Source: Desulfobacteraceae bacterium | GTDB lineage: Bacteria; Desulfobacterota; Desulfobacteria; Desulfobacterales; Desulfosarcinaceae | Assembly: GCA_050124755.1 (NCBI GenBank) | Contig: JASFER010000001.1 | Span: forward strand, 2,391-66,390 | Direction of reading: 5' to 3' | Length of the DNA: 64,000 nucleotides | Shown here: positions 1-64,000 of the stretch, one piece after another | Layout: each line of letters opens with the position of its first letter | How positions within the stretch are numbered: the stretch's first letter is position 1 | The notes under the pieces: model-generated | The model's database searches: none | What the model was told of the DNA's origin: nothing | What the model saw: only the letters and a program-made list of their open reading frames with translations | Made by a program: the position numbers and the translations under genes

Positions 1-318
1 GGAGACCACCGCCACATCGTTGCTGGGATTTTTACCGCCGATAATGGTGTTGTAGAATGCGTCATCGTCCTGTGTTTTAAGGTCGGCGTCGGTGATTCCC
101 AAGGTGTGGCCGCCAAACTCCATTTCCAGGACCATGGTTAATAGATAGGCGTCGATGCTTTGGGTAACCGGCGTATCGTGATGGGACAATTGAACGTCGG
201 TAATGATGCCGCCAAAGGCTTTCATAATATGGAGGCCGATCTCTTGCAGTGTGCTGTAGGTCAATACCGCTCCCAGGCGAACGATGTTCAATTGTTCGAT
301 ATTGCCGATCATGGGCAT
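1..318 (-). CDS. Partial CDS (N-terminal 106 aa; gene runs off the window start). Tentatively an archaemetzincin-like Zn-metallopeptidase.
   Basis: The reverse complement of 1..318 is an open frame starting at ATG (318) preceded by AAGGAG. The translation MPMIGNIEQLNIVRLGAV...LGITDADL...AFYNTIIGGKNPSNDVAVVS resembles the N-terminal region of archaemetzincins (xGxTxxDL ... FG ... vAVxS). The catalytic HExxH region would lie outside the window. The ORF is absent from the track because it is open-ended. Confidence 0.45.
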   Translation of the reverse strand, partial: MPMIGNIEQLNIVRLGAVLTYSTLQEIGLHIMKAFGGIITDVQLSHHDTPVTQSIDAYLLTMVLEMEFGGHTLGITDADLKTQDDDAFYNTIIGGKNPSNDVAVVS

Positions 319-389
319 GACTCCTTTGGCCGATCGTTTATTCAAGTATACTATCCTTGTTGGTGGATCGACAAGCCCAAACCCATTTA

Positions 390-558
390 TTGCATTATTT
401 AAACCTGGTCCTTCTATGGGGCATATGGAATGTCCAATATCGAACAAGGAACCGCAGAATATCGAAGTAAGGTATTCTGTCATTTACAATCATAATGGCA
501 GAGCGCAGCGATTCCACACTTCGGCACTCAACATTCCTTGTTCGATATTCTGCGGTTC
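390..558 (-). repeat. Palindromic intergenic element, copy D. The core is inverted relative to copies A-C and the arm sequence is diverged.
   Basis: The left flank TTGCATTATTTAAACCTGGTCCT matches the left flank of copies A and B. The arms GAACCGCAGAATATCGAA... and ...TTCGATATTCTGCGGTTC are inverted repeats. The loop GGTATTCTGTC...ATGGCAGAGCGCAGCGAT matches the reverse complement of the core of copies A-C. Confidence 0.7.
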
Positions 559-573
559 ACTGCCCTGGATGCT

Positions 574-1035
574 TTACTGGGCCAGATCGGCTATGTCGGC
601 TTTTAGAATATCGATGATGTCGCCGGGGGCGATTTTGACCATGATGCCGCGTTGGCCGGCGTTGATCATGACGGCCTCATTGGGGGGCAGGGAGGCGTCC
701 ATGACGGCTTTGAGAGGGTTTTTTGTTCCAAATGGACTGATGCCGCCTACCAAATAACCGGTTAGACGCTGGGCAGTGGTCGTGTCGGCCATGGCGGCGC
801 GTTTGGCGTTGCAGGCTTTGGCTACCTTTTTCATGGAGACTTGACGGTCTCCGGGCATCATGACCAATGCATATCGATGGCTGTCCAAGGCCACCACCAG
901 GGTTTTAATGGTCTGACCCAGGGGAAAACCAACAGCCCGGGCTGCATACTCGGCGCCTTTTTCTTTGTGGTCGTACTTGACCGTTTGATGTGTAATGCGA
1001 TTTTGTTTGAGAAATTGGATGCCCCGGGTCGTCAT
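574..1035 (-). CDS. ybaK: Cys-tRNA(Pro)/Cys-tRNA(Cys) deacylase, YbaK/EbsC family
   Basis: 153 aa. The sequence has typical YbaK features (..KTLVV..., GYLVGGISPFG..., INAGQRG) and an AAGGTGA ribosome-binding site upstream. Confidence 0.8.
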   Translation of the reverse strand: MTTRGIQFLKQNRITHQTVKYDHKEKGAEYAARAVGFPLGQTIKTLVVALDSHRYALVMMPGDRQVSMKKVAKACNAKRAAMADTTTAQRLTGYLVGGISPFGTKNPLKAVMDASLPPNEAVMINAGQRGIMVKIAPGDIIDILKADIADLAQ

Positions 1036-1070
1036 GTTTTCACCTTAACCCTTTAATCGCCATGCGCCGA

Positions 1071-2807
1071 TTATGTTGGCGCTTTAAATAAAAACATCGA
1101 AATAAACCGCGGGTCCAAATCTTTCTTCTTCACCCTGCCCAATTCACTTTCGATATGGACGAACAATTGCTCCAATGCCGGAGCCATGCGTTCTGAAATA
1201 TCATCGGCCGCCAACCCGCTGCTGGTCTCCAGCCAGCCAAGGAACAGTTCCCGCATGGTGTCGGTGATTTTTCGGGGTTCGGTATCCGGCACCCACAGCT
1301 CATCGAAGAGCCGGCGGAACTGGTCCATGGTCAGCGGCCGGGGAGCTTTTTTCTTTCCCTCAATATTCAGATGGTGGTTGGCCCACAAGGTTAGCAGGAC
1401 GTTTTCGTAGGTGATCAGCCCCTCGTTTTGTTGAGGGCTGATTACCACGTTCATCAGCGAAAGCAGGTCGTCAAAGGCAATCACGTGGCTTAATCGGGTC
1501 TCGGTTTCCTGGATATCTTCCAGTGAGGCGAACTCACGATAGAGAACCCCTGTCACATAATTATCGTAGTAGAGTGGTTTTTTGATCAACAAGCCGCCCA
1601 GCACCCCCATCAATGTTTCACCCCAAAAGCTCAAGGGTAATCCTTCGTTCGCATACCAACTGGCGTGTTGCCATTTTTGGGCGCGCCACTTTAAAGCGAG
1701 GGCGCAGCCGTAGCCCACTCTGAAAATATCCGACAACAGGTGCTTTTGGATCAGGCTGGCATTGGCGTAGGGGGGCTTTCCCTCTGTTTCCATGGCCGTT
1801 TTTTCCAGTCCTATGGAGATATAGTCGCTGACTTTCTGGACAATCTTCGATAGCGCATGCTTGTCACGAATGTGATGCCGGTCGGCTGAAATGACTTGGT
1901 TGCAAAGTCCCGCAAATTCGGCTTGCAGTTTTTGCAGTGCCCCTTCGTCGTGGATCTGTGCCAGGGTTTGGGAAAACAGGTTGGCATCCTCTGAAGGCTC
2001 TTCCGGGAAGATGGGAAATGGGATGGTGTCCACGATACGGCCGTCATATGCCTCGGCCTTGGTTTTGCGATTCAGCAGGTCGGCCGCTTTGAGCGGTTGG
2101 TAAACCCCTATGGCTTCGTCAAAGGGCAGCAATCCTTTTTCTGCCAGGCGCACATTGCGCCGGCGAAATAGCTCTTCTTCGGCTTCGGAAGGTATGATGC
2201 TCGTGGATGTCAGCAGGAAATTGCGGTATAGCGTGAAATCATAAACACTGATGCGATTGAGCAGATCCTTGATAAAAAGATCTCGCTCTTCCTGGCTTTT
2301 TTTCTGCGCCTTGGGGTAGGGGCGCAGTCGGACGTAACAGGTTTGATCTTCGCTAAAGAAATCGTCACCGACCTCTCCCGGGTCCTCCTCGTATTCGCGG
2401 ATGTGCAGCTCGACGTTCCGAGACAGGTACAAGGCCATCTCGTCCTGCTTATCATTGCAAATCCAGCGGGTGAACCGGTCGGCATCCGCTTTGCGCAGAC
2501 GGTCCAACCATCGGGTCATCTGGTGGGTGTTCATCTGATCCCGGTCCCACCCCTCCATGTCCAGCATATACTCCCACTGTTCGTTTGAAGCCAGGCCCAG
2601 GACCGCAAGGGCATCTTCCGGACCGATGTGGTGCACGAGAAAATAGAGATCTTCCTCGGACATGGATTGAACCAAGGTCACCGGATAAGGATGCTCCGTA
2701 ATGGCATCCAGCGCCTTCTCAGGCGGCAGGTTCAAAATAGTGCGCCGGTCTTGGGCCAGCGTTTTTTCACGTGTTTGTTTTTTTAGAGCGTTTGTTTCGT
2801 CATTCAT
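1071..2807 (-). CDS. Conserved hypothetical protein, 578 aa, function unknown
   Basis: A long uninterrupted ORF whose composition matches its neighbours. No catalytic motif was recognised. The acidic N-terminal region is vaguely MgtE_N-like. Confidence 0.75.
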   Translation of the reverse strand: MNDETNALKKQTREKTLAQDRRTILNLPPEKALDAITEHPYPVTLVQSMSEEDLYFLVHHIGPEDALAVLGLASNEQWEYMLDMEGWDRDQMNTHQMTRWLDRLRKADADRFTRWICNDKQDEMALYLSRNVELHIREYEEDPGEVGDDFFSEDQTCYVRLRPYPKAQKKSQEERDLFIKDLLNRISVYDFTLYRNFLLTSTSIIPSEAEEELFRRRNVRLAEKGLLPFDEAIGVYQPLKAADLLNRKTKAEAYDGRIVDTIPFPIFPEEPSEDANLFSQTLAQIHDEGALQKLQAEFAGLCNQVISADRHHIRDKHALSKIVQKVSDYISIGLEKTAMETEGKPPYANASLIQKHLLSDIFRVGYGCALALKWRAQKWQHASWYANEGLPLSFWGETLMGVLGGLLIKKPLYYDNYVTGVLYREFASLEDIQETETRLSHVIAFDDLLSLMNVVISPQQNEGLITYENVLLTLWANHHLNIEGKKKAPRPLTMDQFRRLFDELWVPDTEPRKITDTMRELFLGWLETSSGLAADDISERMAPALEQLFVHIESELGRVKKKDLDPRFISMFLFKAPT

Positions 2808-2900
2808 CGGTTACGATCGCCGTTTGTTGTTTCAATAGGGCCTAATATAATGCAAATCTCAATGATCTCAATAGGAAAGGATGGTTTGTTTAAAAAGAAA

Positions 2901-4130
2901 TCAACGATCCTTTGCTTGCCACGGCGCAAACTTTAAAAGCAGCAGCATTCCCGGAACCGCGATCAGGGTGCAGAAAATGAAAAAACCGGTCCATCCCATG
3001 AATTGCGCCATAAACCCTGTCCCGGATGAGGCCACCACTCTGGGGATGCCCATCAAGCTGGTCAAGAGCGCATACTGGGTAGCTGTGAACTTTTTGTTGG
3101 TGATACTGGCCATAAAAGCGGCATAGGCAGCCGTTCCCATGCCGGAGCTGAGGTTTTCAAAGCCGATGACCACGGCCAGCATGGAGATGTTATGTCCCAT
3201 CCGGGCTAAAACGGCAAAGCCGGCTGTGGAAACGGCCTGCAACACCCCGAAGATCCACAAGCTTTTATTGATACCCAGTTTGAGCATCAGAAGTCCGCCG
3301 ATGAACCCGCCGCTGATAATGGCCCAGAAACCAACCAGTTTAACCAGGGCGCCAACTTCGGTTTTTGTGAATTGAAGGTCCACATAAAAGGGGGCCGTCA
3401 TCGAACTGGCCATGGTATCGCCGATTTTGTAAAGCAGAATGAAGGCCAGTATCCAAATCGCATTAGAGCGGCTGAAGTATTCCACAAAGGGTTCAATGAC
3501 CGCCTCTTTCATGGTTTTGGGCGTGCCGAACGGCGTGGGGGGCTCGGGGGTGAGCAAGGTGGTGATCAATCCCGGCAGCAGGCACCCGGCCATCAAGGCA
3601 TACACCCAGGCAAAAGGCATGTGATCGGCCAGAATCAGTCCCCCCCCGGCCGCCAGCAGCATGCCGATGCGGTAGCCGGCGATGTAAAGGGATGATCCCA
3701 GGCCCAGTTCTTCATCCGCCAGGTCTTCTCGACGGTAGGCATCGATGACGATGTCCTGGGAGGCGCTGAAGAGGGTGACAAAAAAAGCCGCCAGTGCCAC
3801 CAGCCATGGAGCTTTTGCCGGGTTGGTCCGGCCTAGATAGAAGATGGACAGCATGAGGGACGACTGGAAAATGAGCATCCAGCCCCGTCGCCGGCCAAAG
3901 GCGGCCAGGCTGAAGCGGTCCAGCAGGGGGGCTTGCAGAAATTTAAGCGTGTATGGCAACCCCACCAAAGCAAACAAACCGATGACGGCCAAATCCACCC
4001 CTTCTTCACGCATCCAGGTTTTGAGGACAAAGCTGGTGAGTTCCAGAGGCAGGCCGGCTGCATAGCCCATGATCAGCGCCACCGCCATGCGACGGCTGAA
4101 GAGGACTTTTATGATGGACGTTTTGGGCAT
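2901..4130 (-). CDS. ampG: AmpG-family muropeptide/MFS permease
   Basis: 409 aa and polytopic. The N-terminus ...ALIMGYAAGLPLELTSFVLKTWMREEGVDLAVIGLFALVGLPYTLKFLQAPLLDRF is a typical AmpG signature. Confidence 0.8.
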   Translation of the reverse strand: MPKTSIIKVLFSRRMAVALIMGYAAGLPLELTSFVLKTWMREEGVDLAVIGLFALVGLPYTLKFLQAPLLDRFSLAAFGRRRGWMLIFQSSLMLSIFYLGRTNPAKAPWLVALAAFFVTLFSASQDIVIDAYRREDLADEELGLGSSLYIAGYRIGMLLAAGGGLILADHMPFAWVYALMAGCLLPGLITTLLTPEPPTPFGTPKTMKEAVIEPFVEYFSRSNAIWILAFILLYKIGDTMASSMTAPFYVDLQFTKTEVGALVKLVGFWAIISGGFIGGLLMLKLGINKSLWIFGVLQAVSTAGFAVLARMGHNISMLAVVIGFENLSSGMGTAAYAAFMASITNKKFTATQYALLTSLMGIPRVVASSGTGFMAQFMGWTGFFIFCTLIAVPGMLLLLKFAPWQAKDR

Positions 4131-4137
4131 TATATTC

Positions 4138-4179
4138 GTTCATGGTTCATGGTTCAGAGTTCATGGTTCAGCGTCAGGG
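4138..4179. repeat. Six tandem heptamers (GTTCATG GTTCATG GTTCAGA GTTCATG GTTCAGC GTCAGGG) immediately upstream of the ampG start
   Basis: Read directly from the sequence. The array begins 8 nt upstream of the ampG ATG (4130, minus strand). Confidence 0.85.
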
Positions 4180-4559
4180 CCCAAGGCGTATGGAGCGTTT
4201 TTTTGTTTGAGGCTAGGACTCTAAAATTGATTATACAATTTAAATCGTTAGCGCTAACAACAAGTACCAGTTGATTAAACTTTGGAACAAGGGTTCTTTT
4301 CAAATGGTTGGTAAATGAGCGGCCCCAGAGATGGGACAACTGGGGCCGTTGATGCAAACATATTTTAATTCAGTTTAATAACCACGATAATACGAATTAT
4401 TAGCTTTTTAAGCGAGTTCTGCAGACTCTTTATCCAGTGAAAAATCCACTGCAGAACTGATATAAAGATCATCGCGACTCCTTTCTGTCTGCGGCAATAT
4501 CCTGAGTTGCCGCTTGACATAAGGCCCTCTGCTTGCTACGTGTAACAAGTTATAGAAAA

Positions 4560-4663
4560 GCTGGTCTGAAGCGTCAGGCCAGTTGCCCTTGATGGCCTTG
4601 GCCGAGGCCATTACAAGGAGTTTATTTAAGAGAGTCACCACAATTGCTGGTGACTCTTTTTTA
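4560..4663 (+). ncRNA. Candidate small RNA of about 100 nt (5' end uncertain)
   Basis: A plus-strand intrinsic terminator lies at 4631..4663, yet there is no plus-strand CDS upstream. Two further hairpins precede it: CTGGTCTGA-AGCG-TCAGGCCAG, and CCTTGATGGCC..GGCCATTACAAGG. A possible -10 box TATAGA lies at 4551..4556. The region sits between the convergent-to-divergent genes ampG and pckG. Confidence 0.35.
4631..4663 (+). terminator. Rho-independent terminator
   Basis: A perfect 10-bp stem (AGAGTCACCA / TGGTGACTCT) with a 7-nt loop is followed by TTTTTT on the plus strand. On the minus strand, 50 nt past the pckG stop, the same hairpin has no U-tract. Confidence 0.8.
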
Positions 4664-4711
4664 TGTGCAAGGCCCTCCGGCGCCTGTGGTTTCGGTTGCA
4701 ACATATGGTTT

Positions 4712-6682
4712 CTAGTTGCCAGCCGCTCGAACCTCCAGTTGCGCGGGTGAAACGATGGGGCCGACCGTATCTTTCAAAGCCATCAAACCTTTCCTTTGTT
4801 CTTTCAGAATTTCAAAAAGCTTGGCCGGCAGGTTCTCCTCCTTGCCGTAGGCTTCCAGTTGCAGATCGATGCGGGCCACGATGTTGTCCACATAGAGGGA
4901 GAACTGTTTGTTGTAAAGCTCCTGGCTGTAATTTTTGTTGATAATCTCTTTGAACAGGGTTTTGAGATCGTCGTATTTGGGAAGATATCCGATGGGGGTG
5001 TCGATGGCCTCCACATCGTTGTGCGCCCTGCGCTCCAGCCAGGCCAGCCAGACCTTTACATCGCGTTTTTCCCCCAGTAATTTTTTGTCTTTTCCGCCCC
5101 GGGCCTCGTGGGTGAGAAAATAATTGAGGCCGGCCATGACCGGTCTTTTTTCAGGGGCGATTTTGTCACTGCCGAAGAAATTGAACTGGGCGTCCATGTA
5201 ATCGCCCAAAGCACCGGGGATAAAGGGCGCATTGGCCCAGGGGGCGCGTTTGACGCCGGTGGCCCCCACTTCGGTGGCGGTGGCGGCGGATACAATGCAG
5301 GCGCCGATAACCACCCCCTGATCGGTGTCTTTGGCGGCCCATAGCGGCGGCATGGTATCGCTGTCCCGGCCGGAGTAGGTGATCACGCGGGTCTCCACCC
5401 CGGCCGGATTTTCCGCCTCTTCGGAGTAGTTTCCCAGGGACGAAGATGTCAAGGTGCAACGGGCGTTGGGATGGGACAGGGGCACGAGCTTGCCTTTTTC
5501 ATCGGTTTTTCCTTTGAACCACTCGCCTTGAAAATTGCGTCCTTTTTCAGGCGGGGTTTCGCCGTTGCCGACCCAATGGGGCTTGCCCTCGTCGTCGATG
5601 AGGACATTGGACCAAATCACTTCGGTACCGGGTTCCCGCAGGCACTTCATCAGCAAAGGATCACCTTCCTGGTTGACGTCTTCCACGATACCGAAGATTC
5701 CGTTTTCCGGGTTGATGGAACGAACGGTGCCGTCCTGAGCGATCCACATCTGGGCCAGGTCGTCTCCCACAAAGTGGTTGCCGGCCATGGCCGTGGTGGT
5801 TTTGCCGCAGCCGCTGGGGGCGGCGCCGGTTACCCAGGTGACCCTGCCGTTGGGGCCGTCGATGCCGGTAATGAACATGTGCTCGGACAGCTCAAAGGCC
5901 CGTTTTTCGTAAACCGAGCGGTCCACGCTGAATCGGTGGTTGCCCTTTTTCAGCAGCAAGGTGTTGCCGGCATAGGTGCAGTTGAAACTGTAGGTGGTGC
6001 GCCAGGCCCGGTCCATCAATACCCTGGCATTGGGCAGGTCTTCGGGGCGATTGAGACCTTCGCTGTGGATGTTGGTGTAGCAATGACCGGCCCGTTCCAC
6101 CTCTTTCTCGAAATCGGCGTAGATGTTGCGGTAGAGCAATTCGGCGCTGTGGGCGACATAGGCGGAACTGGTAATTTCGATGGCCGGATTGGCCACTTGG
6201 GCGCCCACCGGACCTCGGGAATAAAAACCCACAATCATTATCATGCCGGCCATGATGCCCCCCATGCCTTTTTGAACGGTCTCAAGGGCTTGCTTTCGGG
6301 ACATGCGCAGGGCCAACGAACTCACCAGTTCATCATCGTTGGCGATATAATACGTACGATCGATGATGCGGCCCTGCTCTTCTTTGAGATCATAGTGAAT
6401 GGTGTGCCCTTCCATGGCAAGTGGGGTTTCCTCATTTTTTTGGATGGCCAAATCACGCACGAACTGTTTGTCCTGATCCGAGCCGGTGTTGACGTAAACG
6501 CTGTCCGGTTGGCACATCACAACCGCATTGGCAATGATTCGCAATAAATGCCGGTCTTTAATGAATTGAATGCGTTGAAAATGTTCAGCGTCCGTTTTTT
6601 CTTTGAGCAGTGGTAAAGCAGCATCGGCCGTCCTGACCTTTCCGATCTCTTCAACGATGTGGATTCCTTGTCCAAATTTCAT
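4712..6682 (-). CDS. pckG: Phosphoenolpyruvate carboxykinase, GTP-type
   Basis: 656 aa. It carries the kinase-1a P-loop GAAPSGCGKTT, and its overall length and architecture fit GTP-PEPCK. An AAGGAG ribosome-binding site lies upstream. Confidence 0.75.
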   Translation of the reverse strand: MKFGQGIHIVEEIGKVRTADAALPLLKEKTDAEHFQRIQFIKDRHLLRIIANAVVMCQPDSVYVNTGSDQDKQFVRDLAIQKNEETPLAMEGHTIHYDLKEEQGRIIDRTYYIANDDELVSSLALRMSRKQALETVQKGMGGIMAGMIMIVGFYSRGPVGAQVANPAIEITSSAYVAHSAELLYRNIYADFEKEVERAGHCYTNIHSEGLNRPEDLPNARVLMDRAWRTTYSFNCTYAGNTLLLKKGNHRFSVDRSVYEKRAFELSEHMFITGIDGPNGRVTWVTGAAPSGCGKTTTAMAGNHFVGDDLAQMWIAQDGTVRSINPENGIFGIVEDVNQEGDPLLMKCLREPGTEVIWSNVLIDDEGKPHWVGNGETPPEKGRNFQGEWFKGKTDEKGKLVPLSHPNARCTLTSSSLGNYSEEAENPAGVETRVITYSGRDSDTMPPLWAAKDTDQGVVIGACIVSAATATEVGATGVKRAPWANAPFIPGALGDYMDAQFNFFGSDKIAPEKRPVMAGLNYFLTHEARGGKDKKLLGEKRDVKVWLAWLERRAHNDVEAIDTPIGYLPKYDDLKTLFKEIINKNYSQELYNKQFSLYVDNIVARIDLQLEAYGKEENLPAKLFEILKEQRKGLMALKDTVGPIVSPAQLEVRAAGN

Positions 6683-6763
6683 TTACGACTCCTTTATGAA
6701 AATCACTGTTAAACAGGGTGCGGTTCATCGAATTTACGGCAAATAGGATTGGATTTGATGGGA

Positions 6764-7426
6764 TCAGCCATCATTTGCGCCTCCCATGCACCCCAAGGGT
6801 TCGGTGGGCGGCGTGTGGCGTTCAAGCCACACCATGACCTTTTCGAATTCTGAGCAGAATTCGAAAAGGGCTTTTCCGCGGTGGCTCACCCGGCTTTTTT
6901 CTTCCATGGTCAGTTCCGCAAACGTTTTGTTTAATTCAGGATAGAAAAAGATGGGATCATAACCGAATCCATTGGTGCCGGCCGGTTGACGGGCAATTAA
7001 GCCTTCGCATCGGGCTTCATAGGTAAGGGCCGGTCCGGTGGGGACAGCCAGTGAGATGACACATTCAAAACGGGCCTTTCGATTTTCCGTATCGCCAAGC
7101 GCATCCAGTAATTTTTGGCAACGTTGCTCGTCTGTCGCATCGTCACCCGCATAGCGCGCCGAAAGAACCCCTGGAGCGCCATCCAGCGCATCAACCACCA
7201 ATCCGGAATCATCCGCCAAAGCCGGAAATCCAAGGTAACGTGCTGTTAAACTTGCCTTTTTGTAGGCATTGGCCTCGAACGTCTCCCCATCTTCAACGAT
7301 GGGCGGAATGGGGCCGAAGTCATCGAGGTTGCGGATATCGACGGGGTAATCTTTCAGCAACCCTATGATTTCATTTGTTTTCCCATGATTATGGGTCGCC
7401 AGGACAAGGATGGTCCGTTGTGGCAT
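6764..7426 (-). CDS. rdgB: Non-canonical purine NTP (dITP/XTP) pyrophosphatase, RdgB/HAM1 family
   Basis: Motifs ILVLATHNHGKTNE, LADDSGL and NGFGYDPIF are present. Confidence 0.85.
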   Translation of the reverse strand: MPQRTILVLATHNHGKTNEIIGLLKDYPVDIRNLDDFGPIPPIVEDGETFEANAYKKASLTARYLGFPALADDSGLVVDALDGAPGVLSARYAGDDATDEQRCQKLLDALGDTENRKARFECVISLAVPTGPALTYEARCEGLIARQPAGTNGFGYDPIFFYPELNKTFAELTMEEKSRVSHRGKALFEFCSEFEKVMVWLERHTPPTEPLGCMGGANDG

Positions 7427-7532
7427 GCCTACCTCTATGTATACGTTTATTTACGTTCTTATAAATAGGTTTGTGACGAAGGCTTATAAAGGATGGACAA
7501 AAAGTTGTAAAGACGAATTTGTGTTTTTTGTC

Positions 7533-7652
7533 GGGCGGATGGTGAAATGCGGTGGCCTCCAAAATGGCATCCGGCAATCCCCACAGACCCGGAAGATAAG
7601 CGCCGATGCCTGCGTGGGTCGTCCCGATGACGTTGACTTCCGCTTCCACCAT
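7533..7652 (-). pseudogene. Remnant of an HDOD-domain gene (about 40 codons survive)
   Basis: VEAEVNVIGTTHAGIGAYLPGLWGLPDAILEATAFHHPPD aligns by eye at 29/40 identities with VEAEEKVIGTNHSCIGAYLLGLWGLPEAILDATAFHHSHH near the C-terminus of the 404-aa HDOD protein at 46304..47518. Homology ends exactly where repeat copy A begins. Confidence 0.7.
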
Positions 7653-7668
7653 GGAAATGACCTTTTTA

Positions 7669-7840
7669 TTGCATCATTAAAACCTGGTCCTCAGGGTCAG
7701 GTCTGAGACCATTGGCTTTGCCTTCAAAGCAGGGTTCGGAGGGTATAACGTTATTGAACGATGAACATCGAACGTCCAACATCGAACGTCCAATGATGAG
7801 ATCGCTTCGCTCCGCCATCTTATCAATCGGCAGAATACCT
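7669..7840 (+). repeat. Palindromic intergenic element, copy A (right arm missing)
   Basis: About 170 nt are near-identical to copy B. The shared parts are the left flank with its terminator-like hairpin, the left arm TGAACATCGAACGTCCAACATCGAACGTCCAA (7762..7793), and the core GATGAGATCGCTTCGCTCCGCCATCTTATCAATCGGCAGAATACC. Confidence 0.8.
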
Positions 7841-7952
7841 TTCTCGATGGGCCGTATGTAACTGCTTGCTTTTGCGGGGAACATGCATGAAAATGGTGCA
7901 TAACTGATAACAAGTTATAAGATATCGGGTATTTTTTCAATAGGACAACGCA

Positions 7953-8564
7953 TTGCTTGTAGCCGGCTTAACAGGTGGAATTGCATCAGGAAAATCAACT
8001 GTTTCCGCATTTTTTCAAAAAGCGGGGGCGCAAATTATCGATGCGGATATCATCGCCCGCCAGGTGGCGGCGCCGGGATTGCCTGCATGGAAAGCCATTC
8101 AATCAGCTTTCGGAGATGATGTGATCCATTCCGACGGCACCATAGATCGATCCTCGCTCGGGGAACTGGTTTTCAACGATAGGCGGCTGCGCCGGCAATT
8201 GGAAGGGATCATTCATCCCCATGTGCGATTGCAAATCAATCGGGAATTGTTAAGGTTGAGGAGAACCACACCCCATGCCGTGGTTATTCAAGACATCCCC
8301 CTATTGCTGGAGACGGGTATGACCGAAGGATTGGCGGAGATCATCGTTGTATATACCCCTCCTGAGCTTCAACTCAAGCGGTTGATGCTCAGAGACGGTA
8401 TTGACTTGAACGCCGCCAGAGCGCGTTTGGACGCCCAAATGCCCATGGCGGAAAAATGCCGCCGCGCCACCATCGTGATAGACAACCGCGGCGCGCTTTC
8501 AGCGACCCGACAGCAGACTTTAAAGATATACGCGGACCTTGCTCGAAGAGCGCGTCATTCGTAA
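7953..8564 (+). CDS. coaE: Dephospho-CoA kinase
   Basis: The P-loop GLTGGIASGKST is at the N-terminus. The start codon is apparently TTG. Confidence 0.8.
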   Translation: MLVAGLTGGIASGKSTVSAFFQKAGAQIIDADIIARQVAAPGLPAWKAIQSAFGDDVIHSDGTIDRSSLGELVFNDRRLRRQLEGIIHPHVRLQINRELLRLRRTTPHAVVIQDIPLLLETGMTEGLAEIIVVYTPPELQLKRLMLRDGIDLNAARARLDAQMPMAEKCRRATIVIDNRGALSATRQQTLKIYADLARRARHS

Positions 8565-8593
8565 GATTTTAAAACTTAATACTCAATTTCAAA

Positions 8594-8622
8594 TTGACAG
8601 AAGCCATTTGTTTCTCTATAGA
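8594..8622 (+). promoter_or_regulatory. Sigma70-type promoter candidate for the HD-GYP gene
   Basis: TTGACA (8594..8599), a 17-nt spacer, then TATAGA (8617..8622). It lies about 85 nt upstream of the ATG at 8707. Confidence 0.45.
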
Positions 8623-8706
8623 AGAAAGCTGTTTAAGATTGGCATAGGTGTTCGATGCTGTTCTAACAACTAGTTGTTGACCCGCTCAATCGAGAGGAAA
8701 CTCCCC

Positions 8707-9336
8707 ATGGCTCAGGCTGCAGAGGCGTTGACGGTTCCCACCCCCACTTTTGGCAACGATACACGCGCTCTATTGCTCATGGCATCTGCGTTGGGACTGA
8801 AAGATAAGTATACCCATGCCCATGCCCACCGTGTGGCGGCCTATTCTAAAAGATTGGCCATTCGCGCAGGTCTTCCCATGCAGGAAGTGATGCAGGTGAC
8901 CATGGGTGGAATGCTGCACGACGTAGGCAAACTGGCGTTGAGTGATCGGATTTTCAGCAACCAAAAGGCGGCGCTGTCTCAAGAGATGCTTTGGGAGGTG
9001 CGCCATCATCCCATCATTGGTGCTGCGCTGCTGAAAAAAGTCGCCTGCGGCAAGACCATATCCGATGCCGTGCTCTTTCATCATGAGCGCATGGATGGCC
9101 GGGGCTACCCTTTTGGCCTTAAAGGGAATGCCATTCCACTGAGCGCCAAAATCGTCAGTATTGCCGATTGCTTCGACGCCATGACCACAGACCGCCCTTA
9201 TCAAAAGCGAAAAGAATGCAACGTGGCTATTTCAATGTTGGACGAGGCCTCGGGAACGAGTTTCTGCCAAGATCTAGTTGCTTTGTTTATCGACGAGATT
9301 CGATATAAGGGTATGGTTCATCATTTTATACCCTGA
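8707..9336 (+). CDS. Stand-alone HD-GYP domain phosphodiesterase (c-di-GMP specific family)
   Basis: Motifs HDVGKLAL and HHERMDGRGYPFGLKG are present. The ATG at 8707 follows GAGGA, although the ORF is open from 8674. The 3' end overlaps convergent panC by 11 nt. Confidence 0.8.
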   Translation: MAQAAEALTVPTPTFGNDTRALLLMASALGLKDKYTHAHAHRVAAYSKRLAIRAGLPMQEVMQVTMGGMLHDVGKLALSDRIFSNQKAALSQEMLWEVRHHPIIGAALLKKVACGKTISDAVLFHHERMDGRGYPFGLKGNAIPLSAKIVSIADCFDAMTTDRPYQKRKECNVAISMLDEASGTSFCQDLVALFIDEIRYKGMVHHFIP

Positions 9337-10174
9337 TTCTAATATTATCGATCAATCGCGTGCCGCTCAGTTTTACGGCTATAGCGATCAGGATTTCGCC
9401 ATCCAACCAAGAGACGTCTGACAGGGTTTGCGCATCCACAATGGCGATGTAATCGATGACGGCGTCCGGCACTGCACGAATGTTTGCTTCGATGTGCCGG
9501 AGAATCGCTTCAGCTTGGCGTTCACCTTTACTGATCATATCCCGTGCTTTAAAGAGCGATTGGGAGAGCACCACTGCATCGGCTCGATGTTGAGGAGACA
9601 AGTAGGTGTTGCGTGAACTCATGGCCAAACCGTCGGCTTCTCGAACGATAGGGCATACAACCACTTCCAGGTCGAAGTCCAGGTCTTTGACCATTTGTTG
9701 GATGATGGCTACTTGCTGGGCATCTTTTTGACCGAAATAGGCCCTGTCCGGAGACACCAAATGAAATAGTTTTGTGACGATGGTGGTGACACCGCGAAAA
9801 TGGACGGGCCTTGATCTTCCGCACAACACCTGGCTCATGGGGCCTTCAACGTTCACATAAGTGGTATAACCTTCCGGATAAAGCTGCTCAATGCTTGGAA
9901 AATAGGCCAAGTCCACATTCTCCGCGGCCATCAGCGCTTTGTCTCGCGCGAAATCCCGGGGATAGGCATCAAGATCTTCATTGGGGCCGAATTGGGTGGG
10001 ATTGACAAAAATGCTCACCACAACCACGTCATTGTCCTGCCGGGCTTGGCGCATCAATGACAGGTGACCCTCGTGAAGGTATCCCATGGTGGGTACAAAT
10101 CCAATGGACTGCCCTTTCCGGCGGGCTTTTTTAACGGCCTTGCGCAGTTCACTATTTGCTTCAATGATCTCCAT
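9326..10174 (-). CDS. panC: Pantoate--beta-alanine ligase
   Basis: The motif PTMGYLHEGHLSL and the overall PanC pattern are present. Confidence 0.9.
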   Translation of the reverse strand: MEIIEANSELRKAVKKARRKGQSIGFVPTMGYLHEGHLSLMRQARQDNDVVVVSIFVNPTQFGPNEDLDAYPRDFARDKALMAAENVDLAYFPSIEQLYPEGYTTYVNVEGPMSQVLCGRSRPVHFRGVTTIVTKLFHLVSPDRAYFGQKDAQQVAIIQQMVKDLDFDLEVVVCPIVREADGLAMSSRNTYLSPQHRADAVVLSQSLFKARDMISKGERQAEAILRHIEANIRAVPDAVIDYIAIVDAQTLSDVSWLDGEILIAIAVKLSGTRLIDNIRIRV

Positions 10175-10223
10175 TCAACCAAGCTCCATTCTCTTAGACG
10201 GCAATTAAACCTAATTTAGGGGG

Positions 10224-11060
10224 TTAACGCAATTTTGCCAGCAATTCTTCATCCATGTGGAACGTGTGCTCTTCGGCAGGAAAGGTACTTTTGCGGACTT
10301 CATCGATATATTGTTTAACAGCGGAAACAGTTGCGTCGCCGCCGGAGGTGTACGTTTTGACAAACTTGGGTCTCATCTGGCGAAACATACCCAGCAAATC
10401 CTGAATCACCAATACCTGACCGTCGCACTGGGCACCGGCACCGATACCAATGGTAGGGATATCGAGTTTTTCAGTAATGATGCGGGCCAGACCGTCGGGG
10501 ACGCACTCCAGCACGATACCAAAAACACCGGCATCCTGCAGCAATAAGGCATCATCGATAATTTTACGGGCGGTTTCCAGATCTTTGCCCTGCAGCCTGA
10601 AACCTCCCATGGCGTTCACAGATTGAGGGGTTAGCCCTAGATGACCCAGAACGGGGATCTGCGCTTTGAGAATAGCTCTGGTTTTATCGATAATCGATTG
10701 GCCGCCCTCTAATTTGACGGCTTGTGCGCCGCCCTCTTGCACCAAGCGGCCGGCATTGCGCACGGCCTCTTCCGTGCTGACATGATAGGAGAGAAAAGGC
10801 ATGTCTCCGATCAAAAAAGCGTTAGAAGTACCACGGGCCACTGCTTTGGTGTGGTGGATCATGTCATCCATGGTTACCTTGAGCGTATTCTCGTATCCCA
10901 ACATCACCATGCCCAGCGAGTCACCCACCAACAGGCAATCCACACCTGCTTCATCCAGCAGTGAGGCGGTTGTGTAATCGTAAGCGGTCAGCATGGTGAT
11001 GCGTTCGCCCTTTTCTTTGGCGGATTTGAAGGATTGGATCGTAAATTGGGTTCCAGCCAT
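10224..11060 (-). CDS. panB: 3-methyl-2-oxobutanoate hydroxymethyltransferase
   Basis: Typical PanB sequence: MLTAYDY, LVGDSLGMV, KLEGG. Confidence 0.9.
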   Translation of the reverse strand: MAGTQFTIQSFKSAKEKGERITMLTAYDYTTASLLDEAGVDCLLVGDSLGMVMLGYENTLKVTMDDMIHHTKAVARGTSNAFLIGDMPFLSYHVSTEEAVRNAGRLVQEGGAQAVKLEGGQSIIDKTRAILKAQIPVLGHLGLTPQSVNAMGGFRLQGKDLETARKIIDDALLLQDAGVFGIVLECVPDGLARIITEKLDIPTIGIGAGAQCDGQVLVIQDLLGMFRQMRPKFVKTYTSGGDATVSAVKQYIDEVRKSTFPAEEHTFHMDEELLAKLR

Positions 11061-11074
11061 GATAGCATTCCTTT

Positions 11075-11944
11075 CTATTTCTTTTTCAACAATTGTTTGA
11101 TCGCAGCCGCCTGATCCGTTGCTTGCAGCGTTTCTTTAGTGGCTAGATCAAGGGTTTTCAACCCTAAAAACACATAGATCGATTTAATATCGTCCAAGCC
11201 CTGCCTGTTTAGGGCTTCCAAGTGCTTTTCAATAGTACCCCTATCGCCACGGGCGATGGGGCCGGTGAGGGCGCGGGCCGGCCCCAATTGGGCAATGTTG
11301 GCCAGTGTGCCGTCAATGAGCGGACGCATGGCCTGAAAGCCTTCCTGGGGATCGATGCCGGCGTTTTCTAAAGCACAGATGCCGCTCGCCATAAGGGTCA
11401 CCAAATAGTTGGATAAAACACAGGCAGACAGATGGTAAAGGCTTTTGTATTCAGCGGATAGGGTAAAATATGGATTGCCGATTTGGGAGAGTAGCTCCAA
11501 TATGGGTTCCAGACCGGTTTTATCTCCTTCGATGCTGAAGTAGGTATTGGGCAGATCGGCCAAAGCTTTTTCTTCATCGGCAAAGGCCTGCAGCGGATGC
11601 AGGCTGAAGACTTTCGCCCCTCGATGCCGGGCTTCGGCTAATATGCTTGAGCTATGTGACCCGCTCATGTGCCCCACCAGATGCCGGGGTCCGATGCAAT
11701 TTTGCCGGCATAGCTCACGGCACATGTCGGCGATTTGATCGTCCCGCGTGGTGATGAGTAAGATGTCGCTTTGGGTTGCCACCGCAGCGCCGTTTGGAAA
11801 GGATCGGCTTTGGGTGCTGCCGGCGGCATGGGCCACTTTTTCCGGATGGCGGTCGAAGTATCCGCTGATAAATAGGCCTTTGCTGTGCAGATAGCGGCCA
11901 AAAGCCGTGGCCACCTTTCCGGCACCGATGAAACCAATGCGCAT
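11075..11944 (-). CDS. Rossmann-fold / DUF2520-type oxidoreductase, a candidate PanG-type ketopantoate reductase
   Basis: MRIGFIGAGKVATAFG (GxGxxG) sits at the predicted start (M37 of the track ORF). The C-terminal region LTGPIARGD is typical of DUF2520. The gene is immediately upstream of panB-panC on the same strand. Confidence 0.6.
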   Translation of the reverse strand: MRIGFIGAGKVATAFGRYLHSKGLFISGYFDRHPEKVAHAAGSTQSRSFPNGAAVATQSDILLITTRDDQIADMCRELCRQNCIGPRHLVGHMSGSHSSSILAEARHRGAKVFSLHPLQAFADEEKALADLPNTYFSIEGDKTGLEPILELLSQIGNPYFTLSAEYKSLYHLSACVLSNYLVTLMASGICALENAGIDPQEGFQAMRPLIDGTLANIAQLGPARALTGPIARGDRGTIEKHLEALNRQGLDDIKSIYVFLGLKTLDLATKETLQATDQAAAIKQLLKKK

Positions 11945-12201
11945 TGTTTGTTCTCCGTAGAATAATCGATAATCAGTAGGATAGTCATGGTGGGTCGACG
12001 GCGTCAAGCAATAGAACCGGCAGGAATTGAAAAAATCGGGTTTCGTGTCCAAGTTGATGGCGTTTAACCTTTTCCTGTATCACCGGTGGTGATATAATCT
12101 TTTGAAATTTCGACCTTCTTGATTGTTCAAGAAAATTCAAGTGGCAATTGCCGACTTTTGTAGCGGTCATGTGCGATTAGCAGAGAGTTTTCGTTTAGGC
12201 G

Positions 12202-13923
12202 ATGGATGATTATACCCTCAGATTCGATGCACCATCCGGATTCCATGTCATCGGAAAGGGATCTCTTGGAGGAAAAGCCAGGGGCTTGGCCTTTCTCCAT
12301 GGATTGTTGCACACATCCTCCCAATTAAAAGATGATTTCCCGGATGTGAAAATCGGCATTCCCAAAACATTGGTTATTGCCAGTTCGGTATTTGTTGCTT
12401 TTGTTTCAGAAAATGGCTTGGCATCTTTGAGCCGTGAAGATATTGCCGATGAACTTGTGGCTTCGGAATTCTTGAAGGGGCATTTGCCGCTCCAGCTTAA
12501 AACCGCTCTTCGCAGCTACTTGGAAGATCATCAATATCCTCTGGCAGTGCGCTCTTCGGGAATGTTTGAGGATGCCCGCAACCATTCATATGCAGGTTTA
12601 TACCACACATATATGCTTTCCAATGATCAGCCTGACACCGATATTCGTCTGGACAACCTGGTGCAAGCCATCAAGCTGGTTTTTGCATCCACATTTTATC
12701 AAGGACCCAAGGCCTATGCCAAGCGGGTTGGACATCGATTAGAAACCGGCCGGATGGCTGTGATCATTCAACAAGTCGCGGGCACGTCCCATGGGAATTA
12801 TTACTACCCGGCTATCTCAGGAGTGGCTCAGTCCCGCAATTACTACCCCCCGGTGGGTATGAAGCCGGAGGAGGGGGTCGCCACCATTGCCTTGGGATTG
12901 GGAAAGCAGGTGGTGTCAGGAGAGAGGGCCTTACGATTTTGTCCGAAATATCCAAAACGCTTGCTCCAAAGAAGCAGTGTGGAACAGATGTTGGCGTATT
13001 CCCAGCGTCGTTTTTATGCTTTACAGATGAATGCACCAAATGCATTGGGTACCAACGGCAGCGACCATGTCGTTCGGCGATTGATCAATGATGCCGTTGA
13101 TGATGCTCCCGTTAAACAGTTGGCTGGAACGTATGTGTTGGCTGAACACCGCATTAAGGACACCGCTCAAATCGAAGGGCCAAAGGTGCTGACATTTGCC
13201 GGTGTGCTCAAATATGATCTTTTCCCGTTATCAAATATTTTGATTGAATTTCTCGCATTGGGAGAAGCCTCTTTGAATGTGCCGGTAGAAATGGAGTTTG
13301 CCGCGGATATAGCTTCATCAAAAGACAATGCTTCCCGGTTTTATCTGCTTCAAATGCGCCCGATGACGGCTTCCAAGGCAAACGTCAAGGTCACCATCAG
13401 CCCGGAAGAGCAAAGCGCGTCGCTTTGCTACACCCGGCATGCCATGGGAAATCATGACCGTCAGCACATCTCAGAGATTGTATACGTCAAGCCCGATGAT
13501 TTCGATCCTGCAAAAACCCGCGCTATCGCCAGACAGGTGGCGGAGATCAACGCTCATGTCGAAGGCCGGTTTCGCCGATATCTACTGGTGGGGCCGGGGC
13601 GATGGGGCTCTGCAGATCCATGGCTGGGGATTCCGGTCCGCTGGGCGGATATTTCCAATGTGGCGGCGATCATAGAGACGGTATCGGAGAAACTCAACGT
13701 GGAACCTTCCATCGGCACCCATTTTTTTCACAATCTGGTTTCATTGGGCATCAGTTATTTGAGTGTAACCGTGGGGGAACCCGATCATTTTAACTGGGAT
13801 TGGTTAATCCGGCAGAAGGTGAAGCAGGAGACGGAATTCGTCGCCCGTGTAGAATTGGTCGAATCCATTTCGCTAAAAGTTGATGGAAGAACTTCAACCG
13901 GAGTAATACTGGTAGCGCAATGA
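12202..13923 (+). CDS. PEP/pyruvate-binding (PPDK_N-like ATP-grasp) domain protein without a recognisable phosphohistidine swivel domain
   Basis: The N-terminus has GKGSLGGKARGLAFL and LAVRSSGMFED. The C-terminal 240 aa contain GPGRWGSADPWLGIPVRW but no TSH-type phosphohistidine motif. Confidence 0.65.
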   Translation: MDDYTLRFDAPSGFHVIGKGSLGGKARGLAFLHGLLHTSSQLKDDFPDVKIGIPKTLVIASSVFVAFVSENGLASLSREDIADELVASEFLKGHLPLQLKTALRSYLEDHQYPLAVRSSGMFEDARNHSYAGLYHTYMLSNDQPDTDIRLDNLVQAIKLVFASTFYQGPKAYAKRVGHRLETGRMAVIIQQVAGTSHGNYYYPAISGVAQSRNYYPPVGMKPEEGVATIALGLGKQVVSGERALRFCPKYPKRLLQRSSVEQMLAYSQRRFYALQMNAPNALGTNGSDHVVRRLINDAVDDAPVKQLAGTYVLAEHRIKDTAQIEGPKVLTFAGVLKYDLFPLSNILIEFLALGEASLNVPVEMEFAADIASSKDNASRFYLLQMRPMTASKANVKVTISPEEQSASLCYTRHAMGNHDRQHISEIVYVKPDDFDPAKTRAIARQVAEINAHVEGRFRRYLLVGPGRWGSADPWLGIPVRWADISNVAAIIETVSEKLNVEPSIGTHFFHNLVSLGISYLSVTVGEPDHFNWDWLIRQKVKQETEFVARVELVESISLKVDGRTSTGVILVAQ

Positions 13924-14010
13924 AGCTGTTTTAAGCATATATTGCATAAAATAACGGTATGTTTCGTATTATTAAAGGTAGTTCTTAATTTTTTTGGAAA
14001 GGACATCTCC

Positions 14011-15360
14011 ATGAACCAGATTATTCAGCTCGTTAAAGACAAAGACCCTGAGCAAAGAGAATTTCATCAGGCCGTAACCGAGGTCGTCGAGACGATATCG
14101 GCGGTGATGGACCAGAATCCGGAATACCGAAGCGCCAAGATACTGGAACGTCTGGTGGAACCGGAACGGGTCATTCACTTCCGTGTCCCATGGGTTGATG
14201 ACCAAGGTGATATCCATGTCAACCGGGGGTTCCGCGTAGAGATGAACAGTGCTATTGGGCCTTACAAAGGTGGTTTGCGGTTCCATCCCTCCGTTAATTT
14301 GGGCATCCTCAAATTCCTGGCATTTGAACAAGTGTTCAAGAATGCCTTGACGACTTTGCCCATGGGCGGCGGCAAAGGTGGATCGGATTTCGACCCCAAG
14401 GGTAAATCAGACAATGAAGTGATGCGTTTTTGCCAGAGTTTCATGGCCGAGTTGTTTCGCCATATCGGGCCAGATACCGATGTACCGGCCGGTGATATAG
14501 GCGTGGGAGCCAGGGAAATCGGCTATCTGTTCGGCATGTATAAGAAACTGCGTAATGAGTTTACCGGTGTGCTGACCGGCAAGAGCCTCAATTGGGGCGG
14601 CAGCTTGATACGGCCGGAGGCCACGGGGTACGGATCGGTATACTTTGCCGCCGAGATGCTGAACACACAGCAGAAAAGTTTTGAAGGCCTGACCTGCCTG
14701 GTATCCGGAGCCGGCAATGTGGCCCAGCATACTATGGAGAAACTGATAGCGATGGGTGCTATCCCGGTAACTTTTTCAGACTCCACCGGTTACATTTATG
14801 ATGAGGCCGGCGTTGATGAGGAAAAGCTGGCCTATATCAAAGAACTGAAGAACATGCGGCGCGGTCGGGTCAGCGAATACGTTGATCAATATGCGGATGC
14901 CGTATACACAGATCTGGATCTCCAGGCGGATAAAAATCCATTATGGAATCATAAGGCGGACTGCGCCTTTCCCAGCGCAACACAAAATGAAATTAGCGCC
15001 GTTGACGCTCAGAATATGGTGAATAACGGTGTTTTTTTGGTCTGCGAGGGCGCCAATATGCCCACCGTACCCGAAGGCATTGATATCTTTTTGGACAACA
15101 ACGTGCTTTTCGGACCGGGTAAAGCGGCCAATGCCGGCGGCGTTTCCGTTTCAGGCCTGGAGATGACACAGAACAGCATGCGTCTGTCCTGGACCCGTGA
15201 AGAGGTGGACCAGCGCCTCCGGATGATCATGAAGAGCATCCACCAGACCTGCATCGATGCATCGATGCAGTATAACATGCCGGGTAATTATGTGGCTGGG
15301 GCCAATATTGCGGGATTTGTTAAAGTGGTGGATGCCATGATCGATCAGGGTGTGGTCTAA
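14011..15360 (+). CDS. gdhA: NADP-specific glutamate dehydrogenase
   Basis: Motifs LPMGGGKGGSDFDPKGKS, VPAGDIGVG and GANMPT are present. The start was chosen at M24 of the track ORF (MNQIIQLVKDK...). Confidence 0.9.
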   Translation: MNQIIQLVKDKDPEQREFHQAVTEVVETISAVMDQNPEYRSAKILERLVEPERVIHFRVPWVDDQGDIHVNRGFRVEMNSAIGPYKGGLRFHPSVNLGILKFLAFEQVFKNALTTLPMGGGKGGSDFDPKGKSDNEVMRFCQSFMAELFRHIGPDTDVPAGDIGVGAREIGYLFGMYKKLRNEFTGVLTGKSLNWGGSLIRPEATGYGSVYFAAEMLNTQQKSFEGLTCLVSGAGNVAQHTMEKLIAMGAIPVTFSDSTGYIYDEAGVDEEKLAYIKELKNMRRGRVSEYVDQYADAVYTDLDLQADKNPLWNHKADCAFPSATQNEISAVDAQNMVNNGVFLVCEGANMPTVPEGIDIFLDNNVLFGPGKAANAGGVSVSGLEMTQNSMRLSWTREEVDQRLRMIMKSIHQTCIDASMQYNMPGNYVAGANIAGFVKVVDAMIDQGVV

Positions 15361-15425
15361 TATAGTATTATTCATTTTCCCGGTTATCCATAAAGCTCAA
15401 GTTGCAGGTATCGGATTTTATGCCA

Positions 15426-15450
15426 GGCCGGCGCAGAGGCCGGCCCTACG
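15426..15450 (-). repeat. REP-like GC-rich hairpin, copy 1
   Basis: GGCCGGCGCAGAGGCCGGCCCTACG is the reverse complement of 61300..61324 at 24/25 positions. A second, unrelated hairpin, GGTCGGGCTCTGTCCCGACC, lies at 15493..15512. Confidence 0.75.
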
Positions 15451-15557
15451 CTAATCACTCCGATCCCTGGCGTTTTGAGGGTTCCCGCGCAGGGTCGGGC
15501 TCTGTCCCGACCGGTGGGGATAAACCCTGCTTGCTTAATCTTTCAAGATAACCGCGT

Positions 15558-17573
15558 TCATTTTTTCAATTGAATGGCATGATCAGCCATGTCGCATATT
15601 TCGCCAAACTGGAAGCGGGCGGCCAGCTTTTTCAATAAACCGCCAATGGATGGATGGGTGGATTGAATCTGATAGATGCAATCGTTGATTTTTTTCATGT
15701 CAAGCATTAAAGCGCTCTGTCTTAACTGATTGAGAAGGGGGGGGGATATTTCAGACAAAGCCTCTATTGTCACATGGGAATCATTCAATAACGGCTGAGA
15801 GTCTCTTTGGGGTGATTTATCTGAGAAGAATTTCAGGTTCAGATGCCTGGCCATGGCTGCAAATAGGGCGTCCTCCTCAAAAGGCTTGCGGATGAAGTCA
15901 TCGCATCCCGCCGAAAGAATTTCCTTGCGTTCTTCTTTATAAGCATGTGCGGTCAGGGCGATGATCGGAACTTTTCTTCCTTTTTCAGTGGCCTTGATAA
16001 TTTTGGTGGCAGCCTTTCCGTCCATGATCGGCATGCGGATGTCCATAAATATCAGGTGGGGCATCCACTTCAAAAAAAGCGCCACCGCTTTGCGGCCATC
16101 TTCTGCCTCCTTCACCTCGAATCCGACATCAAGCAACAGCCTGGTCAGCAGCAGTCGGCTGGTTTGATTATCATCAACGACCAGTATTCTTTTGGTGTCC
16201 TTTTCCGGATAAAAACCGATCATATGATGGGGTGAACCTTGGTCCCGTACATCAGCTTCAGTGGCCTGCCCGGCTAAGATGTGGAATGCAAAGCTGGCTC
16301 CTTTGCCTTGGCGATTGGCCGCTGAAATCTGGCCTCCCATCAGGTGCACAAAGTTACGGCTGATGGTCAATCCCAAACCTGAACCGCTGTCATCGGGTCC
16401 ATCTGTGCGCCCTTTGACAAAAGGTTCAAAAATTTTTTCCAGGAGCTTTGTTTCAATCCCCGGCCCAGTGTCCTGGACTTCAAAGAAAAGCTTGATGGGG
16501 TGGCGAACACCTAGCAGATTATCCGATTTTTGTTTTGTATCGACCGGGCGCGACCAAACCCTGATTTCAATGGATCCGCTCTCAACAAATTTCAGACTGT
16601 TGCCCACTAAATTGATGAGTATTTGTCTGAGCTTGCCCTCATCGCATTGGATATGGCTCGGTGTGTCCGGAGCCATTTTCAGCGAAAACGTCAGCCCTCG
16701 GGCAAGGGCCTTGCTTTTGAACATTTCAGCGGTCCTCCGCATAAAGCGGCAAAGGTCGATAACCGTGAGATTTAATGATTCCCGCCCCGCGTCGATTTTG
16801 GACATGTCCAGCACATCATTGATCAAGGTTAGCAGGTGCTTGCCGCTTTGATGAATCAACTCCAGGTTCTCAGCCTGTTTTTCAGTCAGGTTGGGGTCAC
16901 GGTCCATTAGCTGGCTAAAGCCCAATATGGCGTTGAGGGGGGTGCGCAGTTCATGGGACATGTGAGACAGGAACGTCCCTTTGGCTTCGTTGGCGGCCTC
17001 AGCCTGTTCTTTGGTTTGAGTCAGCTCCGCCGTTCGTTCTCTTACGATTTCTTCAAGTGTATCGAGTATATCGCCCAAATCGCGGTCGCTGATGTCCTCA
17101 TCCGGAAATAAAATCGACTCCAGTCTCAGCCGCAAAAGCTTTTCACTTTTGTGTATCCATTGAAGATCCAGGAAGGTTCTCACTTTTGATAGAAGTTCGA
17201 TTTCCTGGATCGGCTTTGCAATGAAGTCGACGCCACCGGCTTGAAAAGCCCGAACTCGGGTGGCCTTTTTTTCATAGGGCCCAATAAAGATGATGGGGAT
17301 ATCCTTACGGTCGCTTCTGCATTTGAGGTGTTGCCACACTTCAAATCCATCCACCGGCGGCATGTGTATATTGAGAATGATTAATTGCGGAGCGATTTGC
17401 CGAGCCGCTTGAAGCGCCGATTGGCTGTTATGGGCTGAACGTGCCCGGTAGCCGTGGCTTGTCAGCAACTTGGTCAGCCGATCCAGGTCATCCGATTCAT
17501 TGTCCACCACTAGAATATTAGCACCGCCGAGGCTGGTTGGTAACGCTTTTTGTTCGACTGATCCTGGATGCAT
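15558..17573 (-). CDS. Hybrid sensor histidine kinase with architecture (pseudo-)REC - HisKA - HATPase - REC - HPt
   Basis: H-box [13 protein letters not shown]-boxes DTGPGI and GSGLGL, a second REC ([11 protein letters not shown]) and a helical C-terminal HPt-like tail are present. The start was chosen at M8, which follows GAGGAG. Confidence 0.85.
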
Positions 17574-17680
17574 GATTAAGATCTCCTCAAACACGATTGC
17601 AGCGAGCCGAACCGCGTGTGGCCATTTTTGCGAATACTACAAAAACCATCTTTTTTCTGCAAGTTTTCGTCAGTTCCACG

Positions 17681-18103
17681 TCATGAGTTAATCAATTTGT
17701 CATATGCTGCTTGAATCTCTTTAAAGCGTTGTTCAGCGAGCTTTTGGAATTCATCGCCCAAATGGGCCACTTTATCAGGGTGGTATTGGCTGGCCAGTTT
17801 GCGGTATGCCGCACGGATTTCCTTTTGATCGGCATCAGGAGGAATATTTAAAATTTCAAATGGTGTACGCACCGTTTTTTCGGCAGCCTGGCTGCTATTG
17901 GTATGTGATTGGTCGTCCGTATATTGCCGATCGCCAAAAGGAGGGGGGCCGGGGGTGCGGAATTGGCCGATTTTGGATAAGTACCTGAAGAGCAGTGCGA
18001 TGATGACAAGATCGTCCAACCAGCCAAGCGCATGCAGGCCTGGAATGAGGTCCCACGGCGAAAGCAGATAGATCAGGGCGAGTATGATCCAAATCCATTT
18101 CAT
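17681..18103 (-). CDS. Membrane-anchored protein with an N-terminal DUF1232-like (YkvA) region and a C-terminal J domain
   Basis: The N-terminus reads LSPWDLIPGLHALGWLDDLVI. The C-terminus reads FEILNIPPDADQKEIRAAYRKLASQYHPDK, which contains the HPD motif. Confidence 0.7.
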   Translation of the reverse strand: MKWIWIILALIYLLSPWDLIPGLHALGWLDDLVIIALLFRYLSKIGQFRTPGPPPFGDRQYTDDQSHTNSSQAAEKTVRTPFEILNIPPDADQKEIRAAYRKLASQYHPDKVAHLGDEFQKLAEQRFKEIQAAYDKLINS

Positions 18104-18120
18104 GGCTATCCATCCGTGAG

Positions 18121-18516
18121 TTACTCCCAGCGGTTTCCACCCTTATGGCGGAGGTCAATCACATCAACCTCCCCGCGATCGTTAATCAACATATTGAGGA
18201 GCCAGCTGACCAAACTGATGATCAAAGCGCCGAAAACAGCTGGCCAGAAGCCGTTCACCTCAAACCCGCCAATGACGCCGGAGGCCATTTTGAGCATGAC
18301 GGCGTTGATCACAAATGTGAATAATCCCAAGGAAAGTATATTGATGGGTAGCGTCAGGATTAATGCAATGGGCCGGAAGAAAGCGTTTAATATACCCAAT
18401 ATCGCCGCGGCACTGACGGCAGACATGAAGCCGCTGACCTGTATGCCTTCCAGCATGTATGAAGCCAACAATATGGCACCGGTCAATGTTAACCAGCGCA
18501 GCGCAATTCCGCGCAT
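18121..18516 (-). CDS. Small 4-TM membrane protein, 'phage holin 4 / DUF360'-like
   Basis: 131 aa. The pattern ...AAILGILNAFFRPIALILTLPINILSLGLFTFVINAVML... is typical of this family. Confidence 0.55.
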   Translation of the reverse strand: MRGIALRWLTLTGAILLASYMLEGIQVSGFMSAVSAAAILGILNAFFRPIALILTLPINILSLGLFTFVINAVMLKMASGVIGGFEVNGFWPAVFGALIISLVSWLLNMLINDRGEVDVIDLRHKGGNRWE

Positions 18517-18642
18517 TTATATCCTCCTTGGGTTTGGGTTCCAATCTACTATAAATACGATTACAGGCAAACCGCTCTTAAGATAGGTTGTCAGGGGCGG
18601 GTTGGCAAGCTGTCAAAAGACGGATCATGTTTAAAAGCATCG

Positions 18643-19008
18643 CTAATCAATCAGTTGTTTTACGGCATCCAGTAAATGATTTCGATCGACAGGCTTGATA
18701 AAGGTGCGTAAGGCGCCTAATTTCTTTGCCAGATGAAGGTAGTCATCCGGGCGGTTGCGCCCTCCTCCAGAGATGGCAATGACTTTGACATCCGGATATT
18801 CCGCGCGCAGTTTTAAAATGGTCTCAATGCCTTCCATATCAGGCATGATCAGGTCTGTAACTACCACATCAAACGGTTTGCACTTGTAAAGTTGAATGCC
18901 GATACGGCCATTGGATGCGGTGCCAACCTCATAGCCGGCGCGTTCAAATGTTTGCTTGAGCATATTCATCACAAATTCATCATCTTCGATAATCAAGATG
19001 CTATACAT
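18643..19008 (-). CDS. Single-domain response regulator (CheY-like)
   Basis: Motifs ILIIEDDE, VVVTDLIMPDMEG and IKP are present. The start was chosen at the second ATG, which follows GGGGAG. Confidence 0.8.
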   Translation of the reverse strand: MYSILIIEDDEFVMNMLKQTFERAGYEVGTASNGRIGIQLYKCKPFDVVVTDLIMPDMEGIETILKLRAEYPDVKVIAISGGGRNRPDDYLHLAKKLGALRTFIKPVDRNHLLDAVKQLID

Positions 19009-19115
19009 GGCCGGCTCCCCCATGGTGACAAATTAGACAATGAAGGTATAATTCGCAAAAAGTTGGTTTTAACTGTAGGTGCTATATCTTGATTGTAGGC
19101 TGAATAATGATCAAC

Positions 19116-19145
19116 TATATACCTGCTTGACATTTGTTTCGTCAA
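19116..19145 (-). promoter_or_regulatory. Sigma70-type promoter candidate for the CheY-like gene
   Basis: On the minus strand: TTGACG (19145..19140), an 18-nt spacer, then TATATA (19121..19116). Confidence 0.3.
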
Positions 19146-19239
19146 TAAGAAGTGTGGTTAAAAACGCATATGGTAACGTCATCCCCTTCAAGGCCGGATC
19201 CTCTGGACCCGGATGCATCACTATCCCCACCCGCCGGAC

Positions 19240-19629
19240 TTAGGATGGGATGAGGATCCTGGTGTGGCAGTCCGGATCTTTTTTATTGTGGGGGATGGTG
19301 TTCAAGGCTATGAGGATGATGTTGTTTTTTCCCGTATTTTTAATGGCATGAGCGGTACCGGGGGGAAATGTAAATTTCCAAACCGCTTTCGAGGGAACAT
19401 TGACATCCCTGATCTGGTTGTCTTGCTCATATCTGACCAGGGCGGGACCTTCAACAGCCACAAGTTCCTTGCCCAAGTAGTGACTGTGGTTACCGCGTAT
19501 GGCACCGGGCTGAGAGATAACCACATGAAGATTGCGATAAACATTCAAGTCATCTTGCACCAGGGGCTCAAATACGACACCCCGCTGATCTTCATGAAGG
19601 ACAATGGATTCAATGTCAACCTGTGTCAT
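19240..19629 (-). CDS. Cupin-fold protein (sugar epimerase/WbuC-like)
   Basis: 129 aa with the cupin-like segments RGNHSH and PPGTAHAIKNTG. Its ATG overlaps the stop of the upstream methylase gene (ATGA). Confidence 0.5.
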   Translation of the reverse strand: MTQVDIESIVLHEDQRGVVFEPLVQDDLNVYRNLHVVISQPGAIRGNHSHYLGKELVAVEGPALVRYEQDNQIRDVNVPSKAVWKFTFPPGTAHAIKNTGKNNIILIALNTIPHNKKDPDCHTRILIPS

Positions 19630-20411
19630 TTTCCACTTTCCTCCTTTGAATGGGGCCTCCCGGCGCTACGAACGCCATCATCATAGCTCTTTCCGGCATA
19701 CCAGTTGATTTGGCGGCAGATGCCGCGGATGATACTCACTTCCCCGGCCCGGAGCTGCATTCTGGTGAAAAAAAGCCTGAGCTTATTCATCCAATAATCA
19801 GGATTGTCGGGTTGGATATAATTGATTCGGACCAAAATTTCTTTGACTTGTGCATACATGCCATCCAATTCATGACGGCTGGCCAGGCGGGGCTTAAAAG
19901 GTTTGGGTTCAGGCAAGGTGGCCTTGAATAGCTCATAACATAGCACCATCACCGCATGGGCTAAATTGAGCGAGGTGAACTGTGATGTGGGAATGTTGAC
20001 CAATAGATGACATTGCCGAATTTCCACATTGCTCAAACCGCGATCTTCAGGCCCAAACAGCAGCGCCACCTGATTGTTTTTCGAGATGGGGATGATCGTT
20101 TGGGCCATTTGGATCGGTGAGCAGACCGATTGGCGCTCGCCTCCCAACCTTGCGGTAGTGCCTACGACATAGTTGAAAGGTGCCAGTGCTTTTGGCAGGG
20201 CGTCGAATCGGGTGATGCCTTCGACCACCTTCTTTGCGGCATGGGTGGCCAGGGTTAAGATCCGCTCCATGTCAAAGTTTTCCGGGTCCACCACAATCAA
20301 ACGATCGATGCCCATGTTACAAGCCGCACGGGCGGCTGACCCGATATTTTCAGGGTACCGGGGTTTGTTTAAAATAATGGCAACGTTCTTCAGGTGGATC
20401 CGGTTGGACAT
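19626..20411 (-). CDS. SpoU/TrmH-family RNA 2'-O-methyltransferase (TrmJ-like)
   Basis: Motifs YPENIGSAARA, ALLFGPEDRGLSN and LNLAHAV are present. Confidence 0.75.
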   Translation of the reverse strand: MSNRIHLKNVAIILNKPRYPENIGSAARAACNMGIDRLIVVDPENFDMERILTLATHAAKKVVEGITRFDALPKALAPFNYVVGTTARLGGERQSVCSPIQMAQTIIPISKNNQVALLFGPEDRGLSNVEIRQCHLLVNIPTSQFTSLNLAHAVMVLCYELFKATLPEPKPFKPRLASRHELDGMYAQVKEILVRINYIQPDNPDYWMNKLRLFFTRMQLRAGEVSIIRGICRQINWYAGKSYDDGVRSAGRPHSKEESGK

Positions 20412-20824
20412 TATACCCGCTCAAAAGCGTTAAAGAAATAACCGGTCTCAAAAGCAGCCGTTTCCGGCGCGTCCGAGCCGTGGACCACATTTTTTTCAAT
20501 GTCAGTGGCAAAGTCGCGCCGAATGGTGCCTTCGGCCGCTTCTTTGTAATTGGTGGCACCCATCATTTCACGCCAGCGGCTGATGGCATTTTCGCCTTCA
20601 AGGATCACCACCACCACTGGACCGGAGGTCATAAAGTCGGTCAGACTGTCAAAGAAGGGTCGCTCCTTGTGAACAGCATAAAAGCCCTGGGCCTGGGGTT
20701 TGGTCATTTGGATCATTTTCATGGCCTTGATTTTCAGGCCGTTGCCCTCGATGCGCTTGACAACATCGCCGATGAGACCGCGGGATACGCCATCGGGTTT
20801 TACGATAGCCAACGTTGTTTCCAT
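20411..20824 (-). CDS. ndk: Nucleoside-diphosphate kinase
   Basis: [14 protein letters not shown] N-terminus ([11 protein letters not shown]) and the motif NVVHGSD. The stop overlaps the start of the next gene (TAATG). Confidence 0.9.
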
Positions 20825-20922
20825 GGGTAGGTGTTCCTTTCGTTATAAATAATAATAGGATGTCAATTTGGCCGCTGGTGTAACAGAAGGATTATGGCAA
20901 GTCAACTCGTGTACAATCCGCA

Positions 20923-21057
20923 AGCGTATTAAATCATTAAACGATGAACATCGAACGTTCAACATCGAACGTCCAATGATAAGATCGATTCGCTCCACCA
21001 TCTTATCAATCGACAGAATACCTTGTTGGACGTTGAACGTTGGACGTTCGATGTTCA
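20923..21057 (+). repeat. Palindromic intergenic element, copy C (hairpin module only)
   Basis: The arms at 20945..20976 and 21026..21057 are inverted repeats tiled by TTGGACG/TTGAACG heptamers. The core GATAAGATCGATTCGCTCCACCATCTTATCAATCGACAGAATACC is near-identical to the core of copies A and B. Confidence 0.8.
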
Positions 21058-21131
21058 ATCTTAGCGCTTATGGGATTTATCCCCGCCCCGCGTTTGCTTC
21101 ACCGAGAATCGCCGCCTTGGTGGCGTTAGGG

Positions 21132-21161
21132 TTGACATCAAGTCTGTCGGGATTTAATAAT
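21132..21161 (+). promoter_or_regulatory. Sigma70-type promoter candidate
   Basis: TTGACA (21132..21137), an 18-nt spacer, then AATAAT (21156..21161). It lies upstream of the zinc-ribbon gene. Confidence 0.35.
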
Positions 21162-21226
21162 TCCGTCATATTAGACACCTATGATCGTTTGTCCGGTCTT
21201 ATACCAGTATAAGAATGAGGTACACT

Positions 21227-21718
21227 ATGCCCATATATGAATTCTATTGCGACGATTGCAATACCATTTTCAATTTCTTTTCCAAAACCATCAATACGAC
21301 CAAACGCCCCAAGTGCCCTCAATGCCGCACCAAAACTTTAAGCCGCCAAATGTCGGCTTTTGCCATCGCCGGAAAGACCAAGGAAGGTGGTGACATGGAT
21401 GATTTGCCCATTGACGAGAGCAAAATGGAACAGGCCATGCAAATGCTGGCCGGCGAAGCCGAAAGCATCAATGAAGATGATCCCAGACAGGCCGCCAACC
21501 TTATGCGCAAGTTGACCCAAATGACCGGATTGGAGTTGGGCTCCGGAATGGAGGAGGCCTTGCAGCGCATGGAGGGTGGTGAGGACCCGGAACAGATCGA
21601 GGCTGAGATGGGGGAGATACTTGAAAATGAAGACCCTTTTCAGCTGGCGTCCAAAAAGGGAGGCAGAGTGTCAAAGCGCCCGGCGCCTAAAAAAGACGAT
21701 ACCCTGTATGATTTATAA
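21227..21718 (+). CDS. FmdB-family zinc-ribbon protein with an acidic C-terminal tail
   Basis: MPIYEFYCDDCNTIF...CPQC is the FmdB CxxC...CxxC signature. The start follows GAGGT. Confidence 0.7.
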   Translation: MPIYEFYCDDCNTIFNFFSKTINTTKRPKCPQCRTKTLSRQMSAFAIAGKTKEGGDMDDLPIDESKMEQAMQMLAGEAESINEDDPRQAANLMRKLTQMTGLELGSGMEEALQRMEGGEDPEQIEAEMGEILENEDPFQLASKKGGRVSKRPAPKKDDTLYDL

Positions 21719-21733
21719 AAAAGGAGAATAACC

Positions 21734-22258
21734 ATGGACCCATCGATTCGATCCAAAATCGAGATCCGGCAGGGGGATATTACCCGGCTTTGCGTAGATG
21801 CCATCGTCAATGCCGCCAACACCAGTCTTTTGGGCGGTGGCGGCGTAGACGGCGCCATCCATCGGGCGGCCGGACCTGAGCTTTTAGCCGAGTGCCGCAC
21901 CATCGGCGGATGTCCCACTGGAGAGGCACGCATTACCAAAGGGTATGGGCTGCCGGCCAAATACGTGATTCACACGGTAGGGCCGGTCTATAGCGGCCGC
22001 CCTCAGGATCCGCAGCTGCTCCAATCGTGTTATATGAACAGCCTTCAGTTGGCCTTGGACCGCAACGTTCAGAGTATTGCCTTTCCGGCCATCAGTTGCG
22101 GTGTTTATGGATACCCCATCGCCGATGCCGCCAAAATTGCCTTGAGAACGGCTATCGCTTTTTTAAGTGAGAACCCGGCGGTGACACGCATCGTTTTTGT
22201 CCTGTTTTCCAAATCGGATCAGGCGGTTTATGAGGAGGTTTTTGAATCTTTGCACTAA
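21734..22258 (+). CDS. Macro-domain protein (O-acetyl-ADP-ribose deacetylase, YmdB-like)
   Basis: Motifs IVNAANTSLLGGGGVDGAIHRAAG and AFPAISCGVYGYP are present. Confidence 0.85.
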   Translation: MDPSIRSKIEIRQGDITRLCVDAIVNAANTSLLGGGGVDGAIHRAAGPELLAECRTIGGCPTGEARITKGYGLPAKYVIHTVGPVYSGRPQDPQLLQSCYMNSLQLALDRNVQSIAFPAISCGVYGYPIADAAKIALRTAIAFLSENPAVTRIVFVLFSKSDQAVYEEVFESLH

Positions 22259-22492
22259 AAATGACTTGCTGCTTTGGAGAGGCCCTTGACATTGCGTGAG
22301 CTTTCAGATAACCGCATCATCTTGTCGTTCAGTTTTTTTGAACTGAATTGACAATCGCGCTGCGGTGGTTAGCTTGGAAACTCAATGAGCCTAAATTGTT
22401 TCTATTCCGGCATTGGGACTCAGCGCCATTATGCATCGAAAGCTCGTCGGCTGGTGATGACATGCAGCTCAATTTTTTTTAAGGAGGATATC

Positions 22493-22816
22493 ATGCTCGA
22501 AGTAACACCTGCGGCCACTGAACAAATCGCAGCCTATTTTAGTGACAAAGAGGTTCGCCCCGTTCGAATCTTTTTGAACGAAGGCGGATGAGGCGGCCCC
22601 GGCCTGGCCATGGCTCTGGATGAGCCCAATGACGCAGACGAACAATTTGAAGTGGACGGTTATCAGTACATCGTCAACAAAGAGTTCCTTGAACGTGCGA
22701 AGCCCATTAAAGTCGATTTCCACATGTATGGGTTTAAACTCGACTGCGGTATCGATTTCAACACCGGTGGTGGTTGCTCCTGCAGTTCCGCCCAAAAAAG
22801 CCAATGCGGCTGCTGA
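22493..22816 (+). CDS. HesB/IscA-like selenoprotein, 107 aa, with Sec encoded by the in-frame TGA at 22589..22591
   Basis: Track ORFs 22385..22591 and 22610..22816 are in the same frame and separated only by the TGA. The joined sequence ...VRIFLNEGG-U-GGPGLAMALDEP... places the TGA where IscA/HesB proteins carry the GGC(S)G cysteine. AGGAGG lies 6 nt before the ATG at 22493, and a strong terminator follows the gene. Confidence 0.7.
22589..22630 (+). promoter_or_regulatory. UGA recoding site plus a candidate bacterial SECIS hairpin
   Basis: A stem GGCUC(22612..22616)/GAGCC(22622..22626) with apical loop UGGAU can be extended with a bulge (CAUGGCUC...GAGCC-C-AAUG). It starts about 20 nt after the UGA. 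Confidence 0.45.
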
Positions 22817-22840
22817 TTGTAAAAAAGATTTAGATTCTGT

Positions 22841-22881
22841 GAGGCGGTATCCGGCACGGCCCGATACCGCCTCTTTCTCTT
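22841..22881 (+). terminator. Rho-independent terminator of the selenoprotein gene
   Basis: A perfect 11-bp stem (GAGGCGGTATC / GATACCGCCTC) with an 11-nt loop is followed by TTTCTCTT. Confidence 0.8.
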
Positions 22882-22938
22882 TACGGCTGTGAAATAATCG
22901 CTTTTCCGCTCCCCCACATGACATAAGGAGGTATCTCC

Positions 22939-23655
22939 ATGGCATTGGTGGATTTTCAGGTGGAGGGCCATGTCGCCCTGGTAAGCCTGAACGACGGCGA
23001 AAACCGGTTCAATCCGACCTTTTTGGATGCGCTCTTAAGCGCCATGGATGAAATTGAGCACGGCACCCAAGCGACCACCATGGTGGTTCGCAGCTCCCAT
23101 GAAAAAATATTTTGCAACGGGATCGATCTTGAGTGGCTCCTCCAGATCATGCAGCAGCAAGATATGGCAACCGCCAAACGCTTTTTTTACCAACTCAATG
23201 TATTGCTCAAACGCATGGTAACCTACCCGTTGGTCACCGTTGCCGCCATCACCGGGCACGCTTTTGCCGGCGGGGCGATTTTCAGCAGCACATTCGATTT
23301 TCGCTTTATGCGTTCGGACCGGGGTTACTTTTGTCTACCCGAAATCGATCTGGGCATGCCGTTTCTGCCGGGCATGAATGCCATCTTGCGCAGCGCCATT
23401 CCGGAGACCGTGTTGCGTGAAATGCAGTTGACCGGCGTACGGCTCACCGCCCAGATGTGTCAAGGCCACCAGATTGTCAAGGGGGCGTTTCATATAGATG
23501 AGTTGATGGATGAAGCGCTTCAGTTTGCCCGGCAGGTCAATAAAAAGCGTCCCATCATCAAAGAGACCAAAGCCAGATTGAACAAAACCATCGTGCACGC
23601 CATTGACGTGGAGGATCCGCCCTATATCGAATCCGGACAATACCATTTAGGATAA
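22939..23655 (+). CDS. Enoyl-CoA hydratase/isomerase (crotonase) family protein
   Basis: A crotonase-fold pattern is present (FCNGIDL, ITGHAFAGGAIF). Confidence 0.7.
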   Translation: MALVDFQVEGHVALVSLNDGENRFNPTFLDALLSAMDEIEHGTQATTMVVRSSHEKIFCNGIDLEWLLQIMQQQDMATAKRFFYQLNVLLKRMVTYPLVTVAAITGHAFAGGAIFSSTFDFRFMRSDRGYFCLPEIDLGMPFLPGMNAILRSAIPETVLREMQLTGVRLTAQMCQGHQIVKGAFHIDELMDEALQFARQVNKKRPIIKETKARLNKTIVHAIDVEDPPYIESGQYHLG

Positions 23656-23684
23656 CGTTCGTTTGCACCGTAAAGGAGGTTGGG

Positions 23685-24584
23685 ATGAAGGTTGTCGTCA
23701 CCGGAGGATCCGGCTTTGTCGGGACCCATTTAAGCCGCCAATTGTTGGACGCCGGACACGAGGTGCTTTCCTTTGGAACGCGTGCCATCTATCAGCGCAT
23801 CGATCATCCCGCATTTACCTATCAATCGGCAGACACCACCCGGCCGGGTGATTGGCAACAGGGCATCGCCGATGCGGATGTGATCTACAATCTGGCCGGT
23901 GGGACCATTTTTCAGCGCTGGACCAAACGATACAAGCAACAAATTTACAATAGCCGTATTTTAACCACGCGCCATCTGGTGGCGGCTCTGACGCAGGCCT
24001 CCCGGAAGGTCCTTGTCAGCACGTCGGCTGTTGGGTATTATGGCGACTGCGGCGATACCGAGTTGACGGAAGCGTCCCCCCTGGGGGACGATTTTCTGGC
24101 CGAAGTTTCACGCGATTGGGAGGCCGAGGCCATGGGGGCGGAAGCCAAAGGTGCACGTGTGGCCATTGCCCGTTTTGGTGTCGTGTTGGGAACCGGCGGC
24201 GGGGCTTTGGCGAAAATGATTCCCGCGTTCCGCTTCTTTGTGGGCGGGCCGTTGGGGACCGGCCGACAGTGGTTCCCGTGGATTCATATGCATGATCTCG
24301 TAGGAGCCCTTGAATTCTTAGCATTCACCGAAAGCTTAAGCGGGCCTTTTAACCTAACGGCCCCCAACCCCGTGCGCAACAAAGAGATGGCTGCAATCCT
24401 CGGTAAAGTGCTGGGGCGTCCTGCAGTGTTGGCTGCACCAGCATTTATGCTCAAATTGGCGATGGGCGAATTTTCCGGCGTATTGCTGGGGAGTCAGCGG
24501 GCATTGCCGTCCCAACTGCTTAAGGCCGGTTATGACTTCGCTTTTCCAAACATTGAAGCTGCTTTGGAGAACTTGTTCCATTGA
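23685..24584 (+). CDS. YfcH-like NAD-dependent epimerase family protein (SDR fold with a DUF1731-type C-terminus)
   Basis: The N-terminus is VTGGSGFVG. The C-terminus ...LKAGYDFAFPNIEAALENL is typical of the family. Confidence 0.7.
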   Translation: MKVVVTGGSGFVGTHLSRQLLDAGHEVLSFGTRAIYQRIDHPAFTYQSADTTRPGDWQQGIADADVIYNLAGGTIFQRWTKRYKQQIYNSRILTTRHLVAALTQASRKVLVSTSAVGYYGDCGDTELTEASPLGDDFLAEVSRDWEAEAMGAEAKGARVAIARFGVVLGTGGGALAKMIPAFRFFVGGPLGTGRQWFPWIHMHDLVGALEFLAFTESLSGPFNLTAPNPVRNKEMAAILGKVLGRPAVLAAPAFMLKLAMGEFSGVLLGSQRALPSQLLKAGYDFAFPNIEAALENLFH

Positions 24585-24601
24585 GTCGATATACCTAGAC
24601 G

Positions 24602-26233
24602 ATGACAGTATCCGCTTACGAAACCATTGTGGCCTATCATGAGGCCACCAAGCACCATTTTCACCGCTATGCCCGATCGGCCGGCTATATGGATTGGGCC
24701 AACCAGCCCAACCCTTTCAGGTACTATGAGGGCGCGGAACAAGTTTCGCTTGGGATCCCTGATACGGATCCCGCCTTATCTTATACTGATCTTTACACAC
24801 CTGCGTATAAAGCCGGCAAGCCTTTAAATGTAAATACACTATCCACCTTCTTGGCATTGTCTCTGGGCCTATCGGCCTGGAAAAAGGCCGGCACCAGCCG
24901 CTGGTCTTTGCGCATCAATCCCTCTTCAGGGAACCTTCACCCCACTGAGGCCTATTTGATTCTTCCGACGGTCCCGGACATGGAGGGGGGTGTTTTCCAC
25001 TACTTCTCCTATGCGCACGCCTTGGAGCGGCGAGCGGATTTGCCCAAGGGACATTGGCCCCGTGTTATTGATCACCTCGGAGGTTCAGGTTTCATGGTGG
25101 CTTTGAGCACCATTTTCTGGCGAGAGTCCTGGAAGTACGGCGAACGCGCCTATCGTTATTGCAACCTGGACGCCGGGCACGCCGTGGCGGCCTTGTCCTT
25201 TGCGGCACGACTTCACAACTGGACATTGACCTGCCTGAACGGTGCAGGGGATGGCCAGATTGGCGACTTGCTGGGCTTTGATCAAACAGCGTGGCGCCCT
25301 TTGGAAGAAGAAGTCCCTGAACTGATATGCTGGGTGTCCAAAAATAGTCCTGATTCCCATATGTCGCGAGCACTCCCGGACGAACTAGTGCGCCCCTTTG
25401 CGGATCAGAAGTATTTCGGTGTTCCTAACCAACTCAGTCGACAGCCTGTGGATTGGTCCATCATTACCCGGGCCTCCAACGCCATTGAAAAACCGAGGAC
25501 AGCACCTGTATCAGAAGATTTTGCGGCTGCTTATCAGTCCACTTATCTATTCAAAGAGACACCGGCAGCCCAAGTTATCCGACAGCGGCGCAGCGCAGTA
25601 AACTATGATCCGCAACAATCCATTTCCCTGGAAGTATTTCAATCCATCCTGAGCCATACCTTGTCCCGAACCGGTGTTCCCCCTTTCAGCGTTGACGTGA
25701 TGCCCTCCAGTGTCCATTTACTCCTGTTCGTTCATCGCGTGGATGATTTGGTCCCGGGGCTCTATCTATTGGCCCGCCGGTCTGACCATGTGAATTTCAT
25801 GAGATCCAATTGGCGGAAAGATTTCCTTTGGCAGCGCGTGTGGTTCGACTTTCCGCTTTACTGTTTAATAGAGATGGATGCCACTGCAGTTGCCATGGAC
25901 TTGAGCTGCCGTCAGGAGATCGCCGGTGACAGCGCTTTTGCCGTGGCCATGATAGCGAATTTTAAAGAACATCTGCGCCAGGCGCCATATAAATACCGTC
26001 ACTTGCACTGGGAGTGCGGCATGATCGGCCAAGTACTCTACCTGGAAGCCGAGGCCCACGGCATACGGGGAACGGGTATCGGTTGCTTTTTTGACGATCC
26101 GGTCCATCAATTGTTGGGCATAACGGATAGCGCTTTTCAAACGCTTTACCACTTCACTGTGGGGCATCCCATAGAAGATACACGGCTGGAGACCCTGCCG
26201 GCCTACCACCATTTGGATATGGCGGGCAGTTGA
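24602..26233 (+). CDS. SagB/ThcOx-type double nitroreductase-fold protein
   Basis: 543 aa with two nitroreductase-like halves. The signatures are N-terminal YHEATKH, SSGNLHP and ...RYCNLDAGH, then RRS..Y in the second half and GTGIGCFFDD near the C-terminus. Confidence 0.6.
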   Translation: MTVSAYETIVAYHEATKHHFHRYARSAGYMDWANQPNPFRYYEGAEQVSLGIPDTDPALSYTDLYTPAYKAGKPLNVNTLSTFLALSLGLSAWKKAGTSRWSLRINPSSGNLHPTEAYLILPTVPDMEGGVFHYFSYAHALERRADLPKGHWPRVIDHLGGSGFMVALSTIFWRESWKYGERAYRYCNLDAGHAVAALSFAARLHNWTLTCLNGAGDGQIGDLLGFDQTAWRPLEEEVPELICWVSKNSPDSHMSRALPDELVRPFADQKYFGVPNQLSRQPVDWSIITRASNAIEKPRTAPVSEDFAAAYQSTYLFKETPAAQVIRQRRSAVNYDPQQSISLEVFQSILSHTLSRTGVPPFSVDVMPSSVHLLLFVHRVDDLVPGLYLLARRSDHVNFMRSNWRKDFLWQRVWFDFPLYCLIEMDATAVAMDLSCRQEIAGDSAFAVAMIANFKEHLRQAPYKYRHLHWECGMIGQVLYLEAEAHGIRGTGIGCFFDDPVHQLLGITDSAFQTLYHFTVGHPIEDTRLETLPAYHHLDMAGS

Positions 26234-26251
26234 ATGGAAACAGGCTACTCG

Positions 26252-27355
26252 CTAAACCTGTTTAAGCTCAGATTCTGTTTTAATGCAATTTTTACCGCTG
26301 TTTTTTGCTAAATACATAGCTCTATCGGCACGGGTTAACAGGACTTCAATCTTGTCAGCCTGCCGAAATTGAGCCACACCCCCAGATACGGTCACGGCCA
26401 AAGAAGGTGCTACATCCTTGAAATCAATCGCCTCAACCACCTTTCGGACTCTTTCAGCTGCGATTTTTGCGCCTTCAAGATTGGTCCCCATGGCCAGGAG
26501 AATGAACTCCTCCCCGCCAAATCGGGCAAAAAGATCCGAAGCTCTCAACTGTGACTGGATCGTCGATGAAAACCGTTTAAGAACGATATCACCGATGTGA
26601 TGTCCCCTTTTGTCGTTTATATCTTTAAAATCATCCAGATCAAAAAAACAGATGCAAAAGCCCATATTGATGCGGTTTGCTATCGCTTTTTGTCGATTAA
26701 GCATCATGATCATATGCCGTCTGTTGAGCAATCCGGTAAGCTCATCGGTGGTAGCCATCCGCTCCATTTTTTCCATGGCTTGGGCCAGTTCCGCATTTCG
26801 TTGGTGGAGCCGGCGCTGCACGAGACTGACTTCATTGCTTACCAGGGAAAAAGCGACAATGATGAGCACGAACGCCATGGCAACAACAATTTCGTTTTCA
26901 AGGGAAATTGAATTCGGATACTGCAGATGCACTAAATATATGACGAAGAGGTAGCCTGTAACGGTGAGCATAGCAGTAGCGATATATTGACGCGCGGTCA
27001 TTCTGAAAGCACCGTAAATCAGGATAATCGGAAAGAACATCATCATCAGAGGACGAAAATGATCCATAAAGAAAAGTGTTATGAGCAGCGCAAAATTAGA
27101 CCAGATCACCTGCTCCCGGGTCATGCTGGGATCAGCGAATCGCAGGTTGAAGCCTGTGCGAATAGCCAAATATATAGTTATATGACCGGTCCACAAAGCG
27201 ACCATTAAAATAGTGAAGCCTGGAATTTCCAACCTAAATCCATCTGCAAGGAACACAATGAGTGCAACGATGGACTGGATTACACCCCCGCCCATCGCCT
27301 GAAGAACGCGCTTGACGCGCAGTTGTTGATGAGGGTCTATTTTGTGAATGAACAT
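26252..27355 (-). CDS. Membrane-anchored diguanylate cyclase (GGDEF)
   Basis: A polytopic N-terminal domain of about 170 aa is followed by DELTGLLNRR, DLDDFKDINDKRGH and the active site GGEEF. Confidence 0.85.
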   Translation of the reverse strand: MFIHKIDPHQQLRVKRVLQAMGGGVIQSIVALIVFLADGFRLEIPGFTILMVALWTGHITIYLAIRTGFNLRFADPSMTREQVIWSNFALLITLFFMDHFRPLMMMFFPIILIYGAFRMTARQYIATAMLTVTGYLFVIYLVHLQYPNSISLENEIVVAMAFVLIIVAFSLVSNEVSLVQRRLHQRNAELAQAMEKMERMATTDELTGLLNRRHMIMMLNRQKAIANRINMGFCICFFDLDDFKDINDKRGHHIGDIVLKRFSSTIQSQLRASDLFARFGGEEFILLAMGTNLEGAKIAAERVRKVVEAIDFKDVAPSLAVTVSGGVAQFRQADKIEVLLTRADRAMYLAKNSGKNCIKTESELKQV

Positions 27356-27415
27356 ATCTGAAATCAGCCCAAATCCTGGATTGGGTTTGTTAATCCAAAT
27401 TTTACGACCTTCCGA

Positions 27416-27985
27416 TTAAGCGGTAGCTTCAATCTGGAGTTCCGGTGCAGCTGGAAGCCGGTCGAAGGATAGATCTGCCAGTTCTTTTTCAAACAGATAG
27501 ATCAGATGAAACGCTGTACCTTTCTGATTGTAAAAAACGCCGTATTGGGGTGATTCGGCCATCAAACGGATACCGTTTCCGACGGATGTGAGATAGCGTC
27601 TCTTCTTGCGGTAGTGTTTATACAATTTTTGTACGTTAAATCCTTTGCCGCAATCAGTGACCCGGATCATAAGCCCCTGGCTCCCCAAAAGAAAACGGAC
27701 GGTGATCGGCTTGAGGGTATTGCGATGATGGGCGTGACCAAAAGCATTGGACATGGCCTCGTGGAAAAGGCTTTTTTCGCCAATCAGATCGGAAGGAAGA
27801 GATGGCAGCCGCGATTCCAGAAACGCCGCGATCTTGAGCTCGTAGCGGTAAAGCCAATCATATCCGGGCCCATATGGGGATTTCGGACACGGGCGAAAAT
27901 GACCGGGAATGACCTGATCCTCCCGAATGATTTCAGTAGACTCCAAAACATCGCAGGCTTGATCTAAGTTTAAGTCAAAGAGCAT
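27416..27985 (-). CDS. HATPase_c-like ATP-binding protein (RsbW/SpoIIAB-type anti-sigma kinase-like), tentative
   Basis: The N-box-like segment EAMSNAFGHAHH and the G-box-like segment VTDCGKGF are present. No partner STAS gene was seen. Confidence 0.4.
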   Translation of the reverse strand: MLFDLNLDQACDVLESTEIIREDQVIPGHFRPCPKSPYGPGYDWLYRYELKIAAFLESRLPSLPSDLIGEKSLFHEAMSNAFGHAHHRNTLKPITVRFLLGSQGLMIRVTDCGKGFNVQKLYKHYRKKRRYLTSVGNGIRLMAESPQYGVFYNQKGTAFHLIYLFEKELADLSFDRLPAAPELQIEATA

Positions 27986-28099
27986 GTTCCTTCCATTCCT
28001 ATGGGGTTTAGTTTATATTAAAAAAGGTACCTGACCTTTCATCGGCCATGCGCCCGATAACTTTATACAGAATAACGGAATGGGGTATCCCCCAGAAGG

Positions 28100-28141
28100 C
28101 AAAACGCAACAAACCAACAGGCCACCCGCCTAGCGGGTGGC
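28100..28141 (-). terminator. Rho-independent terminator of dnaK
   Basis: A 9-bp stem GCCACCCGC/GCGGGTGGC (28121..28141) is followed on the minus strand by the T-rich CTGTTGGTTTGTTGCGTTTT. Confidence 0.65.
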
Positions 28142-28156
28142 TTGTTGAAATTAGGA

Positions 28157-30070
28157 TCAGGCCACCTCTTCAAAATCCGCATCGACAACATCATCGTCGT
28201 TGGCGGAACGGCTGCCAGCCGCGCCTGGGCCGTTGCCGGCTTGGTATCCGGCTCCGCTGCCGGGATTGTTACGGCTGTATGCCGCCTGGGCCATGGTGTG
28301 GGCGATCCGGGTCAGCTGCTCGGTGAGCTGGCGCATACGGTCGCCGTCTTCTCCCTGCATGGCGGTTTTGAGCTCAGACACTGCAGCCTCTGCCCGGCTG
28401 CGGCTTGCGGCATCCAGATGCGTGCCCATTTCCGCCATGGCTTTTTCCACGGCATAGATTTGTGCGTCGGCTGCGTTGCGGGCTTCCACCAGCTCCTTTT
28501 TCTTCCGGTCTTCAGAAGCGTGAACTTGCGCATCGCTGATCAGCCGGTCGATCTCATCCTGGGTCAGGCCGCTGGAAGCGGTGATTTGAATCGATTGAGC
28601 CCTGCCGGTGGCCGTGTCCTTGGCCGAAACGTTGACGATTCCGTTGGCATCGATGTCGAAGGTCACTTCGATTTGGGGAACCCCGCGAGGGGCCGGCTGT
28701 ATGCCCACCAACTCGAAACGCCCCAGGGTCTTGTTGTCCGCGGCCATTTCCCGCTCCCCTTGAAGCACGTGAACGGTAACCGAGGGCTGATTGTCTTCGG
28801 CCGTTGAAAAGACCTCGCTTTTCTTCGCCGGGATGGTGGTGTTTTTTTCAATCAGACGGGTCATCACCCCCCCCAGGGTTTCGATGCCCAGTGAGAGGGG
28901 GGTCACATCCAGAAGCAGCACATCTTTCAGGTCGCCTTTGAGTACGGCGCCCTGGATAGCGGCGCCCATGGCCACCACCTCGTCGGGATTGACACCTTTA
29001 TCGGGCTCCTTGCCAAAGATTGCGCGAACGCGCTGCTGAACGGCGGGCATGCGCGTCATGCCCCCCACCAGGATCACATCGTCGATCCGGTCTGCATTGA
29101 GCCCGGCATCCTTCAGCGCCGTTCTGCAAGGTCCTTCCAAACGGTCCAGCAGACCGGCGACCAGGCCTTCCAGCCGGCTGCGCGTGATTTTGATGTTCAG
29201 GTGCTTGGGGCCCGTGGCGTCCGCGGTGATAAAAGGCAGGTTCACCTCGGTCTCCATGGTGGTGGAGAGCTCCATCTTGGCTTTTTCGGCGGCCTCTTTC
29301 AGGCGCTGGAGGGCCATGGGATCTTTGCGCAGATCAACCCCCTGATCCCTTTTGAACGCGTCGGCAAGGTCGTCGATCAGGCGCAGGTCAAAATCCTCCC
29401 CCCCCAGGTGGGTGTCGCCGTTGGTGGATTTGACCTCGAATACACCATCGCCGATTTCCAGAATGGAGACGTCGAAGGTGCCGCCCCCCAGATCGAAAAC
29501 CGCCACCTTGCCTTCGGTGCGCTTATCCAGACCATAAGCCAAAGCGGCGGCCGTGGGTTCGTTGATGATCCGCCGGACGTTCAGTCCGGCAATTTTGCCG
29601 GCGTCTTTGGTCGCCTGGCGCTGGCTGTCGTCAAAATAGGCCGGCACGGTGATGACCGCGTCGGTCACCTTTTCCCCCAGATACGCTTCGGCCGCTTTGC
29701 GCAAGGCCGATAGAATCTGGGCCGAAATCTCGGCCGGGCTGTAAGATTTGCCGTTGAGATGGATGTGGGCATCACCGTTGGCCGCCGCTTCGATCTTATA
29801 GGGCAAAATTTCGCGGTCATTGCGGACCTGGGATGAATCGTACTTGCGCCCGATCAGCCGTTTTACGCCGAATACGGTGTTCTCGGGATTGGTGACCGCC
29901 TGGCGTTTGGCGATCTGACCCACCAGCCGTTCACCACTGTTTGAAATGGCGTAAATGGATGGCGTGGTCCGCCCGCCCTCAGGATTGGTGATCACCTTGG
30001 CTTCACCATTATCCATGATGGCCACACAAGAATTGGTGGTTCCCAAATCAATTCCAATAATCTTTCCCAT
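28157..30070 (-). CDS. dnaK: Molecular chaperone DnaK (Hsp70)
   Basis: [27 protein letters not shown] and [11 protein letters not shown] are present. The start was chosen at M20 of the track ORF. No grpE or dnaJ gene is adjacent. Confidence 0.95.
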
Positions 30071-30204
30071 CGTTGTGTCTCCCTTTAAAAAAAGTTGTTT
30101 ATGCTGCTGTTGGCTGTCTTTTATCAAGCCAGTCTATTACTAAAAATCATACATTTAAATAGTAATGCATTAATTAATCATGTAAAGATGGCGGGGCCAC
30201 TTTA

Positions 30205-30409
30205 TTGCATAAAAAAACCTGGTCTTCAGGGCCAGGTCTGATGCCATTGGTTTTGCCTTCTAATCAGGGTTCGGGGCGTATAACCTTATTGAAAGATGAA
30301 CATCGAACGCCCAACGTCGAACATCCAATGATGAGATCGCTTCGCTCCGCCATCTTATCAATCGACAGAATACCATGTTGGACGTTGGACGTTGGACGTT
30401 CGATGTTCA
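30205..30409 (+). repeat. Palindromic intergenic element, copy B (the most complete copy)
   Basis: The flank with its terminator hairpin spans 30205..30240. The left arm (30297..30328) and right arm (30378..30409) are complementary at 29/32 positions. The right arm is TTGGACG x3 followed by TTCGATGTTCA. The core is 49 nt (30329..30377). Confidence 0.85.
30211..30240 (-). terminator. Rho-independent terminator (minus strand) forming the distal end of element copy B
   Basis: The minus strand reads CAGACCTGGCCCTGAAGACCAGGTTTTTTT, an 8-bp stem followed by U7. It lies downstream of the ATPase gene that ends at 30524. Confidence 0.7.
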
Positions 30410-30523
30410 AGGTTTACCCAAGATATCACCCATCCCCTTACAGGGGTTCAATCAAAGCCGGGTCCTTGGGACCCGGCTTTTTACTCTTGGTTTGATGAGA
30501 TTGAGATGGCTGGCCGGAGGGGC

Positions 30524-32926
30524 TTAGTCTTGGGGCACGGTGCGGCAGTGGGGGCAGAATCGCCAATCGTCGACCATGAATTTGCCGCACTTTTTGCACA
30601 GTCTGGTCACCGAAGCACCGCAATACGGGCAATAGGGATAGCGTTCTTCGAGAATGCTGTCGCAGTGCTCACAGGGAATTTCTATGGTGTTCTGGGGGCC
30701 GAATACCCGCAGCACTTCCTCACACGTGGTCATGCCGGCTTCAACCTTTCGAATGGCATCGTCCAGCAAGGTGGTCATGCCTGATTGCCGGGCTGAGCGC
30801 ATCAGCTCGGTTTCCGATGCATTGCTCCTGATCATGCGGCGCATCTCACTGTCCACAAGGAAGATTTCAAAGATGCCCAGGCGTCCTTTGTAGCCGCTGT
30901 CATGGCATTTTCGACATCCCGCGCCTTTTTGAGCTTTGATTTCGCGGTTATAAATTTTCAAGGCGTGGCGAACATGGGGCGGGGGCTCATCGTCGGTTTT
31001 GCAATGGGGACAAATGCGGCGAACCAATCGTTGGGCGATAATGCCGATCATGGCATCGGCGATCACATAGGATTTAATGCCCATGTCCAGCAGCCTGGTA
31101 ATGGAAGCAATGGCGCTGTTGGTGTGCAACGTGCTTAGCACCAGGTGGCCGGTCAAGGCTGCGTGAAAGGCCACCTCAGCGGTTTCAAAGTCGCGGATTT
31201 CACCCAGCATGATCACATTGGGATCCTGCCTCAAAATGGAACGCAACACCATGGAAAAGCTGAGACCGATCTTGTCTTTGACACTAACCTGCTCAGCCAT
31301 GTTCATGTAATATTCCACCGGATCTTCGATGGTGGTAAAATTTTTGGTAATCTTGGCGCCTTTGCGCAACAGCGAATACAGCGTGCTGGTTTTGCCGCTG
31401 CCTGTCGGGCCGGTGGTGAGTACGATGCCCTGGGGCATGTCGATGATGCGCATGGCTTTTTTAAGGTCTGCTTCTACGAGTCCGATATCGGCGACATCCC
31501 GAATGGCGGCGTTCTTATCCAGAATGCGAAAGACCACTTTTTCGCCGTTGATGGTGGGAAGGGTGGAGATGCGCATATCCACCATGCGCGAGGAGGTTTT
31601 GACGGTGATGCGCCCGTCCTGGGGCCGCCGTCGTTCGGCAATATCCAGGTCGCTCATGATTTTGATGCGCGATACCATGGGCATGTGTATATGCACGGGG
31701 ATATGCAGTTTGTCTTCCAGTAAGTCATCAATGCGATAGCGCACCATGGTATACTTGGTTTTGGGCTCGATATGGACATCAGAGGCCCCGTGCCGCAACG
31801 CATCGGAGATGATGGCGTTGACGATACGAATTGCAGGCGGTTGTTCCGTTGCTTTGAGGAGATCACCCAGGTCGGTGTGCTCATCATCTTCTTCAATGAT
31901 GATTTCAATGGTCTCGGTGGGGTCATCGATATCGATTTCTCCAACGACCTGTTCGAGTTGATCCTCTTCGCCGTAGATATCGGTCAATTTTTGGATGATC
32001 TCCTTTTGTGTCGCCACAACCGGTTGAACGGTCAGGCCGGTGATAAATTTGAGATCATCCAGCTTATTAAAGTCCGTGGGATCGGCCATGGCAACAATCA
32101 GCGTGCTGCCGGTCTTTTTGAGCGGCACCAAAATGTTCTTCTCGCAGACTTCTTTGGGGATCAATGCCGCCAGTGCTTCGGATACATTGAATTCATTTGG
32201 AGAAACGCGATGGATGCGACATGCGTTCTCGATCACTTTCAGTATGGTGGCTTCGTCCACCGCATCCATGTCCGCTAAAATTTTGGGCAACACTTTGTGG
32301 GTGCTTTTTTGAATACGCAACGCTTTATCCAACGCCTGTTGTTGAATATGGCCCTGGCGTACCAGGTGATTGCCCAGATGACTGTGGTGCGCATTGAGGA
32401 ACCGGCTCAGGCGCTTGAGCTCATTCTTCTGAGCGGATGTTTTCTGTTTCAGGGCTTTGTTCTCCTGAATCAGGTCGTACTGTTCCAAAGCCAGGCTCAC
32501 AGTTAATCGCAGGTCTTCGTCGTTCCAGGGTTTGGTAATAAATTTATAGACAGCGCCGTCGTTCACCGCCCCCATCACCGCATTCACATCCGCATAGCCG
32601 GTGAGCATGATACGAATGGTGGCCGGGTAGCGCTTTTTGACTTCCCGAAGCAAATCCGTACCGTTCATACCGGGCATGCGATGGTCGGAGATGACCACCT
32701 GAACCGGGTTTTCAGCCATAACGGACAGCGCTTGTGGTGCTGATTCGGCGGTCAGCAATCCATAGTTTTCCTGGCGGAAAATGCGCAGCATGGCCCTGAG
32801 AACGTGGGGTTCATCATCGACAAACAGAATCTGATATTTTTTGGGGGCAGCACCGGTCTGATCTTCATCCGAAACCGCCGGGGCGTCATGATCTTTATTT
32901 AAAAATAATGCGGCTAATCGCGACAT
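30524..32926 (-). CDS. REC-fused GspE/PilB-family secretion ATPase: REC + MshEN-like/T2SSE_N domain + AAA ATPase + C-terminal double zinc ribbon
   Basis: The REC domain has FVDDE, VVISDHRMPGMNG and KPWNDEDL. An MshEN-like motif is HLGNHLVRQGHIQQQALDKALRIQ. The Walker A is GPTGSGKTST, and the GspE tetracysteine is CPHC...CRKC. An extra tail reads CEHC..CPYC..CKKC..CPHC. Confidence 0.85.
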   Translation of the reverse strand: MSRLAALFLNKDHDAPAVSDEDQTGAAPKKYQILFVDDEPHVLRAMLRIFRQENYGLLTAESAPQALSVMAENPVQVVISDHRMPGMNGTDLLREVKKRYPATIRIMLTGYADVNAVMGAVNDGAVYKFITKPWNDEDLRLTVSLALEQYDLIQENKALKQKTSAQKNELKRLSRFLNAHHSHLGNHLVRQGHIQQQALDKALRIQKSTHKVLPKILADMDAVDEATILKVIENACRIHRVSPNEFNVSEALAALIPKEVCEKNILVPLKKTGSTLIVAMADPTDFNKLDDLKFITGLTVQPVVATQKEIIQKLTDIYGEEDQLEQVVGEIDIDDPTETIEIIIEEDDEHTDLGDLLKATEQPPAIRIVNAIISDALRHGASDVHIEPKTKYTMVRYRIDDLLEDKLHIPVHIHMPMVSRIKIMSDLDIAERRRPQDGRITVKTSSRMVDMRISTLPTINGEKVVFRILDKNAAIRDVADIGLVEADLKKAMRIIDMPQGIVLTTGPTGSGKTSTLYSLLRKGAKITKNFTTIEDPVEYYMNMAEQVSVKDKIGLSFSMVLRSILRQDPNVIMLGEIRDFETAEVAFHAALTGHLVLSTLHTNSAIASITRLLDMGIKSYVIADAMIGIIAQRLVRRICPHCKTDDEPPPHVRHALKIYNREIKAQKGAGCRKCHDSGYKGRLGIFEIFLVDSEMRRMIRSNASETELMRSARQSGMTTLLDDAIRKVEAGMTTCEEVLRVFGPQNTIEIPCEHCDSILEERYPYCPYCGASVTRLCKKCGKFMVDDWRFCPHCRTVPQD

Positions 32927-32928
32927 AT

Positions 32929-34335
32929 TTACCCCTTTGCCGCCGGCAGGTGAACCGTAAAGCGGCTGCCTTTGCCGGATTCGCTCTGCACCTTGATTTG
33001 TCCTGCATGCTTTGCAATCAGCTGATAGACCAAGTGGAGTCCCAGACCCGTCCCTTGCCCCACGGCTTTGGTTGTGAAAAAAGGATCAAATATTTTGGCC
33101 ATGTTTTCCGCGGCAATTCCGGTGCCTGTATCTATAATGCCGACAGCCACGCGGTCATTGGCGGTTCGGGTAGTGATCTCCAAGGTCCCCTCAGCGTCCA
33201 TGGCCTCGAGTGCGTTGACAATGAGGTTGAACCACACCTGGCTGATCTCTTGCGGGTATCCGATGATCATGGGGACCGGATGAAAGACCCTGTTGACCGA
33301 AATTCCGGGGGCCACGCGATTTTGAACGATGGTCAAGACAGCATCAATGCTTTCATGGACATTGATGGGTTCTTGCTGGTATTCGCCGGGACGTGCCGCC
33401 GTTTTTAAATCCTGAACGATTTTTTGGATGCGCTTGGCGCCGGTGAGGGACTCGGATATCAGGACGGGCAGGTCGGCCAGCAAGAACGCTCCATCCAGTT
33501 CGTTTTCTTTGGCTTCAATGGTTTTGCATTGGGATCGAATGGCCGATAAACATCCATTGTGGGCGTCATCGCCGCAAAGCGCCGTCAGATGCCGGTATTG
33601 TTGCATCAGGGCGTCAAGGTCATCCCCGTAATCCTTCAACGTGTTCAGGTTGCTGAGAATAAAGCCCAATGGATTGTTGATTTCATGAGCCATACCGGCC
33701 GACAATTGACCGATGGCGGCCATCTTCTCCTGTTGCATCATATGGGCGTGGGCGATTCGAATCTCTTCGGTTTTGTTTTGAACTTCAATTTCAAGATTAG
33801 CGGACAGGTTGCGGTATTTCTCTTCAGATCGGGCAAGCTGTTCCGCCTTGTTTTTAATTTCCGCATAAGATTCTTCCACCACTAAGCCGTGCAGGCCGGA
33901 TGTCAGCATGGTCTGATGTTTCAGGCGTATCAGCTGTTTGAGTAAATTTGCGCCGGCGCGGCTCTTTTCAATGATTCGCTCTTGAGCGTTGTCTGGAACG
34001 CGGACAGCCATGTACCCCATTACTTCCAACTCATATTCTATGGGAAGGAGCAGGAAGCGCACACCGTTACCCATTTTGATGGTCGTTTGGCCTTCCGGCC
34101 GGTCTTGCATAATTTTGGTTTCGAGTTTATCGGTCTGGCCGTGGCGCCAGGGTCCGAATTGATCGTGTATCGTGCCGTTTGCGGTATATAGCGCCCATTG
34201 CTCCGGCAGCAGCGGCGACAATTCATGGGTGATGCGCTCCAGCAAATCCTTGGGCAGCAGTTCACTGATTTGATACTCGCGATCAAAAGGCTCGACCTCG
34301 ATATGTTCACTTACAAAAGACGTCATCTTTATCAC
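32929..34335 (-). CDS. Cytoplasmic sensor histidine kinase with an uncharacterised N-terminal domain of about 170 aa, a coiled coil, HisKA and HATPase
   Basis: H-box GMAHEINNPLGFI, N-box NLIVNALEAM and G-boxes DTGTGI and GTGLGL are present. No TM segment is evident. A 2-nt gap separates it from the downstream ATPase gene. Confidence 0.85.
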   Translation of the reverse strand: MIKMTSFVSEHIEVEPFDREYQISELLPKDLLERITHELSPLLPEQWALYTANGTIHDQFGPWRHGQTDKLETKIMQDRPEGQTTIKMGNGVRFLLLPIEYELEVMGYMAVRVPDNAQERIIEKSRAGANLLKQLIRLKHQTMLTSGLHGLVVEESYAEIKNKAEQLARSEEKYRNLSANLEIEVQNKTEEIRIAHAHMMQQEKMAAIGQLSAGMAHEINNPLGFILSNLNTLKDYGDDLDALMQQYRHLTALCGDDAHNGCLSAIRSQCKTIEAKENELDGAFLLADLPVLISESLTGAKRIQKIVQDLKTAARPGEYQQEPINVHESIDAVLTIVQNRVAPGISVNRVFHPVPMIIGYPQEISQVWFNLIVNALEAMDAEGTLEITTRTANDRVAVGIIDTGTGIAAENMAKIFDPFFTTKAVGQGTGLGLHLVYQLIAKHAGQIKVQSESGKGSRFTVHLPAAKG

Positions 34336-34343
34336 TCTGACGG

Positions 34344-34994
34344 TTATGGCTGCGGCGCAATGACGGACAGGAACTTTTCTTCCGTCAGTCCGTGCCGATC
34401 AGCCAGATCATAGCTTTGATCAAGTATTTTAAACATGCTTTTCAATGCCTGTACGAATGTCTGTCGCACACCACGGCCGTAAAGGGCGCTGCCGAACACC
34501 AGCGGGAGCCCCGTCGGTTTCCAGCGGCTGAGCACTTCGTCTTCGCTGACGATATGATTCAGATCCCGCTTATTGAATTGGATCACCAGCGGCAGGTTCA
34601 AGAAATCAAGTCCCACCCGTCCGGCATTTTTTTCCAGGTTGTCAAAGCTCTCAAAGTTGCTGATGGCTTGATTGATCTGAGAATCGGCAACAAAAATGAC
34701 GCCGTCCGCTCTGGACAGCACCGCTTTGCGCGTGGCGTCATGGGCCACCTGTCCAGGCACGGTGTATAATTTGATTTTAACCTTCAGCCCGTTGTTGCCT
34801 TTTATCAGCAGCGGCAGAAAATCGAAAAACAGCGTCCGGTCCCCCTTGGTTTCGAAAGCCATGAAGTCCCCGCAATGTTCGGCCTTCAGCATGTCGTGCA
34901 GTCGCATCAGGTTTGTGGTTTTGCCGCTAAGCGCAGGGCCGTAATACACGATCTTTGCCGTCAGACGATTTGCTTTGGAATCAAATTCGGCCAT
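34344..34994 (-). CDS. MglA-type Ras-like small GTPase
   Basis: G1 is GPALSGKTT, the MglA-specific G3 is LYTVPGQV, G4 is FNKRD, and RTLFFDFLPL is present. The start was chosen at M28 of the track ORF (after GGAAAG). An 8-nt gap separates it from the kinase gene. Confidence 0.8.
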   Translation of the reverse strand: MAEFDSKANRLTAKIVYYGPALSGKTTNLMRLHDMLKAEHCGDFMAFETKGDRTLFFDFLPLLIKGNNGLKVKIKLYTVPGQVAHDATRKAVLSRADGVIFVADSQINQAISNFESFDNLEKNAGRVGLDFLNLPLVIQFNKRDLNHIVSEDEVLSRWKPTGLPLVFGSALYGRGVRQTFVQALKSMFKILDQSYDLADRHGLTEEKFLSVIAPQP

Positions 34995-35280
34995 TTGTAT
35001 TCTTTCCACTTTTCTTGTGGGCCGGAACTGTTTTTCAGGTCGTAGGCAATTAAGGCATTTTTCACAAGGATGCATCAGGTTCGCTGTTTCCGCCCGCGGT
35101 AGCGATCTTCATACATCTATATTGGTCGTTCACGGTAAAGACTTTAACAATGAACTTGAAATAGACGGCCTGCGGTTTTGAAATCAGTGCTTAAGATTTG
35201 CCGCAAGGAGACGATGATATTGAAAGACAATTATTTACTTTTTACAGACTTCAGAAATAAAACAGCAGGAGTTATGGCGC

Positions 35281-35784
35281 ATGCATCTTCACTCAATACT
35301 CATCGTGGATGACGAGCGTATGATTCTTAAGGCGATACAACGCACTTTACGTCATGAAAAGTATAATCTCATAACTGCCGACAGCCCGCAAGAGGGGCTC
35401 AGGTTGCTGGAAGGTCGTGATTTTGACATGGTGATCAGCGATCACAACATGCCGCAGATGACCGGCTTGGAGTTTTTGAAAAGAGTCAAGGCCGATCACC
35501 CCGGCACCCTGACGATCATGCTCACGGGACAGAAGGAGATTGAAGTCGCCGTACAGGCCATCAACCTGGCCGGGGTTTACAAATTCATTATGAAGCCTTG
35601 GGATGACGATGATCTTAAAATTACGATCCGGCGGGCTTTAGAGTCGTTGGATTTGGTGCGTGAACGCGACACCTTGACCGAACGCATTAAAGAGCGCGAC
35701 GCCATCTTGCGCAATTTGGAAAAAGCGCATCCGGGAATCACGCAAGTGGACAAGGATGAAGAAGGCTATCTGATCTTGGAGTAA
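35281..35784 (+). CDS. Stand-alone response regulator (REC plus a coiled-coil tail of about 45 aa)
   Basis: Motifs IVDDE, MVISDHNMPQMTG and YKFIMKPWDDDDL are present. Confidence 0.85.
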   Translation: MHLHSILIVDDERMILKAIQRTLRHEKYNLITADSPQEGLRLLEGRDFDMVISDHNMPQMTGLEFLKRVKADHPGTLTIMLTGQKEIEVAVQAINLAGVYKFIMKPWDDDDLKITIRRALESLDLVRERDTLTERIKERDAILRNLEKAHPGITQVDKDEEGYLILE

Positions 35785-35798
35785 AAGATGAGAATACA

Positions 35799-36614
35799 CT
35801 AGGGCATCAGCGTTATGATAACGCCTTTCCCGTTGAATTTTCCCGACAAAGGTACGATCGTTGCGTTGTAATCTGATGCCTGTCGGGTTTTACCTTCATG
35901 CAGGACTTGTTGTCCTGTGTCCATGGCTTTTGATACGGCTCCCATCACATCCGACTCAAAATATTGGCTGAGCGGTACACCGATTTTCATGCTTGTGCCG
36001 TTCACGATGCTTTTGGCCATCTCGTTGGCCAGCACAATAACACCGTCATTGTCAACGCCCAGTACGGCAATCGGCATTTTCTCAAGAATCGCATCCGATA
36101 ACTCCAAGGCGTGGTTTTTGATTGCGATTTCCCTTGTTCGCGCTGCAACCGCATCTTCGAGTTTGTCATTGATCTGTCGCAGCTCCCGGTTCTGCCGAAT
36201 GACGGTTTCATCCAGATGCCGGTTGGCTTTGATCAAATCGTACTGGTCCAACGCCTGTCGAATTTCTAGTTTAAGATTATGGTCATTCCAAGGTTTGAGA
36301 AAAAACTTGTAAATATGGCCTTTATTGATCGATTCGGTGATCGTATCCACTTCCGTGTAACCGGTTAAAATAACGCGCAGCATATCCGGATACTTCTCTT
36401 TCACTGCAGCCATAAGTTCGGTGCCGCTCATCTCAGGCATGCGTTGATCCGAAATAATCAGATGAACTTCATTTTCCTCAAGCAGCTTAAAGGCCTCCTC
36501 CGTGCTGGAGGTCAATAACAAATGATAGTTCTCTTTGCGCAGCAGGCGTCTCAGCGCCTGCAAAATACTGGGTTCATCATCTACGCAGAGGATGGTGTGT
36601 CGAATCTCGCCCAT
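35799..36614 (-). CDS. Response regulator, REC + coiled coil + PAS-like domain
   Basis: Motifs CVDDE, LIISDQRMPEMSG and YKFFLKPWNDHNL are present. The C-terminal region MPIAVLGVDNDGVIVLANEMA is PAS-like. Confidence 0.8.
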   Translation of the reverse strand: MGEIRHTILCVDDEPSILQALRRLLRKENYHLLLTSSTEEAFKLLEENEVHLIISDQRMPEMSGTELMAAVKEKYPDMLRVILTGYTEVDTITESINKGHIYKFFLKPWNDHNLKLEIRQALDQYDLIKANRHLDETVIRQNRELRQINDKLEDAVAARTREIAIKNHALELSDAILEKMPIAVLGVDNDGVIVLANEMAKSIVNGTSMKIGVPLSQYFESDVMGAVSKAMDTGQQVLHEGKTRQASDYNATIVPLSGKFNGKGVIITLMP

Positions 36615-36620
36615 TGTTGA

Positions 36621-37532
36621 TTATTCCTCCATCAGTATTTGACACGCCTGTTTGATATCATCCTTTAATTCGGGGATCCATTGATCGGCTGAAGTGATTT
36701 GGTGCTTCAGCAGCCGACGCGCGCCGACGCTGATCGGTGGCCATTCCTTGGCTGGTGAACCGTTTTCCAAATAGACATGCGACAGCGCATCCGCCGCGTG
36801 TACGATGTACACCAGGTTGTCCGCGGAACCATTTGAGGTGCATGTGTGATGGCCGCCGATAACGCTGGGCATGGGATCGGGCAGATGCCATCGTCTGGCC
36901 AGTTGGGCGCCGAGATCCGTATGATTCAATGGAAAGTGGCGATGTTCGGCTTCCCAGAAAGTGAGTTGCTGGCCAAGCATTGTTTCCCACACCGCCTGAA
37001 ACCGGTCGCTAAAATAGTGGGCCATGACGATTTTGCCGATATCATGAATGATTCCGGCGGTGAATACTTCTTCACGATAGTGGTGGCCGGTCTGCTGATC
37101 CAGATATTTGCTGATCACGGCAACACCGATGGCATGGCGCCAAAACTCCCATATATCGAATCCTTTTATTGTCTTATTCATTTTCAGAGCATTGATCACA
37201 TCAATGGATAGGACAGCGTTGCGCACCGTATTGAAGCCGAGCAGCATCAAGGCGTGTTGCACACTGGAAACCCTGGAATTTAAGCCGAAAAAGGCTGAAT
37301 TGACCAGCTTCAACATCTTGGTCACAATCGATTGATCATATTGGATGATTTCAGCCACATCCTGGGCAGGCATGTTGATGTCCTGCAGGGTGCGGCTGAG
37401 TTTCATGGCCACTGTGGAAAGGGTGGGCAACTCGTGAACCGCATCGAGTTGCCGCAGGAATTTTTCTGCGCTTAACGCCTTTTCGCTTGCAGCGGCATCG
37501 TGGATATTGCTGATCCCGGTTTGAGGTGTCAT
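36621..37532 (-). CDS. HDOD domain protein
   Basis: Motifs LPTLSTVAMKL and IIHDIGKIV and the overall HDOD layout are present. Its ATG overlaps the stop of the upstream REC-HD-GYP gene by 4 nt. Confidence 0.8.
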   Translation of the reverse strand: MTPQTGISNIHDAAASEKALSAEKFLRQLDAVHELPTLSTVAMKLSRTLQDINMPAQDVAEIIQYDQSIVTKMLKLVNSAFFGLNSRVSSVQHALMLLGFNTVRNAVLSIDVINALKMNKTIKGFDIWEFWRHAIGVAVISKYLDQQTGHHYREEVFTAGIIHDIGKIVMAHYFSDRFQAVWETMLGQQLTFWEAEHRHFPLNHTDLGAQLARRWHLPDPMPSVIGGHHTCTSNGSADNLVYIVHAADALSHVYLENGSPAKEWPPISVGARRLLKHQITSADQWIPELKDDIKQACQILMEE

Positions 37533-38935
37533 TTGGTTTTCTCCGTCGTTTCGTTCCCTGCGGGTATGGAAACCACCAGTTTATCGGGAAGCATGCCTCT
37601 TTCGCCGATGCTTTGAATGGTTTGGGCCGTTGTTTCTTTCAGCCTTGTGCCTTTGGTGAGCAACAAGCGTCCGTCATTGAGACGCAGATCTTCCATCAAG
37701 ACCATCCCGGCTTTAATTGCTTTCAGGCTGATGGCATGGGAAGGATCGATATTCCTGGATTTACGAATCACCTTTATCAAGGCGGTCACCACGTCCATAT
37801 CGTATTTGCGGTTGCTTTCGATAAGCAGTTTTTTCTCCGCCGCCTCTTCGATGGTCACCTCCGGATCATCGGTGACGGTAAAACTTTTCCAAACGGAAGC
37901 ATCAAAATGCCGGCGGGTATAACGGACGAGTTTGCGCGCATCCCGCGGCCAGGTTGACGTGATACCCAGATAATCCGAAACGGCTAAAATAATTCTGGAA
38001 CCCAGCGGTATCTGGGATTTTTTGAGGCCGTTCGGAAATCCTTGGCCATTGACATATTCATGGTGGAAAAGAACGATTTCTCCCACGTCGGCCAGCTTAT
38101 CCACGCTGTCAAGGATAACCGATCCAATAACCGGATGTTCTCTGAACAAGCGGTACTGCGCGTCACTCATTTGTTTGACGTCTTTGCCCTGCAACTCGTC
38201 AGGCAACCCGAGCAATCCGATATCATGGATCATGCCGGCCATTTCGATCTTATCCAGTTCGGCTGCGCTCAGAGGGAACTCCTCCGCCACCTTGCGCGAC
38301 AGTTGGGCAACCTGCCGCATCTGTTTACCCAGAGCCGGTTTTACGCTTTCTACAAGGGCCGTCAGCAACCGAATGGAATCCATGAAGCTGGCTTCCAGCA
38401 TGCGGTTGATTCTTTCCAAGGCCTTGTTTTGTGCAATGACTTGGGTGGTGCGCTCTTTGACTTTGCATTCCAGATTTTTATTGAGGTCACTCAGTTTTGC
38501 ATTTTGCGCCGCGGTCAGCGCCGTCAGACGCTTGTTCTCAGATACCAGTTCATAATGCTCCAAAGATTGCGCCACCTGAAGCAACAGATCGTTATCGTTC
38601 CAGGGCTTGGTCAAATAGCGGTGAATTTCACCTTTGTTGACCGCCTGTATGACGGCCTCCAAATCAGAGTATCCCGTCAGCAAATAACGGATGGCCTCCG
38701 GGCAGATGGCTTTGGATTTTTCCAGGAACTGGGCCCCGTTCATTTCGGGCATGCGCTGATCCGAAATGATCATTGAAACCGGTTTTTCAAGCTGGTGGAG
38801 TTTTTCAAGGCCTTTCAGGCCGCTTTCGGCTGTCAGAATGTGATACCCTTCTTTGCGAAACAAGCGGTGCAGGGCTCTGGTGATGGCTTTTTCGTCATCG
38901 ACCAGCAATAAAGTATGTTCTTTTTGTAATGCCAA
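37529..38935 (-). CDS. Response regulator, REC + HD-GYP-type domain (GFP variant) + C-terminal extension of about 110 aa
   Basis: Motifs LVDDE, MIISDQRMPEMNG, TKPWNDNDL and MIHDIGLLGLP are present. HHEYVNGQGFPNGLKK shows GFP in place of GYP. Confidence 0.8.
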   Translation of the reverse strand: MALQKEHTLLLVDDEKAITRALHRLFRKEGYHILTAESGLKGLEKLHQLEKPVSMIISDQRMPEMNGAQFLEKSKAICPEAIRYLLTGYSDLEAVIQAVNKGEIHRYLTKPWNDNDLLLQVAQSLEHYELVSENKRLTALTAAQNAKLSDLNKNLECKVKERTTQVIAQNKALERINRMLEASFMDSIRLLTALVESVKPALGKQMRQVAQLSRKVAEEFPLSAAELDKIEMAGMIHDIGLLGLPDELQGKDVKQMSDAQYRLFREHPVIGSVILDSVDKLADVGEIVLFHHEYVNGQGFPNGLKKSQIPLGSRIILAVSDYLGITSTWPRDARKLVRYTRRHFDASVWKSFTVTDDPEVTIEEAAEKKLLIESNRKYDMDVVTALIKVIRKSRNIDPSHAISLKAIKAGMVLMEDLRLNDGRLLLTKGTRLKETTAQTIQSIGERGMLPDKLVVSIPAGNETTEKTK

Positions 38936-39019
38936 AATATCACTCCACGACCATCAGGGCTGTGCACCTGAAATACATTAAGTTGGATATTATAGCGACC
39001 GCTGCCGTATGTCTCATCA

Positions 39020-40747
39020 TCAGCAATCTTCCAGCCTGTCGAAAGCGTCTGTCGGTATTTTTATGGTAAAGGTGGTCCCCTTGCCCACCGTGCTGTCCGC
39101 TTCTATGTTACCGTTATGTTTTTTCACGATATTATAGGCAATATTCATCCCCAAACCGGTCCCTTTGCCCACGTCTTTGGTGGTAAAAAAGGGATCGAAG
39201 ATTTTACGCAGATTCTCTTTTGGTATGCCGCAACCGGTGTCGCTGATCTTGATTTCCACATGGCCGTTCAACTGTTGTGTTTTGACGACAATCTCTCCCT
39301 TTTTTTCGATAGCCTGGGCGGCATTAACCAAAATGTTCATAAATACTTGATTGAGTTGTTGTGGATAACCTTTCACCGGCGGAATGTCGCCAAGATCCTT
39401 CTTCACTTTGGCTTTATATTTGATTTCGTTGTTGACCACATTTAATGTGGACTCCAGCCCTTTATTGATATCAATAGATTTAATTTTGTCTTCGCCGGGA
39501 TGGGCGAAATCTTTCAGATCCATGACGATTTTTTTGATACGGTCGGTGCCTTCCCGACAATCGCCGATCAGATCGTTGATATCGTCCAGCAAAAATTCCA
39601 GATCGATATCATTTTCAACGGCAGATATCTTTTGAGCACTTTGCATTAAAGGTTCAGGAATCCGGTCGTTAAATTCAACACTGCCCAGATCGGTTATCAA
39701 TTGACGATATTTTTCAATCAAATGGGCGATGTCGCTTTGATAATCCACGAGCGTTTTTAAATTGCTGCTGATAAAACCTGTGGGATTATTGATTTCGTGG
39801 GCTACACCGGCCGCAAGTTGACCGATGGAAGCCATTTTTTCGGAATGAAGCATCTGGGCCTGTGTATTTTCCAGTTGTTTCAGGGTGTTTTTCAGTTCGG
39901 TGTTCTGGTTTTCGATCTTGGCCGTGTTGGCCATCAATTGTTCATTCAACAAATGGATTTGTTCGGTCTTGCGCCGGTCCTCGCTGACATCCTGGGCAAG
40001 CACGACCACCTTAAATAGATCATCCAACTCATTTCGTACGGGCTGGCAGCTGACTTTTAGAAATGTCTCTTCGCCATTGCCACTTTTGACGACAACCAGC
40101 TCGTTTGCCTCGGAGCCGTTTTCAAAAACATGGCTCACCAAAGACTGAAGACCTTCATCCCGAAGGAAATTGTTTTCCGAGATGGCGTGATCTAAACAAT
40201 GTTTGCCCACGACCTCTTGCGGACGGCATTTCAGTCGATTGGTAAACGCTTTATTGACAGTGACAATCTTCATATCCCGGTCCAGGGAGACGATCTCCTC
40301 GCCAAGAGAATCAATGACAATCCGCAACTTGTTGCGGCTTTCGATAATCGTTTTGGCCATGCTATGATAGCGCTCCTCAAGATCGATCACACGTATGCCG
40401 TTCATCACACGGGCCTTGAATTCTTCAAGGTCGAATGGTTTTGGGATGTAGTCATCGGCGCCGGCCCTGAATACATCCACAATGTCTTCCTTGCGGTTTT
40501 TGGCCGTCAGCATGATGAAATAGATATATCTTTTAAAGGCTTCTGAACGAATCTTTTTGCACAGCTCCAATCCATTCAGTCCCGGCATCACCCAATCGCA
40601 GATGACAATCTTGGTCTTTTTGGCATTGAGGATTTCCCAGGCCTGTTGCCCGTCTTCAGCTTCGATTATCGTATGGCCCATTGCCTCCAGTGCATTTTTC
40701 AGCATGAGGCGGAAAATATTTTCATCTTCGACAATTAAAATTTCCAT
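39020..40747 (-). CDS. Hybrid histidine kinase, REC + PAS + HisKA + HATPase
   Basis: Motifs ILIVEDE, IVICDWVMPGLNG, H-box GVAHEINNPTGFI and G-boxes DTGCGI and GTGLGM are present. The ORF is open to 40759; the start MEILIVEDE was preferred. Confidence 0.85.
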   Translation of the reverse strand: MEILIVEDENIFRLMLKNALEAMGHTIIEAEDGQQAWEILNAKKTKIVICDWVMPGLNGLELCKKIRSEAFKRYIYFIMLTAKNRKEDIVDVFRAGADDYIPKPFDLEEFKARVMNGIRVIDLEERYHSMAKTIIESRNKLRIVIDSLGEEIVSLDRDMKIVTVNKAFTNRLKCRPQEVVGKHCLDHAISENNFLRDEGLQSLVSHVFENGSEANELVVVKSGNGEETFLKVSCQPVRNELDDLFKVVVLAQDVSEDRRKTEQIHLLNEQLMANTAKIENQNTELKNTLKQLENTQAQMLHSEKMASIGQLAAGVAHEINNPTGFISSNLKTLVDYQSDIAHLIEKYRQLITDLGSVEFNDRIPEPLMQSAQKISAVENDIDLEFLLDDINDLIGDCREGTDRIKKIVMDLKDFAHPGEDKIKSIDINKGLESTLNVVNNEIKYKAKVKKDLGDIPPVKGYPQQLNQVFMNILVNAAQAIEKKGEIVVKTQQLNGHVEIKISDTGCGIPKENLRKIFDPFFTTKDVGKGTGLGMNIAYNIVKKHNGNIEADSTVGKGTTFTIKIPTDAFDRLEDC

Positions 40748-41012
40748 AGACGCTTCCATTAAAAAGCAATCTTATAAATGTGTTGCACCAATAAGTAGAA
40801 TACTATTCAAATTTCAGGGCTTGGGATTCAATTCGGGAGAGGAGATGTTCAGAAAGATTTGCAGATTCAAGTTGACTGATTGTTTTTTCGTATAGCTTTG
40901 TACTCAACTAGTGAACACAAAATTATCACAACTTCTGTTTCCTAACATCGACCTTTTTTGCGTTAACTTTAGCGCATTCTGTTATCTGTTATGAAACCGG
41001 TTATCGATGGGC

Positions 41013-43622
41013 TCAAGCCGCCGAGCGCTTGTCCAACGCTCCGCGAATGGCGGCAGACAGCTTATCCCGGACCAAAGGTTTGTACATCAAAGCCCGGGCG
41101 CCGATATTTGAAGCCATCTGTTCGCTGATATTTGCACTATATCCGGTACATAAGAGAACAGGCAGGTCGGGACGAATTTTCATCATCTCCTTGGCCATAT
41201 CAGGGCCGGCCATCTGAGGCATGGTGACATCGGAAATAACCAGATCAAATTGTTCCGGAGCATTGCGGAACTGTTCCAGCGCCGCGACGGGATTGTTGTT
41301 AGTCGTCACATGGTATCCCATTTTGGAGAGCAATTGAGATATCATGCGCGTTAGAAGCGATTCATCATCAACAAAAAGAATGTGTTCGCCTCCTCCGACA
41401 ATGGCGTTTGGCTGTTGTTGGACCTGTAAATTCTTTATTTTAACGGCCGGCAGGTAAATGTTGAAAGTTGATCCCTGTCCGACAACACTGTCGACACAAA
41501 CGGCCCCGTTTAAACTTCTGACGATACCCTGGACCACCGAAAGCCCCATTCCGGATCCTTCGCCCTGGGCTTTAGTGGTAAAGTAAGGATCAAAGATGCG
41601 CTCCAAGGTTTCCGCCGACATGCCGTGCCCGGAGTCCGCGACCTTGAGCAATGCATAGTGACCTTCTTTCAGACTTGTCTCACAAGGCGCATTGCCGGGA
41701 GTAATATCGATCATTGAAAGAGCGATGGTCAGGACACCGCCGCTATCTCGCATGGCATGGCTGGCATTGGTGCAAAGATTGACGATGATCTGATGCACTT
41801 GCGTCGGATCGGCAAGAACAGTGGGATTGGCATCCAACTCGGTTCGGATCTCGATGTTCGTGGGCAGCGTTGCGCGCATTAGATTGCGGCTCTCTTTTAC
41901 GATGTTGGTCAAGTTCAGTGGATGTTTTTTAATTTCGGTTTGGCGGGCAAAAGTCAATATTTGGCGCACAAGCTCGGCCGCGCGCTGGGCGCCCGCGATA
42001 GCCTGTTGAAGGTTATCTTGCTGGCTGGTATCCGTGATCGCATCTTCCAGGGCCAATTCACAATATCCAATGATGGCATAAAGAATATTGTTAAAATCAT
42101 GTGCAATTCCTCCGGCCAGCGTGCCCAGAGCCTCCATTTTGTGGGCTTGCCGCAGCTGGGTCTCCAATTTATGTTTTTCATCCTCAATCTTTTTGCGATC
42201 GGTGATGTCAATAAGGGCGCCGTCAATATAAGCGGTCCCTGTTTTTTGGTCCACAGTGCGATTCAGATGGACGGCGCCCCATATGGGCGTGCCGTCTTGG
42301 CGTTTAAAACGAAGTTCCAGGCGTTGTATGTTATCCGATGCCTTAAACCAGTCCATCATATAATCGTATTGTTCCGGATGGTCATATAACCGGCAAATGG
42401 GCACATTCATCATCTCATCCTGGGAATCGTAACCGAAAATGGAAACCATTTTGGGATTGGCAAACAGAAAGCGCCCATCAATGGTTCTTCGGAACAGACC
42501 AATGGGAATATTGTCCTGCAGCGAACGCAGTTGGGCCTCGCTCTTCTGCAGCGCATCGGCCATTTGCCGGCGTTCTTCGATCTGTTCTTGCAGATTTTCA
42601 TTGGCATTTTTCAAATCCCTGGTGCGCCGGCGGACTTTGGACAAAACCTTATTGAAAGCCTGGGCGAAGTAGAGAAATTCGGCGTGCCGGACCTCGGCGG
42701 TGTCCAGATCCGAGTGCCCATCGGTGGCAGCGATATGATGGGCATTTTTAGCCAGGGCATCCAGTGCACAAGTGACTCTTTTCAGAATCAAAAAAGAGAT
42801 CGTAAAGGTCAAAATCAAAAGCGGTATGCACAGCAAAACCAGTTTTGTCACCATTGACCACCGATGATGTCGGTATTGTTGGTTGTCAACGATAAAATAC
42901 ACAGACGGAAATTCCTGCATGCCCATAAGCTGGGGATAGCGCCCATCCGAAGCGTGCTGATGTTGATTTCGGGTCAGTTCGGAAGTGATCCAGTGCGATG
43001 TCATGTACAACGGCCGATGGGTGAACACGTCTGTTAAGTGCTCCTCTTGCCTGTAAACAAGGGATAGATCGCTGAACGCCGCCAACAGTTCCAAACAATG
43101 CGGGTCCTTGCTCAGATCATAAACCCCCACGGCATGTCCTTCAACCCGGTCTTGATGGATGATGGGCGTAAAATAGACAAAGGTATGCTGATTAACCGCC
43201 TTCTGGGTTACGCCACCCGGCTGCAGTGCAAGCAGCTGCGTATCATTTAGAAATCCATGATCGTCACCGGGTTGCGGATAATAGCGGCCCTCCGGGCTGC
43301 GCACGTAAAAGGTGCTGCCCATGGACTGGGGGTAGAACGCATTGATGCTTTCGGCAATTTTAGAGTGCATCCCGAGAAACAGCGCAATCCTGATATTGTT
43401 GTTGAACCGGATCTCTTCGACCCTGGAATGGGTGTAATTCAGCCTGTTGGTTAAATGCAGGCGCAATTCCGCTTGTTGCGCATTGATCCGACCGATCTGC
43501 TCCTGTTGCATGGACTGGTCCAGCATTGCGAACAAAAAACCGATCACAACGGCCAAGGAGAGGCCTTCCAGGAGAAAGACCATGACGAGTAAAAAACGTC
43601 TGAAAGTCGGCGGTCTTTTCAT
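41013..43622 (-). CDS. Membrane sensor hybrid histidine kinase: periplasmic domain between 2 TM segments, HAMP-like region, PAS, HisKA, HATPase, REC
   Basis: TM segments lie at the N-terminus and near residue 260. The H-box is GGIAHDFNNIL, the G-boxes are DSGHGM and GSGMGL, and the C-terminal REC has LVISDVTMPQMAG. Confidence 0.85.
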   Translation of the reverse strand: MKRPPTFRRFLLVMVFLLEGLSLAVVIGFLFAMLDQSMQQEQIGRINAQQAELRLHLTNRLNYTHSRVEEIRFNNNIRIALFLGMHSKIAESINAFYPQSMGSTFYVRSPEGRYYPQPGDDHGFLNDTQLLALQPGGVTQKAVNQHTFVYFTPIIHQDRVEGHAVGVYDLSKDPHCLELLAAFSDLSLVYRQEEHLTDVFTHRPLYMTSHWITSELTRNQHQHASDGRYPQLMGMQEFPSVYFIVDNQQYRHHRWSMVTKLVLLCIPLLILTFTISFLILKRVTCALDALAKNAHHIAATDGHSDLDTAEVRHAEFLYFAQAFNKVLSKVRRRTRDLKNANENLQEQIEERRQMADALQKSEAQLRSLQDNIPIGLFRRTIDGRFLFANPKMVSIFGYDSQDEMMNVPICRLYDHPEQYDYMMDWFKASDNIQRLELRFKRQDGTPIWGAVHLNRTVDQKTGTAYIDGALIDITDRKKIEDEKHKLETQLRQAHKMEALGTLAGGIAHDFNNILYAIIGYCELALEDAITDTSQQDNLQQAIAGAQRAAELVRQILTFARQTEIKKHPLNLTNIVKESRNLMRATLPTNIEIRTELDANPTVLADPTQVHQIIVNLCTNASHAMRDSGGVLTIALSMIDITPGNAPCETSLKEGHYALLKVADSGHGMSAETLERIFDPYFTTKAQGEGSGMGLSVVQGIVRSLNGAVCVDSVVGQGSTFNIYLPAVKIKNLQVQQQPNAIVGGGEHILFVDDESLLTRMISQLLSKMGYHVTTNNNPVAALEQFRNAPEQFDLVISDVTMPQMAGPDMAKEMMKIRPDLPVLLCTGYSANISEQMASNIGARALMYKPLVRDKLSAAIRGALDKRSAA

Positions 43623-43624
43623 TT

Positions 43625-44677
43625 TTAACGGTTTGTTGCTCCTGCTTCGGCCAAATCAGTTGATGCCACGTTTTGGTATAAATTGTCCGCCCCGCTGATC
43701 AACTCGAAGGGCGGCTCAAAACCCACCAGTTCCGCCGCCTTAAGGTTGACATCCACGGAGAGCTTGACACCCACATCCATGGGCAGGGCGGCAGGCGGGG
43801 TTCCTTCAAGGATTTTAACGGCATATTGGGCGCACTGGCGGCCGAAGCGTTCGGCATCTTTGCCGATCCCCATCACCAGGCCCTTTTGGATATTGGTGGG
43901 ATCTCCTGCACTGACAATCCGGTGTTCCAAAAACGCCGCCATAAACACGTCAAATTCTTTGGTAAAAGTGTTGGAGGTCTGAACAAAAAAGGCATCTACC
44001 CGGGGGCAGACCGCCGCCAGGGCCGATTGCATATTGCTGCGGATTTGATCCCGCGGAAAGCGAACCCGGTTCTCATCCCTGAGGGGGAATCCCTCGTGGA
44101 TGAATTTAAAACCAATTTCTTTGGATAATTTGCGAATCTGGCGGATTCCGGCTTCATGACTGGGCGAACCTTTCAGATAGATCATGCCCAGGCTTTTGAA
44201 CGAGACAAAATGATGCATCAGGCGAACGACTTTGGTGTAATATTCGGGGGTTTCCACGCCTGTATAATTGGCTCCGGAACTCTTCCAGTCTTTGACGATA
44301 CCGGCATTTTGAGGATCGCCGACAATGGTATACACGATGGGCGTTTTTTTCTCGGCTTTGACCATTCGTTTGGTGGAATGGGTGCCGATGGTAAAAATCA
44401 GATCGATATCCGATCTTGCGGCCAGTTCGTTGATCTTGGATTCCAAGGCGCCGATATCGCTGCGGGCATTAAAATCATCCACAATGTCAAAATCGGCCTT
44501 ATTACCTAATATGCTCAAATTACTGATAAAAGCGTCATGGGCCTGCTGAAAGGGCAAAAATTGCTGATGTTGAACAACAGCAATCGTGTAACGGGGGCCC
44601 GCTTGCACCGCTCCTGCAATTAAAACCAGGATCAGCGTTAGAAGGATGTAAAATGGACGGTGTCTTCCTTTTTCCAT
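43625..44677 (-). CDS. Periplasmic ABC-type substrate-binding protein ('ABC_sub_bind' family) without cognate permease or ATPase genes
   Basis: It has a signal-peptide-like N-terminus. The pattern IAVVQHQQ...IFTIGTHSTK...GANYTGV is typical of this family. A 2-nt gap separates it from the downstream sensor kinase gene. Confidence 0.6.
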   Translation of the reverse strand: MEKGRHRPFYILLTLILVLIAGAVQAGPRYTIAVVQHQQFLPFQQAHDAFISNLSILGNKADFDIVDDFNARSDIGALESKINELAARSDIDLIFTIGTHSTKRMVKAEKKTPIVYTIVGDPQNAGIVKDWKSSGANYTGVETPEYYTKVVRLMHHFVSFKSLGMIYLKGSPSHEAGIRQIRKLSKEIGFKFIHEGFPLRDENRVRFPRDQIRSNMQSALAAVCPRVDAFFVQTSNTFTKEFDVFMAAFLEHRIVSAGDPTNIQKGLVMGIGKDAERFGRQCAQYAVKILEGTPPAALPMDVGVKLSVDVNLKAAELVGFEPPFELISGADNLYQNVASTDLAEAGATNR

Positions 44678-45158
44678 AGCATGTCTCCAATTTCATGAAT
44701 ACTAAAGTAAATCTGACACATATGGGATGAGACCCAAGTCTCTCCACAATATGGCGTCGATAATGAATCCGTGTGAAGTGTGGCCGGTGGAGTGTGATAT
44801 GCGTCAACTGCCAATCGAAAGGAGATGCGATTCAACTGTTTTTATTTTACAACCAAGCCATCGGCCATCAATGGTTTTTTCTTAAGTTTTTTTACTAACC
44901 CACGAAAAGTCCGGCAGCAGGCGTTCGGTCAAATGATTAAGTTTGTAACATTATAAAAATTTTTAAAGTAACATGATTTATGATCGATAGTTCTATCAAG
45001 TTGGTTTAAGTGATCTATTCGGCTTGAAGCTCTATGTGTTTTGCCACTCAAATGCCCTATCCGCAGTTATTTTGAAATTGAGCACAGATCAACTTTCTAC
45101 TGGTTAAGCCGATTCAGCCGCCATAAAACGGCTAATAATAACGCCATAGGAGAAGTCT

Positions 45159-46307
45159 ATGCCTAATATCTTGATCGTGGATGACAATCTGCTGGGACAA
45201 AATATGATGTGCCGGGTTTTAAGTCGAAAAGGCTATGATACAATGTCGGCATCCGACGGGCAGACTGCTCTGGATATAATAATTGCCAAAACACCGGATT
45301 TGGTCCTGTTGGACATTAATATGCCGGGTATGGACGGATTTGAAGTTACCAGCCGGATAAAAAGCAATCCCGAAACAAGCAGCATACCGGTTATCTTGAT
45401 CACCGGCCTTGACACCGTCGACAACCACGTCAGGGCATTGGATATGGGCGCGGACGATTTTATTTCGAAAACCGCCGCCCATGCCGAAATCATTGCCAGG
45501 GTGCGCGCGCATCTCAGAATCAAGGAATTGAACGACCGGATAAAAGCATACCAGCAAAATCTTGAAACACAGGTTGCGCTCAGAACCAAGCAGTTGAACC
45601 ACGCCTTGGAACAACTCAGAGATGCATCGCTGGATACCATTTTCAAACTGACCGCGGCCTCTGAATATCGGGACAACGAAACCGGTGCCCATATCAAGCG
45701 CATGAGCCATTACTCGGCCCTTATCGCCCAAAAAATGGAATTGAACGGCAAGACGGTGGAAACCATTCTTTATGCCGCCCCCATGCATGATATCGGCAAA
45801 ATCGGAATACCCGACAAGATCCTGTTAAAGCCCGGCAAACTGGACACCGAGGAGTGGGAGGTCATGAAAAAGCACACCACCATCGGGGCCGATATTTTGA
45901 AAGGATCCAATATCGGATTTGTCCGAATGGGTGAAACCATCGCGCGCACCCATCATGAAAAATGGGACGGCAGCGGTTACCCGTATGGCTTGAAGGGGAG
46001 ACAGATCCCATTGGCCGGACGCATCGTCGCACTGGCGGATGTTTTCGATGCCTTGACATCCAAACGGCCATACAAAGAGGCCTTTTCCATCGAAAAATCC
46101 AACCGGATCATTTTGGAAGGTCGCGGCAGGCACTTTGACCCGGACGTCGTAGATGCGTTTTTCTCCGTTCAGGATGCGATCTTGAGGATTAAAGAGACCT
46201 ATAAAGATGACCTGGAAAGCTTAATGTTAAAAATGAATCATTTGTCGGAGGCCATTTTCAAGGAATTGCCTCACGGCCAAGCCAATTCAGAAAGAGTATC
46301 CATATGA
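45159..46307 (+). CDS. Response regulator, REC + HD-GYP (RpfG family)
   Basis: Motifs ILIVDDN, LVLLDINMPGMDG, MHDIGKIGIP and HHEKWDGSGYPYGLKG are present. Confidence 0.9.
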   Translation: MPNILIVDDNLLGQNMMCRVLSRKGYDTMSASDGQTALDIIIAKTPDLVLLDINMPGMDGFEVTSRIKSNPETSSIPVILITGLDTVDNHVRALDMGADDFISKTAAHAEIIARVRAHLRIKELNDRIKAYQQNLETQVALRTKQLNHALEQLRDASLDTIFKLTAASEYRDNETGAHIKRMSHYSALIAQKMELNGKTVETILYAAPMHDIGKIGIPDKILLKPGKLDTEEWEVMKKHTTIGADILKGSNIGFVRMGETIARTHHEKWDGSGYPYGLKGRQIPLAGRIVALADVFDALTSKRPYKEAFSIEKSNRIILEGRGRHFDPDVVDAFFSVQDAILRIKETYKDDLESLMLKMNHLSEAIFKELPHGQANSERVSI

Positions 46308-47518
46308 CCCGGACCATTCTTTTTGTGGATGAAGAAAAATTCGTTCACAAAGCCCTCAAACGCAGTTTCCGAAAGATGCGCCAGGAGTGGGACATGCGTT
46401 TTGCCGCCGGCCCTTCAGAGGCCTTGGAGATTCTGGGCAATGAACCCATGGAGGTGATTGTCACCGAAACGGTTTTTCAAAACCAGAGCGGCTTGGATTT
46501 CTTGAAAATGGTCCGCCAGGGGCACCCTAACAGCGTACGCATCATCCTTTCCGGTTATTCGGACCAGGATGTGGTGCTGAAATCCGTTGATCTGGCCCAT
46601 CAATACCTGGCCAAGCCATGTGAGGATGATGACCTCAAAGCGACCATCAGCAGGGCCTTTATGATTAAAAAGTTGATAAGCCACCAAGGTCTCAGAGAAA
46701 TTGTATCCCGAATCGATTCATTGCCCACCCTGCCGGCGGTCTACATCGAATTGATGGAAGAACTCAAAACCGAAGATGCCTCCATTGAAAAGATCGGTGA
46801 TATCATCTCAAAGGATATTGGGCTTACCGCCAAGATATTGAAGATGGTGAACTCATCCTTTTTCGGCCTGCGCCAACAGATCACCTATCCAGCCAAAGCC
46901 GTAAGCATGCTGGGGCTCGACCTGGTCAAAGCCATGGCGCTGACGTCCGGGACTTTCGACAAATTCAAGCATTTGAAAGTCCCCGGATTCTCATTGGAGC
47001 GGATGTGGGAGCACGCCATGCTCACCAGTGCTTTTGCCAAAATTATCGCACAAGAAGGCGGGATCGACCGCCGGGGCGCCGATACGGTCTTTATGGCCGG
47101 CCTGCTGCATGACATCGGTAAATTGTTAATCGCCGCGCATCTTCCGGACAGCTTTGCCGTTATCAACAAACTGGCCGAAAAAATATCGATCCCCATCGTT
47201 GAGGCCGAAGAAAAGGTCATCGGTACAAACCATTCATGCATCGGCGCTTACCTCCTTGGCTTGTGGGGATTACCTGAGGCCATTCTCGATGCGACGGCAT
47301 TTCACCACAGTCATCATAACTGGTCGGAGGTAAAACTGAACCCAGCCGTCATCATCCATATCGCCGATGCATTGGCCGAATCCGGCGATAATCTCCATCA
47401 ACCCCAGGGAGTTATAGAAGGACTGAACTATGAATACATAGAAAAAGCCGGACTTCTGGCAGACCTGGAAGAGTGGAAAGCTAAATGCGTTAACTTTGTA
47501 ACAAATGGTACGATCTGA
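46304..47518 (+). CDS. Pseudo-receiver + HDOD domain protein
   Basis: The REC-like N-terminus reads FVDEE and VIVTETVF, so Glu occupies the phospho-acceptor position. The HDOD part has LPTLPAVYIEL and LLHDIGKLL. Its ATG overlaps the upstream stop (ATGA). Confidence 0.8.
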   Translation: MTRTILFVDEEKFVHKALKRSFRKMRQEWDMRFAAGPSEALEILGNEPMEVIVTETVFQNQSGLDFLKMVRQGHPNSVRIILSGYSDQDVVLKSVDLAHQYLAKPCEDDDLKATISRAFMIKKLISHQGLREIVSRIDSLPTLPAVYIELMEELKTEDASIEKIGDIISKDIGLTAKILKMVNSSFFGLRQQITYPAKAVSMLGLDLVKAMALTSGTFDKFKHLKVPGFSLERMWEHAMLTSAFAKIIAQEGGIDRRGADTVFMAGLLHDIGKLLIAAHLPDSFAVINKLAEKISIPIVEAEEKVIGTNHSCIGAYLLGLWGLPEAILDATAFHHSHHNWSEVKLNPAVIIHIADALAESGDNLHQPQGVIEGLNYEYIEKAGLLADLEEWKAKCVNFVTNGTI

Positions 47519-47640
47519 TAATCTCGATTTGCCAACATGCCAACTGATTCTTACGTTACTTTTTATAATTTCGCCATAGCGGTTTTCTTGGTCATAAGCG
47601 TTGCCCCGTCAAAGCGGCATTTCAGGCGCGGAGGGAGAAT

Positions 47641-49521
47641 ATGCCCAATCGACTAATACATGAAAAGAGCCCATATCTGTTGCAGCATGCAAACAATCCG
47701 GTGAATTGGTTCCCCTGGGGAGAAGAGGCTTTTGCTACGGCGCGCAAGGAGAATAAGCCGGTTTTTCTCTCAGTGGGATATGCCACCTGCCATTGGTGTC
47801 ATGTGATGGAGCGCGAGTCCTTTGAAGATGAAGAGGCCGCCGCCGCACTCAATAATGCCTTTGTGTGCATCAAGGTTGATCGTGAGGAGCGTCCCGACAT
47901 TGATGCCCTGTACATGACAGCCTGCCAGATGATTTCCGGCTCTGGTGGATGGCCGTTGAATGTCATCATGACACCGGATAAAAAACCCTTTTTTGCGGGT
48001 ACTTATATGCCCAGGCGCAGCCGGTTCGGCCGTCCAGGCCTCATGGAGGTGTGCCGGCAAATTCAGTCTCTCTGGCAAAACGATCCCAAACGCGTATTGG
48101 ACGCTGCCGACGGGATCACCGGCCACTTGGATCAAGCCTTAACCATTGCGTCGGACGACGGGGCTGATCTCACCATGGATCATTTGGATCAGGCCTTTGC
48201 CCAGATATCCCAAAGTTTTGACTCCCAATACGGGGGGTTTGATCCGGCACCTAAGTTTCCCACGCCCCACCGCCTGCTGTTTTTGTTGAAGCACCGCTTT
48301 CGCACCGGTAATGACCACGCCCTGAAGATGGTCACCCACACCCTCACTGCCATGCGCCGGGGTGGATTGTGGGATCATGTGGGCTTCGGTTTTCACCGCT
48401 ATTCCACAGACGCGCGTTGGCTTTTGCCCCATTTTGAGAAAATGCTCTATGATCAGGCCCTGTTGGCCAATGCCTATCTGGAGACTTACCATGTGACCTG
48501 CAACGCGTTCTTTGCCCGAACCGCCGAAGAGATCTTCACCTATGTCTTACGGGAGATGACCCATCCCCAGGGTGGTTTTTACACGGCCGAAGATGCCGAC
48601 AGCGAAGGCGAAGAAGGAAAATTCTATGTCTGGTCCTGGGATGAGTTTGACAAGATTTCGAGAGCGGCTGCGGAACGCATTCCTTGGTACGAGATTTTCA
48701 ATCTGCGGCCCGAAGGCAATTTCACCGATCAGGTCACCCATCAAAAGAGCGGGGACAACATTCCTCATCTGACGCGGTCTTGGGAGCGATGGGCAAACAC
48801 CCTGGATGTTGCGCCCCAATGGCTGACCGATCGGTGGGAAGTATTTCGTGACAAGCTGTTCCACCATCGCAAACAGCGGGTGCCGCCCTTGAAGGACGAC
48901 AAGGTGTTGACGGACTGGAACGGCTTGATGGTGGCAGCCTTGGCACTGGGGGCGCGGGTGCTGGGACGGCAACACTACGCCGTCGCCGCTGAGAAAGCCG
49001 TCACCTTTATTCAATCCCGGTTGACAGATGATAACGGCCGCCTGCAGCATCGCTATCGGGACGGCCAGGCCGCCATTGACGGGCAGGCCGGAGATTATGC
49101 CTTTTTGATCATGGGATTGATCGAATTGTACCGCACCACTTTCAAGACCCACCATCTGGCCTATGCCATTGCGTTGCAGCAAAAGATGGATACCGACTTT
49201 TGGGACAGCGACCGGGGCGGTTATTATTTGATTGATGCAGGAAATACAGAACTGCCTGTTCGACCCAAAGAGCTCTACGACGGCGCCATGCCTTCGGCCA
49301 ACTCCGTAGCCCTTTCCAATCTGATGCTGCTTGCCCGCCTGACCGGCAACCCGGATTGGGAAGCGCGCGCCCATCGGTTGACCCGCGCCTTTGCTTCAAC
49401 CGTCGCACGTCAGCCGGCGGCATTTACCCATTTTTTAAACGGATTGGACTTGGCCTTGCGTCCGGGCAGGGAAGTGGTGGCGACCGGGAACGAAGCAGGT
49501 GCCGACACCCGTGTCATTTAA
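47641..49521 (+). CDS. Thioredoxin-domain (DUF255) / six-hairpin glycosidase-like protein, YyaL family
   Basis: The N-terminus reads [29 protein letters not shown] and carries the CHWCH motif. The protein is 626 aa and appears C-terminally short for the family. Confidence 0.75.
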
Positions 49522-49582
49522 GAGACGTTGCAGACCGCCTGCGTGCCCCATTTGTCTACTAATTTCAAATAAGGACCGCTTC

Positions 49583-50398
49583 ATGCGTATCAAAGACCTC
49601 AGCCCTGAAGCACTGCGTCAATTCATCCAGGACCATCACGAAAAAGAGTATGCCCTCATCGATGTCCGCCAGCCCGGGGAGTACGAACATGGGCATATTC
49701 CCGGCGCTCGCCTGATTCCCCTGCCGGAATTGGTCCAAACCATGGAGGCGCTTCCCAGGGATAAAAAAATGGTGTTTTACTGCCACAGCGGTGCCAGATC
49801 CATGGCGGCTGCATCCATGGTGGCCGAAGAAAACATTGGCTCGGGCGATCTTCTCAATTTAGCCGGCGGCATGCTGGCATGGGATGGTGGGGTTGCCGAG
49901 GATTATCCCAATGCCCGGCTGTTTCCTTGGCAGGCAGCGCCTTCGGAGATGCTGAAAACAGCCATGAACCTGGAAAAAGGTGCACTTCACTTTTACACCC
50001 ACGTGAGTGAGCAATATCAAGATCAGCCATGGGTAAAGGTTTTTGTCCACCTGGCCAAGGAAGAACTGGGGCATGCCAGGACCGTTTACCGGTTCTGGCG
50101 GCAGATTGAGACGGACGGTGGTGAGTTCCACACGGTCTTTGAAGCCCTTTCCGGAGAAGTGCTGGAAGGGGGCATAAAACTCAGCGAGGCCATGAACAAG
50201 CTGGTCGATATCAAGAACCGGGTCTGCCTGCGTTTGATTGAAATGGCCTTGAGCATTGAATATGCCGCCTTTGATCTTTATCGCACCATGGCTGATCGCA
50301 TTACGGCCCCCGATGCCCAGGAGGCCTTCATCACCATCGCTCAGGCGGAAAAAGCCCACATGCGTTCATTGGCCAAGGCCATTGAGCATTGCGGCTAG
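49583..50398 (+). CDS. Rhodanese domain fused to a ferritin-like (rubrerythrin-type four-helix) domain
   Basis: The rhodanese part has DVRQPGEYEHGHIPGA and the active-site loop CHSGARS. The C-terminal half has E..H-type motifs (KEELGHARTV, AQAEKAHMRSL). The start was chosen at M29 of the track ORF. Confidence 0.6.
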   Translation: MRIKDLSPEALRQFIQDHHEKEYALIDVRQPGEYEHGHIPGARLIPLPELVQTMEALPRDKKMVFYCHSGARSMAAASMVAEENIGSGDLLNLAGGMLAWDGGVAEDYPNARLFPWQAAPSEMLKTAMNLEKGALHFYTHVSEQYQDQPWVKVFVHLAKEELGHARTVYRFWRQIETDGGEFHTVFEALSGEVLEGGIKLSEAMNKLVDIKNRVCLRLIEMALSIEYAAFDLYRTMADRITAPDAQEAFITIAQAEKAHMRSLAKAIEHCG

Positions 50399-50428
50399 CC
50401 CAGACCTTGTAAAAGAGAAGGGCATGCC

Positions 50429-51223
50429 ATGATCGGAGCCATTGCCGGTGATATCATCGGATCGGTTTATGAGCACCGCCCCGTCAAAACCAAAGATTTC
50501 CCTCTTTTCGGTCCTATGAGCCGATTCACTGACGATACGGTTTTGACGGTTGCTGTAGCGGACGCCATCATTTCCGGTAGACCCTACTTAGAGTCGATTC
50601 ACCGAATCGGCCGTCGTTATCCTGATGCCGGCTATGGCGGGACCTTTATCCGGTGGCTTTTTTCGAGTACGCCCAAACCGTACAACAGCTGGGGAAACGG
50701 CGCCGCCATGCGTGTCAGTCCGGTGGGATTTGCCTTCCGGTCAGAGGAGGATGTCCTTCGGCACGCCGAGATGTCGGCGGCCATATCCCACAATCATCCC
50801 GAGGGTATTAAAGGCGCGCAAGCCACGGCCTTGGCTGTGTTCCTGGCCCGCAGGGGAACGCCTAAGGAGGCGATTCGGGCCCGAATCGCGAGAGACTTTG
50901 GCTATCATTTAAATCGCACGGTGGAAGAAATCCGCCCCACCTACACCTTTGACATATCCTGTCAAGGAACGGTTCCGGAGGCCATCATCGCCTTTCTCGA
51001 CTCCGATTCCTACGAAGATGCCGTTCGAAATGCCGTTTCCCTCGGCGGTGACAGCGACACTCTGGCGTGTATCGCCGGCGGTATTGCTGAAGCCTTCTAT
51101 GGTGAAATCCCTAAAACGATTCAGGAGCGCGTGATGAATTGCCTGACGCCGGATTTGCGGAAGATAACGGAAGCATTTTGCACGGCTGTTCGTCAGGGAC
51201 ATCTCCCTTCCAAATCGATCTAA
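50429..51223 (+). CDS. ADP-ribosylglycohydrolase family protein
   Basis: Motifs GAIAGDIIGS, FTDDT, WGNGAAMR and GGDSDTLACIAG are present. Confidence 0.8.
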   Translation: MIGAIAGDIIGSVYEHRPVKTKDFPLFGPMSRFTDDTVLTVAVADAIISGRPYLESIHRIGRRYPDAGYGGTFIRWLFSSTPKPYNSWGNGAAMRVSPVGFAFRSEEDVLRHAEMSAAISHNHPEGIKGAQATALAVFLARRGTPKEAIRARIARDFGYHLNRTVEEIRPTYTFDISCQGTVPEAIIAFLDSDSYEDAVRNAVSLGGDSDTLACIAGGIAEAFYGEIPKTIQERVMNCLTPDLRKITEAFCTAVRQGHLPSKSI

Positions 51224-51233
51224 TATTTCACGC

Positions 51234-51272
51234 TTGGACATTCGACATTCCTCGTTCGATATTCTGCGGTTC
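51234..51272 (-). repeat. Fragment (single arm) of the palindromic element, copy E
   Basis: TTGGACATTCGACATTCCTCGTTCGATATTCTGCGGTTC matches the right arm of copy D (CATTCCTTGTTCGATATTCTGCGGTTC) and also carries a TTGGAC heptamer. Confidence 0.6.
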
Positions 51273-52246
51273 TATTGCTTTTCCCCCGGATTGAGCAACC
51301 GGTCGATATCCTTTTCGAACTTTTCCACGCGGCTTTTATGCAGAATGAACGCATATGGCGTGCCCGAGGAAACCGCCGGGAATTCAATGCTCTCTTCGCT
51401 CGCTTTTTTGAACACCGAGAGGGTATGATCCGCATTTTCTGAATTCAAGGTCACCGTCCAGGCGGGATTTTGCAGACCGTCCCTGGCATTGTCTTCCAGG
51501 TAGTCGTCGCATTTGAGCCTGGAGAGATCGTTGATCAGGCTTTCCACAACTGCTTGCCGGGCAACAGTGCCGTTTGAATCCATCCATTGAATTTTGGTTT
51601 GAGGGTTCTGCTCCTCTTTTTTCTCGTCGGTTGGTGTTTCTTTTTCCTGAAGCACTTCTTGCTTGGTTAAGGTGAGGTTTTGTTTGCCCTTGGCAATGGT
51701 CAGGCCTGTTATATCGCTTTTTTCATAAGCCAGCACCGTTTCATCGCGCAGATCATCCACCGTGTTGTCGAAAGTGAAGTGAAGGTTCCCCCGGGCATGG
51801 TAGACCTTGGGGTCATCAGCCAGCCGGACAAAAGTATGCTGGCTGGTGGGCGCCTGACGGCCGATGGCGAAATCGCGCAAAATCTCCTTGTCTGCAAAAG
51901 CCTGGACGCGCACCTTTTTATCGTCGGCAAGATCGTAGCGTTCGTAGTTTTCGGATTCGGAAACCAAGGCCGTGATGGACAGGTCCACAGCGGCCTTGAG
52001 CATGTTTTTAACCTTGATGCTATCCGCCTTGTAGGCTTTGGGGCCGAAGGTCCACTGATCGTCCTTTTTGTTGAGTTCAATGGTGCCGTCGCTTTTGCCG
52101 ATCACAAGGCGGTTGATTTTATTGCTCTCCACTTCCGACAACCGGGGCAGTTCGAAGTGGGTTTGGTCTTTGGAGCGCATCATCAGGTAGGCGCCCAAGG
52201 CTGCGATGACCAATAACAGAATCAGATACTCTTTTTTCAGTTTCAT
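51272..52246 (-). CDS. DUF4340-like protein (accessory component of GldG-type ABC clusters)
   Basis: It has an N-terminal TM anchor followed by a beta-rich repeat pattern. It is the last gene of the ABC/GldG cluster. Confidence 0.6.
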   Translation of the reverse strand: MKLKKEYLILLLVIAALGAYLMMRSKDQTHFELPRLSEVESNKINRLVIGKSDGTIELNKKDDQWTFGPKAYKADSIKVKNMLKAAVDLSITALVSESENYERYDLADDKKVRVQAFADKEILRDFAIGRQAPTSQHTFVRLADDPKVYHARGNLHFTFDNTVDDLRDETVLAYEKSDITGLTIAKGKQNLTLTKQEVLQEKETPTDEKKEEQNPQTKIQWMDSNGTVARQAVVESLINDLSRLKCDDYLEDNARDGLQNPAWTVTLNSENADHTLSVFKKASEESIEFPAVSSGTPYAFILHKSRVEKFEKDIDRLLNPGEKQ

Positions 52247-52270
52247 GGTGAACCTCGATGCTTGGGTTGT

Positions 52271-54454
52271 CTACGCGTGAAACAGCATTTGAATTCGTTT
52301 CCGACGGGTGTGGCGGCGCATCCAGACCAGAAGCCCGAATCCCACCACAAGAATGGGAAGTCCGACGATGTTGACGGTCTTGACGATGGTTTTGGTGGCC
52401 GGGGTGGTCTCCTCCAGAGGATTGGACTGCCGCACTTTGCTGCGCATGGCGGCTATGGATTCCCGGCCATTAAGAGCGTCGATCATGTTCAGGATAAACA
52501 CGGCATTGGTGCTGCGGCCATCTTCATCCAACAGTTGATCTTTCACAACTTCCGCAGACGCCACAATAAAAATTCTGGAGGGGGGACTTTGCTCCCGAAA
52601 AGCGCCTTTTTCCGTAATTTGAGAGAGATCGGTTTTGGCCTCTTCTTTGGGTTCATCCGCTTCACCCTCTTTTTTCTCCACCGGCTTTTCAGGCATGGGT
52701 TTGTCTTTGAAATAGCTGGTAAAGGTTCCCTCCAGCAGGTAAGCCAGCGGCAAACTGGCCATCTCTTTATCCGTGGCCGGCGGGCGCAGAAACATGGGGT
52801 TCAGGGTAATGCGATCCCGCATCTCCCAGGAACGCTTGGATGAGGCCAGAAGCTGATGGGCCGTGACCTTCTGCGCATCAAGGCGCTCGCGGTCCAACTC
52901 CAATGGCGATATTTTTAATGTGACCAAGGCCTTGATGCCTTTGATAAAATCCAGCTTCTGGTTGATTCGTTCATTTTCAATGATGGGGGCAAAATAGATG
53001 GGCTGTTCTCCTCCGCCCTGTTGTGGCGCCAGACGCTGGCGGTAGCACTTTTCGTCCAGCACCAGGGACTTTTTAATGCGCACGCCATAATGGGCCAACA
53101 GCTTTTCCAGGCCGGTATCCACAGGCACAAAGGTGGGCATTTGGTTGGCCATAAAGGGCTGCTGGCCGGGGGGCCGTTGCTCTTTGAAGATGTCTGCGAA
53201 AATAGCCAGATTGGTGCCGTGCATCAGTGCCTGATCGATTTGATAGAGGTCGTAGTCGGAGAATTTTTCCGTGGGCCGCGCGATAACCAGGCATTTGAGG
53301 CCGTCCGGAATGTTTCTCTCTTTCAGACTGATGGGTTTGAGTGTGTAGCTCCTGCTGACCAGCGAATTAAAACGGCCGATGGTCTCATCCGTTTGGGGGG
53401 CCATGGGGCCCAGGCTGAAGGTGGACAGGGTGCCGTGATCGGCCAAGTATCCCAGGTCCTCATTAATGTTCACCAGACGCTCCAGGTTGACGTTGATTTG
53501 CTCTTCAACAGTGGCCATGTCGGCCAGTTGGTATTGGGTGCCGAAAATGGGCAGCCGCAAAACCTGCAACAGGGGAATCACGCGAACATCTTGCTTGTAC
53601 TGGACAATCAACCCGATAAAGCCATTTCCAGGCTCAATGTTGGCCTTTTCGATGGCCGGCCAATTCAGCTCCATAATGTCCAGTTTTTCAATCTCCTTGC
53701 CCTGATCAGGCGTCATGGTGGGATCGATTCTGGAGAACGTAAGCTTGTTATAGGTCTTGGGATTCAGCTTATCGACGATCTCTTTGATCTGTTCGGAATA
53801 GGTTTTGAGCTGATTCAACCCCATGTAAGGGGCCACCTGGTTGATCGAAGAGGAGAGCACCAGTTTGATCTGGACGTTCTCTTCCAGTTTGAGCAAGGCG
53901 CTGACTTTGTTGTTGAGCTTTTGAATCGCCGTGGTCAGCCGGTATTCCAGTCTCTCCGTCGAGGTGATGGTCGGAATGCGTTCAATAATATCGCCGTGGA
54001 TGAGCACAAGACCCATATAGGCTTTTTTAAATTTGAGCTCATCTTGTTCGATCATCTGAATCTGAACCGGATTGATGCCATAGTCCCTGGCCATCTGGCG
54101 GTTTATCCCGGCGTCGTCACTGCCCATACCTTCGGTCTCGGCGCTCACGTTGTAAAAACGGTAATTGAAGTATTTATTGCTGTGCAGGCTGTACTCCTTG
54201 AGCATGTCTTGCAGATATTTTTCGGTGTTGTTATGGGGCGCAGGCAGATCCTTGGTGAAAAAAACCTTAATGGTCAGCGGTTCGGATAGGGTGGACACTA
54301 CTTGTTTGCTGACATCGGACAGGGAGTAGATTCCGTTTTTTGTCAGATCCCCTCTGAAAAAGAGGGTCAAACCCGCCACATTGATGAGCACGAGGACCAC
54401 GATATACAACAATAGTTTAATATATTTGGCATACCTTTCGGAGGTGGCATTCAT
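52271..54454 (-). CDS. GldG-like ABC-transport auxiliary component
   Basis: 727 aa with N- and C-terminal TM anchors. The N-terminus LTKNGIYSLSDVSKQVVSTLSEPLTIKVFFT is typical of GldG. Confidence 0.7.
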   Translation of the reverse strand: MNATSERYAKYIKLLLYIVVLVLINVAGLTLFFRGDLTKNGIYSLSDVSKQVVSTLSEPLTIKVFFTKDLPAPHNNTEKYLQDMLKEYSLHSNKYFNYRFYNVSAETEGMGSDDAGINRQMARDYGINPVQIQMIEQDELKFKKAYMGLVLIHGDIIERIPTITSTERLEYRLTTAIQKLNNKVSALLKLEENVQIKLVLSSSINQVAPYMGLNQLKTYSEQIKEIVDKLNPKTYNKLTFSRIDPTMTPDQGKEIEKLDIMELNWPAIEKANIEPGNGFIGLIVQYKQDVRVIPLLQVLRLPIFGTQYQLADMATVEEQINVNLERLVNINEDLGYLADHGTLSTFSLGPMAPQTDETIGRFNSLVSRSYTLKPISLKERNIPDGLKCLVIARPTEKFSDYDLYQIDQALMHGTNLAIFADIFKEQRPPGQQPFMANQMPTFVPVDTGLEKLLAHYGVRIKKSLVLDEKCYRQRLAPQQGGGEQPIYFAPIIENERINQKLDFIKGIKALVTLKISPLELDRERLDAQKVTAHQLLASSKRSWEMRDRITLNPMFLRPPATDKEMASLPLAYLLEGTFTSYFKDKPMPEKPVEKKEGEADEPKEEAKTDLSQITEKGAFREQSPPSRIFIVASAEVVKDQLLDEDGRSTNAVFILNMIDALNGRESIAAMRSKVRQSNPLEETTPATKTIVKTVNIVGLPILVVGFGLLVWMRRHTRRKRIQMLFHA

Positions 54455-54467
54455 ACGATATTCCCCT

Positions 54468-55172
54468 TTACTTTTTTTCCAGCATCACTAGGTGGGTGGC
54501 GTACAACCCCATAAACATCATACTTAAAAAATAGACAATATCGCGGGTATCAACAATCCCTTTGGCGATGTTCTCAAAATGGATGGCGGAGCTCAGGTAA
54601 GCAAATACGCCCAGGGTTGAGTGTGGAAAGAAGAAGAGCATTCTGTCGATGATGGAAAGAAGGAAGCAAATCACCATGCCGACAATCAGTGCAATGATCT
54701 GGTTGCGAGTCAGCGATGATGCAAACAAACCAATAGCCACGTAGGCTGCACCCAATAGAATGGATCCAAGGTAGGAGCCGGCCACCACTCCCCAGTCCAG
54801 ATCTCCAAAAAAGCTGATAAAGATGGGATAAGCCAGGGTGGGGATCAAAATGGCCGCTACAAAGGCCACGCCAGCCAGAAATTTACCCACAATAATGTCC
54901 CGGAAAGTGACCGGCATGGTGAGCAGGATTTCGTAAGATCCAACATTGAGTTCTTCCGAAAACAGCCGCATAGTGATGGCGGGCACTACAAAGGCAAAAA
55001 TAAAGGGCAGCAGATTGAAAAAAAGCCGCAGGTCGACTTGACCGTAAATAAAAAACTTCGAAAAAAACAGCCATCCGGTCACAAAGAGAAAAATGGCAAT
55101 GACGATATAGGCAATGGGCGATATAAAATAGTCCTTAAACTCTTTGTTGAAGATAAGCCATGTCTGACGCAT
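54468..55172 (-). CDS. ABC-2 type transporter permease (GldF-like)
   Basis: 234 aa with 6 predicted TM segments. The N-terminus is FKDYFISPIAYIV. Confidence 0.7.
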   Translation of the reverse strand: MRQTWLIFNKEFKDYFISPIAYIVIAIFLFVTGWLFFSKFFIYGQVDLRLFFNLLPFIFAFVVPAITMRLFSEELNVGSYEILLTMPVTFRDIIVGKFLAGVAFVAAILIPTLAYPIFISFFGDLDWGVVAGSYLGSILLGAAYVAIGLFASSLTRNQIIALIVGMVICFLLSIIDRMLFFFPHSTLGVFAYLSSAIHFENIAKGIVDTRDIVYFLSMMFMGLYATHLVMLEKK

Positions 55173-55173
55173 A

Positions 55174-56112
55174 TCAATTCTCCCTGGTCAGCTCGCGGAA
55201 TATGGTTTCAAGTGTTTTGGTTTCCTGGTGAAGATCCACAAGCAGCCAATCGGTGGCTTTGATGGCTGTATACATATCCGCTCTGGGATCGCTGTGATCT
55301 TCGGGCAAAACACTAATTCTGAGTAGCCCTGGATCGTCGCTGGGTGTCTGCGAGACTTTCTTGACCCCCTTGACGGCCTCCAAGGTGGAACGAACCGTAT
55401 CAAAATCCGCCTCGAGCAATTCAATCTGGATCTGGTCGGCTTGACCGTTTTGGGTTTTGATATCCTGGGTGCTGCCGTCGGCGATGATTTTGCCTTTGTT
55501 GATGATGACAATGCGGTCGCAAGTGGCTTCCGCTTCGCTGAGGATATGGGTGGAGAGGATGACCGTTTTTTCTTTGCCGATTTTACGGATAATTTCTCTG
55601 ATATCCACAATTTGATTGGGATCCAGGCCGGAGGTGGGTTCATCCAGCACCAGTATCTCCGGATCGCTCATCATGGCATGGGCCAGTCCCACACGCTGCT
55701 TGAGGCCTTTGGAGAGGGTCTCGATGGTTTTGTGCATGATATCGCGCAGTCCGCACATATCGGCCAATTTCCGCAAACGCTGCTCCTTGGCTGATCCCTG
55801 AAGACCGCGGATTTTAGCCACATGATCCAGATAATCATATACCAGCATGCCTTTATACAAAGGCGCGGATTCCGGCAGGTAGCCGATCAGGCGTTTAACC
55901 GCCAGCGGGTTTTCGTGCACCGATATATCTTTGACACGAATATCTCCCGCCGAAGGATTAAAATATCCGGTCAGCATGCGCAGCGTTGTGGTCTTGCCGG
56001 CACCGTTGGGGCCCAGCAAGCCGATGATCTCCCCCTTTTCGACATCGAGGTTGATCTGATCCACCGCGCAAAAATCATCGTAGTATTTGGTCAGCTTTTC
56101 CACATGGATCAT
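55174..56112 (-). CDS. ABC transporter ATP-binding protein (GldA-like)
   Basis: Walker A GPNGAGKTT, signature LSKGLKQR and Walker B ILVLDEPTSGLD are present. The start was chosen at M15 (after GGGAGA). Confidence 0.9.
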   Translation of the reverse strand: MIHVEKLTKYYDDFCAVDQINLDVEKGEIIGLLGPNGAGKTTTLRMLTGYFNPSAGDIRVKDISVHENPLAVKRLIGYLPESAPLYKGMLVYDYLDHVAKIRGLQGSAKEQRLRKLADMCGLRDIMHKTIETLSKGLKQRVGLAHAMMSDPEILVLDEPTSGLDPNQIVDIREIIRKIGKEKTVILSTHILSEAEATCDRIVIINKGKIIADGSTQDIKTQNGQADQIQIELLEADFDTVRSTLEAVKGVKKVSQTPSDDPGLLRISVLPEDHSDPRADMYTAIKATDWLLVDLHQETKTLETIFRELTREN

Positions 56113-56364
56113 AACCGTTCTCCCTAATTCGTAAAGCAGGCGATTGATACACAAGGCTTATCGGTCTATCGATTCCAACCACACCGGCACTAAATTAAAA
56201 TTAGCGTATTTTCAATGGGGTGTAAGGTGTATCGAACAACTTCACCGATGGCAATCACCTGATTACAGCTTTCGCTGCCTTGAATGGACAGCCTTTTTTA
56301 ATTCAGATTACGGCAGGTGTCAACAGATGGATTGAATGGAACGTGCAAGCGCCGCCAGACCAGG

Positions 56365-56667
56365 TCAGGGGATCGATGCAGGTCCGCCATTCACATGGAA
56401 CCAAGGGCCATGAATGCGCGAATGTCTGCATCGTGGGCATTTACTGGGCGTTGAGAGGCGTTTGCGGTCTTTAAAGGTATAACCGCAGCTTTCACAATAG
56501 GCTGGTTGGACCTGCCAAAGCATTCCACGGGCCACAACAGATTTGGCCACATGGGGCAAATGGGCGACCACCTCCTTTTCACTGATTCTCAGTGCTTGGG
56601 ATAGGTCCCGCCGATCCATTGGCGCATTTTGCAATACGTCAATCATTTTTTGGCGAAGTGTATTCAA
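56365..56667 (-). CDS. Small HTH + zinc-ribbon transcriptional regulator (tentative)
   Basis: 100 aa. The winged-helix-like N-terminus (RRDLSQALRISEKEVVAHL) is followed by CESC...CPRC. Confidence 0.45.
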   Translation of the reverse strand: MNTLRQKMIDVLQNAPMDRRDLSQALRISEKEVVAHLPHVAKSVVARGMLWQVQPAYCESCGYTFKDRKRLSTPSKCPRCRHSRIHGPWFHVNGGPASIP

Positions 56668-56692
56668 ATGGCCCCTTTAATTATTGATCAAC

Positions 56693-57154
56693 TTAGAGAT
56701 TGGTTCCCAACCACAAAATAACCCCTTTGATGCAAGGGCAAAGGGTGTGAATGCAATCTTCATAGGCCGAAAACGGGCCGCCGTACGGATCAGCGATATC
56801 ATGTGCCGGTGTTTGCATGTTGAACTCACTGATCATGATCGGTTTTTTGTGTTTCCAGACCAGCAGACCGTTGACTTTGCGAACATGTGCGGCCTCCATG
56901 GTTAGGATCAAATCGGACTCCCGTGCGATCGCGCTGGTAACTTGCCGCGCTCTGTGATGGTGGATATCGATGCCGATCCTATCCATCGCCTTCAACGCAT
57001 GGGATTCGGCATGATGGCCGTGCAGTGCGTGGGTGCCGGCGGAACTCACTTCGACGCGCGACTTTAGATCAACCGGCAAATAGTGGTTCAAGAGGCCGGC
57101 GGCCATGGGGCTGCGGCAGATGTTGCCGGTGCATACCATCAGAACTTTAAACAT
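56693..57154 (-). CDS. Low-molecular-weight protein tyrosine phosphatase
   Basis: The CX5R(S) loop VCTGNICRSPMA is at the N-terminus, and the DP loop is DIADPYG. Confidence 0.85.
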   Translation of the reverse strand: MFKVLMVCTGNICRSPMAAGLLNHYLPVDLKSRVEVSSAGTHALHGHHAESHALKAMDRIGIDIHHHRARQVTSAIARESDLILTMEAAHVRKVNGLLVWKHKKPIMISEFNMQTPAHDIADPYGGPFSAYEDCIHTLCPCIKGVILWLGTNL

Positions 57155-57193
57155 ATATTTGCTTTCCAGTTTCGATCATGGGCTCATGGGTTT

Positions 57194-58045
57194 TTATAGC
57201 ATTGTTGCCGGTTTTTTGCCAAACAAGGCTATCTCTTTCATCCGATGGGCCTGCCATCGAATGACGGATTGCCATCTCATCAATTTGGCCAACAGCGATC
57301 TTTGAAAACCCCGATGATGTTTTTCCATCTTTTTTAGCAACATGAACGCCTCACCGTTGATCCAGCCTGGAAGACCTCCTGAAAGCTCGTAAATTTTGCG
57401 GACCTGATCGCCTGAAAACGGGTTCTTTCGGATGATGCCGGCGACTCTGAGGCGATGTTGCAGATAGTCGGCGGTTTGTTTCTCTGTCAGGGGCACCATA
57501 TAGATTTTGTCGATGACGGACATCGGTGGTAGCCAACGGGCGATTTCGGCAAAACGTTTGCGCATATCAGGCTCGGCAAATAATACAATGCTTTTGAATT
57601 TCGGTTGCTTATCTGGCCTGAAAGCTGACTGCAGCAGTTTTTTCAGCTCGTTGGCAGTGAGTTGATGGGCATCGTCGATGATGATTGACGGCGGATGGTT
57701 TTTTTGGGTGCGGTAGACCACGCGATTGGTTAAATTGCGCCAGCGGCTCCGACAATCTTTGCTTTCGGGTGATAGCTTGATTCGGCACGCCTGCCAAGCG
57801 TTACCGGCGCTGGAGATGAATTCGTTCATTAAGGTGGTTTTGCCGCTGCCCCTTTCACCAATCACCACGATGACCAAGCTGCGGCCTCCCACCATGTTGT
57901 TGAGGATGGACAAACGCTGTTTGATGAGCGGCGATTGGAAAAAGAATCGATTGCTCTCTTTAGGACCGGGACTGGCTTGATCTAAACCAAGGATGGCCGG
58001 TAGAGGCACGGATAGACGTTTAATGCTTTGCGCATTTGTCGGCAT
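57194..58045 (-). CDS. ExeA-like AAA ATPase (AAA_22 type)
   Basis: Walker A GERGSGKTT and Walker B IIIDDAH are present. The ORF is open to 58123, and the start is uncertain (M1 or M27). Confidence 0.65.
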   Translation of the reverse strand: MPTNAQSIKRLSVPLPAILGLDQASPGPKESNRFFFQSPLIKQRLSILNNMVGGRSLVIVVIGERGSGKTTLMNEFISSAGNAWQACRIKLSPESKDCRSRWRNLTNRVVYRTQKNHPPSIIIDDAHQLTANELKKLLQSAFRPDKQPKFKSIVLFAEPDMRKRFAEIARWLPPMSVIDKIYMVPLTEKQTADYLQHRLRVAGIIRKNPFSGDQVRKIYELSGGLPGWINGEAFMLLKKMEKHHRGFQRSLLAKLMRWQSVIRWQAHRMKEIALFGKKPATML

Positions 58046-58223
58046 GTGTGACTGTCCTGGTGGTGCAATATTTGTCGGCCACTGCCTGCATGTCAAATTT
58101 GTGACGCCTACATTTCCATACAACTGAATATTTTTGTAGACGTTTTGTTGCAGCCTTCATGGTGAAAAACCCGTTTAACCTGCTTTTCACTAATAGATGG
58201 CCAATTCTTACACATAATTCTGC

Positions 58224-58239
58224 AGCAAGCTTCGTGCCA
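58224..58239 (-). promoter_or_regulatory. Sigma54 (-24/-12) promoter
   Basis: The minus strand reads TGGCACGAAGCTTGCT, which equals TGGCAC-N5-TTGCT with consensus spacing. It points at the ExeA-like / LMW-PTP / HTH gene string. Confidence 0.6.
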
Positions 58240-58496
58240 CTAAATATATTGCCAGGCGGTGTGTAAAATAGATCCGTATCAACGGCTTGAATTTGATCGG
58301 TGCTTGATCTTTTTGGTGAGCTCCTCTATATACAATGGGCACCCATTGCAGCTGATCATCATTCCATGGAATGCAATTAAATAAGGACCCCATCTGGTGG
58401 GATTCCGATTGACATATACCGAGTGGCATGACGAGCCAATGCAGATGACCCACCCACTCACCATATTTGTGTAAATGCTGTTATACGGAGTAATCT

Positions 58497-59642
58497 ATGG
58501 ACGACTACCGCATTTTATTTGTCGATGACGATAAAGATATTCTGATGATGGTTGAGCAATACCTGCAAATGCAGGGCTATGATATCACGACGGTGAACAG
58601 CGGTTTAAAGGCACTGGACCTGATCCGAGAGGAGGACGTCCACATTATTTTTACAGATTACAAAATGCCCGAATTTAATGGGTTGGAATTGCTGGCGGCA
58701 GTTAAGCAATATAGCCCTGACATCGAGGTGATCATCGTCACGGGTTACGGCTCTATGGAATCAGCGGTTCAGGCAATGAAATTCGGTTGTTATGATTATT
58801 TGCAGAAACCATTTAAACTGGATCACCTTAAACTGATCATTGACCGCATCATCGAGGAAAAGAAAGTCGAAGATAAGGCGGCACTGCTGCGCAAGCGTGC
58901 CCGGGGCCGCTATAAATTCGAGTCGTTGATCGGTATCAGCGCTCCCATGCAGCAAGTCTATGAGATGATTGAGACGGTGGTTCAGCAGAATCCCATGGTC
59001 TTGATTCAGGGTGAGAGCGGAACCGGTAAAGAATTGGTGGCCCGCACCATTCATGACTTGAGTGAACGCAATGAAATGCCCTTCGTACCGGTAAATTGCG
59101 GGAGTATCAGCGAAGGTGTGCCCGAGAAAGAGATGATTGGCCATGTTACGGCACTGATCAAAAAGGTGGACGGCGGCACGATCTACCTGGATGAGATTGC
59201 CGAGTTGACGCCCAGCCTGAGGCTCAGCATCCTTCAAGCCATTGAGATCGAGCAAAGAAAAAAAGGTATCAGTGCCAGGGTTGTGGCCGCCACCGGCAAA
59301 GAGTTAAAGGAGGTCATCGACAGTGGCGTAATGAAAAAAGACCTGTTCGATCTGCTCAATGCGGTTGTTGTGACCATGCCGCCGCTGAGAGAGCGGCGCG
59401 AGGACATTTGCTTACTGATTCATCATTTTATTTATCAGATTTGCACCCGGCAGAATAAGCGTATCATCAGTGTGTCACCTGAAGCACTGGATATTTTGAT
59501 GCGATATCACTGGCCCGGCAACCTGATTCAGCTTCAAAACGTTATTGAACGCGCACTGGCATTGGGCGTTGATGAACTTATCGGGCCGGACGACCTGCCG
59601 GCGGAAATTCAGACATTCAGCGAGATATCCAAAATCAGCTAG
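58497..59642 (+). CDS. NtrC-like REC + degenerate sigma54-interaction AAA+ domain, with no GAFTGA loop and no C-terminal HTH
   Basis: The REC has FVDDD and IIFTDYKMPEFNG. Walker A GESGTGKE, Walker B YLDEI, RVVAAT and PPLRERREDI are present. The segment between CGSISEG and GGTIYLDEI is about 11 aa too short and lacks GAFTGA. The protein ends about 30 aa after the AAA+ lid. Confidence 0.8.
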   Translation: MDDYRILFVDDDKDILMMVEQYLQMQGYDITTVNSGLKALDLIREEDVHIIFTDYKMPEFNGLELLAAVKQYSPDIEVIIVTGYGSMESAVQAMKFGCYDYLQKPFKLDHLKLIIDRIIEEKKVEDKAALLRKRARGRYKFESLIGISAPMQQVYEMIETVVQQNPMVLIQGESGTGKELVARTIHDLSERNEMPFVPVNCGSISEGVPEKEMIGHVTALIKKVDGGTIYLDEIAELTPSLRLSILQAIEIEQRKKGISARVVAATGKELKEVIDSGVMKKDLFDLLNAVVVTMPPLRERREDICLLIHHFIYQICTRQNKRIISVSPEALDILMRYHWPGNLIQLQNVIERALALGVDELIGPDDLPAEIQTFSEISKIS

Positions 59643-59650
59643 GGCTAAAC

Positions 59651-61285
59651 ATGCCCGATATCCTGCTCATACAACCCCCCATTCAAGACTTTTATCTTAC
59701 CGCCAAACGGACACTTCCTTACGGACTTGCCAGCATCGCCGCATCGCTGCGGGAAGCCGGGTTTACGGTGGGCATTTGCGATGGTCTCGCCACCACCAAA
59801 AGCCGTATCATACCGTGGCCCCGGCAGATGGAATTTCTGCAACCCTATTATGGCCAACCCGATGCATCACCCTTCGGGCTGTTCCATCATTTTCGCCATT
59901 TTGGCTACAGCCTTGATCACATTGCCCGTCAAGCCAAGGCATCGGGGGCCTTCCTCATTGGTATTTCATCACTTTTCAGCGCATACAGCGATATGGCGCT
60001 GGCCACCGCGGCGGCTGTCAAGAGGGTTCGTCCCGAGGTGCCCATCGTATTGGGCGGGCATCATCCAACGGCCATGCCCCGTGCCGTCATGCGGGATGCG
60101 GCGGTGGATTTCATTTTACGTGGAGATGGTGAGGTGGGACTTCCCGCACTCGCCCGGGCCTTGTCGAAAAAATTACCGCTGGATAATATACCGGGATTGG
60201 TGCGCAGAACGGAAGCCGGCCGTTTGGCCGTTGCGCCGCCGGCTATGGTGGAAAAATTGGACGATTTGCCTTTGCCGGCTTTTGATCTGATTGGATGGCG
60301 TCACTATCAACGTTCCGGCTTAGGCAGTATGGCACTTACCGCAACCCGCGGCTGTCCCATGCGGTGCACCTATTGTGCGGTCAATGCCGCCACCTATCAT
60401 GGTTTCCGACAACGTAGCATTTTTTCTGTGATGGCCGAGATTAAAGCGGCGTTTGACCTGATGCCCATGGGGTTTATCGATTTCGAAGACGAACACATCT
60501 GCGCCGATAAGCAGTGGGCGCTGGCGTTGATGACCCAAATCGCCCATGAACTCGGCCGCTGGCGTCCGGAATTAAGAGCGATGAACGGCCTGTACGCCCC
60601 CGATTTGGATGCCCAGTTGCTTCAAAGCATGCAAAAGGCGGGTTTTAAAACCCTGAATCTGGCCTTGATCACTACTGCAGCCTCGCAACTCAAACGTTTT
60701 GGGCGACCGGACATCACCAGGGACTTCGATCGTGTGCTTTACCTCGCCCGTCATAAGGGCATGCGCTGTGTGGCCTACCTCATCGTCGCGGGTCCGGAGC
60801 AAGATCCACATCAATCGCTTCGAGATCTATGCCACTTGGCCCAGCGCCGGGTCCTGGCCGGTGTATCGGTGTTCTATCCTGCTCCCGGAAGCGCTGATTT
60901 TGATTGGTGCCGGCGTTACAACATGTTGCCTGCGGATTTTACCCTGATGCGTTCCACGGCTTTACCTTTGGCCCACCGGACCGATCGTACGCAAACGGTG
61001 ACGCTGCTGCGTTTGGGGCGGGTCCTCAATTTTATGAAACATTTGCTGGACTTGGGGCACCCATTGCCCATGCCGTCCAAACCGCCGCGATGGATTGATC
61101 CAAAGGCGGATCGTCTTTCCATGGGAAAGCAATTGCTGGCTGCTTTTTTAGAAAATGGTGTCATTTGGGGGGTGGATAACGACGGAAATCTTTATCCACA
61201 CACCATAGATCATTCCCTGACACGCCGGTTTCTGAGTGAATGCAAGAAAATCACTTTAAGAGGAACAATACATCTGCATTGCTGA
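59651..61285 (+). CDS. B12-binding-domain radical SAM protein
   Basis: The N-terminus is a Rossmann-like, B12-binding-type domain (ILLIQPP...YGLASIAASLREAGF). The CxxxCxxC cluster motif is TATRGCPMRCTYCAV. An 8-nt gap separates it from the upstream gene. Confidence 0.8.
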   Translation: MPDILLIQPPIQDFYLTAKRTLPYGLASIAASLREAGFTVGICDGLATTKSRIIPWPRQMEFLQPYYGQPDASPFGLFHHFRHFGYSLDHIARQAKASGAFLIGISSLFSAYSDMALATAAAVKRVRPEVPIVLGGHHPTAMPRAVMRDAAVDFILRGDGEVGLPALARALSKKLPLDNIPGLVRRTEAGRLAVAPPAMVEKLDDLPLPAFDLIGWRHYQRSGLGSMALTATRGCPMRCTYCAVNAATYHGFRQRSIFSVMAEIKAAFDLMPMGFIDFEDEHICADKQWALALMTQIAHELGRWRPELRAMNGLYAPDLDAQLLQSMQKAGFKTLNLALITTAASQLKRFGRPDITRDFDRVLYLARHKGMRCVAYLIVAGPEQDPHQSLRDLCHLAQRRVLAGVSVFYPAPGSADFDWCRRYNMLPADFTLMRSTALPLAHRTDRTQTVTLLRLGRVLNFMKHLLDLGHPLPMPSKPPRWIDPKADRLSMGKQLLAAFLENGVIWGVDNDGNLYPHTIDHSLTRRFLSECKKITLRGTIHLHC

Positions 61286-61299
61286 AATGGCTGTAAAAA

Positions 61300-61331
61300 C
61301 GTAGGGCCGGCCTCCGCGCCGGCCGGTTTTA
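61300..61331 (+). terminator. REP-like GC hairpin (copy 2) acting as the terminator of the radical SAM gene
   Basis: CGTAGGGCCGGCCTCCGCGCCGGCC has a 7-bp stem GGCCGGC/GCCGGCC followed by GGTTTTA. It is the inverted match (24/25) of 15426..15450. Confidence 0.65.
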
Positions 61332-61382
61332 TTAACCCGGCAATTATTCAGAGGCAATAGTTGTATGTTAAGTTGTTTTACT

Positions 61383-61943
61383 CTAGGCGGTCAGCGCGCT
61401 CGCCAACAGTTTGGGCGGTATGATATCCGGATGAAAAGAGAGATAGGCAAAAAGGCGCGTTTCCAGGACACGGGTCTGATCCCATAGTACTTGCAACAGT
61501 TCTCGACGCTCTTTTGTCCTGGCGTAGCGCTGCAATATGTAGTTCATGCGGTCGTCCAGCGGCACCACGCGGTCGTGCAGAACGCGTTTGTCGGCATAGT
61601 TGACGATTTCCGCTTCATTGGGTTGGTCCGCCGCAAAATAGCAATCCAGCACCACATGCTGACGCACGATGTCGCCCACTTCCGGGAATCCCAGATTGCA
61701 AAGATATTCCCCGCCGGTTTGGGCGTGGTTTTCGCCGGTATTAAAACTTCTGGGTTTGGTGATGTCGTGGAGCAGGGCGGAGGCCCTGACCAGTTTCCGA
61801 TTGATATCGATCCCGGCGGCGATCAGCCCGTCTGTCAGCACCAGGGCCACCTGGCAAACCAGGCGGGAGTGGGCTTTAATGTGGTCCGGCATATTGACCG
61901 TGTTCAATAAATGCAGGCATTCTTTTTTAGGCGGAATCCGCAC
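61383..61943 (-). CDS. HD-superfamily (HDIG-type) phosphohydrolase
   Basis: The motifs HSRLV and LLHDITKP are present. The protein is 186 aa. Confidence 0.65.
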   Translation of the reverse strand: MRIPPKKECLHLLNTVNMPDHIKAHSRLVCQVALVLTDGLIAAGIDINRKLVRASALLHDITKPRSFNTGENHAQTGGEYLCNLGFPEVGDIVRQHVVLDCYFAADQPNEAEIVNYADKRVLHDRVVPLDDRMNYILQRYARTKERRELLQVLWDQTRVLETRLFAYLSFHPDIIPPKLLASALTA

Positions 61944-62175
61944 ACATCTTCTCCAACCGTTTAAGATTCACAACTTCTATATAACCGACGCTGCTGCAGC
62001 TTCACAAGGGTTATTTGCAATTGACACCAACCGGCCTTTTACCTAATATTCTACAAATACTCGCAGTTCTTCCGAATGTTGCGGCAACTGATTTTATTAG
62101 CTGACAATCCAATCCAAACATGTTGCGTTGTAGCGCCTGAAGGTGCTCACCGCGTGATATGCCATAAGGGAGGCC

Positions 62176-64000
62176 ATGAAGATACCCGAAACCCTCAACC
62201 TCGACTATTTGGATTCCCAATATCGACAATACAAGAGCGATCCCGGTTCCGTCAGCCGGGAGTGGCAAATCTTTTTTAACGGTTTTGACATCGGCTTGCA
62301 GCATCCGGCAGCCGATGCGGATGCCTGCGAGGATGCTTCGGCCGCCCAAGTTGCCGAGATGATCAACCGCTATCGCGAACTTGGCCATCTGCTGGCCTGC
62401 ATGGATCCTTTGAGTGCCTGCCCCACCTCCCATCCCATGCTGGAATTGACCGAATTCGGGCTGAGCAACGATGATTTCGGCAAGACCTTTTTCACGCCGC
62501 AATTCTCCTTTTTGGAAAAGGCGCCTCTCAAAGATATCCTGAACGTCCTTAAGCAGACATACTGCCGCAGTGTGGGTGTGGAGTACATGCACCTCCAGGA
62601 CCCGGATGAGCGCAGCTGGCTGCAGGCGCGCATGGAGCCGGTGCGCAACAAACCCGAACCGGATGATGGCGAGAAGCGGCGTATCCTGGAAAAACTCACT
62701 CATGCCGCCATGCTTGAGCAGTTCCTCAATAAAAAGTACCAGGCGGTCACACGTTTTTCCCTGGAGGGGGGCGACGCTTTGATTCCCATGCTGGATTCCA
62801 TGCTCCAGCATCTGGCCGGTCTGGGGGCCACGGAGGTGATCCTTGGAATGGCCCATCGGGGACGACTCAATGTACAGGTTAATATTTTAAACAAACCTTT
62901 TGAAGAACTCTTCGCCGAATTTGAAACCTGCTACGATGCGGGACAACTGATCGGCGATGGGGACGTCAAATATCACAATGGATATCTGTCCAACATCGAA
63001 CTGCCGGGCGGCAGGTCCATCTCGGCGTTTTTAGTGAATAATCCCAGCCATCTGGAAGCCGTCAATCCGGTGGTGGAGGGGATTGTGCGCGCCCGCCAGC
63101 AGATGCTGGGGGATGTGGATCGCAAACAGGTGATTCCGCTGCTGCTTCACGGAGACGCGGCTTTTGCCGGTCAGGGAATCGTCCCCGAGACCCTCAATAT
63201 GAGTCAGCTGGCCGGATACACCACCGGAGGGACCATCCATGTGGTCATCAACAACCAGATCGGCTATACCACTTTGCCGGAAGACGCCAGATCCACGCGC
63301 TATTCCACCGATGTGGCCAAAATGCTCATGGTCCCCATTTTCCATGTGCATGGTGAAGACCCGGAGTCCCTGATACACGTGGCCAAACTGGCGGCTGAGT
63401 ATCGCACCCGATTTGCCAAAGATGTGGTCATTGACCTGGTGTGCTACAGGCGCTACGGCCACAACGAAGGGGACGAGCCCTATTTCACCCAGCCCCGGAT
63501 GTACGATCGCATCAAAACACGTCCGTCACCCCATCTGCTTTACAGCCGACACCTGGAAGCTTCAGGGGTCATCGACGATCAGGTTATGCCGGGTCTCGAA
63601 GCCCAAGCCACAGCCAAGCTGGAGAGCGCTTACCAGGAGATCCACGGCAGCGCCTGCCTTTTTCCCCAGCCCAGTTGCTTCAAAGAGATGCAGGGCTACC
63701 ATGGCCGCTACAGCCATGATCCCGTAACAACTTCGGTGAGCAGAGAGCGGTTGTCTTCACTTGCGGAGCGGCTCAATACCCTGCCACCGGATTTTACACC
63801 CCACAACAAAATCAAAATGCTGTTGCGGCGGCGCCTGCAAAGCATTGAAAAAGGTGAAGGCATCGATTGGGCCAACGCGGAAGCGCTGGCATTCGCCAGT
63901 CTGCTCACGGAGGCCGTTCCCATCCGACTGAGCGGGCAGGATTGCCAGCGGGGGACATTCAGCCAGCGGCACAGCGTGCTTTTCGATCGGAAAACCGGCC
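62176..64000 (+). CDS. sucA: 2-oxoglutarate dehydrogenase E1 component (5' part; the gene runs off the window end)
   Basis: The ATG at 62176 follows GGGAGG. The frame stays open to 64000, which is why it is absent from the track. My own translation gives MKIPETLNLDYLDSQYRQYKSDPGSVSREWQIFFNGF..., ...HGDAAFAGQGIV... and ...GGTIHVVINNQIGYTT..., all classic SucA blocks. Confidence 0.9.
   Translation, partial: MKIPETLNLDYLDSQYRQYKSDPGSVSREWQIFFNGFDIGLQHPAADADACEDASAAQVAEMINRYRELGHLLACMDPLSACPTSHPMLELTEFGLSNDDFGKTFFTPQFSFLEKAPLKDILNVLKQTYCRSVGVEYMHLQDPDERSWLQARMEPVRNKPEPDDGEKRRILEKLTHAAMLEQFLNKKYQAVTRFSLEGGDALIPMLDSMLQHLAGLGATEVILGMAHRGRLNVQVNILNKPFEELFAEFETCYDAGQLIGDGDVKYHNGYLSNIELPGGRSISAFLVNNPSHLEAVNPVVEGIVRARQQMLGDVDRKQVIPLLLHGDAAFAGQGIVPETLNMSQLAGYTTGGTIHVVINNQIGYTTLPEDARSTRYSTDVAKMLMVPIFHVHGEDPESLIHVAKLAAEYRTRFAKDVVIDLVCYRRYGHNEGDEPYFTQPRMYDRIKTRPSPHLLYSRHLEASGVIDDQVMPGLEAQATAKLESAYQEIHGSACLFPQPSCFKEMQGYHGRYSHDPVTTSVSRERLSSLAERLNTLPPDFTPHNKIKMLLRRRLQSIEKGEGIDWANAEALAFASLLTEAVPIRLSGQDCQRGTFSQRHSVLFDRKTG

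Follow-up and report, generated by a model that had tools for sequence, protein, structure and literature searches.

Organization of the HesB(U) locus

A coding sequence of the HesB/IscA family, termed HesB(U) here, is interrupted by an in-frame TGA in the 64,000-nucleotide stretch of DNA that was analysed (the window), which belongs to a Desulfobacteraceae genome (G000). The features of the locus are collected in Table 1. An earlier, sequence-only reading of the window had noted that the open reading frames 22385..22591 and 22610..22816 share a frame, and that reading through the TGA yields a protein of 107 residues. Both frames are present in the list of open reading frames, and translation from the ATG at 22493 gives the quoted protein with U as residue 33. 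Ahead of the gene's own stop, which is also a TGA (22814-22816) and is followed, as read from the sequence, by a back-up TAA two codons on, there is a single in-frame TGA within 22493-22816. It lies in the residue context NEGG-U-GGPG, and the tryptic peptide around residue 33 of HesB(U) is IFLNEGG-U-GGPGLAMALDEPNDADEQFEVDGYQYIVNK.

Table 1 Features of the HesB(U) locus, in window coordinates
Feature	Position	Strand	Description
Shine-Dalgarno sequence AGGAGG	22482..22487	+	5 nt before the ATG at 22493; read from the sequence
HesB/IscA-family coding sequence	22493..22816	+	107 residues, ATG...TGA, internal TGA read through
In-frame TGA, codon 33, read as probable selenocysteine	22589..22591	+	Would stand in for the first Cys that binds the cluster in A-type carriers
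SECIS-type hairpin	22612..22626	+	5-bp stem GGCUC/GAGCC, apical loop UGGAU; from folding
Cys/Gly/Ser-rich C-terminal tail GGGCSCSSAQKSQCGC	22766..22813	+	Terminal C-G-C aligned with the C-x-C ligand motif of 1nwb
Intrinsic terminator	22841..22882	+	11-bp stem and 3 inner pairs, then UUUCUCUUU

The strong ribosome-binding site that had been claimed for the gene is present (Table 1), as is a terminator of its own. The 11-bp stem of the latter is formed by GAGGCGGTATC and GATACCGCCTC (22841-22851 and 22863-22873) and is followed by a U-rich tail. Folding of the region 22817-22890 gave -27.3 kcal/mol (z = -3.53), and none of 200 shuffled sequences was equally stable. A simple pattern scanner applied to the window missed this terminator, probably because of an internal mismatch, and it was recovered by folding. 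The locus is monocistronic. It is neighboured in the window by genes for a Macro-domain protein, an enoyl-CoA hydratase, an epimerase and a nitroreductase.

When the window was scanned coarsely for further pairs of open reading frames joined by a TGA, the sole long candidate was 12202-13923 with 13942-15360, which consists of two ordinary neighbouring genes.

Family assignment and predicted fold

Family profiles were scored against the protein with Cys in place of U. The score with the NCBIfam profile NF038090 (IscA_HesB_Se) was 110.7 bits, above the curated cut-off of 85 (E = 3.4e-32), with a match extending over positions 1-101 of the 101 of the model. By this profile match, the gene is a member of the bacterial HesB-like selenoprotein family. 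As the name of NF038090 points to the selenoprotein form, passing its cut-off was counted in favour of selenocysteine. When the genome was searched in six frames with the same profile, the window gene scored 103.7 bits with one TGA inside the match. The gathering score of PF01521 was barely exceeded (27.2 versus 26.3 bits). The equivalog cut-offs of the IscA/SufA/ErpA group were all missed, with 27.3 versus 150.6 bits for TIGR02011, 30.5 versus 136.2 for TIGR01997 and 17.1 versus 117 for NF010147. The cut-off of the archaeal-type profile TIGR01911 (HesB_rel_seleno), which is 66.35 bits, was also missed, the window protein scoring 19 bits.

An AlphaFold model was obtained from 32 sequences, with a mean pLDDT of 68 and values below 50 for the tail (residues 90-107). 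The best nine PDB matches of this model found by Foldseek all have the IscA/SufA/HesB fold (probability 1.00, TM-scores of 0.56-0.66), and the [2Fe-2S]-bound IscA 1x0g is among them. HesB(U) is thus predicted to adopt the fold of A-type Fe-S carriers. The layout of an A-type Fe-S scaffold, proposed from the sequence-only reading, is borne out by this predicted fold together with the NF038090 and PF01521 scores.

A sequence search of the PDB placed U33 opposite the first ligand Cys in Aquifex IscA 1nwb (GGC-SG), HI1723 2apn and SufA, and the terminal C105-G-C107 opposite the CGC (C-x-C) of 1nwb. The tails of the orthologues end differently (CGC, CSC, CCS, CG), and the exact pair of ligands is thus not fixed. 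The Cys-rich tail had been considered an unusual additional feature of the window protein, which it is not, as nearly all family members, Sec and Cys forms alike, have a Cys/Gly/Ser-rich tail.

The predicted fold and the positions of the presumed ligands suggest that HesB(U) may function in a manner similar to A-type carriers. Against a simple membership of that group stand the failures at the equivalog cut-offs and the genomic context, since no isc, suf or nif genes were found around HesB(U), either in the window or in syntenic relatives.

Selenocysteine and cysteine forms in related genomes

A six-frame search with NF038090 detected a member of the family in 60 of 61 related genomes, which represent 25 families of the order. 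Most of these members contain exactly one in-frame TGA. The genome of the window itself has a second TGA-containing HesB copy, on a different contig. For comparison, 30 TGA-containing and 17 TGA-free copies were extracted from the related genomes. All of them start at the homologous ATG, and Sec and Cys forms are frequently found together in one genome.

In the alignment, column 33 is occupied by TGA in all 30 Sec-form orthologues and by a Cys in all 17 TGA-free paralogues. The sequence-only reading had placed the stop at the first conserved Cys of the family and had proposed to look for a Cys opposite the U; every one of the TGA-free homologues has it. Separate genes for the two halves, which the same reading had named as an observation that would speak against it, were not encountered, the homologues being single continuous genes. 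In addition, the U33-G-G-P36 of HesB(U) agrees with the UxGP motif listed for HesB-like selenoproteins in PMC13188914.

The gene order Zn-ribbon / Macro / HesB(U) / enoyl-CoA hydratase / epimerase recurs in many families of the order. With its own Shine-Dalgarno sequence, its own terminator and this conserved synteny, HesB(U) is not a decaying gene. The sharing of the TGA codon, together with the conservation of the flanking protein sequence and of the synteny, excludes both a pseudogene and a faulty assembly.

A second Sec was considered in the tail of some members, where the entry P0034 has a W at a position that is Cys in its relatives. It was rejected, the codon being a genuine TGG.

The hairpin downstream of the UGA

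Bacterial SECIS elements are stem-loops located a short way past the UGA, whose apical loop is small and includes a guanosine (PMC1088965). The hairpin GGCUC-UGGAU-GAGCC that had been described 20 nt past the UGA, with a G in its apical loop, is present in the window and conserved in relatives. It is contained within codons 40-45, which encode M-A-L-D-E-P. Taken alone, the region folds no more stably than its shuffled versions do (z = 0.09), so that the significance of the hairpin rests on the comparison with relatives. A scan of the whole window with Rfam at gathering thresholds gave no match to a SECIS or any other RNA family.

All five base pairs can form in 28 of the 30 Sec forms, and four of the five in the other two. 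Among the 17 Cys forms, drawn from that same group of related genomes, none has all five. The codons of the hairpin are nearly invariant in the Sec forms, where GCT encodes Ala41 in 29 of 30, CTG encodes Leu42 in 30 of 30 and GAG encodes Glu44 in 29 of 29, corresponding to 0.21, 0.0 and 0.0 bits, as against 1.0-2.1 bits at the synonymous sites of the remaining conserved four- and sixfold degenerate codons of the gene. The Cys forms vary at these positions, with GCC (11), GCG (3), GCT (2) and GCA (1) for Ala41 and GAA (5) and GAG (3) for Glu44. As judged from codon usage, codons 41-44 constitute an island of synonymous constraint that is restricted to the Sec forms.

The conservation of the hairpin is in part forced by that of the peptide M-A-L-D-E-P. 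Among 27 aligned Sec-form sequences, no pair has changed on both sides. The core pairs are paired in 96-100% of the sequences, and the sole changes are from G-C to G-U. Since compensatory substitutions are lacking, covariation provides no independent support, and use was made instead of the conservation of the hairpin, the synonymous constraint and the loss in the Cys forms.

With bacterial SECIS elements of the E. coli fdhF type, as described by the bSECISearch consensus, the hairpin shares the location within the coding sequence and the small loop containing a G, here UGGAU at 25 nt past the UGA. It differs from them by its very short stem (5-6 bp) and by the lack of an Rfam match.

Selenocysteine machinery and the selC* cassette

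It had been proposed that the selenocysteine genes should be present elsewhere in the genome. This holds for selA, selB and selD. Instead of a canonical selC, only a selC* encoding a tRNA-Cys(UCA) was found in the assembly. In profile searches, SelA scored 618.6 bits and SelD 351.5 bits. The selD gene has an in-frame TGA of its own in the active-site motif TCG-U-AAK. The canonical SelB (645 residues, 374 bits) is full length and includes the wing_2 and wing_3 winged-helix domains.

A canonical tRNA-Sec was defined by G73, 8/5 acceptor and T arms and the anticodon UCA. No such gene was found in the G000 assembly (484 contigs, 92.8% complete) with the covariance model or by BLAST with the selC of G007, a same-genus genome that is nearly closed. 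The selC* tRNA is the sole match of the covariance model above its cut-off, and the weaker matches correspond to ordinary tRNAs for Trp, Tyr, Leu, Ser and Arg. In G007, the canonical selC (73.4 bits, G73, 8/5) coexists with a selC* cassette. The 3-kb neighbourhood of the G007 selC, including its flanking peptidase gene, was likewise not found in the G000 assembly. The absence of the canonical selC from G000 is likely an assembly gap, given the number of contigs, the completeness and the fact that the neighbour of the G007 selC is missing as well. A gap is also favoured because intact selA, selB and selD genes would make no sense without a tRNA-Sec.

One tRNA of G000 (contig C191, 9628-9715) was considered as a candidate tRNA-Sec, since it scores 52.9 bits with the Rfam model and is called tRNA-SeC by ARAGORN. 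It was rejected on account of its U73, its A1:U72 pair and its 8/4 shape, and was assigned to the selC* type of tRNA-Cys. In the ARAGORN drawing, it has an 8-bp acceptor stem, a T stem of 4 bp with one A unpaired, and the anticodon UCA. The selB* gene lies 37 nt downstream (positions 1489-3411 of the extracted locus L011) and encodes 640 residues. With TIGR00475 the product scores 298.7 bits, and it matches the SelB model over positions 1-434 only. It has no detectable SelB-wing_2 domain, and its C-terminal winged-helix domain (wing_3) scores 29.4 bits with PF09107 (cut-off 23.2). The cysS* gene begins at 3411, the last base of the selB* stop, and scores 278.3 bits with TIGR00435 over 225 residues up to the end of the contig.

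A cassette of selC* tRNA-Cys(UCA), selB* and cysS* has been described in Desulfobacterales by Mukai et al. 2017 (PMC5389517; reviewed in PMC7609411). In E. coli, a tRNA of the selC* type inserted Cys at the Sec UGA of a selD gene (PMC5389517). On the evidence of tRNA features, profile matches and gene order, the C191 cassette is the selC*-selB*-cysS* system of that report: the 8/4 tRNA, the A1:U72 pair, U73 and the anticodon UCA are the same, and the genes are arranged as in Desulfococcus biacutus. The difference is that the cassette of the window's genome lies on C191, away from the HesB locus; its connection with the HesB UGA is hypothetical.

In G012 and G026, which belong to another genus of the same family, a canonical selC and one canonical SelB were found, and no selB*. 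The HesB orthologues of these genomes (L048 and L052, respectively) have the identical TGA and hairpin.

Decoding of codon 33

The preferred reading, which is held to be very probable from the comparison of sequences, is that a single monocistronic gene here encodes a HesB/IscA selenoprotein of 107 residues belonging to the NF038090 family. That the TGA is probably a selenocysteine codon, as first suggested from the sequence-only reading, is upheld by the TGA/Cys pairing, the hairpin, the presence of selA, selB and selD, and the NF038090 score.

Codon 33 could instead be a true stop, the locus being a pseudogene, the product of a sequencing or assembly error, or a pair of genes encoding a 32-residue peptide and a 68-residue protein started at the ATG at 22610. 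Standard ORF calling indeed yields exactly two fragments, many public entries of 66-70 residues annotated as hypothetical proteins start at MALDEP, and the hairpin alone is statistically unexceptional. However, the identical TGA codon recurs in 30 orthologues from about 25 families, with the flanking protein sequence and the synteny conserved, and the Cys forms are continuous single proteins. Moreover, no Shine-Dalgarno sequence is visible before the ATG at 22610 (GGCGGCCCCGGCCTGGCC), as opposed to the AGGAGG that precedes the ATG at 22493, and according to the structural model the complete HesB fold would be present in neither half on its own. A true stop is accordingly regarded as very improbable. 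A genetic code with TGA as a sense codon, for Trp or Gly, would account for several public entries of the family (P0002-P0009) that have a W at position 33 (GGWGGP), one of which was confirmed to be translated only with TGA as Trp. This possibility is effectively refuted: the gene's own stop is a TGA, followed by a TAA, and TGA ends many of the orthologues too; the long neighbouring genes are open under table 11; the residue at position 33 of the homologues is Cys, not Trp or Gly; and the genome has a dedicated Sec machinery.

A more serious alternative is that the UGA is read as Cys in this genus, always or when selenium is scarce, by the selC* tRNA, CysRS* and SelB* acting through the same hairpin or a nearby one. 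The complete selC*-selB*-cysS* cassette on contig C191, also present in G007 of the same genus and matching the system of Desulfobacterales reported by Mukai et al. 2017 (PMC5389517), lends substance to this idea, as does the failure to find a canonical selC in the G000 assembly. SelB* keeps the C-terminal winged-helix domain PF09107 and may therefore bind mRNA hairpins, but it lacks a detectable SelB-wing_2 domain and matches the SelB model only over positions 1-434. The orthologues with the identical TGA and hairpin in G012 and G026 weigh against decoding as Cys, as these genomes have only the canonical SelB and selC: the signal must have evolved for, and must work with, the Sec system. The hairpin is thus best considered a canonical SelB-dependent SECIS element, and selenocysteine the best reading of the codon. 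In G000 itself, selA, the canonical selB and selD are intact, and lacking a tRNA-Sec they would serve no purpose. Related genomes contain Cys-encoding paralogues, so that a Cys version is available without recoding, and the natural function of selC* was called uncharted by its authors. Decoding as Cys is therefore judged unlikely. It is also conceivable, with a low probability, that codon 33 and other SECIS-bearing UGAs are dual-coded in this genus, being read through the same hairpin as Sec by SelB with tRNA-Sec when there is selenium, and as Cys by SelB* with the tRNA-Cys(UCA) charged by CysRS* when there is none. Reading of such a UGA as Cys is an idea already published for the selC* system.

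With selenocysteine as the preferred reading, SelB carrying Sec-tRNA(Sec) would bind the hairpin at 22612-22626 when the ribosome encounters the UGA at codon 33, as is known of Sec decoding in bacteria. Selenocysteine would be inserted in place of termination, and translation would run on to the stop at 22814. Sec33 would then occupy the position of the first cluster-ligand Cys, and C105-G-C107 that of the C-x-C ligands of IscA/SufA. The likeliest chemistry is that an Fe-S cluster, or a related metal or chalcogen species, would be bound at a dimer interface with a selenolate among its ligands, and passed on. Sec33 and two cysteines of the tail would provide the ligands, between subunits.

Relation to known systems

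The HesB-like selenoprotein family is already known, and the window gene adds an orthologue from a genome that is fragmented and unannotated. The mention in the sequence-only reading of HesB-like selenoproteins in Deltaproteobacteria agrees with the literature: 11 members were known by 2006, from Desulfovibrio, Geobacter, Syntrophus, Syntrophobacter and others (Zhang et al. 2006, PMC1794560). The family also appears in a 2026 review, with the motif UxGP (PMC13188914). With this bacterial family (NF038090; PMC1794560), HesB(U) shares the single U-x-G-P Sec opposite a Cys, the SECIS-like hairpin downstream and the occurrence in anaerobic sulfate-reducing Deltaproteobacteria with pairs of Sec and Cys paralogues. 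Nothing of substance sets it apart, the tail (…CSCSSAQKSQCGC) being a genus-level variant of the Cys-rich tail.

Mutagenesis, together with 75Se labelling, identified an archaeal HesB-like protein as a selenoprotein, one whose function is not yet clear (PMC11097638). The archaeal proteins (TIGR01911; Methanococcus maripaludis MMJJ_08070) are likewise small, related to IscA and endowed with one Sec, but the window protein belongs to a different subfamily, as seen from its 19 bits against the cut-off of 66.35. The archaeal SECIS elements are found in untranslated regions (the 3'-UTR according to PMC7609411), whereas the hairpin of the window lies within the coding sequence. With IscA, SufA and ErpA (PF01521; 1x0g, 1r94, 2d2a, 1nwb), HesB(U) has in common the predicted fold, the first ligand in a GG-C/U-xG motif and the C-terminal C-x-C. 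It differs from them in having a probable Sec in place of the first ligand Cys, a longer Gly/Ser-rich tail with multiple Cys, scores far below the equivalog cut-offs and a monocistronic gene outside isc, suf and nif operons.

The selC*-selB*-cysS* cassette resides in the same genome, and the short conserved UGA and hairpin would make a convenient substrate for tests. Should dual coding be true, HesB would offer a small and well-defined natural substrate for probing the function of selC*.

The value of the present assignment lies mainly in correct annotation. The family is nearly universal in the order (60 of 61 genomes) and has a conserved neighbourhood. Gene callers that take TGA as a stop would split HesB(U) in two, and others would read the TGA as Trp; a real gene is thereby recorded as two pieces, as a hypothetical protein of 68 residues or as a protein containing Trp. 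Such mis-annotation of the family causes the selenoproteome of the Desulfobacterales to be under-counted. In public databases, the family is met as MALDEP "hypothetical proteins" of 66-70 residues and as full-length entries with W33.

Selenocysteine machinery of the genome

The assembly that holds the window encodes selA, selB and a selD with an in-frame TGA within the motif TCG-U-AAKI, and its selenophosphate synthetase is itself a selenoprotein. The canonical selC gene (tRNA-Sec with G73) was not found across the whole assembly. In the near-closed genome of the same genus (G007), selC is flanked by a peptidase gene; as this gene is likewise missing here, the absence of selC is likely due to an assembly gap.

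Another contig, C191, carries a selC* tRNA-Cys(UCA)/selB*/cysS* cassette with all members present, cysS* being cut by the contig end. It matches the Desulfobacterales system of Mukai et al. 2017 (PMC5389517). Its tRNA is misleadingly called tRNA-Sec by both Rfam and ARAGORN; the molecule has an 8/4 shape, A1:U72, U73 and a UCA anticodon, and is a selC* tRNA-Cys(UCA). SelB* of this genome retains the SelB wing_3 domain, and no wing_2 domain is detectable in it. The selC* cassette is also present in G007, but four genomes from other genera in the family lack it.

Features located in the window and in related sequences
Feature	Location	Strand	Remark
Antisense ORF, 158 aa	window 22469-22945	-	spans the entire HesB gene and its terminator
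Zn-ribbon to epimerase/DUF1731 genes	window 21215-24584
selC* tRNA-Cys(UCA)	G000 C191:9628-9715 (L001 1501-1592)
selB*	L011 1489-3411 (G000 C191)
cysS*	L011 3411-4085 (G000 C191)		runs off contig end
selC* cassette	G007 C4:2142070-2143332 onward
selD	G000 C162:3802-4725 (L018)
Second HesB copy	G000 C311:5968-6249 (L022)

Further HesB-like copies

A second copy with a TGA matches the NCBIfam model NF038090 with 87.7 bits in the same assembly. It has the same hairpin as the HesB gene of the window, and its product has only 95 residues, ending in …NSANRNSQCR without a multi-Cys tail. Weaker matches, each with one in-frame TGA, occur in related genomes at 75-81 bits (G006, G008, G011, G022) and at 37-46 bits (G012, G023, G026, G028, G032, G036). 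The TGA in these low-scoring matches suggests that the genomes contain additional, more divergent Sec-containing HesB-like paralogues.

Gene neighbourhood and annotation

The HesB gene lies between genes for a Zn-ribbon and a Macro-domain protein, in that order, and those for an enoyl-CoA hydratase-like and an epimerase/DUF1731 protein. Comparison of the window with loci L023-L052 showed that many families of the order keep this arrangement around Sec-form HesB genes. The antisense ORF should not be annotated; most likely it is the shadow ORF of the genuine HesB gene on the plus strand.

Mis-annotation of the HesB selenoprotein family is systematic among the public entries P0002-P0009, P0011, P0051 and P0064. 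In some of them, which are full-length, the TGA was read as W, so that position 33 shows Trp; others are 66-70 aa C-terminal fragments from Desulfobacteraceae MAGs, called 'hypothetical protein'.

Follow-up and report, generated by a model that had tools for sequence, protein, structure and literature searches.

Heptamer-armed foldback elements dispersed in Desulfobacterales genomes are probably gene-less miniatures of S23p cassettes

Introduction

Intervening sequences (IVSs) that bear an open reading frame (ORF) have been described in the 23S rRNA of Coxiella burnetii, Leptospira, and Brucella (PMC4990558). The Coxiella IVS has a 28-bp terminal stem, GACAGAT heptamers, and an ORF for S23p, a pentameric four-helix-bundle protein of unknown function; it is excised by RNase III, and published work treats IVSs as selfish DNA (PMC4990558). 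Inverted arrays of short tandem repeats are also known from other bacteria. In Geobacter metallireducens, they were described as paired "global regulator binding sites" of classes 1 to 3 (Aklujkar et al. 2009, PMC2700814), and inverted pairs of heptamer arrays were reported with the unit GGGAATC in Xanthomonas and GGGGA(T/C)T in Nostoc (Rehm et al. 2015, PMC4692102). Heptamer-armed hairpins have thus been reported piecemeal so far, as rRNA IVSs, as Geobacter "regulator sites," and as Xanthomonas/Nostoc arrays. We found no publication that joins these three into one S23p-linked mobile class.

In eukaryotes, Foldback (FB) transposons have long inverted arms that consist of short tandem repeats in variable number, with an optional coding middle. 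We refer to them as an analogy only, since they are eukaryotic, much larger, and unrelated in sequences and proteins.

Here, we describe heptamer-armed repeats in a 64,000-nt stretch of DNA from a Desulfobacteraceae bacterium. This whole stretch, hereafter called the window, corresponds to positions 2391-66390 of contig C1 of the source assembly (G000; 6.43 Mb in 484 contigs). The original prediction, which was based on the window alone, placed five loci in one family of intergenic palindromes and left open whether they are MITE/REP-like or a structured RNA. We consider it likely that the loci represent two sister subfamilies of Desulfobacterales-wide noncoding foldback insertion elements, which are gene-less miniatures of S23p cassettes.

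Like the rRNA IVSs, the repeats are foldback elements with terminal inverted repeats that form a stem of approximately 28 to 32 bp. They also contain short tandem heptamers (found by the ORF in Coxiella), and full-length members carry an S23p gene in the loop. Unlike the IVSs, the copies described here are located between protein-coding genes and not in helices 9, 25, or 45 of 23S rRNA; the 23S gene of the source assembly is almost wholly unassembled and is represented by its 3' end at a contig edge. Because they lie between protein-coding ORFs, we regard them as relatives of IVSs and not as IVSs in the strict sense. They further differ from IVSs in that they are mostly gene-less miniatures, in that the whole arm is tiled with heptamers, and in the presence of a conserved asymmetric 45-nt core.

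With the G. metallireducens sites, the elements share the pairing of three to five tandem repeats of 7 to 9 nt on opposite strands, the variable distance between the partners, and the occurrence as dozens of dispersed copies, in a lineage related to that of the source genome. Those sites were interpreted as regulator sites, however, with no core or S23p link described, and their sequences are unrelated to ours (PMC2700814). The Xanthomonas and Nostoc arrays are similar in being intergenic heptamers that often form convergent stem-loop pairs, in lying nearer to the end of the upstream gene, and in varying in length between relatives. They differ in being G-rich; they were studied as quadruplex formers, with no conserved core described (PMC4692102).

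Results

Anatomy of the window copies

Window coordinates are given for the plus strand. A repeat search of the window recovered long copies at 7679-7839 (copy A), 30214-30374 (copy B), and 20862-21022 (copy C). According to an inverted-repeat search, the arms of copy B (30297-30328 and 30378-30409) are located 49 nt apart and are complementary at 29 of 32 positions (91%), while the arm pair of copy C corresponds to 20945-20976 and 21026-21057. In the right arm of copy B, Tandem Repeats Finder detected 3.4 units of GTTGGAC at 100% identity (30377-30400); the left arm has a period of 14 nt. Furthermore, hairpin modules of the type represented by copies A to C (H-type) and of a second type described below (D-type) were compared to dinucleotide shuffles, and z scores between -5.4 and -7.9 were obtained on both strands. 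The arm pairing, the tandem GTTGGAC units, and the folding far beyond that of shuffled sequences confirm that the palindromic repeats with heptamer-tiled arms are real. The core, predicted to be almost invariant in copies A, B, and C, is indeed so: the 45-nt core of copy B (30330-30374) differs at one position from that of copy A (7795-7839) and at three positions from that of copy C (20978-21022).

Alignment of genomic copies showed that the full unit of copy B comprises approximately 285 nt (30201-30485) and is modular, with a left P module, a spacer, a hairpin module of approximately 135 nt, and a right T module. The P module (30201-30249; TTTATTGCAT...ACCTGGTCTTCAGGGCCAGGTC) contains a GC hairpin with a 7-T tail on the minus strand. 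It is followed by the spacer (30250-30296), which is common to copy A and other full units in blastn and nhmmer alignments. The left arm (30297-30328; inverted repeat I5) is built of heptamer tiles of the GAACATC/GAACGCC/CAACGTC type, and the right arm (30378-30409) consists of the 3.4 GTTGGAC units followed by GTTCGAT GTTCA. The asymmetric core between them (30330-30374; GATGAGATCGCTTCGCTCCGCCATCTTATCAATCGACAGAATACC) is composed of a TCGCTNCGCTC bulge, a mini-stem, an AT-rich loop, and CAGAATACC. The T module (30432-30485; ATCCCCTTACAGGGG...AAAGCCGGGTCCTTGGGACCCGGCTTTTT) harbors a plus-strand terminator-like hairpin (30454-30480) that was called by a terminator scan; the minus-strand "terminator" of the P module was left uncalled by the scan. 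Copy A (7665-7839) is truncated: it contains a P module (7665-7714), the spacer, a left arm (7757-7793), and the core, at which it ends without a right arm and without a T module. Copy C (20938-21062) is a hairpin module alone, with the arms and the core given above and without P and T.

The other two loci belong to the D-type. A full D-type element is located at 424-560 (156 bits with the nhmmer D model). Its arms are based on GAA-N4 tiles (GAACCGCAGAATATCGAACAAGGAA...), its fold z scores are -6.2 and -5.4, and its core at 471-515 (GGTATTCTGTC...GGCAGAGCGCAGCGATTCC) is inverted relative to those of copies A to C. Beside it lies a truncated P module (381-412), which was detected as direct repeat D6 with 7660-7691. 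The second locus is a right-arm fragment (51225-51273) that corresponds to positions 90-138 of the D model and occupies the 48 nt that separate two convergent ORFs. Thus, of the five loci originally assigned to one family, copies A, B, and C do belong together, while those placed at 390-558 and 51234-51272 are sister D-type elements.

In line with the prediction, all window copies are situated between long protein-coding ORFs, and the short ORFs that overlie them are mere translations of the repeat. The window copies themselves are ORF-less.

Common core, exchangeable arms, and an independent P/T scaffold

Each arm comprises approximately five tandem 7-nt tiles (four to six per arm), in which GAA/TTC returns with a 7-nt spacing. 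This recurrence of TTC (GAA on the other strand) keeps a fixed phase to the core boundary in the H subfamily as well as in the D subfamily. The core of approximately 45 nt consists of GGTATTCTGYC, an AT-rich loop, and GRCAGA-GCGNAGCGA-YYCC and is asymmetric. It is better conserved than the arms, and GCGNAGCGA is nearly invariant. The D-type core is homologous to the H-type core but points the other way with respect to P and T. From these comparisons, the H-type copies A, B, and C and the D-type loci at 424-560 and 51225-51273 are classified as two sister subfamilies of one superfamily. An invertible switch, in which the core flips between the arms, was considered and rejected, because the orientation is fixed in each subfamily (8 H-type versus 7 D-type P-T units). 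One old inversion, or insertion either way round, is enough to account for the difference.

In aligned genomic copies, the left P module reads TTTATTGCATCATTAAAACCTGGTCCTCAGGGCCAGGTC, and the right T module reads ATCCCCTTCCAGGGG..AAAGCCGGGTCC....GGACCCGG followed by ATGCTTTAC or TTTTT. Using nhmmer, we detected 39 P modules and 53 T modules in the source assembly, along with 17 P..T pairs spaced by 115 to 423 nt. The interior of such a pair was an H-type hairpin, a D-type hairpin, a GTAG-type REPIN, or nothing (C31:8760-8875). Since the interiors differ or are empty, the 90 nt common to copies A and B constitute a separately dispersed module. The original prediction had described these approximately 90 nt as a stretch ending in a minus-strand intrinsic terminator. 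The sharing was confirmed, whereas the T-run was not a common feature: the minus-strand 7-T tail of the P module is present in copy B only, and the family consensus of the tail is TTTTAATGATG. Moreover, U-runs are mostly absent from these ends, with ATGCTTTAC at the end of most T modules and TTTTAATG as the sequence of most P tails. The elements are often embedded in this second repeated scaffold, which supplies terminator-like GC hairpins.

These data bear on the proposal that the unit, read on the minus strand, is a small RNA gene or a 3'-untranslated-region module. According to this explanation, one strand is transcribed, the hairpin is functional, and P or T terminates the transcript. It would fit the high stability of the hairpins, the stronger conservation of the core than of the arms, and the situation in copy B, with its minus-strand 7-T tail past the P hairpin and the called plus-strand terminator. 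The complementary strand of the core was also lower in energy in 62 of 101 copies. The strand preference was weak, however (1.8 +/- 5.6 kcal/mol in the 101 copies), and no Rfam family was matched at the gathering threshold, while an E-value threshold yielded chance-level matches only. The inverted D-type core, the occurrence of P and T around REPINs or without any insert, and the scarcity of U-runs at the P and T ends further argue against this explanation, as do the truncated, nested, and insertion-polymorphic copies and the sites that are empty in congeners (see below). We therefore consider a small RNA or terminator function quite unlikely. A sigma-54 promoter in the P module, with TTGCAT as the -12 element, was rejected too: only about 4 of 11 copies have a correctly spaced -24 GG, and by our reading of the alignments the -24 element upstream of TTGCAT sits outside the repeat, which also counts against a small RNA gene.

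A small ORF beginning with MAERSD on the other strand of the core was likewise rejected. The apparent synonymous changes fall on the mini-stem TCTGYCAT/ATGRCAGA, and the ORF has a length of 29 aa in one copy versus 50 aa in another and runs downstream through frame-shifting heptamers. As a separate observation, GCGGAGCGNAGCGA may conceivably derive from the coding segment of S23p for "AEG..R.S..DF", to which it has a very short match.

Copy number and taxonomic spread

A genome-wide count with blastn and nhmmer revealed approximately 60 full elements in the source assembly, of which about 42 are D-type and 18 are H-type, and many fragments. For comparison between genomes, the strict core pattern TCGCTNCGCTCYRYCA-N6-24-RYAGAAYRCC was used. 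Among 31 genomes of the family, it was matched 26 times in the source assembly, 28 times in a congener (G004), and once in each of three genomes, with no match in the remaining 26, six of which are congeners. The reversed pattern, used as a control, had no match in any genome of the family. BLAST with the whole unit gave the same patchy picture.

In a scan with one genome per species, the core pattern was present, among the matches listed, in more than 100 loci (a lower bound) of approximately 30 metagenome-assembled genomes (MAGs) of Desulfobacterales. Nearly all listed loci are from MAGs labelled Desulfobacteraceae, Desulfobacterales, or Deltaproteobacteria, and the listed carriers include Desulfosarcina, Desulfococcus, Eth-SRB1/2, and the Olavius Delta 1 symbiont. 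The listing also contains a few scattered matches from unrelated phyla, which look like chance. In the listed loci, the same core is found between different arms (for example, GAACATC/GAACGTT, D-type, CATTGAG/CATTGGA, and GATTTGT). The arms are all tiled with a period of approximately 7 nt, and within an element they are always complementary to each other. In summary, the distribution is patchy and lineage specific, with bursts in single genomes.

Orthologous sites, insertion context, and nesting

Copy B is located upstream of dnaK, where an inverted repeat and ATCATGTAAAG are common to eight congeners. At this position, the source genome alone continues into the element; six congeners carry unrelated sequence, and one (G007) carries a different hairpin element and an inverted T module. 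At the site of copy C, the flanking genes are syntenic in most congeners. The element is absent from this site in G005, G006, G007, and G008, while G004 carries, at another distance, an H-type element in which an insertion is nested, G002 has a hairpin with GAAATCG arms, and G011 has an unrelated MITE. At the compared loci, divergence from the nearest genomes (identity of only about 80%) precluded the delineation of a precise empty site.

Truncated and nested copies occur among the elements of the source assembly. One other MITE (terminal inverted repeat CGGTTATC...) has inserted into D-type cores, at their AT-rich loop, and is accompanied by a duplication of 8 bp, and a third MITE (GATGAAGTCGTAAAAAGTC...) is nested in H-type arms. 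Based on crude ORF calls, 47 of the 60 full elements are intergenic. Their median distance was 38 nt to the 3' end of an adjacent gene versus 150 nt to a 5' end, and convergent gene pairs were enriched around them (15 of 47, versus a background of 19%).

The patchiness, the presence or absence at orthologous sites, the truncation, the nesting, and the position near 3' ends suggest that the copies behave like mobile, mildly deleterious DNA, unlike a conserved gene. In substance, therefore, the MITE/REP-like interpretation of these multicopy repeats was borne out. Like MITEs, the elements are noncoding, approximately 135 nt long, and bounded by inverted termini, and they exist as many insertion-polymorphic copies with longer, gene-bearing relatives. 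They differ from MITEs in that the interior and not the termini is best conserved and in that the arms are tandem arrays of variable length. In addition, no target-site duplication was detected in the flanks of 41 D-type copies, the ends of which are TG...CA-like, and the search for a transposase-encoding parent yielded none, with no arm pair seen to enclose a transposase gene.

The same data are relevant to the possibility that the elements serve a host DNA-binding protein as site arrays, with a role in regulation or nucleoid organization, as proposed in Geobacter metallireducens. Such arrays could explain the near invariance of GCGNAGCGA and the phasing of the 7-nt GAA/TTC recurrence with the core across subfamilies, and in G. 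metallireducens this architecture has been annotated as paired sites of a regulator (PMC2700814). Sites of a host regulator would hardly be expected to be missing from 26 of the 31 family genomes yet number 26 to 28 in two others, to be empty or occupied by different elements at orthologous positions, to lie near gene 3' ends instead of promoters, or to be truncated and nested. We regard this possibility as very unlikely.

Relationship to S23p genes

We know of no function for S23p (PF05635), a large family with solved structures. In the source assembly, five matches to PF05635 (23S_rRNA_IVP) were found, and all five are flanked by inverted tiled arms. One of them, C95:9205-9492, encodes a 123-aa protein with similarity to PDB 2rld (E value, 1.8e-17). 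It is enclosed by GAACGTCGAACATCGAACGTCCAACATCGAACG and CGTTCGACGTTGGACGTTGAACGTTCGATGTTGGACG, which correspond to the H-type arms of copies A to C. The PF05635 scores of S23p proteins were 55.9 bits (the C95 protein) and 118 bits. Furthermore, S23p genes are present in 21 of the 31 genomes of the family. When only loci with enough flanking sequence were counted (n = 32), 28 had inverted arms with a period of 7 to 8 nt, with scores of 34 to 83 versus at most 29 for shuffled sequences.

A cassette between queA and tgt was informative with respect to the core. It is present in the source assembly (C137) and in at least nine other genomes; in it, GG(T/A)ATTCTGYC follows the left arm and GRYAGAATWCC precedes the right arm. 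These inner motifs are the same as both ends of the miniature core. In a G016 cassette, ATGACGGAGCACAGCGACTCC lies right before the right arm and corresponds to the other core half with a GCNCAGCGA insert. Since the core halves flank the S23p gene, the "core" of the miniatures would correspond to the interior of the cassette, minus the gene that the AT-rich loop would otherwise hold. Moreover, because S23p genes sit between the same kind of arms, and some of them also between core halves, the window copies appear to be ORF-less miniature relatives of S23p cassettes.

The search for arm-matched cassettes yielded no S23p cassette with D-type arms in the source assembly and none with H-type arms in G004, despite the 28 cores of the latter. 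Dependence of the miniatures on S23p is thus unproven, and S23p could be cargo instead of the mobilizing factor. A protein similar to bAvd (PF22296; 83 bits), which is encoded beside a reverse transcriptase in a congener, cross-matched PF05635 with 29.8 bits. This cross-match ties the S23p family to Avd, the accessory protein of diversity-generating retroelements (DGRs), which binds RNA and is required for cDNA synthesis (PMC6182149).

Y1 transposase genes and attC-like features

The original prediction had suggested a search for RAYT/IS200-IS605-type genes as partners of the repeat. Eight Y1_Tnp (PF01797) matches were detected in the source assembly. The GTAG REP GTAGGGCCGGCCTCTG, a separate family with approximately 400 motif matches in this assembly, borders two of them, while none of the eight is flanked by H- or D-type arms. 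A RAYT or transposase partner was therefore not corroborated, and the longer relatives that were found carry S23p. It could still be argued that the elements are of the REP/REPIN type, i.e., hairpins mobilized as single-stranded DNA by IS200/IS605-like Y1 (RAYT) transposases, since Y1 genes exist in the genome, long hairpins without target duplication are expected from Y1 transposition, and the P-T scaffold also harbors members of a true GTAG REP/REPIN family. Indeed, the elements resemble REPs, BIMEs, and REPINs as intergenic palindromes near gene 3' ends that form hairpin doublets and lack target duplications, and the mosaic combination of modules is reminiscent of BIMEs. They differ from REP/RAYT systems in that H and D elements are devoid of the conserved GTAG/CTAC tag, flank no RAYT gene, and have tandem-heptamer arms and a conserved internal core, which are not REP features; moreover, their full-length relatives encode S23p and no RAYT. 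Mobilization by a Y1 transposase is accordingly quite unlikely.

The tile GTTGGAC and its complement GTCCAAC fit the core-site consensus GTTRRRY/RYYYAAC of integron attC sites, and the imperfect palindrome has an attC-like length. An origin as attC-like recombination sites is nevertheless extremely improbable: the copies are dispersed singly among housekeeping genes instead of forming cassette arrays, the tiles occur four to six times per arm and not as R/L box pairs, sister subfamilies have tiles that do not fit GTTRRRY, and S23p cassettes account for the architecture.

Discussion

What is new here is an asymmetric core that is found order-wide with interchangeable arms, that undergoes bursts in single genomes, and that is inserted in a P/T mosaic scaffold. 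A core that travels with swappable arms, multiplies in bursts, and has halves that flank S23p leads to a testable hypothesis of master and miniature elements. We infer from sequence comparison that the H- and D-type elements are selfish mobile DNA. The miniatures are probably copied in trans, by the machinery of S23p-bearing masters or by a host enzyme. Their TG...CA ends, the lack of a target duplication, and the foldback form speak against classical DDE cut-and-paste transposition, and copying may instead involve a single-stranded intermediate or template switching.

The phase locking of the GAA-N4 tiles and the near invariance of GCGNAGCGA suggest that a sequence-specific protein would recognize tiles and core, and S23p is the obvious, still unproven candidate. 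Tentatively, and with considerable doubt, one may propose that the core and approximately five phase-locked GAA-N4 heptamers form a cis-acting recognition site of the pentameric, Avd-like S23p, with one subunit per tile, and that S23p together with a cellular reverse transcriptase or nuclease copies both the cassettes and the miniatures. If true, this would represent a transposase-free mobility system that extends over many bacterial phyla and is the source of rRNA intervening sequences. Alternatively, the core could be strongly conserved because it serves the host, for instance as a site bound by a protein or as an RNA motif.

In practice, such repeats yield spurious ORFs, break assemblies (484 contigs in our case), and mimic small RNA genes or terminators. 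When transcribed, the stem of at least 30 bp would be a substrate of RNase III, so that the elements may cut or insulate transcripts without giving rise to a functional small RNA. With RNase III cleavage as in the Coxiella IVS, copy B may separate the upstream REC-GspE transcript from dnaK.

Other repeats and neighboring intergenic elements

The intergenic spacer between queA and tgt is filled, in 10 or more of the family's genomes, by an S23p cassette, in which a gene for an Avd-like protein (PF05635) lies between tiled inverted arms, here of the GTTTTAG/AGTGTTA type. The cassette is located at C137:7140-7448 in the source genome (G000), orthologous loci are L132-L137, L140, L142, and L153, and in genome G005 it is present as a tandem duplication. 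We conclude that the queA-tgt cassette is a long-lived copy, inherited vertically. The 23S rRNA gene of G000 is assembled at its 3′ end only, at a contig edge (C77:1-400; sarcin-ricin loop at C77:153), and a Y1 transposase gene is located approximately 0.8 kb downstream of this end. Furthermore, a congener carries a pair resembling a diversity-generating retroelement (locus L146, G008:C374:2607-4958): a reverse transcriptase (RVT_1, 63 bits) lies directly behind a bAvd-like protein (PF22296, 83 bits), and the pair is preceded by an HRDC-like ORF.

Other MITEs were found nested in both sister subfamilies of heptamer-armed hairpin repeats. In G000, outside the window, the AT-rich core loop of D-type elements is an insertion hot spot for a composite MITE (C110:10594-11063, C2:28150-28493, and C150:10548-10700) with the TIR CGGTTATC...GATAACCG, which itself carries a REPIN; at the C110 copy, an 8-bp duplication (TAACATAA) was observed. 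A third MITE family, with the TIR GATGAAGTCGTAAAAAGTC, sits within H-type arms (C87:12950-13080, C241:8450-8597, and C18:24540-24570), and thus the palindromic repeats of G000 are nested at three levels. The window also contains a classical GTAG-type REP, GGCCGGCGCAGAGGCCGGCCCTACG, at 15426-15450 and 61300-61324. This REP forms REPIN doublets, has approximately 400 motif matches across the whole genome, and flanks two Y1/RAYT genes (C218:3342-3662 and C10:877-1227).

Upstream of dnaK, where copy B also lies, the inverted repeat ATTACTA-N16-TAGTAAT is followed by ATCATGTAAAG (30137-30166). The position of the repeat is kept in all eight congeners examined, and together the two motifs are probably the heat-shock operator/promoter of dnaK. 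In the spacer next to copy C, comparison of orthologous sites revealed that all congeners share the block GGCCGCTGGTGTAACAGAAGG...GGCAAGTCAAC (20838-20900), which lies upstream of the minus-strand gene at 20411-20824, while the remainder of the spacer is not conserved; this block may be a regulatory element. Finally, a 115-nt inverted match (77%) between 7540-7654, which adjoins copy A, and 47193-47307 corresponds to an HDOD gene remnant and lies outside the hairpin repeat family.

Follow-up and report, generated by a model that had tools for sequence, protein, structure and literature searches.

A small GTPase of the MglA family, a soluble histidine kinase and a receiver-fused PilB-type ATPase are encoded in this order in the 64-kb stretch of DNA analysed here (the window) and, judged from their sequences and neighbourhoods, form a real operon that is conserved in several major bacterial lineages. 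In our main reading, to which we give an even chance, the GTPase and the kinase are the input of a pathway whose phosphotransfer step controls both an orphan PilB-type motor and a cyclic di-GMP (c-di-GMP) branch. This reading builds on the gene architecture, the intact catalytic and acceptor residues, the operon-like spacing, the co-occurrence of the genes, the paralogy of the receivers and the lack of structural genes linked to them.

Layout and domain content of the three genes

The ORF map placed all three genes on the minus strand, with gaps of 8 nt (GTPase/kinase) and 2 nt (kinase/ATPase), in agreement with an initial annotation of this DNA. Every domain assignment of that annotation was also right, as seen in Pfam profile scans, motif patterns and PDB searches. 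The features of the operon are as follows:

34344..34994, minus strand: small GTPase of the MglA family (216 aa); its C-terminal extension of 30-37 aa is specific to the family
32929..34335, minus strand: soluble histidine kinase, 468 aa, with an N-terminal sensor-like domain, a long helical linker, HisKA and HATPase_c
33880..34302, minus strand: kinase N-terminal domain (residues 12-152), an orphan alpha/beta domain confined to this kinase family
30524..32926, minus strand: receiver (REC), complete PilB-type (MshEN-T2SSE) ATPase and C-terminal double zinc ribbon, 800 aa
32501..32830, minus strand: receiver domain of the ATPase (residues 33-142) with predicted acceptor Asp81, from Pfam and the family alignment
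30545..30673, minus strand: double zinc ribbon of the ATPase (residues 752-794, four CxxC; PF12773, 1e-7)
30454..30480, no strand assigned: hairpin with a perfect 12-bp stem, 44 nt 3′ of the ATPase stop codon

An RBS-like GGAAAG lies 5′ of the GTPase ATG at 34994. The hairpin at 30454..30480 is probably the end of the operon, although the evidence is weak because the consensus scan showed no enrichment over shuffles, and a second hairpin with a T7 run is found at about 30210-30240. No transmembrane-like segments were found in the GTPase, the kinase or the ATPase.

When the GTPase was searched against the PDB with phmmer, it matched MglA of Myxococcus xanthus (E = 2.5e-43; 45% identity over 178 residues) and of T. 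thermophilus (3.3e-39). A pattern search located GPALSGKT at residue 19, DRT at 52, PGQ at 80 and NKRD at 141, and the P-loop, DRT (arginine finger and Thr), TVPGQ and NKRD are conserved in at least 95% of about 40 orthologues. The MglA-type, Ras-like nature that had been read from TVPGQ, the P-loop and NKRD was thus confirmed, and the G3 motif TVPGQ with its catalytic Gln, together with the intrinsic switch I arginine finger in DRT, assigns the protein by sequence to the MglA family (Group 1). The missing MglB/Roadblock gene was borne out as well, as no window ORF of at least 110 aa had a Pfam match to Robl_LC7 and no gene for an MglB GAP was found among them. Around the trio in 44 related loci no small gene is conserved.

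In the kinase, Pfam recognised HisKA and HATPase_c (residues 209-466) and assigned nothing to residues 1 to about 200, as expected from the earlier description of a soluble kinase with an unassigned N-terminal domain. Its H-box His (H217 in HEINNP) and the N (370), G1 (402) and G2 (426) boxes were all located by motif search. On the side of the ATPase, the receiver acidic pocket, acceptor Asp, Thr and Lys are likewise present: Asp81 lies within VVISDHRMP, and all of the 43 family members share D37, D38, D81, T109 and K132.

The ATPase consists of Response_reg (33-142, 5e-23), MshEN (239-323), T2SSE (360-740, 9e-128; PF00437 at 426 bits) and DZR (752-794, 1e-7), and in the PDB search it matched full-length Geobacter PilB (5tsg/6olj) over residues 179-741 at 2e-137. 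These results and the motifs support the initial picture of an 800-aa protein in which a receiver with an intact acceptor precedes a motor N-domain, an ATPase core and a double zinc ribbon. Walker A (506), the Asp box (532) and the His box (593) were found by pattern search; Walker B gave no match to the pattern, but the family alignment shows it as the conserved stretch VIMLGEIRD. The same alignment showed the PilB tetracysteine CxxC at 639/671 with C639, C642, C671 and C674 invariant. Four additional CxxC are located at 752-791, and the zinc ribbon that they form part of is present in the ATPases of Desulfobacterota, Nitrospirota and Bacteriovoracaceae and absent from all of those of Gamma- and Betaproteobacteria. 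Within Desulfobacterales the ATPases are 62-85% identical. Both the MshEN/N1 N-domains and the tetracysteine zinc site are typical of extension and not of retraction ATPases.

Conservation of the trio and its neighbouring receivers

Starting from the ATPase, we found GTPase, kinase and ATPase in order in 38 of 40 informative loci of species-representative genomes, a locus being informative when the ATPase was present with enough upstream DNA. These loci come from Desulfobacterales, Geobacterales/Desulfuromonadales, Nitrospirota, Bacteriovoracaceae and Gamma- and Betaproteobacteria. In metagenome loci found via the kinase N-domain, the GTPase was present in 19/19 and the ATPase in all 12 that could be assessed, and a search starting from the GTPase returned the trio in 3/3 loci. 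The proposed conservation of the neighbourhood therefore stands across several phyla. Cultured organisms carrying the trio are Desulfatitalea alkaliphila, Methylomonas subterranea, Marinobacter sp. SS21 and Halovibrio salipaludis, and relatives of the kinase also occur in Desulfatibacillum and Desulfosarcina ovata.

The spacing from kinase to ATPase is between −13 and +28 nt in 22 of 25 loci, and GTPase and kinase overlap by 4 nt in 10 of 31, which makes them the most often translationally overlapped pair. In the two exceptions to the trio (L018 and L023) the GTPase and the kinase are both missing and the ATPase is retained. At L023 their place directly upstream of the ATPase is taken by a hybrid kinase-REC-Hpt and a REC-GGDEF protein, and the kinase input therefore seems to be swappable with the same REC-ATPase as output. 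Among 1.84 billion representative sequences, the kinase N-domain has 51 relatives, almost all of which are kinases of the same architecture. Because this domain is essentially restricted to one kinase family and both genes are lost together, GTPase and kinase behave as a unit.

Alternatively, the GTPase could act on the ATPase itself, positioning or activating REC-PilB at the cell pole, with the kinase N-domain serving as a small-molecule sensor and two independent inputs converging on the motor. The co-occurrence of the trio fits a GTPase-ATPase pairing equally well, the conserved core of the N-domain weakly resembles GAF-type and other sensors with no match to Roadblock, and in Myxococcus the MglA-family GTPases SofG and MglA control the localisation and activity of the type IV pilus (T4P) ATPases PilB and PilT (PMC4316618). 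However, the joint loss of GTPase and kinase from loci that keep the ATPase, their frequent overlap and the restriction of the N-domain to kinases adjoining this GTPase favour a partnership of GTPase and kinase, so that we consider direct action on the ATPase possible, though a minority view.

Upstream of the trio lies a cluster of further signalling genes:

35281..35784, plus strand: divergently oriented stand-alone receiver, 167 aa (Pfam; 45% / 115 bits to the ATPase REC)
35799..36614, minus strand: REC-PAS protein, 271 aa (Pfam; 47% / 134 bits to the ATPase REC)
36621..37532, minus strand: HDOD protein, 303 aa (PF08668, 6e-55), recurring in 14 loci
37529..38935, minus strand: protein of the REC-HD-GYP type (HD_5), 468 aa, a putative c-di-GMP phosphodiesterase (PF13487, 3e-27; REC 48% / 125 bits to the ATPase REC)
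39020..40759, minus strand: REC-PAS-histidine kinase, 579 aa (Pfam), a frequent, not universal, upstream island member with counterparts in L001 and L003

The small receiver recurs beside the trio in many loci, the REC-HD-GYP gene is conserved upstream of it, and the REC-PAS gene is conserved as the immediate upstream neighbour of the GTPase gene (L001, L003, L004 and many GTDB loci). Since the four receivers of the cluster are 45-48% identical to one another, compared with 25-32% for the other receivers in the window, a branched output is suggested. From sequence, the module thus appears to be larger than the trio and to include three further paralogous receiver proteins, one of them with HD-GYP, and the HDOD protein. 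Enzymes of c-di-GMP metabolism (HD-GYP, EAL, GGDEF) are encoded next to the trio in loci of Desulfobacterales, Geobacter, Methylomonas and Marinobacter.

The PilB-type ATPase and the sensor-like domain of the kinase

As first described, the window lacks a GspF/PilC platform, secretin and pilin. Scanning nearly all window ORFs of at least 110 aa with Pfam revealed no T2SSF/PilC, secretin, pilin, PilMNO or prepilin peptidase, and a six-frame scan of the 64 kb gave no match to the prepilin motif. An ordinary T4P or type II secretion operon beside the locus, which had been named as an outcome that would count against the proposal, was not found either: platform and pilin genes are missing from the window, and no pilus or secretion structural genes recur in the 44 related loci.

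These absences would also fit an ATPase that no longer powers a filament and works as a signalling ATPase or scaffold, for instance as a phosphorylation- or c-di-GMP-dependent effector. The protein carries additional REC and zinc-ribbon domains and scores below the equivalog cut-offs of both PilB (TIGR02538, 575.1 < 675.65) and GspE (TIGR02533, 546.1 < 630.25). On the other hand, strict conservation covers all catalytic motifs, the tetracysteine site and the whole set of PilB N-domains, which speaks for a motor that still works, and extension ATPase paralogues encoded away from their machine, such as MshE/PilB paralogues, are common. We therefore find the loss of motor function rather unlikely.

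The MshEN domain of c-di-GMP receptors consists of two tandem 24-residue motifs, RLGxx(L/V/I)(L/V/I)xxG(L/V/I)(L/V/I)xxxxLxxxLxxQ; changes comparable to those found here abolish c-di-GMP binding in XpsE, yet imperfect motifs can still bind (PMC5013675). In the ATPases studied here the scaffold is kept and the leading Arg is replaced in both motifs (H/Q/M/V and V/I/F). The Gly of motif II is P/L in Desulfobacterales and kept in Geobacterales, and LG is changed to LA in Gamma- and Betaproteobacteria. Because of these changes canonical c-di-GMP binding is doubtful, and control of the ATPase appears to have shifted from MshEN to the fused receiver.

The kinase N-domain had been suggested to be Roadblock-like and hence a built-in MglB. 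In this case a kinase dimer would bind one GTPase via helix 2, both stimulating and sensing hydrolysis. Part of this suggestion may hold for the Desulfobacterales long form, whose AF2 model (pLDDT 89, topology a-b-b-a-b-b-b-a, compared with a-b-b-a-b-b-b for the Roadblock fold) superposes best on MglB (3t1r_C, TM 0.58/0.60, rmsd 3.1 A; also 3t1s, 3t12_B and 6izw_B) and LAMTOR Roadblock proteins (TM 0.55-0.66, rmsd 3.1-3.8 A over the MglB and LAMTOR matches). All these Foldseek matches are at E about 1e-3, the same as matches to GAF domains. The GTPase retains the intrinsic Arg/Gln that MglB repositions, and a separate mglB gene is found neither in the window nor conserved near the trio. By sequence, however, the N-domain gave no match to Pfam Robl_LC7 or to any PDB profile. 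MglB contacts MglA through helix 2 (PMC6876712), and the corresponding a2-b3 segment is only 3-10 residues long in 21/21 kinases outside the Desulfobacterales-type group, which marks it as a lineage-specific insertion within that group. The short-form model, in which this middle helix is absent, had no Roadblock protein among its top 50 structural matches. The family-wide core has no significant structural neighbour, and its weak matches are small-molecule GAF-type sensors; the models therefore point, by a weak resemblance, to a small GAF-like sensor fold. As the counterpart of the MglA-binding helix is an insertion of one lineage and the core is GAF-like, a built-in MglB lacks support for the family as a whole, and we hold it to be improbable.

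That the adjacency is incidental, with three unrelated genes meeting in a signalling-rich region, can practically be dismissed: the window is crowded with two-component genes, but the trio keeps its order, strand and close packing at 38/40 and 19/19 loci of several phyla whose flanks otherwise differ.

Proposed signalling route and relation to known systems

In our main reading the operon is a self-contained signalling unit with the orphan hexameric ATPase as its output. The GTPase and the soluble kinase would act as an inseparable input pair, and the most likely task of the sensor-like domain at the kinase N-terminus would be to read or reset whether the GTPase is in its GTP or GDP state. The signal would run from this domain along the long helical linker to the DHp/CA core, and the kinase would phosphorylate Asp81 of the ATPase receiver. 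The three paralogous neighbour receivers (REC-HD-GYP, REC-PAS and the single REC) would probably be phosphorylated by the same kinase, so that a single decision would gate a pilus-type motor, working on machinery encoded elsewhere in the genome, together with local c-di-GMP turnover. From the gene context we infer how the proteins interact, what the GTPase does, which way the phosphoryl group travels and what the ATPase acts on in the cell. Three points speak against the main reading. The N-domain may bind a metabolite and not the GTPase, given the GAF-type sensors among the weak matches of its modelled core; most lineages lack the Roadblock-like helix by which a contact like that of MglB with MglA would be made; and the actual phosphodonor could be another kinase of the island, such as the REC-PAS-HK (39020-40759).

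The trio resembles the Myxococcus xanthus MglA/MglB and SofG system in its GTPase family, with intrinsic arginine finger, PGQ and NKRD, and in the link of an MglA-type GTPase to a PilB-type ATPase, which is functional in M. xanthus and predicted here. Receiver-domain proteins belong to both systems, those of the Myxococcus circuit being RomR and FrzZ/FrzX. In contrast to Myxococcus, the trio has no separate MglB, its GTPase bears an extra C-terminal tail and is operon-coupled to a histidine kinase and an ATPase, the receiver is fused to the ATPase, no pilus genes are linked, and most carriers are outside the Myxococcota.

Like the Streptomyces conservons, the trio is a conserved operon that pairs an MglA-superfamily GTPase with a protein of the histidine-kinase type. 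In conservons, CvnA sits in the membrane and has HAMP and, at its C-terminus, LPxR, CvnB (Roadblock) and CvnC are separate genes, and there is no response regulator. CvnD belongs to Group 2 of MglA, in which, according to the 2014 survey, neither MglA nor MglB has a conserved arginine finger (PMC4316618). The kinase of the trio, by contrast, is soluble, lacks HAMP and differs in its N-domain, an arginine finger is present in the GTPase, CvnB and CvnC are absent, and the output is a receiver-fused ATPase. The soluble kinase, the lack of a Roadblock gene, the arginine finger and the receiver output rule out that the trio is a conservon.

Like MshE and other c-di-GMP-activated PilB-type ATPases, the ATPase has a complete MshEN before the T2SSE core and a neighbourhood rich in c-di-GMP enzymes; it differs from them in the replaced leading Arg of its motifs and in the fused receiver. 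In Xanthomonas and Pseudomonas, PdeK-PdeR and FimX-PilZ place PilB under control of a two-component system and c-di-GMP phosphodiesterase activity (PMC11656802). There, control is indirect and runs through adaptor proteins, whereas the motor of the trio has a receiver in its own polypeptide and shares its operon with a small GTPase.

We found no experimental study or description of the GTPase-kinase-ATPase trio in the literature, in line with the initial annotation, which had called it uncharacterised. This novelty does not extend to the ATPase architecture: REC-MshEN-T2SSE was catalogued, uncharacterised, as a table entry without reference, with Gmet_3473 of Geobacter metallireducens as example (Wang et al. 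2016, PMC5013675, Suppl. Table 4). The Gmet_3473 type agrees with the ATPase here in domain architecture and in its reported occurrence in beta-, gamma- and delta-proteobacteria; the GTPase and kinase partners, the zinc ribbon and the conserved operon are not described there. For most MglA groups, the 2014 survey found no conserved partners (PMC4316618).

The trio is a fixed three-gene wiring of a GTPase, a dedicated kinase and a receiver-fused PilB. To our knowledge, links of Ras-like GTPases to other prokaryotic signalling are largely unknown outside Myxococcus and the Streptomyces conservons, and the ATPase would be the first of the T4P extension type known to us that doubles as a response regulator. 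The locus would bring together signalling by a small GTPase, by phosphorelay and by c-di-GMP, and the presence of the trio in cultured organisms makes the links from GTPase to kinase and from kinase to motor testable in vitro and genetically. More tentatively, and with less confidence than an even chance, the trio could represent a hitherto unrecognised, widespread cascade from a G protein to a two-component system, in which a new sensor domain dedicated to this task directly reads the nucleotide state of an MglA-like GTPase and the kinase phosphorylates the motor, with a c-di-GMP phosphodiesterase branch in parallel. Such a cascade, if true, would let lineages outside the myxobacteria, such as Geobacter, sulfate reducers, methanotrophs and Marinobacter, set the time and place of type IV filament extension with one compact switch.

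The gene trio and its encoded proteins

The three minus-strand ORFs were recovered exactly where the initial annotation had placed them, with the same 8-nt and 2-nt gaps:

34344-34994, minus strand: MglA-family GTPase, 216 aa; ORF with an RBS-like GGAAAG upstream
32929-34335, minus strand: histidine kinase (HisKA + HATPase_c), starting 8 nt after the GTPase gene
30524-32926, minus strand: REC-MshEN-T2SSE-DZR ATPase, starting 2 nt after the kinase gene

The Ras/Arf Pfam matches of the GTPase were weak. Solved MglA structures matched it at 2.5e-43 and 3.3e-39, and the motifs GPALSGKT, DRT, PGQ and NKRD are present. Its orthologues are likewise about 216 aa long, and the family keeps all MglA catalytic elements plus a C-terminal tail of 30-37 residues. 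An identical GTPase sequence has already been deposited from a Desulfobacteraceae MAG. In the kinase, Pfam assigned HisKA and HATPase_c to residues 209-466 and no domain to residues 1 to ~200. The best NCBIfam match of the kinase was NF038348 ('T2SS_HK'), covering model positions 275-573; membership was rejected, as the score of 228 bits lies below the cut-off of 450 and the generic core alone was matched. None of the three proteins contains transmembrane-like segments.

For the ATPase, Pfam assigned Response_reg (33-142), MshEN (239-323), T2SSE (360-740, 9e-128) and DZR (752-794). Over residues 179-741 the protein aligns with the whole of Geobacter metallireducens PilB (5tsg/6olj, 2e-137). 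In NCBIfam it scores as neither a PilB nor a GspE equivalog. It retains an intact Walker A, Asp box, His box and PilB tetracysteine site, and its zinc ribbon is made up of four extra CxxC. This double zinc ribbon is found in members from Desulfobacterota, Nitrospirota and Bacteriovoracaceae and in no Gamma- or Betaproteobacterial member, and is therefore accessory. The catalytic residues of the receiver are invariant in all 43 family members. The MshEN_N helices are present, with the leading Arg of both 24-residue c-di-GMP motifs replaced and the Gly of motif II changed to P/L in Desulfobacterales. Comparable changes abolish c-di-GMP binding in XpsE, while imperfect motifs sometimes bind; judged from these replacements, canonical c-di-GMP binding by the ATPase is uncertain.

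The ATPase has all that a working extension motor needs, without a local machine. A Pfam scan of essentially every ORF of at least 110 aa in the 64-kb window detected no T2SSF/PilC, secretin, pilin, PilM/N/O, prepilin peptidase or Roadblock/LC7 gene, and a six-frame search of the window found no prepilin signal motifs. The earlier claim that platform, pilin, secretin and Roadblock genes are missing from the 64 kb thus held. The single sizeable intergenic gap of the island around the trio contains no plausible gene.

The trio forms the downstream end of this signalling island, which beyond a stand-alone REC encodes REC-PAS, HDOD, REC-HD-GYP, REC-PAS-HK and a PAS-HK-REC with an ABC-type binding protein; its far members, REC-HD-GYP and REC-HDOD, lie on the plus strand. 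From the PAS-HK-REC and binding-protein genes onward, these can be grouped as a second signalling block (41013-47518) next to the rest of the island, with receivers outside the ATPase-type subfamily:

35281-35784, plus strand: stand-alone REC, in the island beside the trio
within 41013-47518, minus strand: ABC-type substrate-binding protein and PAS-HK-REC hybrid kinase, second block
within 41013-47518, plus strand: divergent REC-HD-GYP and REC-HDOD pair, second block

Downstream of the trio lie dnaK and a GGDEF gene (26252-27355), the latter just past dnaK and an HATPase_c_2 gene. Neither this GGDEF protein nor a stand-alone HD_5 (HD-GYP-type) protein at 8674-9336 is conserved beside the trio in other loci. 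At the window's left edge (1071-2807), a full-length DUF6178 protein of 578 aa (4e-144) is encoded that has no relation to the trio. A promoter/terminator consensus scan showed no enrichment over shuffles, and hairpins after the ATPase stop were the only elements noted from it; an Rfam scan of the locus gave no matches. Between the ATPase gene and dnaK lie 396 nt that carry a perfect 7-mer repeat (GTTGGAC, x3.4) and a 14-mer repeat (x2.1), at 30299-30328 and 30377-30400. The 14-mer repeat also makes a 13-bp hairpin, and Rfam gave no match for the repeats.

Conservation of the module and its receivers

Around GTPase homologues with identities of 72%, 67% and 68%, every locus retains REC-HD-GYP, HDOD, REC(-PAS), GTPase, kinase and REC-MshEN-T2SSE-DZR genes, with differing outer flanks. 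When the ATPase alignment was scanned against one genome per GTDB species, many full-length relatives were found. We counted the 40 loci that encode a full-length REC-ATPase at ≥45% identity and have at least 2.3 kb of upstream sequence. In 38 of these, the same strand carries a GTPase gene no more than 2.5 kb upstream, with a kinase core in between, and the distance from GTPase end to ATPase start is 1172-1637 nt. The carriers are distributed as follows:

Desulfobacterales: Desulfosarcina, Desulfatitalea alkaliphila M08but, Desulfatibacillum, Desulforapulum autotrophicum
Geobacterales and Desulfuromonadales
Nitrospirota, Thermodesulfovibrionales included
Bacteriovoracaceae
Gammaproteobacteria: Methylomonas subterranea SURF-2, Marinobacter sp. 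SS21, Halovibrio salipaludis YL5-2, Oleiphilaceae, Thiohalomonas
Betaproteobacteria: Rhodoferax, Burkholderiales

In metagenome loci found via the kinase N-domain motif, the GTPase gene was immediately upstream in 19 of 19, and the ATPase gene was present in all 12 with enough downstream sequence. Spacing is operon-like, with -13 to +28 nt between kinase and ATPase genes (22 of 25 loci) and a 4-nt overlap between GTPase and kinase genes (10 of 31 loci). Clustering all ORFs of 44 loci returned solely the ATPase, the GTPase, kinases, REC proteins and HDOD (14 loci) as recurrent, and no structural pilus or secretion gene. The initial annotation had allowed that its interpretation would fall if the trio were not a conserved neighbourhood or belonged to an ordinary T4P/T2SS operon, and it passes on both counts.

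A trio with zinc ribbon also occurs on a 189-kb contig of a MAG labelled Pedobacter sp. (Bacteroidota; L017:8033-12415). Its ATPase is 49% identical to that of the window, as in Geobacter-type loci, and mis-binning or horizontal transfer may account for it. Near the module, a DUF6901 protein (~230 aa) was seen in four related loci (L004:1775-2461, L042:12161-12868 and two others), and a 140-aa protein without Pfam match (e.g. L042:639-1061) recurs in three Gammaproteobacterial loci.

The receivers of the adjacent conserved single REC, REC-PAS and REC-HD-GYP genes share 45-48% identity (115-134 bits) with that of the ATPase, whereas the seven other receivers of the window share just 25-32%. All four paralogous receivers share a YKF..KPWxDxxL signature, and the ATPase REC plus linker resembles REC-HD-GYP proteins (NCBIfam, 202 bits; PDB 2rjn, 3hv2). 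Genes for c-di-GMP enzymes adjoin the trio in distant lineages as well: it is flanked by EAL-YkuI_C and REC-PAS-GAF-PAS-GGDEF-EAL in Methylomonas, by PAS-GGDEF-EAL-REC in Marinobacter, and by REC-HD-GYP and a small REC in Geobacter. The module is larger and more c-di-GMP-linked than initially described.

In the two exceptions among the 40 loci (L018 and L023), GTPase and kinase are missing together. In L023 (106-5985; a Geobacterales MAG), HisKA-HATPase-REC-Hpt and REC-GGDEF genes take their place and immediately precede a REC-MshEN-T2SSE-DZR gene that is typical in other respects. We read this as a natural input swap, with a swappable kinase input and a constant receiver-motor output, and the GTPase and its kinase as behaving as one unit.

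The N-terminal domain of the kinase

The kinase N-domain evolves fast, with 23-55% identity where the ATPase has 60-85%. It retains the FD(R)EY / ELL start, the P-x-x-x-E-x-E-x-x-G hairpin and, in the exit helix, an invariant T-x-x-L-H. A word-indexed homologue search with this domain alone gave six matches, which was too shallow, and was replaced by locus orthologues and a full-length kinase search. A profile search found only 51 relatives among 1.84 billion representative proteins, nearly all of them kinases of 450-490 aa with the same architecture; the short matches look like fragments. The domain is an orphan. Its profile gave nothing significant against PDB sequences, and no MglB.

The initial annotation had asked whether this domain is Roadblock/LC7-like and thus a built-in MglB. 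The AlphaFold2 model of the long form found in Desulfobacterales-type kinases (84-sequence alignment, pLDDT 89, pTM 0.84) is a-b-b-a-b-b-b plus a long exit helix. Foldseek matched it to GAF domains and Roadblock proteins in the PDB at similar E-values (~1e-3), and the best superpositions were on MglB (3t1r_C, TM 0.58/0.60, rmsd 3.1 Å; chains of MglA-MglB complexes) and LAMTOR/MP1-p14. To contact MglA, MglB uses helix 2 of both monomers (PMC6876712). The segment of helix 2 and strand 3 comprises 31 residues in the window kinase and is cut to 3-10 in all 21 kinases outside the Desulfobacterales-type group. In the short-form model (N-terminus of a 399-aa kinase, pLDDT 90.6), a helix is followed by a meander of four strands and then by the exit helix. 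None of its PDB neighbours is significant (best E 0.17). The weak matches are the GAF domains of CodY, KdpD, DosS and PelD, together with HbpS and the KinD sensor, and no Roadblock protein is among its top 50 PDB matches. Since the short forms lack helix 2, no interface of the canonical MglB type can be conserved throughout the system. The long-form model on its own would agree with the idea of the initial annotation; across the family, a built-in MglB is unsupported and was downgraded. From the models we conclude that the family-wide core is probably a minimal GAF-like sensor module.

One 413-aa kinase orthologue (P0181, from a 271-kb NCBI contig) has a normal long-form N-domain and apparently lacks a helical linker of ~55 residues, so that its exit helix leads almost straight into the H-box (…HHKTILTMHQEKMAALGQLAAGMAHE…), a natural linker-deletion variant.

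A possible signalling route and its relation to known systems

The most economical reading, we infer, is a three-step scheme. The GTPase and the private N-domain of the kinase would form the input pair, the signal would reach the DHp domain along a helical linker of ~75 residues, and the kinase (H217) would control whether Asp81 of the PilB-type ATPase is phosphorylated. The HExxN motif of the kinase would permit phosphatase activity. The kinase probably also sets the state of the three paralogous receivers, including that of an HD-GYP-type phosphodiesterase. The ATPase probably serves as an alternative, signal-gated motor for a type IV filament system whose genes lie elsewhere. In the main rival reading, the ATPase would be the target of the GTPase, as in the case of SofG/MglA in Myxococcus, and the kinase would sense a metabolite. 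However, GTPase and kinase are lost together in L018 and L023, their genes often overlap translationally, and the kinase N-domain is exclusively associated with this GTPase, which together tilt the balance towards the GTPase-kinase pairing.

Membership in the Streptomyces conservons was ruled out, since the trio differs from them in its kinase, its finger-bearing GTPase, its receiver output and the lack of CvnB and CvnC. Bd2402 has REC and MshEN_N only and is therefore not a member of the ATPase family. A 2014 census of prokaryotic small GTPases reported variable neighbourhoods for MglA Groups 1, 4 and 5 and did not describe that of the trio (PMC4316618). REC-MshEN-T2SSE was listed as an architecture, without reference, by Wang et al. 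2016 (Gmet_3473; beta-, gamma- and delta-proteobacteria; PMC5013675 Suppl. Table 4), and the terms 'receiver' and 'MglA' are absent from the main text of a 2024 review of PilB regulation (PMC11656802). Our literature search for the trio, Gmet_3473, Bd2402 and receiver-fused PilB found no characterisation, in agreement with the initial annotation. We classify the trio as a new combination of known kinds of parts, a seemingly uncharacterised system that occurs in cultured bacteria.

Follow-up and report, generated by a model that had tools for sequence, protein, structure and literature searches.

Operonic pairing of HDOD proteins with HD-GYP-family response regulators in a Desulfobacteraceae bacterium

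In the 64,000-nucleotide stretch of Desulfobacteraceae DNA analysed here (the window), two gene pairs each place an HDOD gene directly behind a gene for an HD-GYP-family response regulator. Pair A, on the minus strand, comprises a 468-residue REC-HD-GYP-family protein (gene 1, 37529..38935; Pfam REC E 4e-19, HD_5 (PF13487) E 2.9e-27) and a stand-alone HDOD protein of 303 residues (gene 2, 36621..37532; PF08668 E 5.9e-55, profile positions 1-195 of 196). Pair B, on the plus strand, comprises a canonical REC-HD-GYP response regulator of 382 residues (gene 1, 45159..46307; REC E 2e-28, HD_5 PF13487 E 2.6e-32, HD PF01966 E 1.7e-20) and a REC-HDOD protein of 404 residues (gene 2, 46304..47518; REC E 6.5e-13, HDOD PF08668 E 1.4e-55, positions 1-195 of 196). 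At the junction of pair A, and likewise at that of pair B, the start codon of gene 2 overlaps the stop codon of gene 1 by 4 nt (ATGA); bacterial operons generally often show such four-base overlaps. The open reading frames, junction sequences and Pfam matches agree with the original prediction on the position of both pairs, on their overlaps and on the domain calls (REC, HD-GYP, HDOD and, with Glu at the acceptor position, a pseudo-REC in pair B).

The pair B regulator aligns with PmGH (PDB 4MCW) over the entire HD-GYP domain (E 1.6e-61) and carries the complete set of eight metal ligands, the third-metal Glu among them, together with the substrate Lys and a GYP motif (E174, H178, H210/D211, K214, H239, H265/H266, G273-Y-P and D294). 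By sequence, it is a fully canonical predicted c-di-GMP phosphodiesterase. The pair A regulator lacks this full set of ligands, Lys and GYP: in a ligand-by-ligand comparison with the PmGH-like enzyme of pair B, its first His ligand is replaced by Gln, the third-metal Glu by Ala, the Lys by Leu and GYP by GFP, with the HD and HHE motifs, the later His and probably the last Asp retained. Gln or Cys also replaces the first His in its orthologues of 64-77% identity. After the HD-GYP-family domain follows a C-terminal extension of about 120 residues, in which an AF2 model of the protein (pLDDT 77) places helices and then a small beta/alpha domain (residues 399-456). We regard pair A gene 1 as a partly degenerate HD-GYP-family variant of doubtful activity and not as an established phosphodiesterase.

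The two HDOD proteins have intact metal sites. That of pair A aligns with PDB 3HC1 (E 1.1e-28), whose di-iron site and ligand set have been described (PMC12075610); the WxH, HD, H and HH elements are conserved, and the di-metal site of five His and one Asp is complete. In the REC-HDOD family to which the pair B protein belongs, the HDOD metal ligands are conserved in 83-90 of 90 members, and pair B has them in the same columns. Its receiver differs from the family: the phospho-acceptor is Glu (VTETVF) in place of the Asp found in 81/90 members, while the acidic pair, Ser and Lys are retained, and we classify this N-terminus, from its residues, as an aspartate-less receiver. The gene that follows the pair B HDOD gene encodes a DUF255/thioredoxin-like protein.

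Pair A sits in a larger minus-strand operon. Directly upstream, Pfam identifies a REC-PAS-HisKA-HATPase kinase (39020..40759), a conserved cassette member found at the orthologous position in genome G007 and loci L148-L150, and 6 nt downstream of the HDOD gene lies a gene for a REC-PAS protein of 271 residues (35799..36614; REC E 9e-23, weak PAS match). Three distal genes (30524..35075) follow on the same strand: a Ras/MglA-like GTPase (34344..35075; Pfam Ras E 2.6e-5), a second histidine kinase (32929..34335; HisKA/HATPase) and a REC-MshEN-T2SSE ATPase with a zinc ribbon (30524..32926; T2SSE PF00437 E 9e-128, MshEN PF05157 E 1.2e-21). The ATPase has MshEN N-terminal to T2SSE, as in the MshEN type, plus an N-terminal REC; its MshEN is a putative c-di-GMP receptor domain, and the protein is a candidate physiological read-out of the operon. 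The order of GTPase, kinase and ATPase is repeated in G007 and L148. Two minus-strand genes, transcribed away from pair B and located upstream of the pair A operon, encode an ABC-type periplasmic binding protein (43625..44677; Pfam ABC_sub_bind E 3.5e-28) and a PAS hybrid histidine kinase (41013..43622; PAS/HisKA/HATPase/REC). Such a binding-protein and kinase pair also precedes a pair A-type cassette at locus L151, and the two proteins of the window (41013..44677) are candidate sensors for the regulator of either pair.

Conservation of pair A reaches well beyond this genome. G007 retains the order with overlapping genes. An HDOD gene lies directly downstream in 7/29 phylum-wide homologues of the pair A regulator, and those seven include most of the closest full-length-covering matches. 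Conversely, four of seven homologues of the pair A HDOD protein (39-71% identity) have a REC-HD_5 gene of 452-468 codons directly upstream and a fifth has one two genes downstream; the gene order of pair A persists down to 39% protein identity. The steadiest neighbour of this HDOD subfamily is the REC-PAS gene, rather than the HD-GYP gene: a REC gene of 271-279 codons follows the HDOD gene in 6/7 contexts inspected, plus G007. Pair A is thus an old, vertically inherited cassette of several Thermodesulfobacteriota families, which reads REC-PAS kinase, REC-HD-GYP variant, stand-alone HDOD and REC-PAS protein, and continues in the window with the Ras-like GTPase, the second kinase and the MshEN ATPase.

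Pair B has a different history, which can be read from a remnant at 7.5 kb. This internal 120-nt fragment of a REC-HDOD gene (7533..7652, minus strand; about residues 301-340) lies between rdgB and coaE and matches the final 39 positions of the HDOD profile (158-196, E 2e-6). Its identity to the pair B protein is 29/40 (72.5%), just as originally estimated, and reaches 30/40 with the G004 orthologue and 31/40 with the G002 orthologue. It had been taken for a third, decayed HDOD copy; it is no relic of a two-gene module but a fragment of the ancestral stand-alone gene: eleven relatives have the orthologue of the pair B HDOD gene standing solo between coaE and rdgB, and a full 400-residue version occupies this site in these relatives and on two metagenome contigs. 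One gene away, across coaE, a stand-alone canonical HD-GYP protein of 220 residues (8674..9336, plus strand; Pfam HD_5 E 1e-30) is a conserved neighbour of the ancestral locus, the same arrangement occurring in G007, G012, G023 and metagenome contigs. At its 5' break, the remnant borders on a copy (7656..7850) of a dispersed repeat of about 190 bp, with 49 blastn HSPs on 38 contigs of the genome, further copies in the window at 30201..30374 and 20923..21024 and no Rfam match; this repeat may have caused, or may mark, the destruction of the REC-HDOD gene.

Phylogeny nests the pair B HDOD protein inside the coaE/rdgB-locus clade of the genus (support 100/99), with a second copy in G006 as its sister, and at 12 loci with orthologues of the pair B regulator no HDOD gene was found. 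Further copies lie on contigs C346, C17, C247 and C4 of the genome, and the pair B-type module recurs on other assembly contigs and in one congener. Several copies are damaged: the HDOD gene is lost after about 15 codons on C247, a TAA stop interrupts the HD-GYP gene on C17, and in G006 the HD-GYP coding region is gone with the leader and last 60 nt retained. C17, C247 and C346 are tetranucleotide outliers with a G+C content of 46-47% versus 51.8%, and may derive from another organism in the bin. On this genomic evidence, pair B is a recent, lineage-specific re-pairing that is decaying on either side. The resident REC(Glu)-HDOD gene gave rise in this lineage to a copy that landed directly behind a canonical REC-HD-GYP gene, after which the original at the coaE/rdgB site was destroyed, leaving the 7.5-kb fragment. 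Since the partners are separable and orthologues of both are normally unpaired, pair B probably does not form an obligate stoichiometric complex; the genes survive each other's loss, at odds with the proposed role of HDOD as a stoichiometric partner.

Nor are the two modules duplicates of one another, a possibility raised for testing at the outset: their HD-GYP domains fall into separate clades (100/99 support) and their HDOD domains are about 30% identical, which points to independently evolved operonic pairings. The host genome, of the sulfate-reducer type, holds 16 HDOD and 19 HD-GYP genes. An HD-GYP gene is adjacent to six of the 16 HDOD genes, where chance predicts 0.10, with P = 1.7e-4 when only three independent events are counted, and five relatives have five pairings within 2 kb where 0.16 would be expected. 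A single 69-kb contig carries both pairs and the remnant. The predicted enrichment therefore held in this genome and the five relatives, but not in a second set of complete genomes, five from the phylum, where 0/36 HDOD genes lie near an HD-GYP gene, so that the adjacency is specific to certain subfamilies.

The wider REC-HDOD family of pair B, present in at least 16 phyla, has its own HD-GYP-fold neighbour. In 53/80 sampled loci, again from at least 16 phyla, the gene directly downstream encodes a receiver fused to a dead HD-GYP domain, with SQ in place of HD and YQxK in place of HHE; a canonical REC-HD-GYP gene is directly upstream at six loci of the family, and a hybrid kinase is directly upstream of 24/85 family genes. 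This arrangement of kinase, REC-HDOD and REC-dead-HD-GYP is absent at the pair B locus, whose HDOD protein is a member of the protein family outside the dead-HD-GYP gene arrangement. Together with the retention of pair A in several families, these loci uphold the view that the pairing is non-random and maintained. The hypothetical modulation of c-di-GMP hydrolysis by HDOD, however, cannot be its general role, since the usual partner of this HDOD family is catalytically dead. Instead, the distribution of partners argues that what HDOD pairs with is the HD-GYP fold and not c-di-GMP hydrolysis itself, and a functional HDOD/HD-GYP partnership is likely from gene context.

How might such a partnership work? 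We lean, with modest confidence, towards two independent pairings in which HDOD is an accessory or sensor subunit that contacts HD-GYP-fold regulators and carries out no second hydrolytic step. HDOD, with its di-metal site, would act through contact with HD-GYP-fold response regulators, active or dead, and would tune what they signal to c-di-GMP-dependent targets or pass it on; with its Glu receiver, the HDOD protein of pair B would not depend on phosphorylation, and the ATGA overlaps would provide co-translation of partners whose association is not obligate. The literature offers precedents: action through protein contact has been reported or proposed for the degenerate REC-HD-GYP proteins HnoD and NosR (bioRxiv 10.1101/2021.11.05.467447; PMC12570481), EAL-HDOD fusions are common (PMC2952852), and the HDOD domain serves as part of an adaptor in SadB (PMC12075610).

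Shared wiring could by itself account for the gene order. HDOD and HD-GYP proteins would then be parallel branches of one multi-kinase phosphorelay, co-transcribed but never in contact and with separate targets. Every cassette does contain kinases and further receiver proteins, the REC-PAS gene accompanies the pair A HDOD gene more steadily than the HD-GYP gene does, and the partners of pair B are separable. Moreover, with the acceptor Asp present across most phyla of the REC-HDOD family and a hybrid kinase so often upstream, REC-HDOD and REC-dead-HD-GYP could be two substrates of one kinase. However, the pair A HDOD protein has no receiver and that of pair B has Glu at the acceptor position; neither is thus a normal kinase substrate, and both must bind something. 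The link between HDOD and the HD-GYP fold also recurs in three gene orders with unrelated HDOD subfamilies, and HDOD is fused to EAL elsewhere (PMC2952852) and to GGDEF in this genome (contigs C72 and C190, motifs judged by eye), which suggests direct action on c-di-GMP enzymes. We therefore consider shared wiring alone possible but rather unlikely.

A second hydrolytic step is much harder to reconcile with the data. HDOD would here be a metal-dependent phosphohydrolase clearing the pGpG, or some other nucleotide, that the phosphodiesterase leaves behind, as Seshasayee et al. 2010 (PMC2952852) proposed for pGpG and EAL-fused HDOD. Both HDOD proteins have an intact five-His/one-Asp site, which hardly varies within the family, and the HD region of DVU0330, taken in isolation, acts weakly on bis-pNPP (PMC4114195). 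Yet DVU0330, a REC-HDOD protein, is inactive on c-di-GMP, pGpG, c-di-AMP, cAMP and cGMP (PMC4114195); the third-metal Glu, associated with full hydrolysis to GMP (bioRxiv 10.1101/2021.11.05.467447), is present in the pair B HD-GYP domain; the pair A regulator misses its first His ligand; and the commonest partner, a dead HD-GYP, yields no product. A pGpG-hydrolase role is thus disfavoured, and we judge it improbable. That the adjacency is a meaningless product of segmental duplication or rearrangement in a signalling-rich genome, or of several strains binned together, is highly improbable and largely refuted by cross-genome conservation, for although pair B is lineage-specific with decaying copies, some on compositionally odd contigs, HDOD and HD-GYP genes are numerous here and the second genome sample had no adjacency, the excess over expectation, the depth of pair A conservation, the 53/80 loci and the clustering of both pairs and the remnant on one contig all speak against it.

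The comparison gives HDOD, which is among the commonest bacterial signalling domains without an assigned function and, in agreement with the original prediction, is without established biochemistry in the literature cited (PMC4114195, PMC12075610), concrete and testable protein pairs, as two unrelated HDOD subfamilies are retained beside HD-GYP-family regulators: one link is found in 16 phyla or more, and this lineage has recently re-created one pairing. A bolder and unlikely version is that HDOD with an intact di-metal site is the missing partner subunit of HD-GYP-fold regulators, forming a heteromer in many phyla in which HDOD would supply a metal- or redox-sensing (even catalytic) site and the HD-GYP fold, often dead, nucleotide binding and phospho-control. 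If true, this would be the first general biochemical role for HDOD, in a two-subunit c-di-GMP device that evolved on three or more occasions, as pair A, as pair B and as the cassette of REC-HDOD and dead HD-GYP.

Among known systems, the closest parallel to the coupling itself is the EAL-HDOD fusion, found in 128/1805 EAL-only proteins (Seshasayee et al. 2010, PMC2952852) and exemplified by V. cholerae CdgJ/VC0137 and ZpdA/VC0515, in which metal regulation or pGpG hydrolysis has been suggested for HDOD (PMC2952852, PMC12607878). There, too, HDOD is coupled 1:1 to a class of c-di-GMP phosphodiesterase; in the window, by contrast, the partner is of the HD-GYP class, often catalytically impaired or dead, and the link is an operon with overlapping genes instead of a fusion. 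The pair B regulator resembles the RpfG family and PmGH (4MCW), having RpfG architecture with all PmGH metal ligands, Lys and GYP, whereas the pair A regulator deviates at four important sites and ends in an additional C-terminal domain; the literature cited describes no HDOD partner of RpfG, PmGH, PA4781 or the enzymes of D. vulgaris. The pair B REC-HDOD protein shares its two domains and length of about 400 residues with GsmR (X. campestris) and DVU0330 (D. vulgaris), the latter retaining its HD residues (PMC4114195), but unlike them it has an acceptor Glu, as in aspartate-less receivers (PMC4395418); the accessible parts of the literature cited report no conserved HD-GYP-family neighbour for either. 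A dead REC-HD-GYP as regulatory partner in a multi-regulator kinase network is known from HnoB/HnoD (S. oneidensis) and NosR (Burkholderia) (bioRxiv 10.1101/2021.11.05.467447; PMC12570481). The likeness to HnoD and NosR lies in the gene that usually follows HDOD in the pair B family, the window itself having no dead-HD-GYP neighbour, and those systems differ in having no HDOD protein, their partner being an EAL enzyme or undescribed. Finally, SadB of Pseudomonas is a YbaK-HDOD adaptor for AmrZ proteolysis with no enzymatic activity or c-di-GMP binding (PMC12075610); three of its five His ligands are lost and its pocket is occluded, whereas the HDOD proteins of the window have a complete metal site.

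We confirmed the four open reading frames exactly where the original prediction had placed them. On the minus strand, pair A consists of a variant REC-HD-GYP regulator (37529..38935; Pfam REC 4e-19, HD_5 2.9e-27) and an HDOD gene (36621..37532; Pfam HDOD 5.9e-55), and on the plus strand, pair B consists of a REC-HD-GYP regulator (45159..46307; REC 2e-28, HD_5 2.6e-32) and a REC-HDOD gene (46304..47518; REC 6.5e-13, HDOD 1.4e-55). The 4-nt stop/start overlap proposed for both pairs was read as ATGA at each junction, and the proposed domain calls were likewise recovered by Pfam, with REC and HD_5 in the upstream genes and HDOD in the downstream genes. A promoter and terminator scan gave no signal exceeding shuffled controls. 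Contig C1, which contains the window, is part of a 6.43-Mb assembly of 484 contigs (93% complete, 4.7% contaminated), and this assembly belongs to the same family as a Desulfatitalea genome (Desulfosarcinaceae, Thermodesulfobacteriota).

When aligned to PmGH, the solved HD-GYP enzyme (4MCW), the pair B regulator matched with an E value of 1.6e-61, and all eight metal ligands (the third-metal Glu among them), the substrate Lys and the GYP motif are present. The pair A regulator retains HD, the later His and HHE, with four key positions changed: first His to Gln, Glu to Ala, Lys to Leu, and GYP to GFP. Since its orthologues (64-77% identity) likewise carry Gln or Cys in place of the first His, this substitution is a stable trait and not decay. 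In both window HDOD proteins, the five His and one Asp ligands of the di-iron site seen in HDOD structure 3HC1 are retained (PMC12075610). In the pair B HDOD protein, the receiver has Glu at the phospho-acceptor position, with the acidic pair, Ser and Lys retained; it is an aspartate-less receiver, a class defined in PMC4395418.

The pair A regulator also carries a C-terminal extension of ~120 aa, for which a Pfam scan found no family and an AlphaFold2 model (pLDDT 77) predicts helices and then a small beta/alpha domain. We observed the motif GMVLxEDLRLNDGRLLLTKGTxL at its C-terminus (37532..37951, minus strand), similar to the N-terminal module (GQILDEDVHDVNGRLLLSRGQPI) of a 408-aa HDOD protein on contig C48 (25250..26476). 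This module looks like the DUF3391-like small beta domain that usually precedes HD-GYP; the Pfam scan returned no significant match for it.

That the two modules arose by duplication, a possibility that had been raised for testing by phylogeny, is ruled out by domain trees, which put pairs A and B in separate clades. In the paralogue tree, the pair A regulator forms one clade with paralogues on contigs C4 and C97, split from all other HD-GYP domains including that of pair B (100/99), and the pair B HDOD domain clusters with those on C346 and C17 (100/100), with the pair A HDOD domain apart. Identity between the two HDOD domains is ~30%.

HD-GYP and HDOD genes meet at four further sites in the assembly, which holds 16 full HDOD genes along with 19 genes of the HD-GYP family. 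C346 bears an intact REC-HD-GYP gene and a REC(Gly)-HDOD gene with a spacer of 44-116 nt, and C17 the same two genes with an in-frame TAA within the HD-GYP gene. On C247, only the first ~15 HDOD codons, the start codon being lost, follow a regulator with 92% identity to its pair B counterpart, and C4 (5214..8702, minus strand) encodes, in this order, an HDOD protein of 287 aa, a REC-less pair A regulator paralogue of 294 aa and an HDOD-GAF protein of 535 aa. The C4 HDOD and regulator paralogue lie in the same reading frame with one TGA and 20 codons between them. With a G+C content of 46-47% versus 51.8 ± 2.5% for the bin, and as outliers in tetranucleotide distance (84th-98th percentile), C17, C247 and C346 may be acquired DNA or contigs of another organism contaminating the bin. 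HD-GYP adjacency was found for 6 of the 16 HDOD genes versus 0.10 expected (Poisson P = 1.6e-9; P = 1.7e-4 counting only three events as independent), bearing out the predicted co-occurrence within this genome.

Pair B is a recent re-pairing. In eleven relatives (eight congeners and three members of two other genera), a REC(Glu)-HDOD orthologue occupies the interval from coaE to rdgB, and immediately past coaE comes a stand-alone HD-GYP gene. Two metagenome contigs have the same ancestral arrangement, and the metagenome scan yielded ancestral-locus copies only, with no further pair B junction. In the window, the interval between rdgB (6764..7426) and coaE (7953..8564), beyond which the stand-alone HD-GYP gene lies at 8674..9336, holds only a 120-nt internal HDOD fragment (7533..7652, minus strand) and an abutting copy of a ~190-bp repeat. 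The ORF holding this fragment matches the last 39 HDOD profile positions (E 2e-6). The ~72% identity claimed between the fragment and the second HDOD protein is correct (29 of 40 residues); the fragment is not a third, decayed module, as it sits at the ancestral coaE/rdgB site of the REC-HDOD gene. Nor is it a copy of pair B, since ancestral-locus orthologues of two relatives match it equally well or better (G002, 31/40; G004, 30/40).

The pair B HDOD gene is sister to a second copy in the relative G006 (100/100), and together they nest within the clade of the G002 and G004 ancestral-locus genes (100/99). This nesting in the coaE/rdgB clade of its own genus rules out a derivation of pair B from the three-gene cassette of Nitrospirota, Planctomycetota and other phyla. 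The pair B regulator has orthologues at twelve loci in ten relatives (51-76% identity), with no HDOD gene in the fetched flanks of the 12 loci (one contig ends 0.3 kb downstream). Of the regulator, the G006 second copy keeps the leader (equivalent to window 44999..45121) and the final ~60 nt of the gene; the coding region between them is deleted. Together, the ancestral site, the fragment identity, the tree, the regulator orthologues and the G006 copy point to a history in which a copy of the resident HDOD gene came to sit behind a REC-HD-GYP gene. The original at coaE/rdgB was destroyed after copying, the remnant being the old gene, and the new module spread and then lost one or other partner in different copies.

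The ~190-bp repeat is dispersed over the genome (blastn, 49 HSPs on 38 contigs), with window copies at 7656..7850, 30201..30374 and 20923..21024. It lies outside long ORFs at every copy looked at and contains short internal direct repeats (CGTTCGATGTT) as well as strong predicted hairpins. The copy at 7656..7850 adjoins the break of the destroyed HDOD gene, and an Rfam search with this repeat gave no match.

Pair A, judging from its relatives, is an old cassette. The same-genus genome G007 has the window's gene order (kinase, REC-HD-GYP, HDOD, REC-PAS, Ras-like GTPase, kinase, REC-MshEN-ATPase) with overlapping genes, and the proteins are only 38-64% identical. With the pair A regulator as query, 400 genomes of the phylum gave 29 loci; in seven, from six taxonomic families, HDOD lies directly downstream, and these include most of the closest full-length matches, the C-terminal extension covered. 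From 648 homologues of the pair A HDOD protein, gene context was read for seven. Four show the order REC-PAS kinase, REC-HD_5 (452-468 aa), HDOD and REC (271-279 aa), with HDOD homologues 39-71% identical to that of pair A, one labelled Planctomycetaceae; one has REC-HD_5 two genes downstream, and two have HDOD without an adjoining HD-GYP gene. Because a ~275-aa REC protein follows HDOD in six of the seven contexts, it is a steadier neighbour of the pair A HDOD gene than the HD-GYP gene is.

The window operon ends with a gene for an 800-aa protein (30524..32926, minus strand) combining REC, MshEN (E 1.2e-21) and a T2SSE/PilB-like ATPase. MshEN is reportedly, from work by Wang et al. in 2016, a c-di-GMP receptor domain, and this terminal gene makes a c-di-GMP-dependent output of the pair A cassette plausible. 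The ATPase has a C-terminal double zinc ribbon, and its gene is kept in G007 and at locus L148. Between the REC-PAS and histidine kinase genes lies a Ras/Arf-like small GTPase gene (MglA-like by sequence; 34344..35075, minus strand), which occupies the equivalent operon position in G007. On C97 (8237..10943) and at L148-L150 (positions 1..2450), motA/motB-like stator genes come immediately after a pair A regulator paralogue (REC-HD-GFP, 385-392 aa). In three relatives this trio and the pair A cassette are divergently oriented, an arrangement linking the cassette to motility.

The pair B HDOD family is very widespread, with an HD-GYP-fold neighbour as a habit. A subfamily search found >558 relatives, and 80 loci from at least 16 phyla were retained and scanned with HMMs from the domains of our assembly, a sample being checked with Pfam; as the query alignment came from the pair B subfamily, the 80-locus statistic holds for this subfamily alone. 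At 53 of the 80 loci, a same-strand REC-HD_5 gene (~385-400 aa) directly follows REC-HDOD. These downstream genes have lost all metal ligands (HD to SQ, HHE to YQxK) and still show DGxGxP and IPLGxRILK. At six loci (Nitrospirota, Nitrospinota, Planctomycetota and Hydrogenedentota), an additional canonical REC-HD-GYP gene lies directly upstream of REC-HDOD, the order of pair B, some with 4-nt overlaps. Of 90 family members, 83-90 keep the HDOD metal ligands and 81 the phospho-acceptor Asp; Glu at this position is confined to the Desulfosarcinaceae clade, and Gly is found in C346, C17 and one other member.

Genome-wide adjacency was counted in two sets of five near-complete genomes. Among 40 full HDOD genes of five relatives, two are directly adjacent to HD-GYP versus 0.16 expected for direct neighbours (a pair A type in G007, and a 1073-aa sensor-HD-GYP gene with HDOD in the relative G023), and three are one gene away, in the coaE arrangement. 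In five complete genomes that represent other families in the phylum, none of the 36 HDOD genes lies within 3 kb of HD-GYP. The predicted cross-genome co-occurrence held in relatives but not in these other families; the link is thus strong for particular HDOD subfamilies and not for HDOD overall.

HDOD also occurs in apparent fusions to GGDEF on C72 (16318..17967, 549 aa) and C190 (6520..8130, 536 aa), with GGEAF/GGEEF motifs seen by eye. As the HD-pair His is replaced by Lys or Gln (LLKDIG, LLQDIG), the HDOD metal site of these cyclase fusions looks degenerate. Chemotaxis operons with CheD are a second recurring context besides c-di-GMP enzymes: HDOD genes lie beside or fused to CheD on C340 (4024..4872) and C317 (5761..6888) and at loci L153 and L154, the L154 protein being a 443-aa CheD-HDOD by Pfam and the C317 N-terminus CheD-like by eye.

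The comparisons reveal tight operonic coupling, independent origins, conservation and an intact, conserved HDOD metal site, alongside regulators that look active in pair B, impaired in pair A and dead elsewhere. We place the pairing, a conserved association, within c-di-GMP and two-component signalling; its value lies in making the HDOD question testable. HDOD may serve as a metal-bearing accessory or sensor subunit contacting HD-GYP-fold regulators. The main rival, that HDOD and HD-GYP genes merely have kinases in common, seems rather unlikely to us, as the usual phosphorylation is impossible for either window HDOD protein, even if it gains from the REC-PAS gene being a steadier neighbour of the pair A HDOD gene than the HD-GYP gene and from the separable partners of pair B. 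A pGpG hydrolase role for HDOD is down-weighted by the DVU0330 data, the pair B trinuclear site and the dead partners. Contact is favoured over a second catalytic step because the HD-GYP-fold partner is often dead, because the pair B enzyme is predicted to reach GMP already, and because DVU0330, a D. vulgaris REC-HDOD protein, failed to hydrolyse pGpG or other nucleotides (PMC4114195).

In the full-text literature, with subscription journals outside coverage, we found no description of a conserved HDOD/HD-GYP gene pairing. Regulation by contact has precedents in the degenerate REC-HD-GYP proteins HnoD and NosR (bioRxiv 10.1101/2021.11.05.467447; PMC12570481) and in the YbaK-HDOD adaptor SadB (PMC12075610), and the closest known analogue of the pairs is the class of proteins in which HDOD is fused to EAL (PMC2952852).
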